Part shown: piece after piece, positions 1-55,890 of the stretch
How positions within the stretch are numbered: position 1 is the first letter of the stretch
Layout of the letters: each line of letters starts with the position of its first letter
IMG/VR virus record: IMGVR_UViG_3300030095_004334
Location: 1-55,890 of that record
Source of the DNA: a virus
Lineage: Duplodnaviria > Caudoviricetes
Strand: one strand, 5' to 3'
Length of the DNA stretch: 55,890 nucleotides
Translations under genes and position numbers: made by a program
Notes under the pieces: generated by a model
What the model was told of the DNA's origin: nothing
What the model saw: the letters and a program-made list of their open reading frames with translations, nothing else
The model's database searches: none

Positions 1-65
1 CTGCCACTGATATCATCAATGACGGCAAAATTACCTTGAGCTGCGGGGTTTCCTAAATATGCCAT
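1..65 (-). CDS. Partial virion structural protein (N-terminus MAYLGNPAAQGNF, truncated by window edge)
   Basis: ATG at 65 overlaps the upstream stop (TAATG); N-terminus resembles MGYIGN of 3231..3668. Confidence 0.7.
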   Translation of the reverse strand, partial: MAYLGNPAAQGNFAVIDDISG

Positions 66-382
66 TATTTTGTTACCTCCGGTTTCTTTGGCCATGATGT
101 TGTATCAGGTTTTAAATACTCTTTAATTTGATCAACTGTTGTAAGACCGTTTGTTATATTTCTAAGACTCTCCCTATAAGATTTCCACTCCTCCGACATT
201 GTAACATCAGAATTTGCCATCCAATCGGATTCTTGTAAAATTGCATTTCTTTTATATCTTAATTGATTAAGCCATATACTTACTTCATTATCTGTAAATT
301 GTTTTTCTTCTGCATCTCTAGCTGCTTCTTCTTCCGCTGTAAATTGTATATGCTTACCTTCTATTAAATGATACCTAGGCAT
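65..382 (-). CDS. Tail fibre assembly chaperone-like protein
   Basis: LRxKRNxxLxESDW...WKxYRxxLRxI...WPxKP pattern typical of phage tail assembly chaperones; lies among fibre genes. Confidence 0.75.
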   Translation of the reverse strand: MPRYHLIEGKHIQFTAEEEAARDAEEKQFTDNEVSIWLNQLRYKRNAILQESDWMANSDVTMSEEWKSYRESLRNITNGLTTVDQIKEYLKPDTTSWPKKPEVTK

Positions 383-1016
383 TTGACAATCCGTATAAAT
401 TAAATCTACCTGATGTTATAGTACCTGTGTTAGGAAAAAAGTATATACCATGAATAGCTTCTGTGTTTGCTGTGTAAGAGCCACTAGTTACATTTTGTTG
501 TTGTGATCTCGAAGAATCCTGTGTTCCCGAAATAAATTGTGTTGTTTTATATCTGCTTGTTTCACTTGGATTATAAACATACATAGTAAAATAACCATTT
601 TCTCCATCTGAGGTTCCCATACTTTCGCCAATGTAAGGTATTTGAGCATCACCTTCTGATACATACCCACTTACTGTAGAACTTCCTGAATACATTCTCG
701 TTCTAACATATCTGTAATAACTATCGCTTTTCGTCCCACTAGATAAAGTATATCTAACATGAAGATTATTTCCATCTCCTGACATAATAATATTGCTACC
801 TTGAATCATGTAAATTTTATATGTAGATGAAAAAAGACTTGAACTACCAACGGTAACTGTACTTGAACTACTTGCGTCTTGACCCTGAAGAAATGTCATT
901 CCTTGAGGTGTACCAGTAATAGTACCAGTAAAAGCATAATTCTCAGTTAAGTCTAGCTTAGTATTTCCTACTGCATCGTCCGCTATCCCCGCTGTTGGTA
1001 TCGTTGTTACTGTCAT
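375..1016 (-). CDS. Tail fibre-associated protein
   Basis: S/T/G-rich, IADDAVGNTKL repeat unit, C-terminal GTITSGRFNLYG; tightly coupled to neighbours. Confidence 0.65.
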   Translation of the reverse strand: MTVTTIPTAGIADDAVGNTKLDLTENYAFTGTITGTPQGMTFLQGQDASSSSTVTVGSSSLFSSTYKIYMIQGSNIIMSGDGNNLHVRYTLSSGTKSDSYYRYVRTRMYSGSSTVSGYVSEGDAQIPYIGESMGTSDGENGYFTMYVYNPSETSRYKTTQFISGTQDSSRSQQQNVTSGSYTANTEAIHGIYFFPNTGTITSGRFNLYGLSNA

Positions 1017-1540
1017 TAGTCTAATATCTCCATTAGTGTAACTGAAGTTTCTATACTACCTACTCCAAGATAACCAGTTCCCGAACTTACTTTCATATAT
1101 ATTGAGTATGCAGTTGATGATGAATTTGATGGTGAATCTAAGGTACTCATTGATATTGACCCATGGTCATTTGAACCTCCTGCTCTTAAAAAAATAATTC
1201 CATCTGAAGTACCTAAGTTTGTTGAATCTCTATAAATTGTATACTTAGTTTGTGCACCACTTGTACTATTTCCTCCACTTGAACTTACTAAAACTAATAT
1301 TTTTGATGATGAAGATGAAGGAGTTATGCTTACACTTGTTCCAGTTGCTTGAACAAATGATGTAGATGTTGTTGTAAATTCATCAGTTTTTGTGCCTGTA
1401 ACTACTTGACCTATTTTACCAAAGCCTGATGTCTTTGCACCTGAGGCAATACCTAATGTACCGCCACTCTCACCAAGAGTAATAGTCTTCGTAGCGTCTG
1501 TGCCGAGAGGCGAGATTGTTGATACTTTTAATGTGCTCAT
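1016..1540 (-). CDS. Short tail fibre/receptor-binding paralog, type A
   Basis: Shared N-terminal MSTLKVSTI..TLG motif; paralog of 2126..2677. Confidence 0.65.
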   Translation of the reverse strand: MSTLKVSTISPLGTDATKTITLGESGGTLGIASGAKTSGFGKIGQVVTGTKTDEFTTTSTSFVQATGTSVSITPSSSSSKILVLVSSSGGNSTSGAQTKYTIYRDSTNLGTSDGIIFLRAGGSNDHGSISMSTLDSPSNSSSTAYSIYMKVSSGTGYLGVGSIETSVTLMEILD

Positions 1541-1541
1541 T

Positions 1542-2126
1542 CTATGTATCTCCTAATCTAATAAACTGTGAACAAGTTCTATTATAACCTGTATTTCCTC
1601 TTACGTCTGATGCAAATTCACAATTAGCTACGAATTTAACTTTATGTGTAGAGGTAGATGTAACATCGAATTGATGATAAATAGTAACTATGCCATATCC
1701 ATTTGAGTGATATATAGAATTATAACCCTCTGCTGCATTACTGTAAGTTCCATTATCAGTGGTGGTTTGAATTATACCACCTGCATAAGTTGCTCCTTGT
1801 GAGGGTGAGTGTATCTGACAATTAAATATTAATAAATAAATACCAGTTTCTGGAAAAGTAAAAATGCCACTCGCTTGTGTCATAGCAGAGCCAATTACTC
1901 CAAAGCTATCAGTATCTGCTTGTTCCCAATTTGATGCTAATACTGTTTCTGTTGCTGCGCTTATTGCAGTATCTGCGTTCTGTCTCCACAAGTCTGCCAT
2001 TTTTACACCTGCAAAGTTCGCAGTTACTCCACTAGCTTTTGTTAGTGTGGTTAGATTACTTGAACCGAGTGTCAAGGTAGAAGTTCCGCTTCTAGTGTCT
2101 ATGGTATCCACGAGTATCTTTGACAT
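1542..2126 (-). CDS. Short tail fibre paralog with C1q/TNF-like head (type B)
   Basis: Shared N-terminal motif; GIFTFPETGIYLL resembles the C1q FTxPxxGxY motif. Confidence 0.55.
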   Translation of the reverse strand: MSKILVDTIDTRSGTSTLTLGSSNLTTLTKASGVTANFAGVKMADLWRQNADTAISAATETVLASNWEQADTDSFGVIGSAMTQASGIFTFPETGIYLLIFNCQIHSPSQGATYAGGIIQTTTDNGTYSNAAEGYNSIYHSNGYGIVTIYHQFDVTSTSTHKVKFVANCEFASDVRGNTGYNRTCSQFIRLGDT

Positions 2127-2677
2127 TAGTCTAAAATCTCCATTAGTGTTATAGATGATGACATAGTTCTTACACTTGTGTCTGCTCTTCTATTTAATTG
2201 TGCAGTTCCACTTGTAGATGCCATTTGCATCTTATATGTTGTAGAACTTGTTGTTGATGGACTGTCTAAAAAATGATGACCAAAAAGTATAACATCAGAA
2301 TTTGCAGCCATATTAGTCATCATAAAATTATTACTTGTGCCACCACCAGTCCCTTGACCTATTTCTGTAGACCCTCTTAACAAACTTAATAAAACATTAT
2401 GTCCACCAGTTCCTGAACTTACGCCACCACATACATAAATTAATATTTTAGAACTAGTTGTGCTAGGTGTTATAGATGCACTAAAACCAGTTATATCTAC
2501 TAATGAAGATGATGATGTGCCAAAGGTGTCATTTTTAAAAGTTGAAACGACTTGACCAATCTTACCAAACCCTGAAGTCTTCGCTCCTGAAGTTAAGGAT
2601 ACTGTATCACCACTCGCTCCTAGCGTTAAGCTAGTCCCGGATTGTGGTTCTAAGTTATCTACAAATATTGTTCCCAT
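2126..2677 (-). CDS. Short tail fibre/receptor-binding paralog, type A
   Basis: GAKTSGFGKIGQVV, LDSPS and TLMEILD identical to 1016..1540. Confidence 0.65.
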   Translation of the reverse strand: MGTIFVDNLEPQSGTSLTLGASGDTVSLTSGAKTSGFGKIGQVVSTFKNDTFGTSSSSLVDITGFSASITPSTTSSKILIYVCGGVSSGTGGHNVLLSLLRGSTEIGQGTGGGTSNNFMMTNMAANSDVILFGHHFLDSPSTTSSTTYKMQMASTSGTAQLNRRADTSVRTMSSSITLMEILD

Positions 2678-3234
2678 TATGCTAATTTATAACCTCCAAA
2701 ATATGCACCATCTTTCAATAAAATCGTGCCTGCACCCACGTCTCCGTATGCAGAAAAATTCATTGTATCACTTGCACTCATGTCTGCTGTGACAGTAGCG
2801 TACCCACCCATAAAAAAATCAGGATACGAACCTGCATCTCTTCTAAAGTATCTGTCACTATCATCAGGATATGCGCCACTATCATTTTTTACAAAGTATA
2901 CTTGTGTTCTATATAAAGTGTTGTTGCTGTTATATAATTGAAAATATCCATAAAAAAAATATTTACCAGCCGATGGTGCGGTAAATTTATAAGTAGAGTT
3001 ATTATACGCAGAGTCAACATCATACTCCTCTGTACCTAAAGTTATTATTGTTTTCGTACTATCAGAAAGAGTTTGATCCGCAGAGTTCCTAGCCAAAAAA
3101 GCTGCACTATTACTTGGAAAGTTTGTTAGTGTAGCTCCTGATTTTAATGTTATTTGAGAACTGTTACTTGAACCTATAGTAATGTTGGAAGTTCCAGAAA
3201 CTGAATCAACGGTATTTACTTCAAGCGTACTCAT
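2677..3234 (-). CDS. Short tail fibre paralog with C1q/TNF-like head (type B)
   Basis: AAFLA...EEYDVDSAYNNSTYKFTAPSAGKYFF...YFGGYKL follows the C1q-domain pattern. Confidence 0.65.
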   Translation of the reverse strand: MSTLEVNTVDSVSGTSNITIGSSNSSQITLKSGATLTNFPSNSAAFLARNSADQTLSDSTKTIITLGTEEYDVDSAYNNSTYKFTAPSAGKYFFYGYFQLYNSNNTLYRTQVYFVKNDSGAYPDDSDRYFRRDAGSYPDFFMGGYATVTADMSASDTMNFSAYGDVGAGTILLKDGAYFGGYKLA

Positions 3235-3668
3235 ACGACTGTAAGATTACCCTCCACTGTGACGGTGCCTGTAAATGTTACGGGGCCTGCTAAAAATGCG
3301 TTATCACTTGCAGCTACTGCTACAGTTGATGTTATTGTCGCTAAGTTTTCATAGACTCCATTGAAGGATGTCATCATAGGAGCTGTAATAGATCCTGTGC
3401 CTGGTGTCTTAGTTCCAACAACACTATCTAAAAATATAATAAAACAACTATCACTGCTTGCTAAAGCTGTTGTGAAAGTTATTTGACTCCCGGAAACTGT
3501 ATAATCAGTTGTCGGTTTTTGACGAACTCCATTACGAAGAACTGCGATGTGTTCTGGATTAGACACACTTGTAGATATGGCATACGCTGTGCTGCCGTCT
3601 CCTGTTAATGTTTGTACACTTGTAGTAGATGTAAAATCTTTTGTTAAAATATTACCTATGTAACCCAT
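3231..3668 (-). CDS. Virion structural/tail protein
   Basis: GDGSTxY, VxxNGVxQxPxxDYTVSG beta-repeat common in marine phage tail proteins. Confidence 0.65.
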   Translation of the reverse strand: MGYIGNILTKDFTSTTSVQTLTGDGSTAYAISTSVSNPEHIAVLRNGVRQKPTTDYTVSGSQITFTTALASSDSCFIIFLDSVVGTKTPGTGSITAPMMTSFNGVYENLATITSTVAVAASDNAFLAGPVTFTGTVTVEGNLTVV

Positions 3669-3669
3669 T

Positions 3670-4017
3670 CTATGTAATCTCCATAATTGATACAGCTATG
3701 TCTGAAGAACCTGAAGCTGTTAAAGAAAGAGCATCACCTGCCTCCATAACTAACTTATTACCCGCCATTAGTTCTAGCGTACCACCTGCTGGAATCGGTG
3801 CATTGGTTACTAGTTCAACTGTTTGGTTATTTTCATTGTTAGCTCCTGATCTGCTACCTGTGCTAGAAGCCACGCTGATAGTTCCGGTAACTTGACTAGT
3901 TGTTGTATTACCTACCATTACACCAAGAACTACAGTCGTTGCACCACTTGCTACAGTATAGATAACATCAGCACTAGTTACGTTTGCCTTTGTCACTAAT
4001 TTAAATGTATTTGCCAT
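3670..4017 (-). CDS. Virion structural protein (paralog of 51963..52292)
   Basis: MAN...YTV...LVxExxxxxxxTA...SxxExT shared with 51963..52292; GGAGG RBS. Confidence 0.65.
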   Translation of the reverse strand: MANTFKLVTKANVTSADVIYTVASGATTVVLGVMVGNTTTSQVTGTISVASSTGSRSGANNENNQTVELVTNAPIPAGGTLELMAGNKLVMEAGDALSLTASGSSDIAVSIMEIT

Positions 4018-4040
4018 CTATATCCTCCTTCCTTTATATT

Positions 4041-5159
4041 CTATCCAAGGGCGATTGCAAGAGCTGTTGGATCTTCAGTAGAAAATCCTTGAGCTGTCAT
4101 CAACGTTACTACTCTAGATAATGCTGCTTTTTTATTCGTACCACCGGCACCATCATCCACTATAATTAAATCAGATGTTGTTAAGTCTGCTCCAATGTCG
4201 GAGCCACCATCTATTTCTAATGCTGTTAATGCTACTTTACCTGCTGTAGATATTGTAGCTAATTTTGTATCTGCAATCGCAGCACTTGATTTAATGTCTG
4301 CGTTTACAATGTTTGTAATTGTATTGTTATCTGAATCGATTGATTTGTTTGTAACTGTAGCGGTTGAGGTTGCTGAAAGTAATTTAGAACTACCACCACT
4401 ACTTGGTAGTGTTAAAGTGTTTGAAGCAGATTCAGAGTGCGGTGCACCTATTAATGTTTGTGCGTGAGCATTACTAGACTCACAATAAAATTTTATTTGT
4501 GAAACAAAAGAGCCATCATTTTTAAGATCAATAAGTCCACCAGAAACAAATAAATCATCTCCAACAGTTACATCACCAGAAACATCTAATTGACCATTAA
4601 GATCTACCGTGGTGGCAGCTATTTGAATTTCTGTATCTGCAAATAAATCTAACTGACCGTCTGCAGAAGAATTAATACCTAATGCTGAATCTCTAAAAAG
4701 TAATTTATTTGTACCATTTAAAGTTAAACCTGTGCCGTCTGTATGTGTTAAAGTTGTATCTGAATCAGCACCAAACTTTAAAACTGATGAGTCAGATCCT
4801 AGAATTAAATCATTAGGTAAAGTTACATCAGAGCTACCGTCTTCATGCACTGCTTTACTAGCAGGCATTGTACAAAATACATCTTTTGTACCAGCACTAA
4901 AATTAACAGCACTATCACTATTGGAGCTAGATATGATTGTACTTCTAGCTAATGTATCTGGGGCGGCATCTGTAATAGTACCTAAACCAATTTCAAATTC
5001 TGCTGAACTTCTATGAACAATAGCGTAATAGGTAGTATTACTATTTCCTATTCCTGCTACAAAAGTTTCAAAATTAGTTTGAGCACCACCTAAATTAATT
5101 GTACCTGTACCAGTAGTGGTAGTTGTCTCTTTAACTCTGTCGTTTAAAACTAAAGCCAT
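4041..5159 (-). CDS. Tail fibre protein
   Basis: MALVLNDRVKETTTTTGTG N-terminal attachment domain, S/T/G-rich body, C-terminal ALAIALG. Confidence 0.7.
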   Translation of the reverse strand: MALVLNDRVKETTTTTGTGTINLGGAQTNFETFVAGIGNSNTTYYAIVHRSSAEFEIGLGTITDAAPDTLARSTIISSSNSDSAVNFSAGTKDVFCTMPASKAVHEDGSSDVTLPNDLILGSDSSVLKFGADSDTTLTHTDGTGLTLNGTNKLLFRDSALGINSSADGQLDLFADTEIQIAATTVDLNGQLDVSGDVTVGDDLFVSGGLIDLKNDGSFVSQIKFYCESSNAHAQTLIGAPHSESASNTLTLPSSGGSSKLLSATSTATVTNKSIDSDNNTITNIVNADIKSSAAIADTKLATISTAGKVALTALEIDGGSDIGADLTTSDLIIVDDGAGGTNKKAALSRVVTLMTAQGFSTEDPTALAIALG

Positions 5160-5165
5160 AACCTA

Positions 5166-5591
5166 TTATGCGATTCTTATTATAGCTGTTGATGCTCCTG
5201 CTGCAGGAAATTGAATTGTAAAATCTCCGTTAGTAGCAGTTTTGGTTCCTCCAAAGTCTAGCACAACAACAAGCTTATCACTGTTTGTATCGTTATAAAT
5301 AACTGCACCGACTGCTGATAAAGTAACAGATGAAAAAACTTCGTCTGCAAAATCAACAAGGGCTGTATTACTTGCAACTGAAACAGCTTGACTATCTAGA
5401 ACATTTCCACCAGCAGTATAACTTGTACCTGAAGAAGAAACTTCATTAGTAGTAGAGTATGTAGTGCTTGATGTAGAGTATCCAGAGATGTCTGTGTATA
5501 AAGCTATTTTAAAACTATTGCCACCATTAGCAAAATTATGTGTGCCAGATAAGAGTTCTGATTTGAATGCATCTGGTATTATATTAGCCAT
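5166..5591 (-). CDS. Tail/adaptor structural protein
   Basis: FKxELLxGxHNF...FKIALY...LDFGGxK pattern seen in podovirus structural modules; AAGGAG RBS. Confidence 0.6.
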   Translation of the reverse strand: MANIIPDAFKSELLSGTHNFANGGNSFKIALYTDISGYSTSSTTYSTTNEVSSSGTSYTAGGNVLDSQAVSVASNTALVDFADEVFSSVTLSAVGAVIYNDTNSDKLVVVLDFGGTKTATNGDFTIQFPAAGASTAIIRIA

Positions 5592-5604
5592 TTATCGTCT
5601 CCTT

Positions 5605-6288
5605 TTATTTTATTTTCGGTTGTGGTGATTGTATATCTAAACGAATTGCACCACTTGTGTATTCGTCTCTGCGTCTTCGACCTTGTTGTTCTGCCGCAAA
5701 CGTTTGAAGTCCTTCTTGATAAGCACTCTCATACAGTTGTAACATATTATCCGGTCCTTTCAAGTACTTTAGAGTTTCCACCATACATCCATTAATAAGT
5801 AAATCTTGAAAATTATTTGATATATAAGTTGTAGTAGAATCAGAAGTAGTAATAGTATCAGGTTGTTTTATATAGGCTAGAGTTACAACATAAGCTGCAT
5901 CCGGAGTTGGAGCTACTACCCAATTATCAGAATCCCAATTAGCATAGTATTTAGGAGTACCATAATCACTAGCATTATCTGGATCAGGAAAATATTCTGC
6001 CAAAAAAGAAGAATCTACTTGTTCTAAAAAAAATTGATCTGAAGTTGTAGGATTTGTTAATTGAACATATCTAATAATTCTAGTATCGTTCGGAACAGTA
6101 ACATATCTATTACCTGTGGTTAAATCTGAAGTAGCATAAAATTTTGTATCATCAGAATCTACTGATCTAAAAATTCTATTTTCTACATTTTTAATTATCA
6201 CATTTAAAACAGTGTCAGTTAAAACATTACTATCTGTTTCAGAATAATTTCTTATATTTGTTCTTAATGTACTAAGATTCATTGTCAT
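5605..6288 (-). CDS. Head-tail adaptor/tail tubular-like protein
   Basis: GTPKYYA...APTPD..Y pattern; position after head genes. Confidence 0.6.
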   Translation of the reverse strand: MTMNLSTLRTNIRNYSETDSNVLTDTVLNVIIKNVENRIFRSVDSDDTKFYATSDLTTGNRYVTVPNDTRIIRYVQLTNPTTSDQFFLEQVDSSFLAEYFPDPDNASDYGTPKYYANWDSDNWVVAPTPDAAYVVTLAYIKQPDTITTSDSTTTYISNNFQDLLINGCMVETLKYLKGPDNMLQLYESAYQEGLQTFAAEQQGRRRRDEYTSGAIRLDIQSPQPKIK

Positions 6289-6788
6289 GCTGTGATTGTT
6301 GCGGGTCCTGCTGAAGCATTTCCGCCTCCTCCTTTTGTATTTCCAGTTGTTGCTGTGTTTGTATCGACACTAAAAGTATAACTATCATCATCTACTTTAG
6401 TAATAGAATATCCAACAGCTTTATTAATATTGCTTGCTAAGATACCATCAAAGCTTAAAACATTTCTAAATCTAACTGTATCACTAGTAGATCTACCATG
6501 ATTTATTTCTGTGACTGTTATAGTTGAAGAACTAGCACTACCTGTTTTAAAAGAATTAATATTTAATAATACAGGAACAGAGTTTTCTACTCTATCCGGT
6601 CTTGCATTTAATAATCCTTGAGGATCCGCTGCATGAGTTCGTGGTTCTAACTGAGGTTGTTTTGATTCATACTCTGACTTATGAACTAAAGCACCATTCC
6701 ATTCTCTTAACATTTCTCCATAAGGAAAAGCCATGCCACTTCTATCTGATATAGCTTTAGCATATTTACCTTTTGCGAAATTGCCCAT
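6285..6788 (-). CDS. Virion structural protein
   Basis: AxGKYAxAISDRSG N-terminus; HGxxxxDxV...ITxVDDDxYTF beta domain similar to a segment of 52456..54618. Confidence 0.55.
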   Translation of the reverse strand: MGNFAKGKYAKAISDRSGMAFPYGEMLREWNGALVHKSEYESKQPQLEPRTHAADPQGLLNARPDRVENSVPVLLNINSFKTGSASSSTITVTEINHGRSTSDTVRFRNVLSFDGILASNINKAVGYSITKVDDDSYTFSVDTNTATTGNTKGGGGNASAGPATITA

Positions 6789-6790
6789 AA

Positions 6791-7507
6791 TTAATTTGTA
6801 GGATAATAATTCTTAGGACTAATGTAAACACTAGTAGAAGAACTATCCTCTGTTAAAGCTCTTTGTAACTCATCTTCGTATAACATTTTTAAAGATTCAA
6901 TTCTATCAGGAGCTATCTTTAAACTCAGATAATACGCAAGACCTGAAATCATACATGGTATAAAACGAAAAACTACATCAGTTTCGTTTGTGTAAGCACT
7001 ACCTACATCTTCTATTCTTTTTAAATAATAAAATTTTAATAAATGAGTGGATCCAGAAAAAGTACTACTTGGTGTTTGATATAAAAAAATACTAGGTGAT
7101 GTAGTTCTATCTACATAATATTGACTAGGTGTTCCTTTAGACAATTTTGTTGCTAATGCAGCATAAGTTGATCTATCAATTTTACTTAAAGAAGTATCTA
7201 CAGGAGCTGTGCTTGTAGTATTATTTCTAACATATGCTTCTAAAATTTCATTAACACCTGTAGGAAAATTGGTGCTATCTGTTGTTGCGTTATATTCAGC
7301 CTGTCCTTCCACCAAAGGAACAGAAGCTAAATCTACTTTCCATAAATGAAGTCCTCTATTACCCCATTCTTGAAACATTATATTTAAAGAACGTCTTGCA
7401 CTTTTTAAACCGTAACCAGTTCTCAAAGACATACCACATCTTTCGTATGCTTCTTGAATTATTTCATCTATATCAAGATCAAAAGCTGTTGTACCGGATG
7501 TAGCCAT
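6791..7507 (-). CDS. Head-tail connector/adaptor protein
   Basis: TSGTxxFxLDxxExIxEAYERCG...ARRSLN...WxNRG...GTPSQYY; position. Confidence 0.6.
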   Translation of the reverse strand: MATSGTTAFDLDIDEIIQEAYERCGMSLRTGYGLKSARRSLNIMFQEWGNRGLHLWKVDLASVPLVEGQAEYNATTDSTNFPTGVNEILEAYVRNNTTSTAPVDTSLSKIDRSTYAALATKLSKGTPSQYYVDRTTSPSIFLYQTPSSTFSGSTHLLKFYYLKRIEDVGSAYTNETDVVFRFIPCMISGLAYYLSLKIAPDRIESLKMLYEDELQRALTEDSSSTSVYISPKNYYPTN

Positions 7508-7515
7508 TTTAAAAC

Positions 7516-7839
7516 TTACGCTCCTGTAATAGTTAAAGTAACGCTTCCGTCTGTTCCACTCGATTGAGTAAGTGTAGCAATAAGTCCGTCTTTAAATAAG
7601 ATACCTGAACCGGGAATATAAACTTCTAATCCTTCAGTTTCATATCTATAAATAGCTTTTAAATTACCACTGTCTGCTTCACCTGCAGTAGCTGCATCAT
7701 GTAAAGATAAAACAGAGCCTGCTTCACCTCTACCTTGAATAGATGTGACTCTAGTTCTACCTACTTTTAACGCAGAAGCTGCACCAGTAGTTTTATTAAG
7801 GGTCGTTTGATCACTTGAAAATGAACTTCCACCTGACAT
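7516..7839 (-). CDS. Small virion protein
   Basis: IPGxGILFxDG pattern; AAGGAG RBS. Confidence 0.55.
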   Translation of the reverse strand: MSGGSSFSSDQTTLNKTTGAASALKVGRTRVTSIQGRGEAGSVLSLHDAATAGEADSGNLKAIYRYETEGLEVYIPGSGILFKDGLIATLTQSSGTDGSVTLTITGA

Positions 7840-7862
7840 ATGTTATCTCCTTTTAAATTTGT

Positions 7863-7882
7863 GTGTGGGCCGAAGCCCACAC
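7863..7882 (-). terminator. cUUCGg hairpin (terminator or mRNA-stabilising)
   Basis: GTGTGGGC-TTCG-GCCCACAC 8-bp stem just after the stop of 7894..8412; no clear U tract. Confidence 0.5.
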
Positions 7883-7893
7883 TTAATTAATTA

Positions 7894-8412
7894 TTATGCG
7901 TCCGCAAACGGTGTTACTATTGTTCCTGATCCAATCAGTAAAGAACTGTGAACCAAGTATGTAGCAGTATCAATCGCTGTGAAAGATACAATACTACCCG
8001 CGATTCCACCTTTTGTAGAACCATTCATAGTAATAACGTCATTTGATGCTCCAGGTACAAAAGCTTTTTTCGCACCATCATCAACACCAATTAGAATAGC
8101 ACCTTTAAATTTATCAGTGCCATCTGTTAAGATGTCCATGTCAGTTGCAGCAGTTTCAACAAAAAAGTTAAAAGTTGCACCTATGTTATTTAAATTATCG
8201 AAATCTGTATCACCAGCAGTTCCAGCATTACTATTTACATTAATGCTTGGTAAAGTAAATTTACCATCAGCATCGTTGCATAGTAAAATCTTACCTGCGT
8301 GAGTTGCTACAGTTAAAGTTGTGTCGGCTGTTAAGCTAACACTCATACCAGGGCCAAAGTTTTGAAATCCATTTTTAGAAATAACTGGACCTGAAAATGT
8401 TGTTTTTGCCAT
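7894..8412 (-). CDS. Probable capsid decoration/head-associated protein
   Basis: MAKTTFSGPVxSxNGF N-terminus; GGAGG RBS; near capsid gene. Confidence 0.55.
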   Translation of the reverse strand: MAKTTFSGPVISKNGFQNFGPGMSVSLTADTTLTVATHAGKILLCNDADGKFTLPSINVNSNAGTAGDTDFDNLNNIGATFNFFVETAATDMDILTDGTDKFKGAILIGVDDGAKKAFVPGASNDVITMNGSTKGGIAGSIVSFTAIDTATYLVHSSLLIGSGTIVTPFADA

Positions 8413-8492
8413 TTTTTACCTCCGTAGTAAAATACATACAGTCTCTACGTGCGTCTGCTAGGTCAGTCTGCATGTTGTTTTATATTCCTAGA
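8413..8492 (-). ncRNA. Structured RNA element downstream of the major capsid gene (possibly the Rfam Mu-gpT-DE motif)
   Basis: ACAUGCAG/CUGUAUGU stem plus crossing CUAGG/CCUAG and CGUAG/CUACG pairings; TAGACT-N16-TATATT promoter directly upstream. Confidence 0.55.
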
Positions 8493-8523
8493 AGGTTAAA
8501 TATAAACGTTTTTATATATAAGT

Positions 8524-8709
8524 CTATTTAAAAAATAAATGACTTTCATAGTCTTGATGCCTCCATCTTAATTTTGCTGTTACTCTTTTAATTTTTTCTT
8601 CAATAGATTTCATTTCAAGAGTTTCTTTACCAGAATTAAGATACTGAGAATTCCACTGAGATTCGAGCTTAATTTTCTCAGCGATTAAAGACTGTGATAC
8701 TGCGGCCAT
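8524..8709 (-). CDS. Small hypothetical protein (moron-like), start refined to ATG 8709
   Basis: AGGAG RBS before MAAVSQ; own promoter after the capsid terminator. Confidence 0.65.
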   Translation of the reverse strand: MAAVSQSLIAEKIKLESQWNSQYLNSGKETLEMKSIEEKIKRVTAKLRWRHQDYESHLFFK

Positions 8710-8743
8710 AATATATCTCCTTGTCAATATTATCCGCTTTAAT

Positions 8744-8785
8744 TTTGTACATTAATTTCCCATAAAGTCAACTGATTTCCCATAA
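8744..8785 (-). promoter_or_regulatory. Sigma70-like promoter with two TTATGGGAAAT boxes
   Basis: TTGACT at 8771-8766 flanked on both sides by TTATGGGAAAT; -10 box weak. Confidence 0.5.
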
Positions 8786-8808
8786 AAAAAGGGGCCATAA
8801 GGCCCCTT
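8784..8808 (-). terminator. Rho-independent terminator of the capsid gene
   Basis: GGGGCC-TTAT-GGCCCC followed by T7. Confidence 0.9.
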
Positions 8809-8833
8809 CTAGAATTAGTTATAAAACTATTTA

Positions 8834-9742
8834 TTAAGCACCCGGTGAACCGTAGATACCTCTGAAGTCTGAGAATCCAAATGAATATCTCTCTCTAGCT
8901 TTATATCTTACATTACCTGTATCAAAGTCACCTTCCATTGTAGTTTTGATTGGTGATCTTTCGAAATACTTAAGACCGTTTGGTACATCAGTCATAATGA
9001 AGAATGCATCTGTATCAGTTAAGAAATTATTAACCACATAACCTTGTGGAATCATTCCTTTTGATGCAATAGCATTTGTGTCATTATCTCCTGTGCCAAC
9101 TCTTTGAGCAGACTTCATAAGTCTTTCAGCAGTGAATTGTAGCTGTGAAGGAATAATCATTTTTACACCATTCGCTGCAATTTTTAATCCACGCTCATCT
9201 TTAAATGCAGCAATGTCGATTAATGCTTGCTCTAAAGAAGTTTCTGAAAGATCTGCAGAAGTTGCTAATTCGTTAGCAACATTACCACCAGATACAGTTG
9301 GGTGAGCAGTTGAACAAAGTTCTACACCGTCTCCACCTGTAAAAGAAGAGTTAAACGCATTATTCAATACGTTCGCTGCTTTTACTTGTTTAGTATTAGC
9401 CATTGAACGTGCTAATGCTTTTGTGTATCTAGCTGAGATTCTGTCATACAAATTATCTTCAATTGCTTCTTCAGTGATTGAGAAAGCAAGAGCGATTGTT
9501 TCGTGAGTATAACGTGAAGTATATGACTCTTGTGCATCGTCAAATCCTACCGCTGTACCTTCTTGTTTTACTGCTGCGTTAGCAAAACCTGAAAGCATTA
9601 CTTCTTCTTCAAAAGCTCTGTCTGAAGTTTCTTTTGTAAAGATCTCTTCATGTTGGTTTTCGTAGTTCTTGTACTCCAAGCCGAATAAAGCATTCAAACC
9701 TGGCTCTAGCTCTTTAGCTAATTGTTGTCTTGATATGGCCAT
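8834..9742 (-). CDS. Major capsid protein (Mu-like gpT head subunit family)
   Basis: MAISRxQLxKELEPGLNALFGLEY...KARERYSFGxSDxRGxYGSPGA; follows scaffold; strong terminator. Confidence 0.9.
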   Translation of the reverse strand: MAISRQQLAKELEPGLNALFGLEYKNYENQHEEIFTKETSDRAFEEEVMLSGFANAAVKQEGTAVGFDDAQESYTSRYTHETIALAFSITEEAIEDNLYDRISARYTKALARSMANTKQVKAANVLNNAFNSSFTGGDGVELCSTAHPTVSGGNVANELATSADLSETSLEQALIDIAAFKDERGLKIAANGVKMIIPSQLQFTAERLMKSAQRVGTGDNDTNAIASKGMIPQGYVVNNFLTDTDAFFIMTDVPNGLKYFERSPIKTTMEGDFDTGNVRYKARERYSFGFSDFRGIYGSPGA

Positions 9743-9745
9743 GTT

Positions 9746-10390
9746 CTATACTCCTGTAGTTGCTGGTGTACCAACAACGATTCCTAAGCTGTCTGCATTA
9801 AAGTGAGATGTAAATCTAACAATACATGGAATTCCTGCTGCTGAGAAATCTGCGTTAGCTGCATCGTCTGCCCAACCCATAAATCTTAGCATTAATCCTG
9901 CTGTAGTTGCTAATGTGCTTACACCTAAGGCAGCAGAAGATTTACCTGTTACAGTAGATCCACTTGTGCCGCTAGACATGTCAGCGTTTAAAAATACACT
10001 TGCTCTTGCAGTAGCTTCGTTTGTTAATGATGCATCTGAGGCGATCAAAAATAATTGATTTGGATCGTCTGCTACAAATGCTTTAATTGGGTGATTTGAA
10101 TCAGCCCCTGATCCCGGCCAGAAATTTGAAAAAACCGGTTTACCAGTTGTAGATGAAACATATTCACAACCCATAAAGACTCCAAGAGGAGCTACAGTAC
10201 CACCGTCTGCTGCACCGACTATATCGATAAAACCGGTTGATAACGGTATAACAACAGAACCATTAAAAATGTTGTTACTGTTGTCGTTCTTTATTTCGTA
10301 GTGAGAATATCCACCGACACCTGTACTATTTGAATTACTACCATTTTTTAAATATGGTTTTAATCCGAATGCACTATTTGCGTTTGCCAT
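9746..10390 (-). CDS. Capsid-associated (decoration/cement) protein
   Basis: MANxxxxFGLxP, GVFxGCEY, VxDDPNxxF; immediately upstream of MCP. Confidence 0.6.
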   Translation of the reverse strand: MANANSAFGLKPYLKNGSNSNSTGVGGYSHYEIKNDNSNNIFNGSVVIPLSTGFIDIVGAADGGTVAPLGVFMGCEYVSSTTGKPVFSNFWPGSGADSNHPIKAFVADDPNQLFLIASDASLTNEATARASVFLNADMSSGTSGSTVTGKSSAALGVSTLATTAGLMLRFMGWADDAANADFSAAGIPCIVRFTSHFNADSLGIVVGTPATTGV

Positions 10391-10442
10391 AGTTATTGTC
10401 TCCTATTTATTATTGTCAAGTGGATAAGTAATTGTTAAAAAA

Positions 10443-10916
10443 TTAACTTTTCTTAGTACCACCAAAAGTTACACGACTCTGTCTATCTTGATTGATAGGC
10501 ATCGCATTATGTTGTTCCTTCATGAGATCGTTTTCAATTGCATCGTTTCTGTCTTGTGTTTGTTGTTTAAAGTAATCTTCACGAGACTTTGCAACCTCTT
10601 CAGGTATCCTAGCCAACAATAGGCCACCAACCCCAATTACCCCAGTATTCTTTCCGTCTTTGATAGTAGGAAATTCAGAGTTAGGATATTCATCCGCTCT
10701 TACTAGTTCCCAACCAGATCTAAGTTTACCCATGATGTTTTTAGTATCATCGAAACCCATAGATTCTGCTCTTATCCAACGGTGCCTGTATCCATCAGGT
10801 GCAGGGGGTGCATCTAGAGATGATGGAGGAGTCCAAACTTTAGGTCGTTCTTTTTTAACCCTAGTTTCGCTCGCACGAGAAGTCTTCATTTTATTATTTT
10901 CATTTTTATTTTCCAT
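10443..10916 (-). CDS. Conserved head-module protein
   Basis: WxPPSSLDAPPAPDGYRHRWIR...GGLLLARIP; between scaffold and capsid genes. Confidence 0.65.
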   Translation of the reverse strand: MENKNENNKMKTSRASETRVKKERPKVWTPPSSLDAPPAPDGYRHRWIRAESMGFDDTKNIMGKLRSGWELVRADEYPNSEFPTIKDGKNTGVIGVGGLLLARIPEEVAKSREDYFKQQTQDRNDAIENDLMKEQHNAMPINQDRQSRVTFGGTKKS

Positions 10917-10920
10917 ATGC

Positions 10921-11904
10921 TTAGGCCTCCTTCGTGGTTAAATGTTTCGCATATTCTTCGAGTGGCACACCTAATTTTTTAGCAATTGCTACCTGTGAAG
11001 GTGTGAGTCTCACAGTTTTTTTGCGTCCTGTTTGAGCTGGACGATTAGCTGAAGCGACCGTTTGCGTAACCTTTTCGGTCGGTTTGTTATCGACATTATC
11101 AAATTTATGTGGGAATTCAAGTCTAATTCTTTTATCCACTTCTTGATAATATTCATCACTTGTTGGGTCGTAACCTTCTTCTTCAGTTAATTTTTTATGT
11201 ATGTCAAACGCTGTGTAAGTCATAGCATTATCTTTACCAAACCAACTGTTCTTTGCAGACCAAGCCTCAGCCTTAGGATCCATTTCTTGAGCAGCTTCTT
11301 TTATTGCTGTTGGATTTGCATAACCTGGTTGTTGTGTAGGTTGTTGAACAGGTTGTTGAGCATTGATAGGTGTTGGATTTTGAACTTCTTGAGCCTTTTT
11401 AGCTTGAGCTAATCTTGCGTTATCCAAAGTTAATTGAGCTATTTCTTGTTGAGCAGATACTTGACCTTCTACATCTTGATTATCTATTGCAGTTTTTAAT
11501 TTAATTTTTGCTGCATCTAAATTAGATGTAACTCTTTTTTCAAATTCTTGAACATATCCTTGTGTTGAAGAATTTAAATCAGATTTATATTTTGCGTCTT
11601 TTTCAGCAATAACTGTTTTAGCATAATTTATAGCTTCTTCTTTTTGACGTTCTGCTTCTCTCATTTTTTTAGTGAGTTTAGCAATACGTTTATTAACGCT
11701 TTCACTATAGTCTTTTAATTCATCTTCTTTTTTAGGCTCTTCTTTTAATTCTTCTTTTTTTGGTTCTTCAGAAGAAACTTGTTCTACAACAATCTCCTCT
11801 TTAGGTTCTTCTTTTTTAACACTATCTAAATCAACTTCAGCACCTTTTTCTTCGCCTACGTCAATTAAATTGTGTTCTTCTTCTTTTAATACTTCTTCTG
11901 GCAT
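10921..11904 (-). CDS. Capsid scaffolding protein
   Basis: Acidic N-terminus, long coiled coil, C-terminal VxLTPSQVAIAKKLGVPLEEYAK. Confidence 0.75.
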   Translation of the reverse strand: MPEEVLKEEEHNLIDVGEEKGAEVDLDSVKKEEPKEEIVVEQVSSEEPKKEELKEEPKKEDELKDYSESVNKRIAKLTKKMREAERQKEEAINYAKTVIAEKDAKYKSDLNSSTQGYVQEFEKRVTSNLDAAKIKLKTAIDNQDVEGQVSAQQEIAQLTLDNARLAQAKKAQEVQNPTPINAQQPVQQPTQQPGYANPTAIKEAAQEMDPKAEAWSAKNSWFGKDNAMTYTAFDIHKKLTEEEGYDPTSDEYYQEVDKRIRLEFPHKFDNVDNKPTEKVTQTVASANRPAQTGRKKTVRLTPSQVAIAKKLGVPLEEYAKHLTTKEA

Positions 11905-11918
11905 AGCTATCTCCTATG

Positions 11919-12368
11919 TTATATAGCGTGAAGAATGTGTTCAGGATCTTTTACTGTCGCCAACACTTCATCATCGTTTAATATTCTAATTTCCCCACCT
12001 TCAATTTGTAATCTTGATCCTGCATATCTAGCAAAGATAACCCATTCCTTTTCTTTACACCAAGGACCGGTATTAAATTTTTCTTTATCTTGATAAGCTA
12101 GTGGACCAACTCTTAATACATAACCTGCTTGAACAGCAATTCTTGCTCGATCTAAAGATTCTTGAGCAATAATAATTCCACCTTTAGATTTTTCAGGCAT
12201 TACAAAAGGTAATACTAATAATCTCCAACCAGTAGGTTGAGGTAGTTTATCTATTTCAGATTCAGTTATATTCTGTGCATCGAGAGTTTTCTTTTCTATT
12301 TCTTTTTTCTCTTCTTTTTTTTCGTTTTCGTATTTTTCTTGTAGTGCTAATTTCACTTCAGCCATCAT
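11919..12368 (-). CDS. groES: GroES/Cpn10-family co-chaperonin
   Basis: PTGWRLLV...KSKGGII...VLRVG...VIFARYAG...ILNDDEVLA matches the GroES pattern. Confidence 0.88.
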   Translation of the reverse strand: MMAEVKLALQEKYENEKKEEKKEIEKKTLDAQNITESEIDKLPQPTGWRLLVLPFVMPEKSKGGIIIAQESLDRARIAVQAGYVLRVGPLAYQDKEKFNTGPWCKEKEWVIFARYAGSRLQIEGGEIRILNDDEVLATVKDPEHILHAI

Positions 12369-12555
12369 TTTGCTCCTTATTATCTAGCAGGTTAGAGATT
12401 TCCTGTTGTACGTCTTCTAAAGACCTAACTTCTCCTACAATGTATTGATATTTATCCATACTGTCAACACCACCAGATAATAAAGTTTGAGAACAACGTT
12501 CTATTTTATCTTTAATATACTTTTGTATTCTATTAATAACTACAATGTCTTCCAT
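12358..12555 (-). CDS. Small conserved hypothetical protein
   Basis: AAAGGAG RBS; GGVDSMDKYQYIVG; coupled to groES. Confidence 0.7.
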   Translation of the reverse strand: MEDIVVINRIQKYIKDKIERCSQTLLSGGVDSMDKYQYIVGEVRSLEDVQQEISNLLDNKEQNDG

Positions 12556-12572
12556 TTTTATTTCTCCTTTAA

Positions 12573-12701
12573 TTAACCTTGTTTATTATATTTCTTCCAA
12601 CTTCTCCTTTTGTGTTTATTTTTTGGTCTTGTATTTTTACTATGACCTATACTTGTTCTTTTAGGTGATGGTGTAAAATATTCATTACCTGTTTGTTTCA
12701 T
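12573..12701 (-). CDS. 42-aa basic peptide (not in ORF track)
   Basis: MKQTGNEYFTPSPKRTSIGHSKNTRPKNKHKRRSWKKYNKQG; TAATG overlap with upstream stop; fills the gap. Confidence 0.65.
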   Translation of the reverse strand: MKQTGNEYFTPSPKRTSIGHSKNTRPKNKHKRRSWKKYNKQG

Positions 12702-13213
12702 TACTTCATTCCAGCTAAAGGATTAGCTAAAGTTTTTTGTATGATATCAGTTATTTTTTCTTCTAATTCTGTCATATCTTCCTTGATGTCTTTTATAGCA
12801 AACTTAATATCTGCTGAGTTTTCACGAGAGTCTTGTTTTTGATTCTGTTCTACATCCTCAATAATTTTTTCAACTCTACGTAAATCTGTACGTAAATCAT
12901 TTTTTAATTCGTTCGCAACATCACTTATTAAAGAAATTTCTGATAGTAACATTTGCATTTCTTGCATAATCATATCTACTTCAGTTTGTAAAACAGCAAC
13001 TTCTTTATTCATCTTTTCTTCTGTCACTGCTAATTTTTTATCAAAACCAGATAAATCTGGAGCTACATAAGCTGACACGATTTCTTTAAAATCGGTATAA
13101 TCCTTATAGGCGACAAAGCCCCCATATAATCCTCCAATTAATGTTGATAAGGCAACAAGTAGTGCAAATATTTTTCCACCTTTAAATTTTAAACCTGCAA
13201 ATTCAGCTTCCAT
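12701..13213 (-). CDS. Membrane-anchored coiled-coil protein
   Basis: N-terminal TM segment (IFALLVALSTLIGGLYGGF) followed by a long heptad region. Confidence 0.75.
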   Translation of the reverse strand: MEAEFAGLKFKGGKIFALLVALSTLIGGLYGGFVAYKDYTDFKEIVSAYVAPDLSGFDKKLAVTEEKMNKEVAVLQTEVDMIMQEMQMLLSEISLISDVANELKNDLRTDLRRVEKIIEDVEQNQKQDSRENSADIKFAIKDIKEDMTELEEKITDIIQKTLANPLAGMK

Positions 13214-13214
13214 A

Positions 13215-14963
13215 TTATTCGTATTGACTGTCTATCATTTGATCCATAAGACCGTCACTGCCTCCAAACATTAAATATTGTGCTATGTTGTTATTTGGTA
13301 ACATTGTATCAGGTAAAGTTTCTTTAGTAAAGAAACCTTCTACATCTAATATTTTGTTTTGTGTGTCAAAAAAAGATTTAGTATTACCTAATATTTGCAT
13401 AACTATTAAAGTTTTAGTTTGAGCGGCATCATCATATCTAGCTTTATCATCAATCTTTTTAACTATTTTACTTGCTGCTTTTTCTTTAGCTGAAGATTCT
13501 TTTTTAATTTCTTTTTTTGGTTCTTCTTTTTTAATTTCTTTTTTTGGTTCTTCTTTGGTTTCTTCTTCAGTTTCTTCTATTTCTTTAGGAGTTTCTTCTT
13601 CAACTTCTTCTATCTCTTCAACTTCTTCTATCTCTTCTGTGGTTTCTTTAGGCTCAGATTCAATCATTTCAGGCTCTTCTTTAACTTCTTCTATTTGTGG
13701 TTTGGTTTCTTCTACTTCTGTTTCTACAGATTCTGGTTCCATTTCAGGTTCCATTTCCATTGGCGGTGCTATCTCTTCTAATTCTATAGGTGGAGCAACT
13801 TCTTCAACAGAAGCCATCATATCTGGAGGAGGAGGCATATCCTCTAGTGAAGGTAATTCTAAATTCATTTCCATTTCAATTTCTAATGTAACGGTTTCTA
13901 TGTTTACTGGCATTTCAAAGTCCATATTCATATCAGGTGGGGGTAATAACTCCATGGGTGGAGGAGCATCAAAAGTAACATCATAAGAAATTTCTACATA
14001 TTCAAATTCTAATTCTATTTCTGCCATTTCTATTTCAACAGTTTCGTAAGTTACTTCTTCATATTCAGGTTCAAAAGGCATAAACTCTATCTCACCAATA
14101 TCATTCGTAGCTATGTCATTAAATTCAAATACTTCTTCTGCAAAATTTATTTCTGTATCTAAAAGATTAAGATAATAAATTTCTTCTACTGTAGTTATTT
14201 GTTGAGTAATGATTGTGTTAATTACATTATAAAATACATCCACACTCACGTCATCAAAGACCGGGCCAACTGCTAAATTGATATCTCTACCACCTATTTC
14301 AATAGTAACTTTATTTAATACACCACTGAAATCGAAAGACCCATTATATGATTGATAGCCTGATGATACTCCACTTTCAGACAAGATGTCAGTGCCTGAA
14401 AAGACCTGACTATTTCCGTTAAGTCCTGTAATGTGCATGTATATTCGATCTTGATCATCCTGTTTATCTACTTCTATAGAGTATTTAACTTCACCACCGT
14501 TACTAATATTTAATTCAGAAAAATCAACCGTCTGTATAAATGTAGTGCCCATTCCTGAAACACCCATGGTGGATGTAGAATTACCACTACCTGTAATTTG
14601 AGCACATTTATCAGAGCCTAATCCATAACAATTATTTCCTGTTGGCATTGAAGCAGGACCTTGTCCTCCCCAATCGATATCCATATCTCCCTCTTTACTT
14701 GATCCTACATATCCGTTTGAGCCATCAAGTATGTTATCAGAGTTTTGATTTGTAATAGTTTCTGTGGTTGTCGTAACAGTAGTTGTAGTTGTTGTAACAA
14801 TTTCTGTTCCTAAGTCTTCTTCAGTTATGTCAATTTGTGTATCTTCTGTGATAGTTACACCAGGAGTGCAAAGACCTTGAGTGTCAGGTAAGCAATCTGC
14901 TTTAGAGAGGAACGAATAGCAAGAAGCTAAGAACAAGTAAACCAAAATTCTTAAGATCATCAT
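13215..14963 (-). CDS. Exported acidic protein with E/P-rich linker (start refined to ATG 14963)
   Basis: AAAGGAG RBS; signal-peptide-like MMILRILVYLFLASCYSFLSKA; beta-rich domain, then low-complexity E/P/K stalk. Confidence 0.75.
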   Translation of the reverse strand: MMILRILVYLFLASCYSFLSKADCLPDTQGLCTPGVTITEDTQIDITEEDLGTEIVTTTTTTVTTTTETITNQNSDNILDGSNGYVGSSKEGDMDIDWGGQGPASMPTGNNCYGLGSDKCAQITGSGNSTSTMGVSGMGTTFIQTVDFSELNISNGGEVKYSIEVDKQDDQDRIYMHITGLNGNSQVFSGTDILSESGVSSGYQSYNGSFDFSGVLNKVTIEIGGRDINLAVGPVFDDVSVDVFYNVINTIITQQITTVEEIYYLNLLDTEINFAEEVFEFNDIATNDIGEIEFMPFEPEYEEVTYETVEIEMAEIELEFEYVEISYDVTFDAPPPMELLPPPDMNMDFEMPVNIETVTLEIEMEMNLELPSLEDMPPPPDMMASVEEVAPPIELEEIAPPMEMEPEMEPESVETEVEETKPQIEEVKEEPEMIESEPKETTEEIEEVEEIEEVEEETPKEIEETEEETKEEPKKEIKKEEPKKEIKKESSAKEKAASKIVKKIDDKARYDDAAQTKTLIVMQILGNTKSFFDTQNKILDVEGFFTKETLPDTMLPNNNIAQYLMFGGSDGLMDQMIDSQYE

Positions 14964-15516
14964 TGTCTCCTTTAACCTGTTCTGCTTTTTTGACTTGCAT
15001 GTAATCCTCTCTGTACATAGATCCCTCAGGAATTTTATCAGGGTTTGCCTCCCAATAAGAGGCTGCCTCGGCTCCAATTAAGCCGTTGACCGGGCATGGA
15101 GTTCCTGCGTTTTGCATTGAATCATGAACTCTTGGATCTTGACAAAGCAAACTCACTGCTGCTACTTTCATGCCGTAGGAATAAAGAGCTCTACTTGTGC
15201 GAACACGCTCACAAAATTCGTCTGTGATGACGTAACCTGTAGCTACGCCTAAAATATTATTTTGAACACTTCCACCAATTCCGATTTTGCAAATATCAGA
15301 ATTTGAGTTGAGGATGGTTGGTGCATTCGCTGTTGCGGGTGCATTGTTTAAAACTGTTGAGGACACCGTATTGGTGTTTGCTTTTGCCTGTGTTACTACT
15401 GCTATAGTTGTAATAAATATTAAAAGTATAAATAATAAAAAATTTGTTTTCATTAATTTTTCTATTAATACTATAAGTTTGTAAAACCAAATTTCAAGCC
15501 ACATTAACATCTCCAT
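14902..15516 (-). CDS. Exported cysteine-containing membrane protein (start may be 15504 or 15453)
   Basis: Signal peptide ending AKA, four Cys (DIC, FCER, LCQD, TPCP), hydrophobic C-terminus. Confidence 0.75.
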   Translation of the reverse strand: MEMLMWLEIWFYKLIVLIEKLMKTNFLLFILLIFITTIAVVTQAKANTNTVSSTVLNNAPATANAPTILNSNSDICKIGIGGSVQNNILGVATGYVITDEFCERVRTSRALYSYGMKVAAVSLLCQDPRVHDSMQNAGTPCPVNGLIGAEAASYWEANPDKIPEGSMYREDYMQVKKAEQVKGDNDDLKNFGLLVLSFLLFVPL

Positions 15517-15785
15517 CTTCTTCTAGCTTGTCTTAACCTAGAGTTAGGATCTTTTGCTGCTTTAGGAAATTTTTTCATTTGACCTGCACTTCTTGCACAA
15601 AAAGATTTTCTTCTTTTTGCTGCTTTGCTTCCTTTTTTAACTTTACCTGTAACGGCTGTCTTTAACTTAGAACCCGGATTTTCTGCTCTATATCTAGCAA
15701 CACCTGCTTTAGTCATACCAGCACCACTCTTTGTAGATCTAAAATACTTTTTAGTTTTAGGTGGTTGTTTGTCTGGTTTTCTCAC
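15504..15785 (-). CDS. Small highly basic protein (DUF6321-like)
   Basis: GxTxAGVxxYRxENPGSKL...RRKSFCARS...DPNSRxxxxxRRWxC. Confidence 0.7.
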   Translation of the reverse strand: MRKPDKQPPKTKKYFRSTKSGAGMTKAGVARYRAENPGSKLKTAVTGKVKKGSKAAKRRKSFCARSAGQMKKFPKAAKDPNSRLRQARRRWRC

Positions 15786-16063
15786 ACCAACCCACCCATA
15801 GACATATTTTTTCTTTTAGGTGCAAAGGTTGCTGCTCTTGTAGGTTTAGGACCTGTATTAGATTTAGCTTGTTTTCTTCTGACCGCTCCTGCTTTTTGAC
15901 CTTTGGACATAGATCTTGCTTTCGCTATAGGAACACACTTAGGATAATTTTTTCTTTTCTCTCCACCACTTCGACCACATTTAGGATAAGAACCATCGGA
16001 TTTTTTATTGGCTATATCTACCCAATTTTCTTTTACCCAAGATCTTAATCCTTTTTCAGCCAT
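15782..16063 (-). CDS. Small basic protein (GLRxWxKExWVD family)
   Basis: GLRSWVKENWVD...CGR...YPKCVP; ends in MSMGGLV. Confidence 0.7.
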   Translation of the reverse strand: MAEKGLRSWVKENWVDIANKKSDGSYPKCGRSGGEKRKNYPKCVPIAKARSMSKGQKAGAVRRKQAKSNTGPKPTRAATFAPKRKNMSMGGLV

Positions 16064-16353
16064 TATGCGGCAATAATTTTTGTTTCTTTTCTTTTATTTG
16101 AATCAACAGCTCCACATCCTGCAGCAACAATTTTTCCACCATTTGCTTTTCTTAAACGTGAAACTTGTTTTCTTGATTGAGATATTCCATTACCATTACC
16201 AACCATACCACCATCAGCTTTTTTATTTTTCTTACCACCAGGAGTTATTTTACCAGAACAAACTCCACTAGCATACATGTTCGCATATGCACTAGGGTAA
16301 ACTTTAAATTTTCTCTTAGCAGCAGCTTTTCCTTTTGCACAAAGTTTAGCCAT
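16063..16353 (-). CDS. Small basic protein (DUF5872-like PSAYA motif)
   Basis: AKRKFKVYPSAYAN; AAGGAG RBS; two GG motifs. Confidence 0.7.
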   Translation of the reverse strand: MAKLCAKGKAAAKRKFKVYPSAYANMYASGVCSGKITPGGKKNKKADGGMVGNGNGISQSRKQVSRLRKANGGKIVAAGCGAVDSNKRKETKIIAA

Positions 16354-16456
16354 TGTCGTTCTCCTTACAAGGACAAGTCATACAATCACAATCCATACAA
16401 GTCATACCACAATGACAAAGATGACCACACTTTTCACATTTAACTACTTCGGTCAT
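16346..16456 (-). CDS. 36-aa metallothionein-like Cys-rich peptide (not in ORF track)
   Basis: MTEVVKCEKCGHLCHCGMTCMDCDCMTCPCKENDNG: 9 Cys and 2 His; ATGA overlap upstream, overlaps next start. Confidence 0.75.
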   Translation of the reverse strand: MTEVVKCEKCGHLCHCGMTCMDCDCMTCPCKENDNG

Positions 16457-16671
16457 TTTTTAACTTTGCCTCCTCTTTTCATTTTTTTAACTGTACCACC
16501 TTTTTTCTTGCCTCCTCTTAACATTTGAAAATCACCAGCATCTATTTTATTATTTTTATTTTTATCTAATTTAACTTGTCCACCAACAAGTTTACCGTCC
16601 TTATACATTTTTCTTTTCTTACCGTTTTTAAGTTTTGTAGTCATTTTTAATGCTCCTCTATTTATTGCCAT
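16453..16671 (-). CDS. Small Lys-rich protein
   Basis: Repeated KxGGxV; EF-hand-like LDKNKNNKIDAGDF. Confidence 0.7.
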   Translation of the reverse strand: MAINRGALKMTTKLKNGKKRKMYKDGKLVGGQVKLDKNKNNKIDAGDFQMLRGGKKKGGTVKKMKRGGKVKK

Positions 16672-16783
16672 TGTTTTTACCTATCGCTTTTTTTAATGTT
16701 TTTGCTTGTTTAGCATGCGTCCTTGACGCTTTACTTAAACCTTTAATCACCTTTTTAATTTTTTTCTTTGCTTGTGGTTTCAT
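16658..16783 (-). CDS. 41-aa basic peptide (not in ORF track)
   Basis: MKPQAKKKIKKVIKGLSKASRTHAKQAKTLKKAIGKNNGNK; ATGA overlap with upstream stop. Confidence 0.65.
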   Translation of the reverse strand: MKPQAKKKIKKVIKGLSKASRTHAKQAKTLKKAIGKNNGNK

Positions 16784-17175
16784 TTCTTTTTACTAATCAT
16801 TCCTTTGATACCCGGTACCGCCCTAACCCCCAGAGAAACGGAGCAAGCCAAATATAATAAATGGGTATAATATTCTGGTAAAGTTTCCAAAATTTCAAAC
16901 CCACGAGCTATGTGTGGTTGCATAAAAGGCAAGAAGCTACAAATTGCAGGAATCATTAGGGCTAATAAAACAAATTCGTCTTTCCAGCTCCCTTTCATTT
17001 GATCTACAGCCGAAGCCTCCCAAGCAACCTTGCCTGCTATTTGTTGTTCTTTCAACGACTTCTGTGCTTGAATTTCAGTAAGTTTTAATTCTGATTTTGC
17101 TTTTTTAGTTGCAACAAAACCTTTTACTGTATCACCGATAATTGAGGTGAGAGGTCCGACTAATAGATTAAACAT
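16780..17175 (-). CDS. Holin-like membrane protein (3TM/GTA-holin-like)
   Basis: Amphipathic N-terminus, SWKDE motif, two TM segments, basic C-terminal tail. Confidence 0.55.
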   Translation of the reverse strand: MFNLLVGPLTSIIGDTVKGFVATKKAKSELKLTEIQAQKSLKEQQIAGKVAWEASAVDQMKGSWKDEFVLLALMIPAICSFLPFMQPHIARGFEILETLPEYYTHLLYLACSVSLGVRAVPGIKGMISKKK

Positions 17176-17176
17176 T

Positions 17177-17290
17177 TTAAACCCCTTGTATTACCATATA
17201 AAGAACAACAATAGCAATAGCTACAACAATAACTTTGCCTTTTTTATTTAAGTTTGTCCATTTAGATAATATTTTATCTTTCCACATCAT
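17177..17290 (-). CDS. 37-aa single-TM peptide (not in ORF track)
   Basis: AAGGAG RBS; MMWKDKILSKWTNLNKKGKVIVVAIAIVVLYMVIQGV. Confidence 0.7.
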   Translation of the reverse strand: MMWKDKILSKWTNLNKKGKVIVVAIAIVVLYMVIQGV

Positions 17291-17323
17291 ATTAGACTCC
17301 TTTTGTGTGGAGGATTATAGCAG

Positions 17324-18490
17324 TTATCTTGTATTATACAAGGTTCCAATACCTTCTGACATTGGACCGCTTTTAGGTGCTACTGTTCCACCATATGCAA
17401 AAGGAAGAACTCCTCTTCTAGATAAATAGTCTGTTATATTTTCCATATCACTTGCACTTAAATCATCTTCTTCGTTAAATAAGTAAGGATACATATCTTG
17501 AAAATCTTCTGAAGTCATATTACCAGATTGAGTTACAGGAGTAGTTGATTGTTCGTCAACAGGTAGTGTTGTTAAATCTTGTTCATTAAATTTTGGAGGA
17601 ATAAAGTAAGCTTCATTTGAAGTCATGGCTGGGCGAACATCTGATAAACTAATTGTATTATCATCTTCATCTTGTGGAAAAAATAAATTTTTTCCTTTAC
17701 CAACTAAATCTTTTAAAATATTAAAAGCTGCTGAACCGGGTATTGCAGCTTTTGCTAAGACATCTGCAAGTCCTTGTGTTCTTACCATCTCTGGTCTATT
17801 GATGCTTGGGTCAGTATATTGTAGAGAATTAAAACCTGTAACTCCTCTTGATATATCACCACCAAGTTGACTAAGTGTAGGAGCTGTAGCAGTTAATTCA
17901 GGATTCATCATAGATAAAATTGTTCTACCTTGATCGTCTTTTAAACCTGTTCCACTTAAATTAATTCTATCAATACCATCTGGTCCTGTAAAAGTTTTAG
18001 CTCCTGCATCAAAAGCTTTATTGATTGTATCCATCTTACTTGCATAACCTTCAACGTCAGCAGGTCTACGATACTTAGATCCCGTCTCGCCAATATTTTG
18101 ACCGATTGATTGAAAGGAAGCATCTCTTCCAAGATTTTGAAGACCTTTTAAAATTGCGTTCGCTTGATTTTCAGAAGCTGTAGCTAAACCTGTATTACCT
18201 GCCATGGCCATTGATTGACCGGGACCCATAGGTTCATTTCTTCTATTAGGATTAGGCATGTTAAAACCACCTACGTTTTGAGGAGGTCTTACTTTTAGAG
18301 TAACATCTAAAGGTTGTGAAGTGCTAGGTGGATTGTTTACAGGAAATCTATTAGCAGCATATTGCTGTAGTTGCTCCATAGGAAAAACAGGAGGAGTGGC
18401 AATCCTCATTTGATCTTGTACTGAAAGACGATCTCCTCCGCCTCTTCTAGTAGTGCCTTGAGAAGGACTTTTAGTTGCTTTACTGCCCAT
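17324..18490 (-). CDS. Probable internal virion protein, largely disordered
   Basis: Directly after portal; P/Q/G-rich; C-terminal FAYGGTV motif. Confidence 0.6.
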   Translation of the reverse strand: MGSKATKSPSQGTTRRGGGDRLSVQDQMRIATPPVFPMEQLQQYAANRFPVNNPPSTSQPLDVTLKVRPPQNVGGFNMPNPNRRNEPMGPGQSMAMAGNTGLATASENQANAILKGLQNLGRDASFQSIGQNIGETGSKYRRPADVEGYASKMDTINKAFDAGAKTFTGPDGIDRINLSGTGLKDDQGRTILSMMNPELTATAPTLSQLGGDISRGVTGFNSLQYTDPSINRPEMVRTQGLADVLAKAAIPGSAAFNILKDLVGKGKNLFFPQDEDDNTISLSDVRPAMTSNEAYFIPPKFNEQDLTTLPVDEQSTTPVTQSGNMTSEDFQDMYPYLFNEEDDLSASDMENITDYLSRRGVLPFAYGGTVAPKSGPMSEGIGTLYNTR

Positions 18491-20945
18491 CTACATCTAC
18501 CATTGTCATTTTTTGAATACCTGATTTTGCCAAACTAACACCTGCTCGAAGTTTTTGATGTTCATCACTCTGTTCTAACTTATCTTCTGCAAGTTGTCTA
18601 TTGGAAATTAATCTCAATCTATCTAATTCAGATTTTTCTTCTCCTTCTTTTTCTTTTCTAGCTTCTTCTTTTGCTTTTAAATCTACTTCTCTAGCTTTTA
18701 GTTTGATAAGAGGGTCTTTGTTCATGTCATCTGCAATTTTCTTTTCTTCTTGCATAAAATCTTTAGTCATATCTGCAATTAATACTGCTTTTCTAGCTTC
18801 AATAGTCACTTGTATACGTTGTAATTCAGGATTTTGTGCTATTTGTTGTGCCATTTGTGGATTTTGTTGCATTTGCATCTGCATTTGTTGTAATTTCATT
18901 AAATCTTCTGCAAATTCTATCTGAATTTGCTCTTGTGCCATCAAACTTATGTGTTCAAGTACGTTTTTAAACACCAAAGAAGAAATCAACGGATTATTTT
19001 TGACCATATTTGTTGCCATAAAGTTTAAATGAGCGTCAATATGAGATCTATGGTCTTGTTTTGGAAATGCTTGAAAACTTTTTTGACCCATTGCTTGTAT
19101 ATGTTCCATACTTGGATCCATTGGTGCAGGTTTTGCGGGTGGTGGTAGAATAGAATTTATATCTTTAACACCTAATGCAGAATACATGTTGTAATAAGCA
19201 TTATATAAGTTGTGTAATTTAGGATTAGACATTGCCATTTGCAGTTCCGTTTGAGCTATAGATATACGCTGCGTTTGGGAGAAAATATTCGGATCCGCAA
19301 TTGGCAAGATGTCTACTCTATCATCAAAGTCTGTTTGTTTAATGTTGCGTTGTCCACCGACAACATCGTAAGGGTATTCAGGAGGAAGATACAAACTAAA
19401 GACTTTAGATAATAAACTGAATTCTTGTTTTAAACTTGAATAGAGTCTCTTGTGAATAGCTGACATCACACGAGATCCACGTTCTAATAATGCTACTGTC
19501 GTTCCTACGGCAGCACCTTGATTACCGTCACCCACTTGCATGTCTGCAATACTAGCGAAACGCTGACCAGCAGAGACGACTGTACTCATTAAGGTAAGTA
19601 AAGTTTGTGAAGGTTCTTTAAAAGGTAAGGGCATAAAAGAATCTCTTAAGTTTCCACCGGGAGCATCCACATCTCTAAACTCACCAGGTTGTAGAGGCTG
19701 TGCATCATCTCTCACTCGAATACCACGCATTTTAAATCCTGCAGGTAAGTTCGCTAAAGTTCCAGCGTCTAGTAATTGTCTGAGTGCTGCCGTAGCAGTT
19801 CGAGATAATCCACCAATCATGTGAATCAAACCAAAGCCATAAAAACCTAGACCCGGTAAAAATTTAAAATGTACAAAGTAATCAACTTTCTTTTTTAAAA
19901 CATCTCCTTGTGCAAAATTTCTTCTAATAGATAAAACTTCATTTGTACCTTCTTCGATTGTGACGATGTAAGGTAACTTAATTCCTGTAGGTTCATTACT
20001 TTGAGGATTCATATCTTCAAAACCTTCTAGGTCTAAATTTACATGACACTCTAGAAGAGTATACATGTCTTCATCTTGACCACTTGCTTTAACTCCTTCG
20101 AGTTCTCTTTCTTTACTTTTTAAATCTGAATTTGCTCCACCATAACTTGTTGAAAGTTCTATATCTCTATAAAAACCATTGACTTGCTGCTTGCGTAAAT
20201 CATTCTCAGAAATCTTTACAACGTGAATAACTGTATCCGCTTCATCTAAACTTGTTGCTGAGTAAGGTACAACTAAATCATCTGCAGGAATAAATTTTGA
20301 TACAGCTCTATTTAATAATTGATCATAGTAAACTTTTTTAAAAGTAGATCCTGCAAGAGGTAAGTAAAATAACATTTGATCAAAGTCTGCTTCATACTCT
20401 TTCATGACATGCATGATCTGATAGTTCATAAATTCTTTCACACGCTTGGCTTGATCTTTTCTTGCCATGTCATCTTTACCGACAACTTGTGTTCTTACAG
20501 GTCCCCCTGCTGGTAATAATTCTTTATAAGCAAGTGATTGAAATTGTGTCACGGCCTCTGATAAAACAGGATGAGTCGCACCACTTGCACCTCGAAACGG
20601 TTCACTTTTGTCTTCGTATTTAAATCCTAATAATTCTAAACCATCGGTGTAAGCTTTCTCCCACTCTGATCTTGATGATTTGTAATCTTCAAACTTAGAA
20701 GAAAGATCCGATCCAATTGGATCTAAAATTGTATCAGGTAAAACTTCTGCTAAATTAGAAAAGTGTTCGCTAGGATCCATGGGTTCCATAGCATTCGGAT
20801 CAAAATTAATTTCTGCTCCACCGTCTTCCATTTCTGTGATGTCAACAGGACCTGTATCTTTTTTTGTTTCTTCTACAAAAACTTCTTGATCTTCTTCCTC
20901 AAGTTTTAAATTTTCATTTGGTAATGCTTTATCTATTTCAGCCAT
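18480..20945 (-). CDS. Portal protein
   Basis: 821 aa after TerL; LPLAGSTFKKVYYD, FLPGLGFYGFG, Q-rich helical C-terminus. Confidence 0.9.
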   Translation of the reverse strand: MAEIDKALPNENLKLEEEDQEVFVEETKKDTGPVDITEMEDGGAEINFDPNAMEPMDPSEHFSNLAEVLPDTILDPIGSDLSSKFEDYKSSRSEWEKAYTDGLELLGFKYEDKSEPFRGASGATHPVLSEAVTQFQSLAYKELLPAGGPVRTQVVGKDDMARKDQAKRVKEFMNYQIMHVMKEYEADFDQMLFYLPLAGSTFKKVYYDQLLNRAVSKFIPADDLVVPYSATSLDEADTVIHVVKISENDLRKQQVNGFYRDIELSTSYGGANSDLKSKERELEGVKASGQDEDMYTLLECHVNLDLEGFEDMNPQSNEPTGIKLPYIVTIEEGTNEVLSIRRNFAQGDVLKKKVDYFVHFKFLPGLGFYGFGLIHMIGGLSRTATAALRQLLDAGTLANLPAGFKMRGIRVRDDAQPLQPGEFRDVDAPGGNLRDSFMPLPFKEPSQTLLTLMSTVVSAGQRFASIADMQVGDGNQGAAVGTTVALLERGSRVMSAIHKRLYSSLKQEFSLLSKVFSLYLPPEYPYDVVGGQRNIKQTDFDDRVDILPIADPNIFSQTQRISIAQTELQMAMSNPKLHNLYNAYYNMYSALGVKDINSILPPPAKPAPMDPSMEHIQAMGQKSFQAFPKQDHRSHIDAHLNFMATNMVKNNPLISSLVFKNVLEHISLMAQEQIQIEFAEDLMKLQQMQMQMQQNPQMAQQIAQNPELQRIQVTIEARKAVLIADMTKDFMQEEKKIADDMNKDPLIKLKAREVDLKAKEEARKEKEGEEKSELDRLRLISNRQLAEDKLEQSDEHQKLRAGVSLAKSGIQKMTMVDVDGQ

Positions 20946-22411
20946 TAATAATACGTCCTTTGTTGGTGAGGTAAGGGTTCATCTTCTTGGTCGTCTGGGT
21001 GTTCAATAAATCCTCCCTGTCTAAATCTCATGACAGCTTGTGTTGTGCTATCTACTAAATCGTCATGGTCGCCATATGGAAACGAAGCACATTCCTCTAT
21101 AACTTCCTCTGCAAATTTTTTATCTGGTGCCCACACTTGTCCTGCTTCAAAGATAGGAGCTACAGAATTCACCCTTGTATGTTTATCATTTCCTTTACTA
21201 GGTGTAAAGTTTAAAACCGGTATTCCCATTTTGCGTAATTCATATGTCAAAGGTAGTCCTGATGCTTTTGCTTCCACGATCACCGTTTCAGGTTTCCAAT
21301 AATCATATTGATCTTTAGCTACTCTTCTTAGTTCCGGGAACTCAAATCTATCTTTCACACAATCTAACAAAATCAAGTTTGGTCCGCTGTCCTCGGTCGG
21401 ATAAAAGACTCCCCACGTAGTAATAGCGGAATAGTCTGCTGTTTGTTTTTTCATAAAAGCTGTATCATAACTTTGTATCACATGATGTAGAGCAGGAAGT
21501 TCTTCGCTTTCATACACCCTCCACCATTCTCGTTTAATAATAGACCCCTCTTCTGCCGTGGGATTTTGTTGATACTGAGCATTCCATTTGCTCACGGACA
21601 GCGAAGCTTTGACCGTTTGTAATTCATCCAACTTCCAATACTCTGGCCATACAGGTTTATTGCTTGGTAGGATTGCTGGAAATTCTATAATCTCCCATTG
21701 ATCAGCTTTAGGATCACTTTGAGCTTTGAGCAGCATTCCTGTTAAATCTTTTGTGTTCCATCTCGTCATTACCAAAATAATTCTACCACCAGGTTGTAAA
21801 CGCTGACGAGGACCGGAAGTATACCACTCCCAAGTTCTCTCAAAGGAATTCATGTTCATCGCATCTTGCTCCGAGTGAGGGTCATCAATAATAAATAGAT
21901 CCGCACCACGACCTGTCACAGCACCACCCACACCTGTTGCAAAATACTCACCACCTTGATTGGTTTCCCAACGACCTGCAGCTTTAGAATCCTCTTGTAA
22001 TTTTGTGGGAAAAATTTTTTTATATTCTTCTGTGTCGATAAGATGTTTGGCTTTACGACCAAAGCGAACAGCGAGCTCTGAATTAAAAGTTGCTTGAATA
22101 ATTTTTAATTTAGGATCCCTACCGATCATCCAAGCGGGGAGCAGGAACGATGCAAATTCTGATTTTGTATGTCGAGGTGCCATATTGATAATCAATCTTT
22201 TTATCTTGCCCGCGGCCACTTGATTAAACTTATCAGCCATGATTTTGTGATGGGACCCCTCTATGAAATCAGGCCAAACATATTTTACAAAAGACATAAA
22301 ATCAGTAGAGACAGCTTTTTCTTTTTTCTTCTCTTCCAATCTTATTGCATATTTCATGAAATCTTTCTTGGCTTCCATGGGTAGCTTTCTTAGATCTATA
22401 TCTTCAAACAT
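20945..22411 (-). CDS. terL: Terminase large subunit
   Basis: Walker A variant NMAPRHTKSE, Walker B IIDDP, MTRW coupling motif, SYDTA and HDDLVDS nuclease motifs. Confidence 0.95.
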   Translation of the reverse strand: MFEDIDLRKLPMEAKKDFMKYAIRLEEKKKEKAVSTDFMSFVKYVWPDFIEGSHHKIMADKFNQVAAGKIKRLIINMAPRHTKSEFASFLLPAWMIGRDPKLKIIQATFNSELAVRFGRKAKHLIDTEEYKKIFPTKLQEDSKAAGRWETNQGGEYFATGVGGAVTGRGADLFIIDDPHSEQDAMNMNSFERTWEWYTSGPRQRLQPGGRIILVMTRWNTKDLTGMLLKAQSDPKADQWEIIEFPAILPSNKPVWPEYWKLDELQTVKASLSVSKWNAQYQQNPTAEEGSIIKREWWRVYESEELPALHHVIQSYDTAFMKKQTADYSAITTWGVFYPTEDSGPNLILLDCVKDRFEFPELRRVAKDQYDYWKPETVIVEAKASGLPLTYELRKMGIPVLNFTPSKGNDKHTRVNSVAPIFEAGQVWAPDKKFAEEVIEECASFPYGDHDDLVDSTTQAVMRFRQGGFIEHPDDQEDEPLPHQQRTYY

Positions 22412-22581
22412 TTAAAAACGAAAAAAAAATTTAAAAAATTTTTTCAATAAGTATTTTGGGTGATGTTATCTCTAAAATCGACTATATACAAGTACATTAG
22501 GATCCCTATATATACAAAAAGGGGGGTGGGGGTGCCAATAAACAAATGTAGTTTGAAACATGGTTTGGTACCTCTATCCGA

Positions 22582-22602
22582 TCTCGCCCCAGCGGGGCGA
22601 GA
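22582..22602. other. Perfect GC-rich hairpin
   Basis: TCTCGCCCC-AGC-GGGGCGAGA, 9-bp stem. Confidence 0.75.
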
Positions 22603-22608
22603 AGCAGA

Positions 22609-22635
22609 GGGCGGTGGTGGGGGTGGGTGGGCCCA
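22609..22635 (+). repeat. G-rich repeat copy 1 (G-quadruplex consensus)
   Basis: GGG-CGGTGGT-GGGGG-T-GGG-T-GGG-CCCA; 22613-22635 matches 25448-25470 at 22 of 23 bases. Confidence 0.85.
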
Positions 22636-22855
22636 TAGGTCTCAAGCCACTATATCCAGTAGGTGTTGCATTTTTGCAACACAAGATGCAGTAGGTTTCC
22701 AGATTCCAGAATTCCTATCTATAATATATTATCCCATAAAAACCCATTATAAAGCCCATACAGATACATCGGAGCATGAAGCGTGATAGATTTCTAAGTT
22801 AAAATAATGCATTTTATGGGATACTTTTTTAACTTAATTTGATAGATTTTTAGTC

Positions 22856-23254
22856 ATGAGAAAGAAAACAACAAAAGATTTTATAAACCATAAAATGAAT
22901 GATGATGTCTACAAATTAAGAAGACAAGTTATTGATATGATTTATGAAATCAAAAATGTTTATTCTGATATTCCAAGAATAGATGTTAGAATAGGTAAAT
23001 CTAAAACTTGTGGTGTTTTAGGTCTTGCTAGACTTAATGACAATATTATTTGGATAGATGATAAATCTTATATGACTTATAGAAATAATGATTTTCTAAG
23101 GAATGTTGTTTATCATGAAATACTTCATGCAATTTACGGAATTGAACATGATGAAAAATGTCCTTTAATGTGTAGCAAATTAAATGAAGTAATAAGCAAA
23201 GACCAATGCTTAAAAATATTTGGTAATTATTACAGAAAGAGAGAAAGCAAATGA
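22856..23254 (+). CDS. Small zinc metallopeptidase (metzincin-like)
   Basis: HEILHAIYGIEH followed by PLM (HExxH..GxxH plus Met-turn). Confidence 0.7.
   Translation: MRKKTTKDFINHKMNDDVYKLRRQVIDMIYEIKNVYSDIPRIDVRIGKSKTCGVLGLARLNDNIIWIDDKSYMTYRNNDFLRNVVYHEILHAIYGIEHDEKCPLMCSKLNEVISKDQCLKIFGNYYRKRESK
23234..23253 (+). repeat. Gene-junction repeat AGAAAGAGAGAAAGCAAATG
   Basis: Exact 20-bp copy at 24597-24616; variants before 24831 and 26029. Confidence 0.85.
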
Positions 23255-23595
23255 TTATTAAAAATGAAGATCACGGTAGAACAGGAACTCATCTTGAAGG
23301 TTATATTGAATGTTCTTATGAAGATTTAGTTGGTGCTTTTGGTAATCCTACTTTTGAAGGTGGGATTGAAACTAAAATAGAAGTTGAATGGAATTTAACT
23401 TTTATTGAAAGCACTAGAACCGATGACAATCACGAGATTGTTACTGTCTACAATTGGAAAAATGGTAAAAGATATTGTGGTGAAGAGGAAGGTTTAGATC
23501 CTCAAGATATTAAAGAATGGAACATTGGTGGTAAACGTAGATATGCCGTTGATCTTGTTCATGATGCCATTAAAAATTATAAGGATAAAAAATAA
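23251..23595 (+). CDS. Hypothetical early protein
   Basis: Clean ORF with junction-repeat RBS; LxGYI...LVxxFGxP...EW...YNWK. Confidence 0.75.
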   Translation: MIIKNEDHGRTGTHLEGYIECSYEDLVGAFGNPTFEGGIETKIEVEWNLTFIESTRTDDNHEIVTVYNWKNGKRYCGEEEGLDPQDIKEWNIGGKRRYAVDLVHDAIKNYKDKK

Positions 23596-23690
23596 TGGAA
23601 GATTTAAATACAATTTGCATTGTGATCACTTCGGTGGTCGCAATGCTTTTCGTTTGGGTTATTCTTAACGAACATTTTGGAGGTAAATGA
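23595..23690 (+). CDS. 31-aa single-TM peptide (not in ORF track)
   Basis: MEDLNTICIVITSVVAMLFVWVILNEHFGGK; TAATG coupling; fills the gap. Confidence 0.65.
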   Translation: MEDLNTICIVITSVVAMLFVWVILNEHFGGK

Positions 23691-23691
23691 C

Positions 23692-24642
23692 ATGAATGTA
23701 TTTTCAGCATTTGACGGAATGTCTTGTGGTCGTATTGCATTAGATAAGGTAGGGCTGTCCGTAGATAATTATTATAGCTCTGAAATTAAAAAATATGCAA
23801 TTGATATTGCAAATAAAAATTATCCTCAAGATAAAAAAAATAGACTAGGTGATATCACTACCATTAAAGGTAGTGATCTTCCTACAATAGATTTGTTCAT
23901 TGGTGGTTCACCTTGCCAAGATTTTAGTGGTGCTAATAAAAATAGATTAGGTGTTGAAGGTTCCAAGAGTGGTTTATTTTATGAGTGGTTAAGATTAAAG
24001 AATGAAGTGAAACCAAAATATTTCTTATTAGAAAATGTAAGAATGAAATCGGAGCACGAAGATATTATTTCTAAGGAATTAAATTGCAAGCCAATCAAAA
24101 TTAATTCTATGCATTTTGCTCCACAGTTAAGACATAGATTATATTGGACTAATATTCCTTTGCCTTATATTTATCCAAGGCCAAAACAATTAATTGAAGT
24201 TTTAGAAAATGGTTGGACGGAAAGAACTCATGCAAGATGTTTGCTTGAAAGTGACAGTCGTCCACTATCAACACCTATTAAAATGTTTCATAGATATTAT
24301 TCAACAGGGTTTACAACTTTGATTTTTAAATCTCAAAAACATTTTGGCGAATGTGTTTTCCATTACAATGAAAATTTTAAACACATGAACGCAAAACAAA
24401 TAGATGAACATATTAAAAATAGTAATATTGATTTATCTATTTATGAAGGTGTTAGATATTTAACACCACAAGAGAGAGAAGATTGCCAAACAGTTCCAAG
24501 AGGATATACAAAAGGTTTGACCGAAAATCAGATTGCTTGTATACTTGGAGACGGTTGGACAATAGATGTGATTGCTCACATCTTCAACGGACTAAAAGAA
24601 AGAGAGAAAGCAAATGTTATTATGGGAAAGTCAAGTGACTAA
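23692..24642 (+). CDS. DNA (cytosine-5)-methyltransferase 1 (start refined to ATG 23692)
   Basis: Motif I FDGMSCG, IV GGSPCQ, VI ENV, VIII QxRxRxYW, X LGDGW; GGAGG RBS. Confidence 0.9.
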   Translation: MNVFSAFDGMSCGRIALDKVGLSVDNYYSSEIKKYAIDIANKNYPQDKKNRLGDITTIKGSDLPTIDLFIGGSPCQDFSGANKNRLGVEGSKSGLFYEWLRLKNEVKPKYFLLENVRMKSEHEDIISKELNCKPIKINSMHFAPQLRHRLYWTNIPLPYIYPRPKQLIEVLENGWTERTHARCLLESDSRPLSTPIKMFHRYYSTGFTTLIFKSQKHFGECVFHYNENFKHMNAKQIDEHIKNSNIDLSIYEGVRYLTPQEREDCQTVPRGYTKGLTENQIACILGDGWTIDVIAHIFNGLKEREKANVIMGKSSD

Positions 24643-24838
24643 AACCAAAGAAGAGAAAGCCTATGAAATGACAGATAGAATATTTTGGATTTTCATGGAA
24701 AAACTAGATCAAAAAACTATTGATCAATTTATAGAGGATAATCCTAACGATGAAGGAACGAGAAACACTCAAAAAGGATTAGAACTATTTGATGAAATAG
24801 AAAGTTATATTTTAGAAAAGGAGAAAGCAAATGACTAA
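24614..24838 (+). CDS. Small acidic hypothetical protein
   Basis: Junction-repeat RBS; acidic helical sequence. Confidence 0.65.
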   Translation: MLLWESQVTKTKEEKAYEMTDRIFWIFMEKLDQKTIDQFIEDNPNDEGTRNTQKGLELFDEIESYILEKEKAND

Positions 24839-25235
24839 ACTAAAATTAGTTAATGACTATCAAAAGAGGATTGAAAAAAATCCTAACGGAGGAGGGGAAT
24901 ATCAATTCTATGGTATTCCTAACGATGAAGAAGGTAATTTATTTATTAAGTTAGCGAGAAAATATCTTAATAGAAAACTTTATAGAACTGTAAAATATGG
25001 AAGGTCAAATGGATCTTATTATCATAATGCTGATAAAGATAAGGTGGACTCTTTTGTGCTTTACATCAAAGATAAACCTAAGAAATTTCAAATTACTTAT
25101 AAGGCAAAACCTTCTTTTGTTACTCAGATTATGGAATTTGAAAGCATGGAAGAGGCCACAAGGTGGGTTGAAATGGTATCTTATAAAGATAAAGATCCAA
25201 AAGAAAATGCCTACAGGATCACAGAGATTGAATAA
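24831..25235 (+). CDS. Hypothetical early protein
   Basis: GAAAAGGAG RBS; last gene before a strong hairpin. Confidence 0.7.
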   Translation: MTKLKLVNDYQKRIEKNPNGGGEYQFYGIPNDEEGNLFIKLARKYLNRKLYRTVKYGRSNGSYYHNADKDKVDSFVLYIKDKPKKFQITYKAKPSFVTQIMEFESMEEATRWVEMVSYKDKDPKENAYRITEIE

Positions 25236-25241
25236 AAATAA

Positions 25242-25271
25242 AAAGCAATCGCCCATTAGGGCGATTGCTTT
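25242..25271. terminator. Bidirectional intrinsic terminator
   Basis: AAAGCAATCGCCC-ATTA-GGGCGATTGCTTT, 13-bp perfect stem. Confidence 0.8.
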
Positions 25272-25349
25272 ATTCCAAATACCAGATCAACAAGCCCAGA
25301 TCTGGGTTAAAAAAAATAATAAATTCCGGTCTGGGAATTTATTGCTTAG

Positions 25350-25431
25350 GCACAGGCCACGAGCTGCAAGAGCTCGAGGCTGAAAAAAAAAATAAAAAAT
25401 AATCCACAAGCCACAAGCAGCAAGCTGCACG
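25350..25431 (+). repeat. Heptamer arrays (consensus CNNCAAG)
   Basis: 3 degenerate units at 25350-25370 and 4 units at 25404-25431. Confidence 0.7.
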
Positions 25432-25444
25432 AACCAGGGAAACC

Positions 25445-25470
25445 GGGGGTGGTGGGGGCGGGTGGGCCCA
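25445..25470 (+). repeat. G-rich repeat copy 2 (G-quadruplex consensus)
   Basis: GGGGG-TGGT-GGGGG-C-GGG-T-GGG-CCCA. Confidence 0.85.
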
Positions 25471-25519
25471 GAAGGCGCAAGCACCGGGAATCTTTTAGCC
25501 CTCCCTCCCAACCCTTACT

Positions 25520-25549
25520 ATTTTAAACTTTATTATGGGAAAGTCAAGT
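25520..25549 (-). promoter_or_regulatory. Leftward sigma70-like promoter containing a TTCCCATAA box
   Basis: TTGACT-N16-TAAAAT; 25530-25549 is duplicated exactly at 24617-24636. Confidence 0.55.
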
Positions 25550-25570
25550 ATAAAATGGGATAATATAATA

Positions 25571-25930
25571 TTAACTGTGGATAAGTTTTTCTTGAATATC
25601 TAACCAATTGGCAGCTAGTTCCCGGACCGGTTCGCCTTTTGATAGAGCAAGGACCGAGGCCCCTGGATAAAGTTTATAGCTCAAAGGATCGAGGGCCTTG
25701 GCCAAGATATAAGAATTTTTAGTATGCTTAATATGGAACGATATTTGATGAGGTGAAAAGCGAATTTTATTACTATTGATTACTTTTAATTCGACAGTAA
25801 AAAAACCTTTATTGTCAACATAACCAAGTAGATCAGGAACACCCAAAGACGCCCAACTTTCTAATCTAGTCCATGATATTAAAGGCGTTTTTCTTTTCAA
25901 TTCTTGCCATAATTTAGATTCAGGTTTCAA
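25571..25930 (-). CDS. VRR-NUC/Holliday-junction resolvase-like nuclease
   Basis: ExxLW...GVPDL...ELK...SPHQ PD-(D/E)XK pattern; TTG start. Confidence 0.8.
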   Translation of the reverse strand: MKPESKLWQELKRKTPLISWTRLESWASLGVPDLLGYVDNKGFFTVELKVINSNKIRFSPHQISFHIKHTKNSYILAKALDPLSYKLYPGASVLALSKGEPVRELAANWLDIQEKLIHS

Positions 25931-25973
25931 AGTAAATTCACCATAGAATTATATATAATATATTAATATTTAT

Positions 25974-26002
25974 TTGTCTATTATGGGATTATGTGGTATA
26001 AA
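25974..26002 (+). promoter_or_regulatory. Sigma70 promoter with TATGGGA box in the spacer
   Basis: TTGTCT-N17-TATAAA with extended TG. Confidence 0.75.
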
Positions 26003-26028
26003 ATAGACAGAAAGAGAGAAAGAAAAAA

Positions 26029-26742
26029 ATGTATTTAGAGTTCAAAAAATCACCTAAGATTTTAAATATTGATAATAATGCTAAGACTGTAAAAGGCCAA
26101 AATTTCGGATACATGACAGCTATTTTTTACGGTGCGTCTGGGTCTCAATCTGGCTTTAATGTCTGCCCCCAAGCAAGCAAAGGCTGTTTAAAATCTTGTT
26201 TATATACTGCTGGCCATGGTGCATTTAATAACGTGCAGCAAGGACGAATAAATAAAACAAGGTGGTATATTCAAGAAAGAGAAACTTTCTTAAATCAACT
26301 AAGGAAAGAAATAAAAGCTTTTTTAATCAGAGCTCAAAAGAAAAATTTAATTCCTTGTATAAGATTAAACGGCACGAGTGATATATCCTGGGAAAATACC
26401 GGGATTATACAAGAGTTTTCAAGCGTGCAATTTTACGATTATACTAAGGTTTATAAGAGAATTTTAAAACATGTGAATGGCCAAATGCCGTCAAATTATC
26501 ATCTAACTTACAGCCTAACAGAAGATAACAAAGACGAAGCTATGAACGTTTTAAAACTTGGTGGCAATATTGCTGCCGTTTTTAGATCTAATCTACCTAA
26601 AACTTTTAAGGGGTTTAAGGTTATAAATGCAGACGAAAGCGACTTAAGATTTTTAGACGGTAATAATATCATTGCCGGATTAAAAGCAAAAGGAAAAGCA
26701 AAGACAGATTATTCTGGATTTGTACTAGAAAGCGAGGAATAA
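26029..26742 (+). CDS. Gp88-like protein (atypical radical-SAM-like Cys motif)
   Basis: CPQASKGCLKSC, RLNGTSD, FYDYTK, NYHLTYS, DLRFLD. Confidence 0.65.
   Translation: MYLEFKKSPKILNIDNNAKTVKGQNFGYMTAIFYGASGSQSGFNVCPQASKGCLKSCLYTAGHGAFNNVQQGRINKTRWYIQERETFLNQLRKEIKAFLIRAQKKNLIPCIRLNGTSDISWENTGIIQEFSSVQFYDYTKVYKRILKHVNGQMPSNYHLTYSLTEDNKDEAMNVLKLGGNIAAVFRSNLPKTFKGFKVINADESDLRFLDGNNIIAGLKAKGKAKTDYSGFVLESEE
26726..26742 (+). repeat. Gene-junction repeat TAGAAAGCGAGGAATAA
   Basis: Exact 17-bp copy at 26978-26994; partial copy near 27313. Confidence 0.85.
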
Positions 26743-26994
26743 ATGAAAGAACTATTTCACAAAATAGATGAAGTAAATATAAATAAAATTACTAGTTTAA
26801 ATGTTCATTTAGAAAGTAATTTTTATCCACCATTTCCTAGAGTGATTAAAAATAGAGTATTAACTATTTTTGCTGCATATTTTAGGAAAAGAATAAATGA
26901 AAATTTATTAAAACAATATTTATTTAAAAAATTTGTAAACGAAGACGGATTTTATAAATACCAGTTTAATGAATTTTTAGAAAGCGAGGAATAA
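26743..26994 (+). CDS. Hypothetical protein
   Basis: Flanked by identical junction repeats; HLxSNFYPP. Confidence 0.7.
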   Translation: MKELFHKIDEVNINKITSLNVHLESNFYPPFPRVIKNRVLTIFAAYFRKRINENLLKQYLFKKFVNEDGFYKYQFNEFLESEE

Positions 26995-27336
26995 GTGAGA
27001 AAGAAAAAAATAGATATACAAGATATATTAGATGTTGCCAATATATTACAACGTGATCAATTAACTGTTAGAGATTTATTAGAGGTTATGCAAATAAAAA
27101 CAAAGAGAGCTATACCTTCTAATATGAACGATAACGATTTAAATTATTGGTGGTCATCAAGTAAAGGCCTTAATATTCCAATTTTAGATATGGATTTAAA
27201 CCATATGATAAACGCCTTTTCAAAATCTTTAAACTGGCGTGAAGTATACAAGGAACAAAATAAATTAAGTACAAAAGAAGTTATAGCAAGCGTCAAAAGT
27301 TTTGTTGAGCATCTAGAAAGCGTCAATGATAGATAA
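26995..27336 (+). CDS. Hypothetical protein
   Basis: GAGG RBS, GTG start; SSSKG..IxIxDMDxxHxxNA. Confidence 0.7.
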   Translation: MRKKKIDIQDILDVANILQRDQLTVRDLLEVMQIKTKRAIPSNMNDNDLNYWWSSSKGLNIPILDMDLNHMINAFSKSLNWREVYKEQNKLSTKEVIASVKSFVEHLESVNDR

Positions 27337-27430
27337 AAAAATAATAGATAAATTCCGGGCTGTTAATGTGGCCCGGTATACCCTGGAAATTTTTGAAAAT
27401 AATAGCAGTATTGAATCTATAACCTATAAG

Positions 27431-27465
27431 GCACAAGCCTCAAGCAGCAAGCCTCAAGCAGCAAG
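27431..27465 (+). repeat. Heptamer array, 5 x NNNCAAG
   Basis: GCACAAG CCTCAAG CAGCAAG CCTCAAG CAGCAAG. Confidence 0.85.
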
Positions 27466-27538
27466 CAATACTCACTTAGATTTATTACCTAGTCATGGAC
27501 CTGAGTATTATGCACCAAGACGCAGGCGTAAAAAACTA

Positions 27539-27581
27539 TTGTAATCTTGAGTAAATTTACTTATATTTACTTCCCATGGGA
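27539..27581 (+). promoter_or_regulatory. terS promoter (likely leaderless) with palindrome TCCCATGGGA over the start codon
   Basis: TTGTAA-N17-TATATT ends 8 nt before the ATG; no Shine-Dalgarno. Confidence 0.6.
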
Positions 27582-28103
27582 TTACCAAAAATATTAACAG
27601 AACAACAAAAAAAATTTGCTGAGTTATTAGTTTTTAATGAGGGTCGTATGTCACCTACAGAATGTGCGTATGAAGCAGGATATGCAGAGGGCTCATGCCA
27701 TGTAAGAGCTTCAGAACTAAGAAACCCAAATAAATTTCCTTTAGTCGTCAAGCATATGAATAATCTTAGGGCTGAAATGCAAAAGAAATATGAGATTACT
27801 TATGAGAGACATATAACAGAATTAGCAAGAATTAGACAAGAAGCTATTGAAGCTAAGTCTTGGTCTGCTGCCGTCAATGCAGAGGTCGCAAGGGGTAAAG
27901 CTGCAGGATTATATATAGAACAAAAGATAATTAAACATGGTAAACTAGAAGATCTTACAGAAAAAGAATTAGAAGAAAGAATGAAATCTATTATAGAAGA
28001 AAACAAAGTTCTTTTAGAAGAGGACTTTGAAGAGATAAAAGATAAAGTTAAAAAACCTAGAATTCTAAGGCTTGTTAAACCAATAGAAGAGGATACCGAT
28101 TAA
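27576..28103 (+). CDS. terS: Terminase small subunit
   Basis: LTxxQxKF...AxxAGY...ASxLxNP HTH followed by oligomerisation helices (GKAAGLY). Confidence 0.85.
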   Translation: MGLPKILTEQQKKFAELLVFNEGRMSPTECAYEAGYAEGSCHVRASELRNPNKFPLVVKHMNNLRAEMQKKYEITYERHITELARIRQEAIEAKSWSAAVNAEVARGKAAGLYIEQKIIKHGKLEDLTEKELEERMKSIIEENKVLLEEDFEEIKDKVKKPRILRLVKPIEEDTD

Positions 28104-28282
28104 ATATTTCTTCTTGTTGTGTTAGGAAAACGACCGTCTGTTTTAAAGCTTGTATAAGCAAACAACCAATCACTACCATACTCAGCCTTACAAAAGTCTT
28201 TTATTCCGTCTGGTTCTTTCTTAGTATTAAATATATTTAATAGATATTCTTTCGATTTATTAGTTAAGTTAAACATAATCAA
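28100..28282 (-). CDS. Small hypothetical protein
   Basis: FCxxEYGxDWxxAY pattern; start uncertain. Confidence 0.6.
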   Translation of the reverse strand: MIMFNLTNKSKEYLLNIFNTKKEPDGIKDFCKAEYGSDWLFAYTSFKTDGRFPNTTRRNI

Positions 28283-28337
28283 ATGTTTATTTGAATTTAA
28301 AAAATTAAAAAGTGTTAGATTAACACAACAGATATGC

Positions 28338-28586
28338 CTAAATTAGTTTTAAGTATTCTATTCTTAAAACCACGCCAATAGGAATTACTTGAGATCTACC
28401 GAATAAATCGTCTTGATCAAAGTCGTCTTTATCTGCTGATAATGTTATAGAATTTTTATCTTTTTTAATTAAATACCCTAGTGAAGATATTTGACAAGGT
28501 TTACTTGCTAATAACTCTTCTCTACTTTGCCAAGTAGATAGACTACATTCATTAGTATCTAACCAAACTACTCTAACTATATCCAT
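28338..28586 (-). CDS. Conserved small phage protein
   Basis: VxWxD...SxGYL...IPxGxV; TATAGT just upstream suggests a leaderless mRNA. Confidence 0.7.
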   Translation of the reverse strand: MDIVRVVWLDTNECSLSTWQSREELLASKPCQISSLGYLIKKDKNSITLSADKDDFDQDDLFGRSQVIPIGVVLRIEYLKLI

Positions 28587-28593
28587 ATTTTCA

Positions 28594-28819
28594 CTATAAG
28601 GAATATTAGACCCCCTTCAAGTTTAAATATAAAAATAAAAAATTAGATTGCCATACGGCTAATGAGTTTGATATTTACCAGTGCTTACCACTACTCTGGT
28701 AAGCCTTTTTGACTGTTTTAACCTTATTTATCAACCATTCTAGCCATTTACCACCATTACCGCACCCTACCCTAGTAAAAATATTTTTTTACACATAGGG
28801 GGCCTAATATTCCTTATAG
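28594..28819. repeat. 23-bp inverted repeats flanking a non-coding core (origin candidate)
   Basis: CTATAAGGAATATTAGACCCCCT (28594-28616) versus its inverse at 28797-28819, one mismatch; internal TTACC repeats. Confidence 0.8.
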
Positions 28820-29020
28820 GTAATGCTCTAATAATCCGGCCTCGACACACGTAAATTGAAGCTTTACGTCAATTAAATCAGTCATTTCTTCACGAACCAC
28901 GCTGAAATATTGGTTACAATCGTCATAACTATCGTGAACAATGGATGAAGCCATGCGTACACACTTCTGTTCTACACCTTGACCTATGCAAATCCACCCT
29001 ACTAAAAAAAATTTTAACAA
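28814..29020 (-). CDS. Small Cys-containing hypothetical protein
   Basis: Hydrophobic N-terminus, four Cys. Confidence 0.6.
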   Translation of the reverse strand: MLKFFLVGWICIGQGVEQKCVRMASSIVHDSYDDCNQYFSVVREEMTDLIDVKLQFTCVEAGLLEHYL

Positions 29021-29215
29021 TTAATTTCTAGGGGGATATAAAATGGCCTTGTCTATCATACCACCACCTGCTTTTTTCATACTATTCATAGCGTTGGTAT
29101 AGATAGTCTTAACTTCTTGATCAGTCATAGCCATTAATGCTTTGAGATCTTGTTCAGATAAACCTTGAGCTAATAGATTAATCTCTTTAATCATATCAGT
29201 TTTACTGAGTTCCAT
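29021..29215 (-). CDS. Small hypothetical protein with C-terminal GG motif
   Basis: Ends MKKAGGGMIDKAILYPPRN. Confidence 0.65.
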   Translation of the reverse strand: MELSKTDMIKEINLLAQGLSEQDLKALMAMTDQEVKTIYTNAMNSMKKAGGGMIDKAILYPPRN

Positions 29216-29873
29216 GGTATTTATCTAGTCTCCTTAAAAATTCGTGTTTATAATATCTTAATTTCTCACCCTCTACAATAAATTCTTGGTAATAACTATC
29301 AACACTACACATCATGACAACACCTTTGTTGATCTGAGTACCATAAACATAGTCATGAGCCATAGCGTAAGCAGCTAACTGTAGAAAATAATCCTCGATC
29401 CACTCTTCTCGCTTCGGTTTGTTTGTTTGTTTGAAATCCATAATAGCATCTTGGCCCTCGTGTACTCCCACTAGATCAGCAGAACCTGCGTAAAGACCGG
29501 GGTAATGCATGACAGCCTCAATACCATAAACTAAATCTACCTTCGATAAACCTTTACTAATAATAATATTGGCCATAACTCCTGCTCGCTGTCCAATAGA
29601 AGTCATATCCACATGTTTATTACCTTTGATATGTTCTTCTAGAATATGATGCATCACACTACCTCTAGTGGAAGCAGAGTTCTTAATTTTCTCTGCCTCT
29701 TGTTCCCCTACTCTCTTCTTCCATTCCTTTAAAAAAGTTTTATCTTTCGTCTCACCTAGTATTGTTGTAACACTCGGAAGTTTTTCTTCACCCACAGCAT
29801 AATGCCTATGACCTAAGATAGCTTCTCGAATAGTTTTTGGATAGATGAATTTACTATTTATCGCAATCGACAT
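29202..29873 (-). CDS. PD-(D/E)XK exonuclease (MGME1/RecB-like)
   Basis: PSVTTIL, RGxxxH, YAGxxD, DFK, QLAAYA. Confidence 0.88.
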   Translation of the reverse strand: MSIAINSKFIYPKTIREAILGHRHYAVGEEKLPSVTTILGETKDKTFLKEWKKRVGEQEAEKIKNSASTRGSVMHHILEEHIKGNKHVDMTSIGQRAGVMANIIISKGLSKVDLVYGIEAVMHYPGLYAGSADLVGVHEGQDAIMDFKQTNKPKREEWIEDYFLQLAAYAMAHDYVYGTQINKGVVMMCSVDSYYQEFIVEGEKLRYYKHEFLRRLDKYHGTQ

Positions 29874-30159
29874 ATTTTAATCTTACTCCCATTTCTTTCT
29901 GTTTCTTATTCAGTAATCTATTAATCCGACTTCCTTTTCTTTTCCCGGTCATTCGAATAGAATTACATTTAGAGTCTATTAACTGACATCTTCCCTGATC
30001 ATCGACAACAATTAAATCAAAGGGACATTGAGGGTCAACCGATAAGGCAACCCAATATCCCTTTTTCATGTATTCAATGGCCACGGTCAACTCACCTAGA
30101 GCTCCCTTTGCGGATTTTTTAACCACGATTTTTTTCTCTTTGTCTAACAGACCAGGCAA
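29854..30159 (-). CDS. Small PD-(D/E)XK endonuclease
   Basis: KGxxGE...GYxV...PFDL...IDSK. Confidence 0.7.
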   Translation of the reverse strand: MPGLLDKEKKIVVKKSAKGALGELTVAIEYMKKGYWVALSVDPQCPFDLIVVDDQGRCQLIDSKCNSIRMTGKRKGSRINRLLNKKQKEMGVRLKYVDCDK

Positions 30160-30355
30160 TATATTCCCTCAATTCTTTTTTTGCAGCTGGAGTATATCGT
30201 AGTTCTGTATAACTTCTTATCTTTTTTTCTACCCTAATCATGCGTTGAACAATGTCTAAAAATAAACTGTCTTTTTCTTTTTGACTTAATTTATTCCAAT
30301 TATCTAATACTTTTTGTTCTTCTGCACTTAGCTTTTCTTTTTTAAGTTGTGGCAT
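30119..30355 (-). CDS. Hypothetical protein
   Basis: GGAG RBS; tight packing. Confidence 0.65.
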   Translation of the reverse strand: MPQLKKEKLSAEEQKVLDNWNKLSQKEKDSLFLDIVQRMIRVEKKIRSYTELRYTPAAKKELREYIAWSVRQREKNRG

Positions 30356-30356
30356 T

Positions 30357-30494
30357 CTATTCTCCCATACTCGGACCGTGAGGAATTTTTTCCCACCACT
30401 TATCTACTTCTAGTTTCTTTTCGATAAGAGGTATCTTCGTCCATTTAAATCTTTGTTTTAATATTTTAATAATGTGATCGTATTTATATTTCAT
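30357..30494 (-). CDS. 45-aa hypothetical protein (not in ORF track)
   Basis: MKYKYDHIIKILKQRFKWTKIPLIEKKLEVDKWWEKIPHGPSMGE; same leader repeat as the upstream gene. Confidence 0.6.
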   Translation of the reverse strand: MKYKYDHIIKILKQRFKWTKIPLIEKKLEVDKWWEKIPHGPSMGE

Positions 30495-30771
30495 TCGTTA
30501 CTCTCTTTCTGTCTAGATGATTGATTGATATTGAATTTACTCTTGGTAAATTATCTAATGTCTGATTAATCTCTTTTCTTTTCTCTGCTCTAACGTTAAT
30601 TCCTTCAATAATCCATTTTTGAATTTCTTCAATTATGTTTTTAGAATTATCTTTTTGTAGGTATTCGATCTTTTTTTGTAGCCATTTGACTGTATCGTCT
30701 TGAGCTTTTAATTTAACTAAATTATTTTTTAAATTGTGACGCTCAATAGCTAAGTTTGTTTTACTTATCAT
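30484..30771 (-). CDS. Coiled-coil hypothetical protein flanked by direct repeats
   Basis: ORF lies between two 37-bp repeats. Confidence 0.65.
   Translation of the reverse strand: MISKTNLAIERHNLKNNLVKLKAQDDTVKWLQKKIEYLQKDNSKNIIEEIQKWIIEGINVRAEKRKEINQTLDNLPRVNSISINHLDRKRVTNEI
30491..30527. repeat. 37-bp direct repeat (second copy at 30768-30804)
   Basis: TCATTCGTTACTCTCTTTCTG-N4-GATGATTGATTG, 34 of 37 bases identical. Confidence 0.85.
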
Positions 30772-31643
30772 TCGTTACTCTCTTTCTGATTGGATGATTG
30801 ATTGTCCGATGTAGTAGGGGATGTGAGGGATGAGGCTGTTTCCGAGGGACTTAAGTCGGTCCACCCTGTTGGGTATCCCATGAGCCACTCGACCCACGTT
30901 GGGTTCAACGTCCCACCACCCTTCTTCTCTTTCACTGCCATGGTTAAACCAACTTGTTTTCCCATTGCTATCCGTCTCTGTATTGCCGGATCCGATAGGT
31001 TTCCCCGGTCCCTGTTGTCTGATGCGTTCGGAGTTGGCCACATTTTCACTGCTCCTGCTAACTTTCCCTTCTTCGCTATCTTCTCGTAGTTCGTATTCTC
31101 TCCTGTGTCTTTCCAATCTCTCGCTGCTGGAGTTGGCCATGATCTTCTCGTCACTGTGTTCATGAGAGTCTCTCCTCTTGTCACGTTCGTGCTCGGAGGA
31201 TAAGCTCCGATTTGATCCTTCCAATCTCTCGATGTTGGAGTTGGCCATGTCTGAATTGCCATTGTCAAAGGTGTTCCCCCCTGTGCGTACTTCTTCGTTC
31301 GATTGTTTGCTGAGTCTGTCGTTGGAGTTGGCCACAATCCAGACTCTTTCTCTTTTGTGGTTGGCACCGATGCTAGAAGCTGAAATACTAAACGTCCTTG
31401 CGGAGTAACCTTCACTCTCCAAGTCCGAGAGTACGGTGTCAAGACCGAGTTTAATGTGTCCACCAACGTTTTCTCCAATGACCCAAGTCGGTCGACACTC
31501 TTGGACAAGTCTAAAATACTCTGGCCAAAGATGTCTCGGATCTTGCTCACCTTTTTTGTTACCTGCAACGGAGAAAGGTTGGCAAGGGTATCCTCCTGTG
31601 ATGATGTCGATGTTATTAATTCCATTTGCTTTGAGTTTTTCAT
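30768..31643 (-). CDS. Overprinted beta subunit of C5 methyltransferase 2 (WPTP repeats plus motif IX)
   Basis: 291 open codons inside the MTase gene; four WPTP units; LNPTWVEWLMGYPTGWT supplies motif IX missing from the main frame. Confidence 0.8.
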   Translation of the reverse strand: MKNSKQMELITSTSSQEDTLANLSPLQVTKKVSKIRDIFGQSILDLSKSVDRLGSLEKTLVDTLNSVLTPYSRTWRVKVTPQGRLVFQLLASVPTTKEKESGLWPTPTTDSANNRTKKYAQGGTPLTMAIQTWPTPTSRDWKDQIGAYPPSTNVTRGETLMNTVTRRSWPTPAARDWKDTGENTNYEKIAKKGKLAGAVKMWPTPNASDNRDRGNLSDPAIQRRIAMGKQVGLTMAVKEKKGGGTLNPTWVEWLMGYPTGWTDLSPSETASSLTSPTTSDNQSSNQKESNE

Positions 31644-31815
31644 ATGTAAGCTCCTTTATATCTCCATAAATGGGAACATTCTCCCAATGTTTTCTTAATA
31701 CTTTTTGACAAAAGGGATCGTAGTCACAGAAAGCAACAGTTTCAAATTCTCCTGTTGCTTCTAATCCTAGACTAAACCCACCAATACCACTAAATAAATC
31801 TAAGTGTTGATACAT
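30775..31815 (-). CDS. DNA (cytosine-5)-methyltransferase 2, alpha subunit
   Basis: DLFSGIGG, GGYPCQPFS, ENV, HxRERVW, RLKSLGNS. Confidence 0.92.
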   Translation of the reverse strand: MYQHLDLFSGIGGFSLGLEATGEFETVAFCDYDPFCQKVLRKHWENVPIYGDIKELTYEKLKANGINNIDIITGGYPCQPFSVAGNKKGEQDPRHLWPEYFRLVQECRPTWVIGENVGGHIKLGLDTVLSDLESEGYSARTFSISASSIGANHKRERVWIVANSNDRLSKQSNEEVRTGGNTFDNGNSDMANSNIERLEGSNRSLSSEHERDKRRDSHEHSDEKIMANSSSERLERHRREYELREDSEEGKVSRSSENVANSERIRQQGPGKPIGSGNTETDSNGKTSWFNHGSEREEGWWDVEPNVGRVAHGIPNRVDRLKSLGNSLIPHIPYYIGQSIIQSERE

Positions 31816-31985
31816 TAGTTTATGGTCCTATCGTCAATATCTTCGTCTTCATAACCATGGTCTTTTAAAAGTTTGAGTAAACGTTTTACTTCTTCAAGAC
31901 TAGCCATGAGAAGAAGCTCTAACTTATCCCTTGGCATTTTACTTGTTATTTCTTTAAGTTTTTCTAGATCTAATAGTTTTTCCAT
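31815..31985 (-). CDS. 56-aa hypothetical protein (not in ORF track)
   Basis: MEKLLDLEKLKEITSKMPRDKLELLLMASLEEVKRLL...; TAATG coupling to the MTase. Confidence 0.65.
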   Translation of the reverse strand: MEKLLDLEKLKEITSKMPRDKLELLLMASLEEVKRLLKLLKDHGYEDEDIDDRTIN

Positions 31986-32202
31986 TGTTCTTCTTTCTTT
32001 GTAATACTGTTATTTCTTTTCTTTCTAAAAGTTCTTTTGTAGCTTCAAAAAGATCTTTGTTTACATTTATTTTTATACCACCAGGTAATCCTATTTGCAT
32101 AGGTTCGGATGGTTCCGGGTATTGTTCTTCTTGTTTTCTAAACTCTTTAGACTCTACCCAATCAGTAACATAACTTCTAAATGCGTGTGGTTTCTTTTTC
32201 AT
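31954..32202 (-). CDS. Hypothetical protein
   Basis: AGAAAGGA RBS; overlapping packing. Confidence 0.6.
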   Translation of the reverse strand: MKKKPHAFRSYVTDWVESKEFRKQEEQYPEPSEPMQIGLPGGIKINVNKDLFEATKELLERKEITVLQRKKNNGKTIRSRKT

Positions 32203-32365
32203 TATTTTTCCTTTCTTCTATCTTTTTAAATTCTTCTAAACTTATTTCACCTTGACTATCACAAACATCACATTGAAAATAATTATCCCAAGAATTAATA
32301 AGAACATATCCATTACCCATACAGGCAGGACATATTTTTTTATTATTTTGTTGAGAGTTTTCCAT
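32177..32365 (-). CDS. Small DnaJ-type zinc-finger protein
   Basis: CPACMGNG ... CDVCDSQG. Confidence 0.75.
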   Translation of the reverse strand: MENSQQNNKKICPACMGNGYVLINSWDNYFQCDVCDSQGEISLEEFKKIEERKNNEKETTRI

Positions 32366-32516
32366 TAAGTTTTTTTGCTTTCTCATTGGCTAATAGTTCT
32401 ATTGTTTTAGATATACTAAGTCTTGTGTTATCTAACAAAGCACTACTAATTTTATTCAACTTATTGTGAGTATCTATGTGAACTGATACTGATTTGTATT
32501 TATTTGTGTTCGGCAT
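32343..32516 (-). CDS. Ribbon-helix-helix-like DNA-binding regulator (start refined to 32516)
   Basis: AGGAG RBS; YKSVSV beta strand followed by two helices (LSISKTIELL). Confidence 0.6.
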   Translation of the reverse strand: MPNTNKYKSVSVHIDTHNKLNKISSALLDNTRLSISKTIELLANEKAKKLNGKLSTK

Positions 32517-32533
32517 TTTTATTTCTCCTATTA

Positions 32534-32570
32534 TATGGGATTTTATACCATGCCAAGAAGGTATTGACAA
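32534..32570 (-). promoter_or_regulatory. Sigma70 promoter with ATCCCATA box at the start site
   Basis: TTGTCA-N17-TATAAA with extended TG, followed by ATCCCATA. Confidence 0.75.
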
Positions 32571-32646
32571 GAAAATAATTGTGAATAAGATAATAAATCT
32601 TCACCTTTATGCTCATCTGAGCTTTATTCTGAAGCCAGGTGAGCAG
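32564..32646 (+). ncRNA. Candidate small RNA (promoter plus hairpin)
   Basis: TTGACA-N16-TAAGAT; hairpin UGCUCAUCUG/CAGGUGAGCA whose G-U pairs work only on the plus strand. Confidence 0.45.
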
Positions 32647-32898
32647 CTAATCTTCTAGTTCTACGTCTATTTCTAGTTCTTCTTCTTCTTTTTTATTAAG
32701 TTTATCTATAATTCTTTTGCTTTCTTTCTCTAATTCTTCCGGTTGATCTATAAATTGAAATAAAATTTTACCATTAATCATTTGTTCATATTGTGAATGA
32801 CAATGAAAACACCTATAAACTAATTTATCTCTGATATCTTGTTTAACTAAAGGTGTGTATTCAGCACATGTATGACAAATTCCTAATACTACTATCAT
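32647..32898 (-). CDS. Zinc-ribbon protein
   Basis: CHTC ... CFHC; acidic tail. Confidence 0.7.
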   Translation of the reverse strand: MIVVLGICHTCAEYTPLVKQDIRDKLVYRCFHCHSQYEQMINGKILFQFIDQPEELEKESKRIIDKLNKKEEEELEIDVELED

Positions 32899-33536
32899 TA
32901 CTTCTGTTCTTTAAAATTATAAAAATAATTTGTATCATCTCCTGCAGTCCACTTGCTTACTGATTCTACATTATATTCAATCGTAGATACTTTAAAGTCA
33001 GGTTGTTTTGGCTCTGATGGAGTCAATGATTTATCATAAAATAATGTTCGATTGTTAGGTTGAGCTGCAAAGTGACCATTTTCTAACTCTAAAATATTAA
33101 AAGATTTATGTTCTTCTGGTACTTGTGAATAATTTATATTAGGTAAATTATGATCAGCATGACAACTATCAATTGTAAATAAATACTCTCCTTTGTACCA
33201 TTGTTTAGAAGGAGATAAATATTTTGCTCTTGGTGGCACAGTTGTTTTTTCTATAACTGTAATATGATAACTAAAAGCATCCCATAATTCTAATTCTTCT
33301 AGAGATAAATCTTCTTTAACATCAGGTGAACTAACAAAAGCACTGATAGGTAGTTTATCATACAAAGCAGCATACTCTGGTATATATGTTTCAAAGTATA
33401 ATGCTCTACCTTGTATAGATTTTACTGTTGCCCAAATACCTTCTACATATTCTCCATGACCTTTTTGTAAATCATAAAGATATTGTTTTTTTACCCAAAC
33501 TTTAACAGGTGGTATGTTTGCTACTAAGAATGACAT
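32898..33536 (-). CDS. Conserved phage hypothetical protein
   Basis: ANIPP, KLPISAF, YLFTID, EHKS, AAQPNNR blocks; coupled to the polymerase. Confidence 0.75.
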   Translation of the reverse strand: MSFLVANIPPVKVWVKKQYLYDLQKGHGEYVEGIWATVKSIQGRALYFETYIPEYAALYDKLPISAFVSSPDVKEDLSLEELELWDAFSYHITVIEKTTVPPRAKYLSPSKQWYKGEYLFTIDSCHADHNLPNINYSQVPEEHKSFNILELENGHFAAQPNNRTLFYDKSLTPSEPKQPDFKVSTIEYNVESVSKWTAGDDTNYFYNFKEQK

Positions 33537-35387
33537 TTATTTTATTTGACCCCAATTTTTTCCTTTCTCGTAGTCTACCTTATTGGGTACTTGTAGGTCA
33601 ACTGCTGCTTCCATAATTTCAATAATTTTTGACGCTTGCTTTGGATTTTGTACTGATATATCTAACTCATCATGTATCTGTATGTGTGGCACAATACCCT
33701 CTTTGTATAAAGCTAACATAGAAGTTTTTGTCATGTCTGCTGCACTACCTTGAATTAATTTATTTAAAGCTTTGTATGTAAATGCTCTTTTAATCCCCGG
33801 TCCGTACTCCCTTAATGCTTGTGCATGTGGTAGAGATTTATGTACACCAAACGTTGTAGGTTCCCATAGATCAAAGTGACATACACGACCTCCAATTGTT
33901 CTTATACGTCCACTATCTTGAGCTCTTCTCGATACACTATCCATGAGTTGTTTAACAAAAGGAGCGTTCTCATGATATTTTTTTATAAGTTTCTCAGCAG
34001 CTTCTACTTGTAATCCAAGTTCAGCCATGAGTTTATTCTTACCCATACCATACATTAAACCTAAATTAATTGTCTTAGCTTGTTTTCTTTCGATGTTAGC
34101 CATATCAGCTACAGCTTGGTGAAAGTCTGCGTTTGCATTTTTATAACTCTCTATGATAGTATCAACCGATCTAAAATTATCTAAGCTTGCGTAGTGTACT
34201 AATATTCTTGGTTCTTGTTGTGAGTAATCAAAGCAACCCCAATCACATTTTTCTTCTGGAATAAAGATAGATCGAATCATCGGTCCAAGATCCTTGTTCC
34301 TTGCCGGGACTTGCTGTAAGTTTGGATTACTGTAACTAAATCTTCCTGTTACTGTACCACCTTGATCAGAACGTATTTGATTGATGTCAGCATGAATTCT
34401 ACCTCGATGTTCATATCTAATAATTGTATCTATAAATGTCGTATGAGCCTTATTAAGTTCTCTTGCTTGTGTAATACTTTTGGCCAAAGGATGAGGATGT
34501 GTTGCTAGAAAGTTTTTTGTAAAGCTAGGATTACCTTTATCTGTTTTGTCATAAGGTAGTTTTACTTTATCAAATGCTTTTGCACAGCTTGCTGCTGCCC
34601 ATATTTCTACATCAAATCCTACTTGTTTTTTAATATCTTGTAGTGCTAGTTTTTCTTTTTTAATTAATTCTTCTTTTATGTCAGATGCTCTTTGCATATC
34701 AACACGAACACCTTTAAATTTCATATCAATCAAACAAGGAAACAAATCTGTTTCCAATGTAAAGACAGTCCAAAGATCTTGTGATGTAAGTTCTTGTTGT
34801 AATCGTTGCCAAAGTTTGAGTGTAAGTTCTGCATCTTTCTCTGCATAAGTTCCTACTTCCATGGCAGGTAATCTCCACATATCTTTCTTAGGATCTATGT
34901 TCCAATCTCTAGCTGCATCTTTTAAATTTGTTTCATTCTTACCAAACCCTACATACTCTTTACCCATAGAATCTAAGGTATAACTAAATCTATTTTCATT
35001 AATTAAGGACCCAGCAATCATTGTATCAATGATACGACCATTAATATTTAAACCCATGGCCTTTATCCAAGTCACATCATACATAGCGTTATGAAATATT
35101 TTGTTAGCGTTAGTGTTAAGGATATCCTGGAACCAATCTAAAACTATTCTTTTATCTAAATTACCACCACCCTCATGAGCAATAGGATAATATCCAGACC
35201 AACCGTCTACAGCCACAGCAATACCAACAACAAATCCTTTACCTGTAATAGCACCGGATCCAAGTATTGTTAAACTAGGATCACATGTTTCTAAATCAAT
35301 AGCTATCTCTTTAGCGTCAGATAAATCTTTTAATTCAGTTGGAGGTAACCACTCTGTTTGAGGTTTAAACAATAAAGGTATTTGCAT
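33537..35387 (-). CDS. polA: Family A DNA polymerase with 3'-5' exonuclease
   Basis: DLET, FHNAMYD, YAEKD, TGRFSYSNPNLQQ, DYSQQEPR, AKTINLGLMYG, HDEL. Confidence 0.96.
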   Translation of the reverse strand: MQIPLLFKPQTEWLPPTELKDLSDAKEIAIDLETCDPSLTILGSGAITGKGFVVGIAVAVDGWSGYYPIAHEGGGNLDKRIVLDWFQDILNTNANKIFHNAMYDVTWIKAMGLNINGRIIDTMIAGSLINENRFSYTLDSMGKEYVGFGKNETNLKDAARDWNIDPKKDMWRLPAMEVGTYAEKDAELTLKLWQRLQQELTSQDLWTVFTLETDLFPCLIDMKFKGVRVDMQRASDIKEELIKKEKLALQDIKKQVGFDVEIWAAASCAKAFDKVKLPYDKTDKGNPSFTKNFLATHPHPLAKSITQARELNKAHTTFIDTIIRYEHRGRIHADINQIRSDQGGTVTGRFSYSNPNLQQVPARNKDLGPMIRSIFIPEEKCDWGCFDYSQQEPRILVHYASLDNFRSVDTIIESYKNANADFHQAVADMANIERKQAKTINLGLMYGMGKNKLMAELGLQVEAAEKLIKKYHENAPFVKQLMDSVSRRAQDSGRIRTIGGRVCHFDLWEPTTFGVHKSLPHAQALREYGPGIKRAFTYKALNKLIQGSAADMTKTSMLALYKEGIVPHIQIHDELDISVQNPKQASKIIEIMEAAVDLQVPNKVDYEKGKNWGQIK

Positions 35388-35388
35388 A

Positions 35389-35568
35389 TTACTTATTATT
35401 TTTTTCTAATTCTTTTTTCCAGTGTTGAAGGTTAGCTTCTGATATATCTTTTACCAAATGTGGTAACCATGCAACATCTATCTCAGTTGGTTTTCCAACT
35501 TCGATATTCTTATATTCGTCCCTAGTTATACTATAGTATAATTTTCCGTCTTGATATACAATTCTCAT
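35389..35568 (-). CDS. 59-aa hypothetical protein (not in ORF track)
   Basis: MRIVYQDGKLYYSITRDEY...; fills the gap with overlap at the 5' end. Confidence 0.65.
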   Translation of the reverse strand: MRIVYQDGKLYYSITRDEYKNIEVGKPTEIDVAWLPHLVKDISEANLQHWKKELEKNNK

Positions 35569-36044
35569 AGTTTGTTAATTTCCCATCTATTTTTTATTTC
35601 TTTATAAATACTTTGACTTTTCCTTTTAATACCGTCTTTCTTTTCTTTGTGTGCCCAAGCTTTTGTAGAATCTTTTGTTTGACCTACAATACTCATTCCT
35701 ATTGCTTTACATGCACTAGCTTTTTCTCTTACCAAAGTATAAGTTATCATTTTTTTATAACCCATTGCTTCTGCAACTCTCCAAGACCTACCATATAAAA
35801 AACTATTTGTGTTTTTTGGTGCGTTATCTAAAACACATGAACGAAGTAATTCTATTGTTTTTTTATTATCAAGTGTAGCTGAGATAGGTCTACCACAAAT
35901 AGCAACACCAACTAAAATATCTTCATGTAAAACACCTATGGCAAATTTATAACCTTGAACTCTTTTATTATGAGAATGATGTTCATCAACAAAACTATTT
36001 GCTTCTCTAAAAGTTAAAGGTATTACAGAAAATATTTTACTCAT
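35565..36044 (-). CDS. XF1762/Mom-like GNAT protein (candidate DNA modification enzyme)
   Basis: EANxFVxxHH...GxKFxIG...VGVAIxGRP...ExxRxC...MGYxxxITYTL. Confidence 0.72.
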   Translation of the reverse strand: MSKIFSVIPLTFREANSFVDEHHSHNKRVQGYKFAIGVLHEDILVGVAICGRPISATLDNKKTIELLRSCVLDNAPKNTNSFLYGRSWRVAEAMGYKKMITYTLVREKASACKAIGMSIVGQTKDSTKAWAHKEKKDGIKRKSQSIYKEIKNRWEINKL

Positions 36045-37549
36045 AATATATATGCCTTCTCATAATTTCTTGGATCTACAATATGTAATTCTTTTCTTGG
36101 TCTAGTCACTGCAACATAAAACAATCTATGAAAGTCGTCTGGATTTTTTTCTTTATGTTTTACAGCTTTGATAGTTAAGTCCGACATAATTAAAACATTG
36201 TCAGCTTCACCACCTTTGGCTCCATGTATTGTTGATAATAATATTCTAGGTGTTCTATTTATTTTTTCACCGTTAGCTCTCATGTTTCTAATATAATTTT
36301 CTGTGACAGGATCTAATTTATCAAAAGCTTCAAACCAAACATTGTCAACTTGTAGGCCGTGATCTTTCATACAATCTTTTAAACTATATTTTTTATCACT
36401 CAACAAAGTTTTAGCGTCTCTATACCCCGGCATAATATTCTCACCTAGATAAGCATACATATTTTTTATCTCTAAGTGATTGAATTCACTACCTTTTCTC
36501 CATGCTTCCCAATTACTAATTGCTAGTAAAAGTCCTATGTCTACAGAATTTTTATTCTTGTGTTGATAGTACCAACCTTGTAATTCACATAACTCTTTTA
36601 CATCATTTAAAAAATGATGTGCTGTAGATAAAACTAACCACTCACCTTGAGACATATCTACTTGAGTTACATCAGAATAATATTTTAAAATACCTTGTTC
36701 TTCTTTTGACTTATATGATTTATCAAATCTATTTTCTACATTCTTAATTATTTTTTGTGATAGTTCATGTATGGGTCCACCAGGTATTCTATAAGATTGT
36801 TTTAATGTTTTAATTTCATCTACTTCATCTTTCAATGCAATAAAATGATCTATGTCAGCACCTGCCCATTTAAATATTGCTTGATCATCATCTCCTGCGA
36901 TATAAGTTTTCTCTGATTTTTGCCATATACTTCTAACCATTTTCCATTGTAATCTATTTAAATCTTGTGCTTCATCTATAAACAAAACTTTAAATGGTGG
37001 TGTATTACTTTCTTCAATAAATTCTTCTATAAGATCTGTAAAATCTTTCATACCATTTTCTTTTTTATATTTTTTTAATTCTTGATCTAACAAGATCAAT
37101 GTTCCTCGTTCCACGTCTGTAAGGTGTTGATTCATGTCGTATTCTTCTTCTAAAGAAATACCTTTAATCCTTGCTCGTTCTATAATTTTTAGTTCTTCAC
37201 AATCAGAATTAAATATACCGTCATCTTCTGAATAAGAGGTACCTTTAATAATCAAACCATTTTTCTTACCAAACTCTAGGTAATCTCTATTACTCATCAT
37301 TTGTTCTTTGCTTGTACCTAACAATCTAAATGCAAAAGAATGAAGAGTTCTAAAAAATTTTAAATCTTCTTTAGCATCTAAATTAAATTTGTTTGCAGCT
37401 CTAGATATCGCTTCATTGACAGCCTTTTTTGTAAAAGAAAAATATCCTATTTGTTTTGGTCGAATACCTTGTTGTATAAATTGATCAACTAAATCTAATA
37501 AAGTAGTTGTTTTTCCTGTACCGGGTGGACCAAGAATAATTGTTTTCAT
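36041..37549 (-). CDS. UvrD/Rep-like SF1 helicase
   Basis: GPPGTGKT, TLHS, IDEAQD, GDDDQAI, QSYR, TIHGAKGGE, YVAVTR. Confidence 0.93.
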   Translation of the reverse strand: MKTIILGPPGTGKTTTLLDLVDQFIQQGIRPKQIGYFSFTKKAVNEAISRAANKFNLDAKEDLKFFRTLHSFAFRLLGTSKEQMMSNRDYLEFGKKNGLIIKGTSYSEDDGIFNSDCEELKIIERARIKGISLEEEYDMNQHLTDVERGTLILLDQELKKYKKENGMKDFTDLIEEFIEESNTPPFKVLFIDEAQDLNRLQWKMVRSIWQKSEKTYIAGDDDQAIFKWAGADIDHFIALKDEVDEIKTLKQSYRIPGGPIHELSQKIIKNVENRFDKSYKSKEEQGILKYYSDVTQVDMSQGEWLVLSTAHHFLNDVKELCELQGWYYQHKNKNSVDIGLLLAISNWEAWRKGSEFNHLEIKNMYAYLGENIMPGYRDAKTLLSDKKYSLKDCMKDHGLQVDNVWFEAFDKLDPVTENYIRNMRANGEKINRTPRILLSTIHGAKGGEADNVLIMSDLTIKAVKHKEKNPDDFHRLFYVAVTRPRKELHIVDPRNYEKAYIL

Positions 37550-39063
37550 TAGTAATTTGTTTCTTTATATGGTCTATCACTTACTGTTTGCTTTATAACT
37601 TTTAAAGATTTTATTTTAGTTATTCTAGGATTGGTTCCTTTTATTTCTAAACTTCTAATCTCACCTTCATAACAAGATAACTCCATCATTAAATTTCCTG
37701 TCTTTGTTTTATCGAGTTCCCAATTATTTTTCTTTGACCAATTATAAAAATCATCCATTTTAAAATAAGTATAACCATCATCGGTCCATGGTGTTTTATT
37801 CAGTATATCTTCTTTTGTTCTTGCTTGTGCTCTGTTAACAGTAAACTCATACAATAAATTTTCTAATTGATTGACAGCACTTAAAGACTCCATAGGTTCT
37901 ATTTCTTGAATAGACTTCATTAGTTCTTTCAATAAAGTTCTCCAATCAGTTGACTTAGGTATAGGCACTATTAAACTTGCTTGAGCCATGCATGCTATAG
38001 AAAACATGTGAGCACTATGTAATTGTTCTGTTGTAAATTTTAATCTCTTTCCGTCCACATTTAAAAACCATTGTGGAGGGTCTGAAGTAATCTTTGTTAA
38101 ATCATTTAATGGTGGCATCTCTTCCTCATCAAAACCTACACCAAATTTTTTAAGTCTACATAAACTAGAATTACAAACAGAATTAATCGGAGCTTGCTTA
38201 CATCTATATTTATCATAACCTTTTTTACCTATTGATTTAAGAAGTTGTTGAACTTCACTAGATCTTAAAGGTGGATTCATGTAATTAATATTAGCGTCTT
38301 CAACTAAATCTTCCCACTTATCTGGTTCAGCCTGTTTGTAAAACATAGCTATGTTAAACAAAGCATTGTTTCTACCACCCTCACCAAAGCCCTCATTAGC
38401 TAATTTATTTAAACAAGGTGGTCCGTCTTTGAAGACTTCTTCTTGTTTTGGTTTTTCAACTTTGATTTCATCAATACCAATTTCTTCTTGAACATAAATA
38501 TCATAGAGCTCAAAAAATTCTTCAAGTGTAGCAGCGGTGCCATTATCGTTAAAAGCATATCTTAATCCCTTCATATGATTGTGGTAAGGTAGATTTAAAA
38601 AGTTTCCTGTATCACCACGTTCTACAAGAACCTCTGTTTGTTTAGGAAAGATTTCACAATCCATATAACCTAGTAGTTCAGCTATTTGTTTTAATTTAGA
38701 TTGCATGAGAGCTGCTGAGATAAATGTATTACAAAATAAAAATATATGTGCTCCCCCAGACTTTGATCTAAATAATATTAAAGGTAAGTTATTCTTTCTA
38801 ATAGTTTCAATTATTTTTTTATGGTCTAGGTTGTATTTGTCTACATCAATACAACCCCATTTACATTTGTTCTCTTCATTAATAGGTATAATACCTAGCG
38901 CAGGATCTTTACCGTCTAAATGATCTTGCCACAAATCATCTGTTACTTGTTTTCTTTTTATAAAAGCTTTACCGTCTTGTTTGTTACCGTTAGTAGCTTG
39001 TTCACCAATAACATATTGACCGTAAGCACTTTGCATGCCTTGAAATATTTCTTTAAATCTCAC
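37549..39063 (-). CDS. AEP primase-polymerase with PriCT-like domain (start refined to GTG 39063)
   Basis: IDVD, RSKSGGAH, EIFPKQ, GNFLNLPY, GGRNNALF; GTGA overlap with the upstream small ORF. Confidence 0.82.
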   Translation of the reverse strand: MRFKEIFQGMQSAYGQYVIGEQATNGNKQDGKAFIKRKQVTDDLWQDHLDGKDPALGIIPINEENKCKWGCIDVDKYNLDHKKIIETIRKNNLPLILFRSKSGGAHIFLFCNTFISAALMQSKLKQIAELLGYMDCEIFPKQTEVLVERGDTGNFLNLPYHNHMKGLRYAFNDNGTAATLEEFFELYDIYVQEEIGIDEIKVEKPKQEEVFKDGPPCLNKLANEGFGEGGRNNALFNIAMFYKQAEPDKWEDLVEDANINYMNPPLRSSEVQQLLKSIGKKGYDKYRCKQAPINSVCNSSLCRLKKFGVGFDEEEMPPLNDLTKITSDPPQWFLNVDGKRLKFTTEQLHSAHMFSIACMAQASLIVPIPKSTDWRTLLKELMKSIQEIEPMESLSAVNQLENLLYEFTVNRAQARTKEDILNKTPWTDDGYTYFKMDDFYNWSKKNNWELDKTKTGNLMMELSCYEGEIRSLEIKGTNPRITKIKSLKVIKQTVSDRPYKETNY

Positions 39064-39161
39064 GCTATTATCCAAAAAAATAAAAGTATAGGTCCCCAAA
39101 ACCATACAGTCCAAATTTGAAACTCGTATTTAAAAAAAATCTTTCTAAATTTATTTCTCAT
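39060..39161 (-). CDS. 33-aa Trp/Phe-rich membrane peptide (not in ORF track)
   Basis: MRNKFRKIFFKYEFQIWTVWFWGPILLFFWIIA; overlaps both neighbours. Confidence 0.6.
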   Translation of the reverse strand: MRNKFRKIFFKYEFQIWTVWFWGPILLFFWIIA

Positions 39162-39357
39162 CGCCTATATTTTCTACTGTTATTTTCCATATTGTTGGTG
39201 TGTAAGTTGCTTCTATTATTCTATCCTCTTTATCTTTTAATATATTCCATGATTGATAATCATCTTTTTGATCTAAATTTATTAGTTCGTCTGGATATAA
39301 TGGTGTTTTGTTTTCTCTTATTAGTTTTCCTTTATAAAATCTTTTTACTTTATACAT
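39151..39357 (-). CDS. Hypothetical protein
   Basis: AAGGA RBS downstream of the terminator. Confidence 0.6.
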   Translation of the reverse strand: MYKVKRFYKGKLIRENKTPLYPDELINLDQKDDYQSWNILKDKEDRIIEATYTPTIWKITVENIGDEK

Positions 39358-39371
39358 AAAATTTTCCTTGT

Positions 39372-39397
39372 AAAAAAAAGGGGGCCGAAGCCCCCTT
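39372..39397 (-). terminator. Rho-independent terminator
   Basis: GGGGG-CTTCGG-CCCCC followed by T8. Confidence 0.9.
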
Positions 39398-39402
39398 CTA
39401 GA

Positions 39403-40191
39403 TTAATAGTTAGCTGCTGACTTAGCTTTATCTTCTTCTTCACCATGACTAGTTTGCACATCACCTTTACTTATGCTCTCTGCAAAAGCTTTTGCTTGTT
39501 CATAGATCTCTTTATCTTGAACAGGACCCACTTTGGATATACTCCAACCAAACCAAGTTCCTTTATCATTTGATTGTGGTACTGTTTTAAGATTGTAGAT
39601 ATGACTAAAAGGTGGTGGTGTGAAATGTCCGTTAGAACCTTTTATCTTAATACTATTCATCATGGAGTTCCATGTTCTACTAGTTTTAAGTTGAGTAGAT
39701 TTCATAGTAATTAAGGCTGTCTCACCGGATCCGTCATCCTTAATTATAGTTACAAAATAAGATGCGGTGTTCTCTAAATAATTACCACTTGGTAATCTAT
39801 CTTTAAAAGTTGCGTCTCTTTTTGCAGTTCCTACAATAGGACTATTGACAGGATGTATTGCTACTGGTGCAGCAGTTCCTTCACCTCTATCGGTCCATTC
39901 AACGAATTCCCTTTTATAATAACAAGGTAATAAGTTGATACCTTTTTCACCATCGTAAAGTTCACTTGTAACAGTATTAAAGATCATACCTGCTTCGGCA
40001 CCTTCTACATACTTAGCATCACGCTTGTTACATTGTGGTGATAGTTGACCCAATATTCTTAAAAAGGGTAAGGCATAGTCATCAGATGACATATTATCAA
40101 ACCCACTTTGAGCGTCTTGCTCAAAGAAAGACATTGGTAATACTTCCGTCTTGCTTTTTTCAGCTATCTTGGTTTTCGTTTCGTCATTCAT
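39403..40191 (-). CDS. Putative single-stranded DNA-binding protein
   Basis: LPFLxIL, MKSTQxKxSxxWN, NDKGTWFGW; replication module; own terminator. Confidence 0.55.
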   Translation of the reverse strand: MNDETKTKIAEKSKTEVLPMSFFEQDAQSGFDNMSSDDYALPFLRILGQLSPQCNKRDAKYVEGAEAGMIFNTVTSELYDGEKGINLLPCYYKREFVEWTDRGEGTAAPVAIHPVNSPIVGTAKRDATFKDRLPSGNYLENTASYFVTIIKDDGSGETALITMKSTQLKTSRTWNSMMNSIKIKGSNGHFTPPPFSHIYNLKTVPQSNDKGTWFGWSISKVGPVQDKEIYEQAKAFAESISKGDVQTSHGEEEDKAKSAANY

Positions 40192-40205
40192 TTTTCGTTC
40201 TCCTA

Positions 40206-40769
40206 TTATTTCCGACTGATTTTAGTTTGATCTTTTACATATGTATGAAAAAGATCAGAGGGCATGTCGAGGCCGGCCTCAACACGCTCTCTATAAAGTG
40301 CTCTCAAAGTAGAACTCTCAACCTTACTAGATTGAGAAGGTTCTAAACCTTGATCCACTGCAGAACCAAAGAAATCTTTAGCTCTGTTATCCTCACCTTT
40401 ACCGAAATCTACACTAACACTGTTTTTAACAATATCACCTAGATCGTTTTGGCGAAGCCATTCATAGCATGCTTCTCTTTTATTTACGTCTTTGGGTAGA
40501 GTGCAGCTAAATATTTTTCTGATTTCAATTGCTGATCCATCAGATAATTTTATAGATGTAATACCTTGCTCTGCAAGTATATCTGGAATTATTTCAGAAC
40601 TTAATTTATCGTGTTGTTCTTTTAATTTTTTAATTAACTTTTCTTGTTCTTCAATCTCGCTTTCTAAAGATTGAAGTTTATAACATTGTTGAGACAAAAC
40701 ATCTAAATCAGTTTTTTCAATTATCTCTTGTTGGTCTTCTTCAAAGTTAATCTTATTAGTTTCGTTCAT
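40206..40769 (-). CDS. Conserved replication-module protein
   Basis: Coiled coil, LxDGSxI, WLRxNxxGDIxK, STLxA. Confidence 0.65.
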   Translation of the reverse strand: MNETNKINFEEDQQEIIEKTDLDVLSQQCYKLQSLESEIEEQEKLIKKLKEQHDKLSSEIIPDILAEQGITSIKLSDGSAIEIRKIFSCTLPKDVNKREACYEWLRQNDLGDIVKNSVSVDFGKGEDNRAKDFFGSAVDQGLEPSQSSKVESSTLRALYRERVEAGLDMPSDLFHTYVKDQTKISRK

Positions 40770-40800
40770 ATTGTACCTCTGTATTCTTTCTATAGGGTTA

Positions 40801-41217
40801 TTAGTCTATGGCTATGTTATCATCTTTCTGATACAAATCAATTGATAAGGGATAATATTTATACTCTCTTTTATCCCACTTCAATAAATTAAACATACCG
40901 TTAGTTGTTTCGCTGACTATGGCTGTGGATAATCCAATAATTGCCGGGTCACCTAAACATAGAATATAATCTTGCTTTCTAAAATCTCTTAAGTTTTTTC
41001 TCATCTTAAAAATAAAAGGTGAAGAACTAAAAACTATTTGAGATAACATTGGTAAACAAATAACTAATTGACCAAAATCGCTAGCACTTAATATATTCAT
41101 ATTAGTTGGTGGATGTTGTAAAACATACACAAAATTTTGTTCAGGTTGATTCTTTAATGTATCTAAGAACTTTCCTAAACTGTCTTTTTTGTATAATTCA
41201 AATACTTCTTTTCTCAT
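40801..41217 (-). CDS. Conserved hypothetical protein
   Basis: VYVxQ...AxxFG...DYILxxGDP...LKWD...Y. Confidence 0.7.
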   Translation of the reverse strand: MRKEVFELYKKDSLGKFLDTLKNQPEQNFVYVLQHPPTNMNILSASDFGQLVICLPMLSQIVFSSSPFIFKMRKNLRDFRKQDYILCLGDPAIIGLSTAIVSETTNGMFNLLKWDKREYKYYPLSIDLYQKDDNIAID

Positions 41218-41229
41218 TTGTTTTCTTTC

Positions 41230-41265
41230 TTGACATAAATATAATTATTCCTATATAAATTACAA
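41230..41265. promoter_or_regulatory. Overlapping divergent sigma70-like promoters
   Basis: Plus strand TTGACA-N18-TATAAA; minus strand TTGTAA-N16-TATATT; between divergent operons. Confidence 0.6.
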
Positions 41266-41286
41266 GTAAGAAAGAAGATAAAAGTT

Positions 41287-42732
41287 ATGATAGAACACTA
41301 TAAGTTTAAGACTAAGCCATATAGTCACCAATTAGATGCATTACAAGCGTCCTGGAATAAAAAAACATATGCTCTTTTTATGGAAATGGGCACCGGTAAA
41401 TCTAAAGTTTTAGTAGATAACATATCTATTCTATATGATAAAGGTGGTATTAAGACTGCTTTGATTGTAGCTCCTAAAGGTGTCTATAAAAATTGGCACG
41501 ATATAGAAATACCAGTTCATTTAGCTGAACATGTTGAATATACAAAAGTTTTATGGGAAGCAAACATCACTAAGAAAAAACAAAGTGAACTAGATACTTT
41601 ATTTGAAAATGATGGAAAATTAAAAATATTAATTATGAATGTGGAATCTTTTTCTACATTAAAAGGTGTTGCTTTTGCAGAAAAATTTCTGAATAATACT
41701 GTAGGACCTAGCCTAATAGGAATTGATGAGTCTACGACAATCAAAAATCCCACAGCTAAGCGAACAAAAAACATTTTGAAAATAGGGGAGTTAGCGAAAT
41801 ACCGTAGAATCTTAACAGGGTCTCCAGTTACCAAGTCACCACTTGACTTGTATTCTCAATGTAAATTTCTAGATGAGTATCATCTAGGTTATGGTTCTTA
41901 TTATTCTTTTAGAGCTCGATACGCTAATATGATTGAAAGAAATTTTGGTGGACGTAGAGTTCAATTGATATCTAGTTATAGAAGACTAGACGAACTAACA
42001 GGTATTATAGATAAATTTTCTTATCGAGTTCTTAAAAAAGATTGTCTTGATTTACCAGAAAAAACTTACACTAAAAGAATTGTAGATCTGACTGATGAAC
42101 AAATAAAAATGTACACAATGATGAAACAAACAGCCTTAGCTGAGTCTAAAGGTAAAATTACAAGTACTACAAATGCCATGACACAATTAATGAGAATGCA
42201 GCAAATAGTTTGTGGCCATGTGAAGATGGATGATGGGTCCATGGTTGAGGTAAAAAGTAATCGTATAAATGAATTGATGTCAGTTTTAGAAGAAGTGGAC
42301 GGAAAAGCGATTATTTGGGCAAATTACATCTATGACATAGAAAAGATAGTTGAAGCCTTAAAAAAAACCTACGGAGAGGACTCTACAGTAGCATACTATG
42401 GTGCAATTGATACAAACACACGCCAAAAAAATATTGCTCTGTATCAGTCTGAAAACAGCCCTGTAAGGTTTTTTGTTGGAAACACTCAAACCGGAGGGTA
42501 TGGAATCACTTTAACTGCTGCAAACACAGTAATTTACTATTCTAACAATTATGACTTAGAAAAAAGACTACAGTCAGAAGATAGAGCTCACAGAATTGGT
42601 CAAAAGAATGTTGTCACTTACATAGACTTGATGACAGAAAAAACTGTAGACGAAAAAATAGTAAAAGCTTTACGAAATAAAATTAGTATAGCTAATGAAA
42701 TCATGGGTGAGGAGTTAAAAGATTGGATATAG
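41287..42732 (+). CDS. SNF2-family (SF2) helicase
   Basis: MEMGTGKS, IDES, LTGSP, GYGITL, QSEDRAHRIGQ. Confidence 0.93.
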   Translation: MIEHYKFKTKPYSHQLDALQASWNKKTYALFMEMGTGKSKVLVDNISILYDKGGIKTALIVAPKGVYKNWHDIEIPVHLAEHVEYTKVLWEANITKKKQSELDTLFENDGKLKILIMNVESFSTLKGVAFAEKFLNNTVGPSLIGIDESTTIKNPTAKRTKNILKIGELAKYRRILTGSPVTKSPLDLYSQCKFLDEYHLGYGSYYSFRARYANMIERNFGGRRVQLISSYRRLDELTGIIDKFSYRVLKKDCLDLPEKTYTKRIVDLTDEQIKMYTMMKQTALAESKGKITSTTNAMTQLMRMQQIVCGHVKMDDGSMVEVKSNRINELMSVLEEVDGKAIIWANYIYDIEKIVEALKKTYGEDSTVAYYGAIDTNTRQKNIALYQSENSPVRFFVGNTQTGGYGITLTAANTVIYYSNNYDLEKRLQSEDRAHRIGQKNVVTYIDLMTEKTVDEKIVKALRNKISIANEIMGEELKDWI

Positions 42733-42923
42733 TAAATCAATTCTTTAATTGGTGCTGTCAAGTGTTAGTTGTTATAGGAGATTTCACAGGTTGGGGTTAC
42801 GAATTAGCTAATATTATTATATTTGTAATAATACAGCCAGGTTTGATTTTACTCTTTTTTTGTCTTTGGATCCGTGTTAAAATACTTAATGGCCACTACG
42901 GAAGAAAAACAAAACGTACTTAG
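42723..42923 (+). CDS. Small membrane protein
   Basis: GxxYExxNxxIFVIIxP; hydrophobic; GAGGAG RBS. Confidence 0.65.
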   Translation: MDIVNQFFNWCCQVLVVIGDFTGWGYELANIIIFVIIQPGLILLFFCLWIRVKILNGHYGRKTKRT

Positions 42924-43404
42924 AACTCTCTTTAATAAGATACCTCCTAACATGAGATTATTTGTTTCAGATCTAATGGGTAAAGATGAGTTAGTGACCA
43001 ATAAAAATTTTACAGATCCTCAATTAGATATCATGAAAGAAGCAGCAGCAAAAGCTATAGGAGAGGGAAAAGATTCTTTGAGCTATGGTGATTATCCTGA
43101 GGGTGAAATGAACTACAGTCAAAATTTTTTAGATAAAATGAAAGACCCAAACTTTCAAATGAGAACAACAATAGGTTCAGCAAATATTAAAATAAATGAT
43201 GAAGGAGATGTTATCTTAACTGATCAATTTAATTTTAATGATGCTAAAGATGTTAACAGCCTCAATGATTTAAAAAATGCTCTTATAGATATCTTTGGAG
43301 AAAAAGGCGCCTACAGAAAGTTAAGGGCAGTAGGCACATACTTTGGATCACCGGAAGGTGAAGGTGCTCCTATCGAACTTAATCTTGGAAAATTAGATAC
43401 TTAA
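42874..43404 (+). CDS. Hypothetical protein
   Basis: 176-aa ORF; likely start ATG near 42889. Confidence 0.7.
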   Translation: MLKYLMATTEEKQNVLRTLFNKIPPNMRLFVSDLMGKDELVTNKNFTDPQLDIMKEAAAKAIGEGKDSLSYGDYPEGEMNYSQNFLDKMKDPNFQMRTTIGSANIKINDEGDVILTDQFNFNDAKDVNSLNDLKNALIDIFGEKGAYRKLRAVGTYFGSPEGEGAPIELNLGKLDT

Positions 43405-43862
43405 GACCAAGGAACGTATTGAGTTTGTCCATTATTCTTAATAGCTTTTAAAGTACTCTTTCTCGGTTCACGGTCCTTGACCATTGAACAATGTATCCAC
43501 CCGGAACTAGGATCACCGTCATTATAAAATTCTAAAATTAATTGATCGTATTCGATGTTATCTCGAATCCACAAGCCAAGCTCTTGATTATCTACTCCAC
43601 CTATTTCAAAGTCAGCAGCTTCTCCTTTAGCATGCTGAGATCTAGAAGAAGAACCAATGGCTTCACAAAGATCCACGCTTCGATATCCAGATGACACAGT
43701 CACAGGCTTACCAAAATGATTTCTGATAGGTTGTAATAAAGTTTCAGCTACATGTTTTAAATTTTCTATGTGTTCATCTGTTGGTGTGTTGTCTATATTT
43801 TTTCTAATAGCTGTTTGAGATTTAGTCATCTCTGATAGTGTAAAGTTTTCTGATAGTTTCAT
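43401..43862 (-). CDS. Endolysin, peptidase M15A family (start refined to MKLSENF)
   Basis: SGYRS, SQHAKGEAAD, WIHCS zinc-binding motifs. Confidence 0.88.
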   Translation of the reverse strand: MKLSENFTLSEMTKSQTAIRKNIDNTPTDEHIENLKHVAETLLQPIRNHFGKPVTVSSGYRSVDLCEAIGSSSRSQHAKGEAADFEIGGVDNQELGLWIRDNIEYDQLILEFYNDGDPSSGWIHCSMVKDREPRKSTLKAIKNNGQTQYVPWS

Positions 43863-44083
43863 AACATCCCCAATAAAGTTTCTATAAACATTAATCCTAC
43901 AGCCCCCACTATAGATAATACAACCCAATAGATTTTGTCTATCTTGCCACCCAACTTATCAATATCTTCATGCATATGCTTAAGGTGATTATTTTTAATC
44001 TCATTAATCTCCTTTTTAACTCCTGTAATATGTCCGTGTAATGAAATAATATGTTCCCTTTGTGTTCTAGGTTCTATGGTCAT
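43859..44083 (-). CDS. Holin-like coiled-coil plus TM protein
   Basis: NNHLxH coiled coil, C-terminal TM; directly upstream of the endolysin. Confidence 0.55.
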   Translation of the reverse strand: MTIEPRTQREHIISLHGHITGVKKEINEIKNNHLKHMHEDIDKLGGKIDKIYWVVLSIVGAVGLMFIETLLGML

Positions 44084-47000
44084 AGTTTGCGTTCTATTTG
44101 TAAATTATTTGGATTAACTTGTAAACCACTAGTTGTTGTGTTTACATTAGGAATAGTCGATCCTGCTACTTGAGTTATTGTTGAAGGATCACTACTGATT
44201 TGTTGAAAGAAAGAAGTATCGTCAGCAGGTAGTTCTGTTGCTTCAAAAGGATTAGGAAAGTCAGGTAATGTTGCTAACCCTAAAGGCACATTATTATAAA
44301 AATTAAACATACTATTTATATAAATAGATGCAGGAAAATAAGGATTTGGTTTTCCTGCTTTTAATGCATTTTCTGCAAAAGTTCTTTTAACATTATCACT
44401 AATTTTTAAAGGTTTGAAAGATCCTAATTTTAAAGAACGTAATTCATTTTTAGCTCCACGATCATCAAAAGATTTATTCAAAGCAAATTGATCAGCACCT
44501 AATCTTATCGCTGCAAAATAATCTTTCATCATTTCTTGTTTAACTTTATATGCTTGAGCATTAGCTATTTTATATCTATCAATAATATCACTAGGACTTA
44601 TATCCCCACCTTTTAATAATTTAGATGTAAATTCTCTTCTTGAATTACGAATACCTCTTTGAAAGTCAGCGATCTTAAAATTAATAGCTCTTTCAGGTTC
44701 TACTTTAATTGCTCTAAATCCAACCAATCCTTGTAGTTCATCACCTAATTCGTAACTTCTACCATAGTCATCTGTTTCTCCTGATATACCTAAACCTATT
44801 CTTTTAAATTGTGCAATAGAACCAGGGGATTGAGACTTAACTAAATGATTTAAAATCGCACTTACTTTCTCACCCGGAGGAGTTTGATCTGTATAAAGAA
44901 CACTACCTTCTCTTGTCCTTCCTCCTCTTACTAGTATATCTGTTGCTGCCTCTGTCCAAATAGATTCACTAATAAAAGGACTAGCTATTTCTTTTGTTGA
45001 TTCAAACATACCTGATATAAAATCATTCATGATACCGTCTTCATCTGTTCTACCTTCTTGAACAGAATTAAGAACTGTTTGAATAGGTCGTATTAAAGTG
45101 TCATAAGCATTAGTACGAGAAAAATCTATATACTTTAATTCGTTTGTTTTTTTATCTCTGATAGGTATAAGAGTAGAATTTTTAGACCAACTAGGTACAT
45201 ATCTTCTTAAAGCTTCCATCTCTTCATCTGTTACATTATATAAAGCTTTTGCTCCCTCTACAGCAGCAAAAGGAACAGCAGTAGTGGTTGCTCCAAAACC
45301 AACTAATCTTTGTATACCTATATTTTTTAAAGGATTTACTACTTGACCATTCGCTAGTGTTTCTTGATAATTTATTTCTTTTAATGATCTTCTAACAATA
45401 TTAGTTCCTGTTCTCATAATTTCTGCTGGAAAAGATACAAAATTACCTAAAGGAAACTTTCTTAAACCTTTAACAAAATCACTAACATAAGCATAGTTAG
45501 GCACGTTGTTTCGTACAATATCTGCTGCTTCTTCATCTAATTGATCAGCAGTTCTTTTTATACCAAATTTTTTATAAGCTTTATCTAGTCTAGCTCTTTC
45601 AGAAATATAAGTTGTTATCTTCCAAAAATCATCTTCAGCAGTATAAAAGTCTTCACCAACTTTTTTAGCTTTAGATCCTATTTGTTGTAGTTTAGATAAA
45701 AAATTATTTGGATTTATATTTTCTCCTAAAAAATCTATTTCTTTAAAAAGTTTTCTAAGATCACCCACTTGAACATTAGAATTAACAACACCTAATTTTA
45801 ATAATTTATTATAAAAATCATTAAACTGCCCTGCTCCTTTTAAAGGTATTTGCAAAGATTTATAGGCATCTGCAAAAGCTTTTGTATTTGGTATAATACC
45901 ATTAGCAGCAGAAAAAGCTCCCGCACTAATAAAGTTACGAACGTGTGTCAAAGGTGATAAAATTGTTTTAGCTATTTGAGAAGTTGCTTTTGGAAAAAGA
46001 ATAAAATTATTTAAAGTATAACCAAGTGCTGTATCATTACTTATCAAAGAATTAGTTGCTCCTGTTACTGCATCAGCCATTCCTTTTGTGGTATATAATC
46101 CATCTAAAGGATTTGTTATTCCTGCTAATACAGAGTCAGGTGCTTGATCTTTAAAACTTATTTGTTTTAAATTATCACTACCAAAAACATCTAAGGCCTC
46201 GTCTTCATCTTCAAAAAACATTTTATATTTTTTCTTTGCTTGTGTTTCTGATAATCCTTCTCCACCTTCAGCAACAGGTTTTATTGCTTTTTTTACTAAT
46301 TCATCTGATTGTAATGCTAATGCTTGATAGTATTGATTATTTCTTGTTATTAGAGATAGTCTTTCTGTACCTCCTAATATAGTTAAACCTACATTATTTT
46401 GTTTACCAAAAAGTTCTTCCATAGATTCTTTAAAAGCAGGTGTTAAATCATCTAAAGAAACATAACCTGATTTATATTTACCAAAAGAATCTATATCATT
46501 AAGAACACTATTGGTTGCAAGAAACTTAGGTAATTTAAAAATAGCAGAAGGCGATCTTCTTTCACCCATTGCCAAAGATTTTTTATTGGGAAGTCTTGCT
46601 GATTTAATTATTTCATTAACATATTTTTCTGCTGTCTCAGAAGTTATTTTATTTCCTCCTAGCTCTGCTTGTTTTATTATTTCTAACTTCATTTTTTCTA
46701 TTAATTGTTTTGTTGGTCTATAATTTAACCAAGGTATTATAGATTTGTTTTGAAATATCTCATAATTAGAACCTAAAAAACTTTGAAACTTTTCTCCAAA
46801 AACTCCTTTAAATTCTTTAAAAGATTTTTCATCCATGTTTTTTCCTACAAAGCTAAACATTTTACCCCAACTACCTCTAACAGTATTCATTTGACCAAAT
46901 ATATTTTTAATACTATTAGTGTCAGCACCGAGTGATTTTAATTTTTTAAATAATTGTTGTGAAAGCTCTTTATCCATTTTACCAAAAACTATTTGACCTG

Positions 47001-47958
47001 AATCACTGACACCAGGTTTACCAGACAAAAGAACATCATTTAATTCTTTTAATAATTTTTTTCTTTCATTCTTTGCTGTTGAGTTAAATGCCGTTTTTAA
47101 AAAAGGAAACATCTTATCTATTTCTTTTGTAATTTCTCTTGATGTTTGTTGAGCTATAGCTACATCTGCTGCTCTGATTCCTTCAAATGCTCTTTCTACT
47201 TTAAAAAATTCAGGATCTTTTTGACTTCTTGCTCTAAATTTTCCTGCAAATTTATCTAAAAATTTATCACCAGCTTCATCGCTTCGAGCTAAGTTTTTAT
47301 TTCTTTTAGCTAGTTTTTTAATTGCTGCGCCTGTGCCTCCAATAACTCCAGAAAACAAAGCACCCTCTGTTCCAAACTTAATACGATTTAATATTTCTCT
47401 ACCCGGATCATAGTCTTTAGTTCTATCTAATTTAGTAGGACCCCCTAACATATCACCAAAAGTTCCTACTTTATCTACATCTCCTACAAACACACCTTCA
47501 GCCACACCTGAACCAAATGCTGCTATACCATATTTAGCAGCTTTTTCTTTTTTGTTAAATGTCGTGGCAAGCTTTCTAGCTTCTCTTAACTCCACAGGGC
47601 TTAATGCTTTTTTATCTAATGCGAAATATTTTTTTGCTTTCTTTCCTTTAATTGCAACGTTAGCAAGTTGAGCACCTTTTGTAAACGCAACAGCACCGGG
47701 AATACCAAGATTAACTAATGTTTCTGTTATCTTACCTGCTGTAGTTGCTTCTGCTGCTTCATCAAAAGGATTTATTTGATCAAAGAAAGCCTCTACTTTT
47801 GCAGCGTTATTGGTCCCCGCACCGAGGTCAATGAGGCTTGCTCCTAAAGATATAACACCTTCAGGTATCTTAATAAAACCAGACGCTACACCTGCTAGTA
47901 TAGATTGTATAGTTCCAACTTTATTTTCAGGCTCTTGATCGAAATTAAAATCAACCAT
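44080..47958 (-). CDS. Large internal virion/DNA-ejection protein
   Basis: 1292 aa helical protein with Gly/Ala-rich hydrophobic N-terminal region; last of the ejection cluster. Confidence 0.75.
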   Translation of the reverse strand: MVDFNFDQEPENKVGTIQSILAGVASGFIKIPEGVISLGASLIDLGAGTNNAAKVEAFFDQINPFDEAAEATTAGKITETLVNLGIPGAVAFTKGAQLANVAIKGKKAKKYFALDKKALSPVELREARKLATTFNKKEKAAKYGIAAFGSGVAEGVFVGDVDKVGTFGDMLGGPTKLDRTKDYDPGREILNRIKFGTEGALFSGVIGGTGAAIKKLAKRNKNLARSDEAGDKFLDKFAGKFRARSQKDPEFFKVERAFEGIRAADVAIAQQTSREITKEIDKMFPFLKTAFNSTAKNERKKLLKELNDVLLSGKPGVSDSGQIVFGKMDKELSQQLFKKLKSLGADTNSIKNIFGQMNTVRGSWGKMFSFVGKNMDEKSFKEFKGVFGEKFQSFLGSNYEIFQNKSIIPWLNYRPTKQLIEKMKLEIIKQAELGGNKITSETAEKYVNEIIKSARLPNKKSLAMGERRSPSAIFKLPKFLATNSVLNDIDSFGKYKSGYVSLDDLTPAFKESMEELFGKQNNVGLTILGGTERLSLITRNNQYYQALALQSDELVKKAIKPVAEGGEGLSETQAKKKYKMFFEDEDEALDVFGSDNLKQISFKDQAPDSVLAGITNPLDGLYTTKGMADAVTGATNSLISNDTALGYTLNNFILFPKATSQIAKTILSPLTHVRNFISAGAFSAANGIIPNTKAFADAYKSLQIPLKGAGQFNDFYNKLLKLGVVNSNVQVGDLRKLFKEIDFLGENINPNNFLSKLQQIGSKAKKVGEDFYTAEDDFWKITTYISERARLDKAYKKFGIKRTADQLDEEAADIVRNNVPNYAYVSDFVKGLRKFPLGNFVSFPAEIMRTGTNIVRRSLKEINYQETLANGQVVNPLKNIGIQRLVGFGATTTAVPFAAVEGAKALYNVTDEEMEALRRYVPSWSKNSTLIPIRDKKTNELKYIDFSRTNAYDTLIRPIQTVLNSVQEGRTDEDGIMNDFISGMFESTKEIASPFISESIWTEAATDILVRGGRTREGSVLYTDQTPPGEKVSAILNHLVKSQSPGSIAQFKRIGLGISGETDDYGRSYELGDELQGLVGFRAIKVEPERAINFKIADFQRGIRNSRREFTSKLLKGGDISPSDIIDRYKIANAQAYKVKQEMMKDYFAAIRLGADQFALNKSFDDRGAKNELRSLKLGSFKPLKISDNVKRTFAENALKAGKPNPYFPASIYINSMFNFYNNVPLGLATLPDFPNPFEATELPADDTSFFQQISSDPSTITQVAGSTIPNVNTTTSGLQVNPNNLQIERKL

Positions 47959-47967
47959 TTATCCTCC

Positions 47968-49140
47968 TCAAGATCTTAAATAATTATTAGCACTTTCAAA
48001 AGTATTAAATGTTTTTGATTGACCTGTTTCTTGATCTGCCACAATGTAATTTTGATTTACTGTATCAAAATAAATACTAGATTTATCTAAATTTGTTGTA
48101 ACTACTTCAAAACCATCTTCTGGTGTTTTACCTTTTGCTTTATATGGAAGTTGTTTAAGATCAGCACCATACCTTGTTTTTAAAGCTCTAAATTCAATAT
48201 GTCCGTCTCTATAAACTTGTTCGTGTAAAGTAGATGGTTCAAAGTTAGAACTGATAGTAGCTCTTACTGTAGATAAAGGTAACTCTTTTTGAAATTGACT
48301 TTGACCTCCTGCAAAAGCGATAGCGTCTTCTTCAGACATATTAGGATATTTATTTTTAATAAAAGCATAATCTTTTTGTTTATCTGTAGATGCTGTATCT
48401 GAAATATATTTTGAAACGGCAGCTTCTCTTGACTTTTGTTTTAAAGCGGTATCGTCTCCTGCCTCACCAGCAGCAGCAATAGCTCCACCATAATCTTCTT
48501 CTAAAATTTTAGGAGCAGCAGCAGTTAACATCTTAAATATTTTATCTTTAGTAGCATTATCTCCTAGCATAATTCTTTCAAAAGTTTTAGCGTCTGCGTC
48601 TATCAGATCTTCCATAGCATCAACATCTATTGCTTTATTATTATCTTGTACTTCAGGAGCATCTTTCTTTTCATCCATGGTTACTGTTTTATCTCCTTGT
48701 TGATTATCTTCTGATTGATCTATTTTAGGAGCTTCAGGAAGTTCTGTGGTTGTTTTATTAGGACCATATCTAAAAGTATCAAAGTCTTCTACTCCTACTC
48801 CAAAACCACTACCTGGTTGAAAAGGATCTAAATATTTAAAAGTAGGTTCACCACCAAAAAATATTTTTGCAAAATTACCTATGTCTGAACCAACATTTAC
48901 AACAGGAGAAACGGCACTTAAAGTAGGATCTACAATAAGTTTTTTAAAAGGAGATTGAGAAAATCCTGTACCTCCTCCTGTGGGTTGTGTTGTTTGTGTT
49001 GTTTTAGATTCGTCACCTGGAAATACAAATCCTGCAGTTTGATAATTTTGTCTTGGCATTAATCCAGACGTGATTCCTGTTCCACGGCTATCGACTTTAC
49101 CACCACGCCTAAACATAGGTCTGTTTAAAGTTCTACTCAT
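47968..49140 (-). CDS. Internal virion/ejection protein
   Basis: N-terminal LxRPMFRRGG motif; position. Confidence 0.65.
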   Translation of the reverse strand: MSRTLNRPMFRRGGKVDSRGTGITSGLMPRQNYQTAGFVFPGDESKTTQTTQPTGGGTGFSQSPFKKLIVDPTLSAVSPVVNVGSDIGNFAKIFFGGEPTFKYLDPFQPGSGFGVGVEDFDTFRYGPNKTTTELPEAPKIDQSEDNQQGDKTVTMDEKKDAPEVQDNNKAIDVDAMEDLIDADAKTFERIMLGDNATKDKIFKMLTAAAPKILEEDYGGAIAAAGEAGDDTALKQKSREAAVSKYISDTASTDKQKDYAFIKNKYPNMSEEDAIAFAGGQSQFQKELPLSTVRATISSNFEPSTLHEQVYRDGHIEFRALKTRYGADLKQLPYKAKGKTPEDGFEVVTTNLDKSSIYFDTVNQNYIVADQETGQSKTFNTFESANNYLRS

Positions 49141-49982
49141 TAACCAAACAATCCTAACTGACCACCGATACCTGCTATACCTGCACCCATTCCAAGAATT
49201 TGAGATAGTGGGCTAGGAGGAGGTGTTGATGTTGTGGAGTAACCTGCTTGTGCTGGATATCCACCTATTAATCCTGTTAATTGTTGACCAACAAATCCTA
49301 AGTTTTGTTGATCGGCAAAAGCTGCTTCTCTATCTGCTGCCGCTTGTGCATCGATAATAGCTTGTGCCTGTGCTTGTTGTTGCTGACCTAATTGACCAAC
49401 ACCGGTAATTTGTTGTTGTGCTAATTGTGGGGCTAGTTGAGCTAGTCCTTGTTGTTGTGTAGATAATGCTTGTTGATTAGCAAAAGCTTGTTGTGCTGCT
49501 TGTTGTGCTTGTGTAAATCCTTGTTGTCTTAATTGTGCTTCTAGTTGTGCTTTATTAAAAGCAGTAACAGCATCAAACTCACCTTCTTGAGCACCTTGTC
49601 TACCACCACCAAAAGCACCAAACTGAAATGCTTGATCACCAATTGCTGATCTTTGTGCTGCTCTTTCTCGTTCCAAAGCAGCAAGAGAAGCATCAATAAC
49701 TTCTTGTTGATAGGGTGACATAAAATCTTGAAAAGCTTGAGGACCTGTTAAAGTTTGAGCAGCAGTAGCATCGGTTGCTGCTTGATTTAAGAACGGTTCA
49801 AAAGAACCTAGACCACCTGCTAAAGTTCTAGCTTGTTGTTGTAAAGCTGTTTCGTCTGCTACAGTAGGTTGATAAGAACGTGTATCAATAGGTGTTCCTA
49901 ATTGTTTTGTTAATTTATCTACAAGTACCTCACCACCAGCTTCTATAAAAGGGGCAGGTCTTGTTATTGTTGTATCTACCAT
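49140..49982 (-). CDS. DNA pilot/ejection protein
   Basis: FMSPYQQEVID, GAFGGxR, Q/A-rich helices, Gly-rich hydrophobic C-terminus. Confidence 0.72.
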   Translation of the reverse strand: MVDTTITRPAPFIEAGGEVLVDKLTKQLGTPIDTRSYQPTVADETALQQQARTLAGGLGSFEPFLNQAATDATAAQTLTGPQAFQDFMSPYQQEVIDASLAALERERAAQRSAIGDQAFQFGAFGGGRQGAQEGEFDAVTAFNKAQLEAQLRQQGFTQAQQAAQQAFANQQALSTQQQGLAQLAPQLAQQQITGVGQLGQQQQAQAQAIIDAQAAADREAAFADQQNLGFVGQQLTGLIGGYPAQAGYSTTSTPPPSPLSQILGMGAGIAGIGGQLGLFG

Positions 49983-51241
49983 TATACTTTACTCTCTAAT
50001 TGATTCATTAATTGATACATTCTTTGTGCTCCTTTATTAACACTACCACCACCAGCAGCTCTAACGGCATCAGCCGTCATAACGAATTCATTTTTTGATA
50101 ATCTTGCGGGGACATCATCAGCTTTCTCTTTAGACCCCACAGGTATAAAGCCACCGCCCCTATAGTCCATTTCCATAGAAGGCATACCACCCATTTTTAA
50201 AGTTGCAAGTCCACCTTTTTTAGCACCAAAATATTGTCCTGATTCTCCACCCATCATTCTGTTATATATTTCCATAATTTCACTTGGTGACATTTGAGAA
50301 GTATTAACTCCCATTTGTATTAATTGTTGTTGCATTTTACCTAAACCACCACCAGCATTGTCTGCAACTTGCATTTCATTGGGATCTAATAAACTTTTTA
50401 CTCCTCCTGCAAAACTTCTATCGTCTTCATCTTCTAATTCACCCGGTAAATCTATTAAAGTATCAGCAGGATTTCCAGACTCAGTAGGCTTAGGATCAAG
50501 CATAGACATAAGTAATCTAGGAGGTATTTCTTCTTCTATAGATTCTTGTGTTAACATATCTATTATAGATTGACTAGTAGGGTCACCACCAAGAGCTAAT
50601 CCTACACGACCACCTTTATTATAACTTGGTCTATTGGCCACATAATCATCTATTTGTTGTTGTGAATATCCTGCGTTGGCAAGATAACTTCTTAAATAAC
50701 CTAAGTATTCAGATGTATTATATCCATCTTCTGAATTTTGATAAGCGTCTTGTGCAGCTTTTGCAGCATCGTAAATATCAAACCCTGCTCCCGCTGCTGC
50801 TTGTGTTCCTGCAGCTTTACCAACATCAAGTATTGATCCAAGTATTTTACCCTCTTCACCAGAAACACTTGGGTTTAAAAAGTCTCCAACTTTAGCTGTA
50901 AGCTCTTTACCTTCTGTGCCTACTTTTTGTAAAAATGTTTTATCTGCTGTTGGAGGGCCTTGTTTAATATCTGCAGAAGTTGGAAGAGTTTTAAATATTC
51001 CAGATAATGCAGCTTTTCTTAAATCTGTTTTACCTTCATTAACAGCACTGTCTGCTAATAGATTAGCAAAATATCCTCTAGCAAAATTACTCATAATTCC
51101 TGCACCACCAGGCACTAAAACAGATGCTAGGGGTCCTATAAAAGGTTTAATCTCATTAGGTACAATTCTTGAAATAACTTTGTTAACAGGTTTAAATACG
51201 TCTGATACTACGTCTTCTGCTTTTTTAAATACTTTACCCAT
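49982..51241 (-). CDS. Internal virion/ejection protein with GG repeats
   Basis: Amphipathic Lys-rich N-terminus; C-terminal GG..DDVPARLSKNEFV domain of the type seen in tape-measure/ejection proteins. Confidence 0.7.
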   Translation of the reverse strand: MGKVFKKAEDVVSDVFKPVNKVISRIVPNEIKPFIGPLASVLVPGGAGIMSNFARGYFANLLADSAVNEGKTDLRKAALSGIFKTLPTSADIKQGPPTADKTFLQKVGTEGKELTAKVGDFLNPSVSGEEGKILGSILDVGKAAGTQAAAGAGFDIYDAAKAAQDAYQNSEDGYNTSEYLGYLRSYLANAGYSQQQIDDYVANRPSYNKGGRVGLALGGDPTSQSIIDMLTQESIEEEIPPRLLMSMLDPKPTESGNPADTLIDLPGELEDEDDRSFAGGVKSLLDPNEMQVADNAGGGLGKMQQQLIQMGVNTSQMSPSEIMEIYNRMMGGESGQYFGAKKGGLATLKMGGMPSMEMDYRGGGFIPVGSKEKADDVPARLSKNEFVMTADAVRAAGGGSVNKGAQRMYQLMNQLESKV

Positions 51242-51705
51242 TAGGCGTAGTGTCCTTTTGTGTAGCGAATAGCCATTCTTTTAATTGTTTCATTGTCTGA
51301 CATTCTTAACCATTTCACAGGTTTATTATATCCTAATAATTTAGTAAAGTATTCTTTACTCCACTTCATCACCTTCTTAATATTGCCACAACATATAGTA
51401 TCTATATGCCAAGCTATCGTTCCACTGTTATAATCTTGAGGGTCTAAATCTGCTGTTTTCATAAATTTTTGTTCTGTTTCTTCATTTAAAAAAGCCCAAT
51501 TGGTAAAAGCAATTGGTAAATTATTTTCATAATGCACCTTGTATTGTCCTAATATAATGGATGGTAAAATATGTTGGAGCACGTCCTCGTACGTGTGGTC
51601 TTGATAGCGAGGAAAAGATTTATATAAACCACAAATCATGGCCATATCCCTTATTTTATCTGCATCTATCATAAACACATTACTTTTTTTTGCTTCAAAA
51701 ATCAA
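51241..51705 (-). CDS. RTX toxin-activating lysine acyltransferase (HlyC/TAAT family); start may be 51672 or 51645
   Basis: SxPxY...ILPxIxxGQY...PIAFxxWAxL..E.ExKF...DYNSG..WxID aligns with HlyC SPLH/NVLP/PVAYCSWA/DWTSG/WFID. Confidence 0.85.
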   Translation of the reverse strand: MIFEAKKSNVFMIDADKIRDMAMICGLYKSFPRYQDHTYEDVLQHILPSIILGQYKVHYENNLPIAFTNWAFLNEETEQKFMKTADLDPQDYNSGTIAWHIDTICCGNIKKVMKWSKEYFTKLLGYNKPVKWLRMSDNETIKRMAIRYTKGHYA

Positions 51706-51954
51706 CTATTCATCCTCAGATTTAGATATAACATCAGGCATTTTAGCGACCTTTATATTAACACTTCTAGAAATATCTTCTTGTTTTGTGTCTGTACTTG
51801 GGTCGTTAACATCGTCTTCTGCTTCTTTATCTGATGAATATTCTTTGTTAGTTTTAAGGTTTTTAACTGTTACTTCTGTTTCAATATCAATTTTTTCTAT
51901 AACTACACCATTGACTATTGTATCTACTTTACCTTTTTCTACAAATGATACCAT
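51706..51954 (-). CDS. Small acidic hypothetical protein
   Basis: GGAGG RBS; NxKTxxEYxSDxEAxxDVxDPxT. Confidence 0.7.
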   Translation of the reverse strand: MVSFVEKGKVDTIVNGVVIEKIDIETEVTVKNLKTNKEYSSDKEAEDDVNDPSTDTKQEDISRSVNIKVAKMPDVISKSEDE

Positions 51955-51962
51955 TTTACCTC

Positions 51963-52292
51963 CTACGTTGTTCTTGTCATTTCTAGTACAGATAATATGA
52001 CATGAAGTCTATTAGCTGTAGCTGCCGTGACTTTGATTATTTCTGTTTCTTCTACAACCAAAGGCTGTGAAAGAAGTTCTTTAGTGGCTTTTGCATCAAC
52101 TGCTTCTTCTTTGTAAACACTAAAAACATTACTACCATTAGTTATAGTAACTGTAAGAGTATCCGCACTAGCAGAATCATTTGATACAATAATTGATTTA
52201 ATTATACCTGTAGTCTCAGAGGGCACTGTATAAAGAGTTGTTATATCAGTACTAGTTAAATCTACTTTTTTGTTTAAATAATTATTGGCCAT
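51963..52292 (-). CDS. Virion structural protein (paralog of 3670..4017)
   Basis: LYTVP, IIKSIxVxN, LVxEE. Confidence 0.65.
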   Translation of the reverse strand: MANNYLNKKVDLTSTDITTLYTVPSETTGIIKSIIVSNDSASADTLTVTITNGSNVFSVYKEEAVDAKATKELLSQPLVVEETEIIKVTAATANRLHVILSVLEMTRTT

Positions 52293-52456
52293 TAACTAAA
52301 GAAGAAAGCAAAACGCTCTTCTTCCTCTCTTAAATTTTGTTGATATGTTGTATTGAGTTCTTCAATCAGTGCTGCAATACCTCTGTTAATTTGTCTTTGA
52401 TTAGATACTTCATAATTATCTTTAGGTTCCGGTATTCTTACTACTATTCTAGCCAT
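52292..52456 (-). CDS. 54-aa virion-module protein (not in ORF track)
   Basis: MARIVVRIPEPKDNYEVSNQRQINR...; TAATG overlaps on both sides. Confidence 0.75.
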   Translation of the reverse strand: MARIVVRIPEPKDNYEVSNQRQINRGIAALIEELNTTYQQNLREEEERFAFFFS

Positions 52457-54618
52457 TATCTCATTCCATCTGGTTTAACATCAAGAGTTAGCGTTCCATA
52501 TCTCCACTCTTGATTAATATCTGTATTCGCAACTTTAACATTAACATAACGACCCCTTGCTCTTGTATCAACTTTATCTGTACTTGAGTTTATAATAAAA
52601 GGACTATGAGTAGAACTAATACCTGTTTCCGAAGGATATCTTTTGACAGCTAGTGTTACTGTGGCATTACCTTCTAAATCTTTAAAATCAGGTATAAAAC
52701 GACTAACAGATACAAATTTTTCTCCAACACCTGTTTGACTTTGTAAATCAAAATCATAAGACTGTATGTTTGATTCTATAGTAGTAACACTTCCGTCTTC
52801 ATTCACTTGATCTGTTCCTATTTCGTGTTCAAAGTATATTGTCTTACCTAATCCATCTTCACCTAAAATAACAGGAAAGGTTCCTGTGCCGGTATCATCA
52901 AATTTTGTTGCGTGAGGTTTAGGATATAAGTTTGCGTCAATCCAAGAAGTCCTCGGTTCACTATTCGTGTACCATACACCACCGGGAACTTGTGCTGATT
53001 CAGCATAATTATAAGCTACAGCCTTACTATTAAAGTCACTATTTGTAGGATACCACCATGTTATTTCAGAAAATAAATTATTTAATCCTGCAACAACTTG
53101 TTGTCCTTTTGTTGTGTCAATATTATTAAATACTTCGTCTTCTACAGAACAAGGTAATGTTTTAACTGTACCATCAAATAAAAAGAAACCTTTTGTGCCC
53201 ATCCAATAAGCAACACCGTCTACTTCTATAGCTGCATTCTTACCAATCAAACCACAGTTAGTACCTACTTGTTCAAATCCAAATATAAAAGGAGATCCAA
53301 CAAACTTCATTGTATATAAAGCTGTATCAGTCCATATCAAAATATTTTCTTTTGCTTTTAAAGCACCAATAATTTTTGTTCCGTCTTGAAGTCTTTGAGA
53401 ACCTGCTGTATTCGTAACACTAGGTGTATAACTATTAATATTTTCTCTTTCTGAAAATCTTATAAACATATCATCTTGAGTTGTTGATGTACCCACGGTT
53501 GTTTCTGTACCAAAGTGTATTAAGTGTCTTGTAGTAGGTGATATTAAAGTTAATCGAGAAGCTGTAGGATTACTTCCTGTTGCAAAGTTTGTTGTATCTA
53601 AAGCTGCTCTAGTTGTTAAAGGTGTTGTTGATGAGGGATTCCATGTAAAAGTTTTACTGTTAGCTACCGTTGCAACTAATACTTCACCAAAATTATCTAA
53701 AGACCAAAGACCGGGTTCTAAGTTTACTTGACCAGCTTTTACTGCATCACCCCAAGCATTATAATCTGTTGCATTAACTACGGTTGCTCCATTACTGTGA
53801 GTTGTAGCTGTTGTACCTAAAGCTCCTCGTGTACATCCTGTTAAATCATTAGTAGATTTTCCTGTGTAAGTTATAAGTTCTGAACCAATTAAAATAGTTC
53901 CTGCTGTAGGAAAAGATGCAGCACTAGAAAGTGTTATTGTTGTTTCACTATTATCTAAATCTTCGTTTACCGTTGTTGAAGCTGCGTCTGATATTGTACC
54001 ACCCCATGTGCTAACACCCCAACCATATCCATAAGTTTGTTTTTGTGGACCAACTACAAAATAAAATTCTACTGTTGTGGATCCTCCTGCACTAACAGTG
54101 GCTGTCGCTGCCGCCGAAGAAGTAATTGTAAATGTAGTTGTACTAGGAACAGTGTTAATCATAAAAACTTTATCTTCAAAATTACTAGCACTAAGACCTG
54201 TGCCACTAGGTAAGGTGACGCTATCAAGTAATATAATATCTCCAACACTTGCACCATGAGCACTTGAAGTTGTAACTAAAACAGAAGTAGATTCATCTGT
54301 TGTTGCTAGAGTTGCACTTGTTTGTTGTCTTGTAGAATCAAAAGGAGTGATGTCGTGAAGTTGACCTTCAAAGAATAATAGTAAAAATTTATCTGTGCCT
54401 AAAGCAATATATCTATTACCGGTTGTATCTATAAAAGGTTTTTGTGCACGAACCACACCAACAATACTATCTGAAATTAAAGAAGACCAACCACCTATTT
54501 TTTCTGGTAGGCCATATCGAAATCTTACATTAGAACTATCAATCCAACGGTTCTCTGCACCCTTGGTAGTATTCTGTTTATCTATTCCGGGAATAATTTC
54601 AAAGTTAATAAGAGACAA
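52456..54618 (-). CDS. Tail nozzle/packaged-DNA stabilisation protein (P22 gp10 or T7 gp12 equivalent)
   Basis: VRFRYGxPEKIGGW, IRFS, WTDT, NCGLIG beta-propeller-type blocks; precedes the ejection genes. Confidence 0.75.
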   Translation of the reverse strand: MSLINFEIIPGIDKQNTTKGAENRWIDSSNVRFRYGLPEKIGGWSSLISDSIVGVVRAQKPFIDTTGNRYIALGTDKFLLLFFEGQLHDITPFDSTRQQTSATLATTDESTSVLVTTSSAHGASVGDIILLDSVTLPSGTGLSASNFEDKVFMINTVPSTTTFTITSSAAATATVSAGGSTTVEFYFVVGPQKQTYGYGWGVSTWGGTISDAASTTVNEDLDNSETTITLSSAASFPTAGTILIGSELITYTGKSTNDLTGCTRGALGTTATTHSNGATVVNATDYNAWGDAVKAGQVNLEPGLWSLDNFGEVLVATVANSKTFTWNPSSTTPLTTRAALDTTNFATGSNPTASRLTLISPTTRHLIHFGTETTVGTSTTQDDMFIRFSERENINSYTPSVTNTAGSQRLQDGTKIIGALKAKENILIWTDTALYTMKFVGSPFIFGFEQVGTNCGLIGKNAAIEVDGVAYWMGTKGFFLFDGTVKTLPCSVEDEVFNNIDTTKGQQVVAGLNNLFSEITWWYPTNSDFNSKAVAYNYAESAQVPGGVWYTNSEPRTSWIDANLYPKPHATKFDDTGTGTFPVILGEDGLGKTIYFEHEIGTDQVNEDGSVTTIESNIQSYDFDLQSQTGVGEKFVSVSRFIPDFKDLEGNATVTLAVKRYPSETGISSTHSPFIINSSTDKVDTRARGRYVNVKVANTDINQEWRYGTLTLDVKPDGMR

Positions 54619-54627
54619 AATTATCTC

Positions 54628-55335
54628 CTATATGAATGTCTTATAAGTCCAACCTCTAGTTGCATTTGCAAAGACTAATGTAAAAGACTGACCATTTGTT
54701 GAAATTGTTAAATTAGATGTGCCTGAATTAATCTTGGAACTATTTCTATTGATAATTAAATTATTAGAACCAAATGTTCCTTTTCCGTCTATAAAATGAA
54801 CTTCATCTCCTACACTAGGACTTGCAGGTAATGTGATTGTGACAGGAGCAGAACTTGTATCTACTATAATTTGATCATCTGCAACAGCAGTATAAGCGGA
54901 AGTAGTTGTTACATATCCTTTTTTTATCATACCTTTTACGATATTTGTTCCGTCTGAGAATAATAAAGTGGTAGAACCTCGAGCTAGTGTAACTCCAGTT
55001 CCTGACGCTGTTTTAAATGTTAATGTATAATGACTAGAACTTCTATCCGTTGCATCAACAACCAACCAAGCTTTCTCTACAGAGTCTGGAACAGTAATAT
55101 TTCTATTTGCAGCAAGTGTTCCTGTTAACTTAATAACAGCATTACGACCATTAGAAGATGCTCCATCTGCTATAGTTGTTGTTATATCTGCATTGGTAAC
55201 AGCAATAGAAATATAACCTCCTACTGCCTCTTGTATTAAATCTAAATTTGTATTAGTAACTGTACCCCATAAACCAGCTTTTTCGCCAGTGGTCATTTTT
55301 TCTAATTTTAATGATGTTGAGTATGATGATGACAT
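54628..55335 (-). CDS. Tail fibre/baseplate-like structural protein
   Basis: TGExxGxWGxxTNxNL N-terminus; DTSSAPVTITLPASPSVGDEVxFID...F..NNLxIxRN domain. Confidence 0.65.
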   Translation of the reverse strand: MSSSYSTSLKLEKMTTGEKAGLWGTVTNTNLDLIQEAVGGYISIAVTNADITTTIADGASSNGRNAVIKLTGTLAANRNITVPDSVEKAWLVVDATDRSSSHYTLTFKTASGTGVTLARGSTTLLFSDGTNIVKGMIKKGYVTTTSAYTAVADDQIIVDTSSAPVTITLPASPSVGDEVHFIDGKGTFGSNNLIINRNSSKINSGTSNLTISTNGQSFTLVFANATRGWTYKTFI

Positions 55336-55352
55336 GTGTTCTCCATTTTATC

Positions 55353-55790
55353 TTAAGTTTCTACATTTGTCCATGTTTGACTTGCGTTTGTGTTTATATC
55401 GTTCCAAGTAATAACACCCGGTCCAGTAACAGCGGAAGTTAAAAGATTTGTTTCCGGAGCTACAACAGCCTTAGCTACAATGGTCACCGTTCCGCTAGCC
55501 ACGGTTCCCGCTAAGTTAGTTGTGACTCCTACGTTAGCAGCAGCTTTTGTTGTAAAGTTACCTAGACTAGATGTAAGTGCATTGGTAGTAACTAATACAT
55601 TGGCTTTACCTACAAAACCTAAACTACCAATAGATATATTGGCTACATTACTATTTGGTGTAACATCAGCGTTCGCTTCAATCGCTGAAATATTACCTAA
55701 AGATAAAGTGGCTTGAACACCCTCTAAATTTACTGGCTGGTGAGTAGCTTCGCCGAAAGCAAATTCACCAAAAGCTGCTACGCCAAACAT
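55353..55790 (-). CDS. Virion structural protein
   Basis: MFGxxAFxExAF N-terminus; beta repeats. Confidence 0.6.
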   Translation of the reverse strand: MFGVAAFGEFAFGEATHQPVNLEGVQATLSLGNISAIEANADVTPNSNVANISIGSLGFVGKANVLVTTNALTSSLGNFTTKAAANVGVTTNLAGTVASGTVTIVAKAVVAPETNLLTSAVTGPGVITWNDINTNASQTWTNVET

Positions 55791-55792
55791 GG

Positions 55793-55890
55793 CTACGCTC
55801 CTGGGTCGGTTATTGTATTACCCGCGGCAACCCACTCAAGGATCTCTTGGTAGTCTGTGTTTGCCTCATCTATAGGAACTGATTTTACTC
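55793..55890 (-). CDS. Partial tail-fibre chaperone-like protein (C-terminus)
   Basis: VPIDEANTDYQEILEWVAAGNTITDPGA, then stop. Confidence 0.65.
   Translation of the reverse strand, partial: VKSVPIDEANTDYQEILEWVAAGNTITDPGA

Follow-up and report, generated by a model that had tools for sequence, protein, structure and literature searches.

The window that we analyzed, a complete virus record of 55,890 bases, encodes a protein resembling HlyC, an activator of RTX toxins, directly 5' of a set of genes of DNA ejection type, which raises the question of what such an enzyme might modify in a phage. The original prediction was that the phage fatty-acylates its own ejection proteins, and that the window has no RTX toxin, GGxGxD repeats or type I secretion genes. 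These absences were borne out: GGxGxD occurs in none of the six frames of the genome, and no RTX or type I secretion families were found among the 56 ORFs scanned against Pfam.

The product of the acyltransferase ORF is a genuine HlyC/TAAT-family homolog, as its predicted block-by-block alignment with this family implied. In a Pfam profile search, it matched PF02794 (HlyC) at 63 bits (E 3.4e-17), compared to a curated cut-off of 25 bits, with residues 23-143 covering profile positions 4-123 (120 of 127 positions), and the same precomputed Pfam family is found on 31 of 32 homologs. The sequence also matched ApxC chain 4whn_A (E 1.4e-7). Structure prediction led to the same protein, since the top three Foldseek matches of the AlphaFold2 model (pLDDT 90.5 overall, <50 for residues 1-10) were the 4whn chains of ApxC (E 5e-10 to 2e-9; TM 0.68-0.71), followed by the GNAT-like domains of SxtA, GphF and CurA, with E values of at least 3e-3. 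The enzyme is a single 154-aa domain with the single-domain GNAT-like TAAT fold, closest to ApxC. This length is counted from a TTG at 51705, with a GAGGA motif 7 nt 5' of it; counted from an ATG at 51672, the protein has 143 aa, and many of its relatives begin at the position equivalent to Met12.

The active site differs from that of the known activators at the catalytic His. A residue-by-residue alignment placed SFPRY on the SSPLH of ApxC, and thus Ser30 and Asp102 coincide with the Ser and the Asp, while Tyr34 takes the place of the catalytic His and His45 that of the Asn, exactly the two retentions and two replacements that had been predicted. The canonical dyad His (ApxC His24, CdiC His37) is therefore absent from the query; its key residues are Tyr34, His45, Gln54-Tyr55, Trp70-Ala71, Asp102, Trp132 and Arg134. 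The replacement is not peculiar to the window: the His column held Tyr or Trp in an alignment of 30 diverse sequences, and among the best 150 library representatives it held Tyr in 75, His in 48, Trp in 4 and Phe in 2, the His forms being confined to more distant members. The catalytic Asp was nearly invariant in the 30 sequences (104 Asp and 14 Glu among the best 150 representatives), and Q54, Y55, W70, A71, G95, W132 and R134 were invariant in the 30. Since His has given way to Tyr or Trp across the whole branch, activity may have been lost or may rest on a different chemistry, while the invariant residues argue for an active protein under constraint. According to the available text of PMC8510554, Asp deprotonates the amine in a direct-attack model, His merely protonates the leaving thiolate, and His-to-Ala variants of both ApxC and CdiC are still active. 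By this analogy, the missing His may not abolish activity.

The acyltransferase gene is a conserved part of a tail/ejection module (Table 1). Its TAATG overlap with the gene for the 419-aa protein, noted in the original prediction, was confirmed by the DNA and suggests that the two are translationally coupled; in relatives, the two genes overlap by up to 17 nt or are separated by up to 12 nt. The expected synteny of HlyC homologs with ejection genes also held, in that related IMG/VR loci have the same gene order, upstream neighbors included, down to 51% acyltransferase identity, and the 280-aa gene stays 3' of the 419-aa gene in related contigs. The 720-aa upstream protein matched its PHROG at E 2.6e-95. 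All four downstream genes had been described as ejection-type; this stands for the 280-aa protein, which has a family match, but the other three are so named by position and size only. The 390-aa protein belonged to no family found in Pfam or PHROGs, and the 1292-aa protein had no direct family match, although its counterpart in HTVC103P has 1671 aa and a lysozyme domain. Neither of the two matched an entry of the PDB. As a lead only, language-model look-alikes of the 1292-aa protein fall in clusters with LPD38, LPD3, MuF_C or lysozyme domains.

Table 1. Features of the acyltransferase locus and its neighbors in the window.
Feature	Position	Strand	Basis or remark
HlyC/TAAT-family acyltransferase homolog, Tyr type	51241..51705	-	Pfam PF02794; ApxC sequence and fold
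TAATG stop/start overlap of acyltransferase and 419-aa genes	51239..51243	-	DNA reads GCC TAA TGG GTA AAG
419-aa protein, proposed substrate	49982..51241	-	ORF; starts MGKVFKK
N-terminal module, residues 1-45 of 419-aa protein	51107..51241	-	Proposed lipidation and membrane-insertion segment
280-aa protein, DNA ejection family	49140..49982	-	phrog_4287 'DNA ejection protein', E 2.8e-12
390-aa protein, ejection-type module	47968..49140	-	ORF; synteny; N-terminal motif MSRTLNRPMFRRGG
1292-aa protein, probably large internal/ejected virion protein	44080..47958	-	Position and size
Upstream neighbors: 720-aa virion structural protein (52456..54618) and ORFs of 54, 109 and 82 aa	51706..54618	-	phrog_3287

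The 419-aa protein has an amphipathic Lys-rich N-terminus, a Gly/Pro-rich hydrophobic stretch, a variable middle and a conserved C-terminal region of ~60 aa. It had no match in Pfam or the PDB, but residues 350-400 matched tape-measure PHROGs. From gene order, we infer that it is present in the virion and ejected. The predicted amphipathic helix at its N-terminus was upheld: residues 2-25, taken as a helix, have a hydrophobic moment of 0.69, compared to 0.22 +/- 0.11 for shuffled sequences, a value reached by 0 of 2000 shuffles. The N-termini of other partner proteins are likewise strongly amphipathic as helices.

We found that the product of the gene after the enzyme begins with Met-Gly wherever the two are neighbors in the structural module. 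Where the enzyme lies in a structural module and is followed by an ORF, this ORF has the Met-Gly start in 155 of 155 loci, compared to 20 of 741 distinct ORF N-termini in the background. The loci comprise 78 of the window's phage type (including the window and five contigs fetched twice), 44 of HTVC026P type, 9 + 5 + 1 of HTVC115P type, 15 of a further lineage and 3 + 3 from control scans. Two unrelated kinds of partner share this start: podovirus ejection-type proteins of ~400 aa, and siphovirus J-like tail-tip proteins, which match phrog_31 (E 3.8e-80 and similar) and follow an enzyme that, in the HTVC026P-type order, lies between the L-like tail protein and the J-like protein. The further lineage was a previously unexamined TAAT lineage, 43-47% identical to the earlier ones, for which a Met-Gly partner was predicted, and indeed its downstream ORF starts MGG in 15 of 15 loci. 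A partner was also predicted for HTVC103P, in which the enzyme lies in the early region, yet the structural module encodes gp58, starting MGSVFKRVRK, one of two Met-Gly starts among the 40 CDS translated. In phages of this type, the enzyme gene sits among early genes and adjoins an unrelated protein of 95-117 aa, and a total of 11 early-region loci lack adjacency to a Met-Gly partner. Met-Gly is not exclusive to loci with the enzyme: a sister lineage whose loci contain no TAAT has it as well (63 loci, with 41 distinct N-termini), and PF02794 matched nothing in the complete genome of phage 023Pt_psg01.

The conserved feature of the partner thus appears to be the N-terminal Met-Gly rather than Gly-Lys. 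In 21 diverse homologs of the 419-aa protein, no column other than Met1 and Gly2 is invariant within the first 70 residues. All 83 distinct partner N-termini share Gly2, while their first Lys can be as early as position 3 or lie past position 40. The Gly-Lys context that was expected by analogy with HlyC was not conserved: Lys3 is present in 8 of 47 distinct N-termini of the window's phage group, and several partners are free of Lys throughout the first 45-70 residues.

The partner N-terminus also varies with the presence of the enzyme. When the enzyme is present, residue 3 is predominantly small (Ser in 36, Lys in 9 and Ala in 5 of 50 distinct N-termini of the window's phage type). Where it is absent, with absence scored partly on contig fragments such that genome-wide absence may differ, the partner either begins with an N-terminal extension of 15-50 aa (58 distinct) or has a bulky residue 3 (Phe in 26, Leu in 9, Ile in 2, Val in 2, Trp in 1 and Arg in 1 of 41 distinct), and the latter group has ~2 times as many hydrophobic residues in positions 2-9. 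Presence of the enzyme changes four times on the tree of the neighboring 280-aa protein, and the independent pairs all point in the same direction (3/3), an underpowered comparison (sign test, P = 0.25). This link between the enzyme and a feature of its partner fits self-lipidation of a virion protein better than a toxin-related role.

We propose that the enzyme attaches a lipid to the N-terminus of the protein encoded after it, with Gly2 as the probable site; we give this proposal about as much credence as doubt. The acyltransferase and the 419-aa protein would be translated together, and host methionine aminopeptidase would remove Met1 of the latter. The enzyme would then transfer an acyl chain, with host acyl-ACP as the donor by analogy with TAATs, to the alpha-amine thus exposed on Gly2, with a nearby Lys as the less likely acceptor. 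The resulting lipidated amphipathic N-terminus might insert into the SAR11 envelope when the virion fires, and there help the ejected proteins build or anchor a DNA conduit. In siphoviral pelagiphages, the same enzyme is likewise paired with an N-terminal extension of the J-like tail-tip protein. Thus, the original idea of self-lipidated ejection proteins gains from a real HlyC homolog that co-varies with its partner, but it would apply to the first downstream protein only and not to all four. We infer the catalytic activity, donor, acyl length, site and role in entry from comparison, which is the nature of the support for acylation throughout. A fuller version, in which pelagiphages, whose hosts are the most abundant bacteria of the sea, encode an N-terminal Gly fatty-acyltransferase that arose from Lys-directed TAATs via the His-to-Tyr change and lipidates an "entry peptide" on an ejected protein or J, is more tentative, and we would sooner doubt than adopt it.

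We considered that the enzyme might instead follow classical TAAT chemistry and, as originally proposed, modify the side chains of internal Lys residues in the 419-aa protein or in several ejection proteins, whether next to Gly or in another context, since all characterised TAATs, in the available text of PMC8953716 and PMC8510554, acylate Lys epsilon-amines, and the former describes internal side chains rather than N-termini. The 419-aa protein is indeed Lys-rich with a Gly2-Lys3, and most podovirus-type partners have 3-13 Lys/Arg in residues 2-30. However, no Lys position is conserved in the partner N-termini; HTVC112P gp47 and several J-like partners lack Lys over the first 40-70 residues, the partners at L235-L237 have an acidic N-terminus with a first Lys near residue 46, and what tracks the enzyme is Gly2 with a small residue 3. 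We therefore regard Lys acylation as unlikely, if still worth serious consideration. An N-terminal acetyltransferase-like enzyme, placing a short acyl group from acyl-CoA on Gly2 to block or neutralise rather than lipidate it, would account for the same Gly2 evidence, and bacterial N-terminal acetylation by the GNAT enzymes RimI, RimJ and RimL does exist. Yet the sequence and fold are nearest to the acyl-ACP-using TAATs and not to Rim-type GNATs, and the N-terminus is more hydrophobic in the enzyme-less lineages, which is more readily read as making up for a missing lipid than for a missing acetyl group; to us, acetylation is very improbable.

Binding without catalysis would likewise explain the co-variation, if the enzyme were a dead assembly chaperone or minor structural protein that holds the amphipathic segment at the start of the downstream protein. 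The whole branch lacks the catalytic His, and the HTVC026P-type gene, between the L-like and J-like genes, occupies the slot of lambda-like K/I-type assembly genes. We think this quite unlikely, because the Asp and the residues of the active-site region are invariant or nearly so at 27-40% overall identity, the HTVC103P type has its gene in the early region, away from the partner, Tyr is a general acid in classical GNAT enzymes, and TAATs with a His-to-Ala change remain active, as described in the available text of PMC8510554. That same early, replication-region position would suit an enzyme with a non-phage target, such as a host envelope protein, a lipid, a polyamine or another amine, with the adjacency reflecting inheritance as a gene block only; GNAT-like folds acylate many small molecules (the next fold matches being SxtA, GphF and CurA), and, in deposited genomes, only phages that infect a single host group have the trait. 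This we likewise consider quite unlikely, since the two unrelated partners have nothing in common but the Met-Gly N-terminal module, the partner N-terminus switches when the enzyme is absent, and HTVC103P retains a Met-Gly partner.

Among known systems, the phage enzyme shares its sequence family and fold, and the dyad Asp, with HlyC, CyaC, ApxC and RtxC (PF02794), and like hlyC before hlyA, its gene lies directly 5' of, and in the same orientation as, that of its presumed substrate. It differs from these RTX activators, which have His in the dyad rather than the Tyr found here or the Tyr/Trp of the branch, act on internal Lys rather than beside a conserved N-terminal Met-Gly, and serve loci with an RTX toxin, GGxGxD repeats and type I secretion, whereas the carrier here is a phage that lacks all three. 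The proposed substrate occupies the gene position, between tail and lysis genes, of the ejection or internal virion proteins of podoviruses (P22 gp7, gp20 and gp16; T7 gp14-16). No sequence similarity was detected between the 419-, 390- and 1292-aa proteins and either the P22 and T7 ejection proteins or lambda J, and we know of no lipidation of the latter proteins; lambda J starts MGK, but has neither an amphipathic-hydrophobic extension nor any TAAT.

A working analogy is offered by the N-myristoylated entry proteins of non-enveloped viruses (picornavirus VP4, reovirus mu1N, polyomavirus VP2), in which Met is removed, an acyl amide is formed on Gly2, and the lipidated internal or tip protein, freed at entry, inserts into the target membrane. 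N-myristoyltransferase (NMT) has two GNAT domains, uses acyl-CoA and is borrowed by animal viruses from their host; the phage enzyme is not a member of the NMT family, and the phage would supply a TAAT-like enzyme of its own that has a single domain and would probably use acyl-ACP. The nearest bacterial parallel may be CdiC, a TAAT of class IV contact-dependent inhibition loci that, in the available text of PMC8510554, lipidates the receptor-binding domain of CdiA. As proposed for the phage, a non-RTX TAAT there lipidates a neighboring delivered protein to engage a target envelope, although CdiC is bacterial, has a His37/Asp107 dyad and transfers 3-hydroxydecanoate to an internal Lys (PMC8510554).

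If the proposal is correct, lipidation of an entry protein by an enzyme that the phage itself encodes would be a new kind of step in the maturation of bacterial virions. On the fuller, more tentative version, bacterial viruses would here have their first known system for lipidating an N-terminal Gly, and a prokaryotic-virus counterpart of the myristoylated VP4 and mu1N penetration proteins of animal viruses. The proposal would also add a third class of TAAT substrate after RTX toxins and CdiA, and might reveal both a new site specificity, the N-terminal Gly, and a new active-site solution, Tyr for His. The question bears on how phages breach the unusual SAR11 envelope.

The window is of the HTVC023P / vSAG 37-F6 type, which matches two of the most abundant viral clusters of the global ocean (bioRxiv 10.1101/2019.12.14.876532, in its available text). 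The structural and entry proteins of this type are almost wholly unannotated. The family assignment itself is already public, since genes annotated as "toxin-activating lysine-acyltransferase" in Pelagibacter phages HTVC026P, 111P, 112P, 103P, 104P and 115P (30-39% identity) fall in the same branch, and "HlyC" is a label in Figure 2 of that preprint, the available text of which names the gene in the figure legend only and is silent on a substrate, on an active-site variant and on any connection with the following gene. The link from the enzyme to a substrate encoded by the next gene appears to be new. Almost all finds of the Tyr-type branch were in viral contigs, and of the 50,697 deposited phage genomes, only those of Pelagibacter phages had it, in three or four unrelated architectures. 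This restriction to pelagiphages of several unrelated architectures suggests a host-specific entry adaptation that has been passed between phages.

The 154-aa ORF belongs to the HlyC family, as the original prediction had claimed, matching Pfam HlyC (PF02794) with 63 bits against a cut-off of 25. Its relation to ApxC was likewise borne out, both by a sequence match (E 1.4e-7) and by an AlphaFold2 model (pLDDT 90.5), for which the three best fold matches were 4whn (TM about 0.7), with ordinary GNAT-like domains far behind. Alignment with ApxC placed the active-site residues as had been described, with Tyr34 at the catalytic His, His45 at an Asn, and Ser30 and Asp102 kept; the ApxC positions we take to be Asn35 and Asp93. 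We also found in the DNA the overlap between the acyltransferase stop and the next start (TAATG), the strongly amphipathic helix of the 419-aa protein that starts MGKVFKK, and the lack of an RTX context: GGxGxD is absent from every frame, and none of 56 ORFs matched an RTX or type I secretion family. The acyltransferase could start either at a TTG at 51705, with a GAGGA motif 7 nt upstream, or at an ATG at 51672. The family assignment of the pelagiphage gene is already public, deposited Pelagibacter phages carrying the annotation "toxin-activating lysine-acyltransferase", and in bioRxiv 10.1101/2019.12.14.876532 the HlyC gene is named only in a figure legend.

A profile built from 30 diverse relatives of the acyltransferase retrieved 1645 library representatives at E <= 1e-3. 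Among the best 150 of these 1645, the catalytic-His column held Tyr in 75, His in 48, Trp in 4 and Phe in 2, with the Tyr forms taking up about the top 65 ranks and His forms appearing only further out. Invariant residues of the Tyr-type branch are Q54, Y55, W70, A71, G95, W132 and R134; Y34 and D102 are nearly invariant. Relatives were encoded on 332 IMG/VR contigs (the best 80 were used for gene context), and a single one was found in 185,579 prokaryote species (one genome each), on a MAG contig of 6 kb whose gene arrangement is phage-like and of the HTVC115P type. Searches by tblastn with three family members against 50,697 deposited phage genomes found Pelagibacter phages only (6, 3 and 6 records), and metagenome scans with P0087 and P0091 for further TAAT lineages yielded no relative. 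We conclude from these sequences that the acyltransferase is a distinct, viral, Tyr-type branch.

The window record is a complete virus of 55,890 bases, in which PHROG and Pfam scans identified a terminase, an SU10-like portal and adaptor, a major capsid protein, GroES, a family-A DNA polymerase, a primase, helicases, two C5 DNA methyltransferases, a Mom-like protein and an M15 endolysin. This gene content matches that of the HTVC023P-type pelagiphages in bioRxiv 10.1101/2019.12.14.876532, which takes them to represent two of the most abundant viral clusters in the global ocean and to be related to vSAG 37-F6. The late module, on the minus strand, leads from tail fibres through the 720-aa virion protein, three small ORFs and the acyltransferase to the 419-, 280-, 390- and 1292-aa proteins, a 74-aa ORF and the endolysin. 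Megablast of positions 44000-55890 against deposited phages gave no match, and searches of Protein Data Bank sequences with the 1292-, 280- and 419-aa proteins returned nothing meaningful. We infer the "ejection" label from gene order, one PHROG match (to the 280-aa protein) and weak indications for the 1292-aa protein.

Several further features of this genome are collected in the table. The portal and adaptor families were built on E. coli phage SU10 and offer a structural template for an otherwise unannotated HTVC023P-type virion. The Mom-like protein, the two C5 cytosine methyltransferases and a block of genes like gp32, gp33 and gp34 of Pam3 suggest a heavy investment in DNA modification and anti-restriction. 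Two small proteins that match the same PHROG family are probably paralogs, each lying directly ahead of a tail/fibre gene block. The C-terminal 60 or so residues of the 419-aa protein are its best conserved part (75-80% identity, compared to about 30% elsewhere) and match tape measure segments of unrelated phages (phrog_5448, E 7e-7; 48% over 51 aa in tape measure proteins of Tsukamurella phage); by these alignments, the segment is a short motif common to tape measure proteins of unrelated phages.

Coordinates of the features discussed, in the window and in fetched comparison loci
Feature	Source	Coordinates	Strand	Remark
720-aa virion protein	window	52456..54618	-	
Acyltransferase	window	51241..51705	-	154 aa
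419-aa protein	window	49982..51241	-	
Conserved C-terminus of 419-aa protein	window	49982..50192	-	residues 350-419
Opening motif of 390-aa protein	window	49095..49140	-	RRPMFR(K/R)GG form
Motif-bearing region	L159	8061-8900		RRPMFR(K/R)GG form or the similar SRGQMxRQLY..GGGIM
Motif-bearing region	L160	7998-9614		RRPMFR(K/R)GG form or the similar SRGQMxRQLY..GGGIM
Portal	window	18480..20945	-	Pfam SU10_portal, E 2e-12
388-aa ORF	window	17324..18490	-	directly after portal gene
Adaptor	window	5605..6288	-	Pfam SU10_adaptor, E 3e-20
109-aa protein	window	51963..52292	-	phrog_1276, E 1e-9
115-aa protein	window	3670..4017	-	phrog_1276, E 3e-8
DNA-modification gene(s)	window	35565..36044	-	
DNA-modification gene(s)	window	23677..24642	+	
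DNA-modification gene(s)	window	30775..31815	-	
DNA-modification gene(s)	window	39403..41217	-	
339-aa and 235-aa genes in place of 419-aa gene	L235-L237	3035-4761		
Acyltransferase slot of HTVC027P	L159	4283-6125		glycosyltransferase and 303-aa ORF

Synteny with ejection-type genes, on which the proposed role had been made to depend, is retained in IMG/VR loci of the window's type: the order 720-aa protein, small ORFs, acyltransferase, 419, 280, 390 and 1292 aa is kept down to 51% acyltransferase identity. Furthermore, the protein encoded directly after the enzyme, its partner, begins with Met-Gly. Counting loci that have an ORF directly downstream, we found a Met-Gly partner in 78/78 window-type loci (47 distinct N-termini; the 78 include the window and 5 contigs fetched twice), 44/44 HTVC026P-type loci and 9/9 HTVC115P-type loci, as well as in 5 further HTVC115P-like loci and the MAG contig, compared to a background of 20/741 distinct ORF N-termini at the same loci. 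Since the two genes overlap by as much as 17 nt in some loci and lie up to 12 nt apart in others, Met-Gly is no by-product of overlapping frames. The podovirus partners are proteins of about 400 aa; in the siphoviral HTVC026P/111P/112P type, where the acyltransferase lies between an L-like tail protein and J, the partner is a J-like central tail fibre (phrog_31, E 3.8e-80). These two kinds of partner are unrelated, and have in common only an N-terminal module of Met-Gly, a small residue and Ile/Val, followed by an amphipathic and then a hydrophobic stretch. In one lineage (L235-L237) two genes replace that for the 419-aa protein, a 339-aa protein that starts MGGGVPIVDD directly after the acyltransferase and then a 235-aa protein; thus, the module can be acidic as well as basic. 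The window has a second Met-Gly protein in the 388-aa ORF directly after the portal gene, which starts Met-Gly-Ser (MGSKATKSPSQG...), with a basic N-terminus that is not amphipathic and no tblastn match among deposited phages; it may be another substrate, or the resemblance may be coincidental.

Methionine aminopeptidase cleaves Met before Gly. We infer the activity of the enzyme, its donor, chain length and site, and the location of the partner in the virion, as follows: host methionine aminopeptidase would expose the alpha-amine of the partner's Gly2, the enzyme would move an acyl chain from host acyl-ACP onto it, and the lipidated amphipathic N-terminus would enter the host envelope as the protein leaves the virion or the tail tip opens.

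Phages that lack the enzyme serve as natural controls. HTVC027P and 023Pt_psg01, both of the window's type, have no PF02794 match anywhere in their genomes. We used their 280-aa homologs as queries against IMG/VR and recorded which gene lies upstream of every match (162 sources; 4 had too little upstream sequence and 8 were not evaluable). In 81/162 there was no acyltransferase in the locus and the partner carried a 15-50-aa N-terminal extension (MAISR... and similar), while the acyltransferase was present in 6/162, all with a Met-Gly protein directly after it. In 63/162, the locus had no acyltransferase, yet the partner began with Met-Gly; thus, Met-Gly is not exclusive to the enzyme, which weakens the case. 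Residue 3 cleanly splits the Met-Gly partners with the enzyme from those without it, with Ser 36, Lys 9 and Ala 5 among 50 distinct N-termini with the enzyme, and Phe 26, Leu 9, Ile 2, Val 2, Trp 1 and Arg 1 among 41 without it. In a FastTree of 134 distinct 280-aa neighbours, enzyme presence changes 4 times and three independent pairs on supported branches all go in the same direction, although with only 3 pairs a sign test cannot fall below p 0.25; a neighbour-joining tree, too, showed the block pattern of the FastTree from which these counts come. An alternative Met-Gly start for HTVC027P gp82 was rejected, the codon ahead of Gly being CTA. In the acyltransferase slot HTVC027P has a group-1 glycosyltransferase (Pfam E 6e-11) and a 303-aa ORF, perhaps an alternative means of modifying or presenting this partner protein, here with an extension that starts MAISR.

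We considered several alternatives to lipidation of Gly2. If the enzyme acylated Lys in the classical TAAT manner, the Gly-Lys contexts of the original prediction might have supplied the site; these are not conserved, as all 83 distinct partner N-termini have Gly2 but the first Lys falls anywhere from residue 3 to beyond 40, and we rejected the motif. Across the first 70 residues of 21 diverse 419-aa homologs, no column other than Met1 and Gly2 is invariant. Lys is absent from the first 70 residues of several J-like partners and from the first 40 of HTVC112P gp47, and in the acidic L235-L237 partners the first Lys is near residue 46. If the enzyme acts on the N-terminal module, no amine there other than the alpha-amine of Gly2 is conserved. 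Alternatively, the homolog may be an inactive, chaperone-like protein, and the window enzyme does differ from CdiC and ApxC in having Tyr34 in place of the catalytic His. A Tyr acts as general acid in classical GNAT enzymes. According to PMC8510554, TAATs work by a His/Asp dyad, and in the direct-attack model Asp deprotonates the amine and His (His24 in ApxC) protonates the ACP thiolate; since ApxC His24Ala and CdiC His37Ala are still active in that account, Tyr for His is compatible with catalysis. The same source describes CdiC as lipidating a non-RTX protein from the adjacent gene, which gives a firmer hold on the target envelope.

The enzyme might instead target a host component or a small molecule, and in HTVC103P-type phages (11 loci) it lies in the early region beside an unrelated 95-117-aa protein. 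If the enzyme serves a Met-Gly protein, we expected that these phages would carry such a protein elsewhere. Indeed, HTVC103P encodes one in its structural module, gp58, a relative of the HTVC115P partner with the N-terminus MGSVFKRVRK. A second prediction was tested on a new enzyme lineage, 43-47% identical to any earlier locus, in which 15/15 downstream ORFs were J-like and started MGG. A further possibility is that the N-terminus receives a short chain rather than a lipid. Hydrophobic residues at positions 2-9 are about twice as frequent in the enzyme-less Met-Gly forms, as we would expect if side chains stand in for a lost acyl anchor; this fits the loss of a lipid better than that of an acetyl group. 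In the literature covered, mostly outside subscription journals, no paper turned up that connects a phage homolog of HlyC or the TAATs with virion or ejection proteins. Nor did we find an account of an active site of the Tyr type, of a distribution almost confined to viruses and to pelagiphages, of a Met-Gly partner that is invariant in two unrelated kinds of virion protein, or of the co-variation of the partner with enzyme loss.

Among five J-like proteins of enzyme-less phages, only lambda J starts with Met-Gly (MGKGSS, hydrophilic). The N-termini of those from Kolga (L325), K4PH164 (L326) and CAjan (L327) are hydrophobic and start MA or MP, with long, transmembrane-like stretches (MAAAAPIIGAI..., MPPAIIAGAIAIG...), and it therefore seems that membrane-active N-termini are widespread among J-like proteins, whether or not a lipid is attached. 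Kolga gp14, encoded just upstream of the J-like gene in this TAAT-less pelagiphage, was rejected as a hidden TAAT/GNAT, having no Pfam family and an hhalign probability of 1.1% against the TAAT alignment. Finally, the 390-aa protein and its homologs open with a motif of the RRPMFR(K/R)GG form, and the similar SRGQMxRQLY..GGGIM makes up the N-terminal extension of acyltransferase-less partners (L164-L240); these motifs may serve the internal proteins as a shared signal for packaging or targeting.
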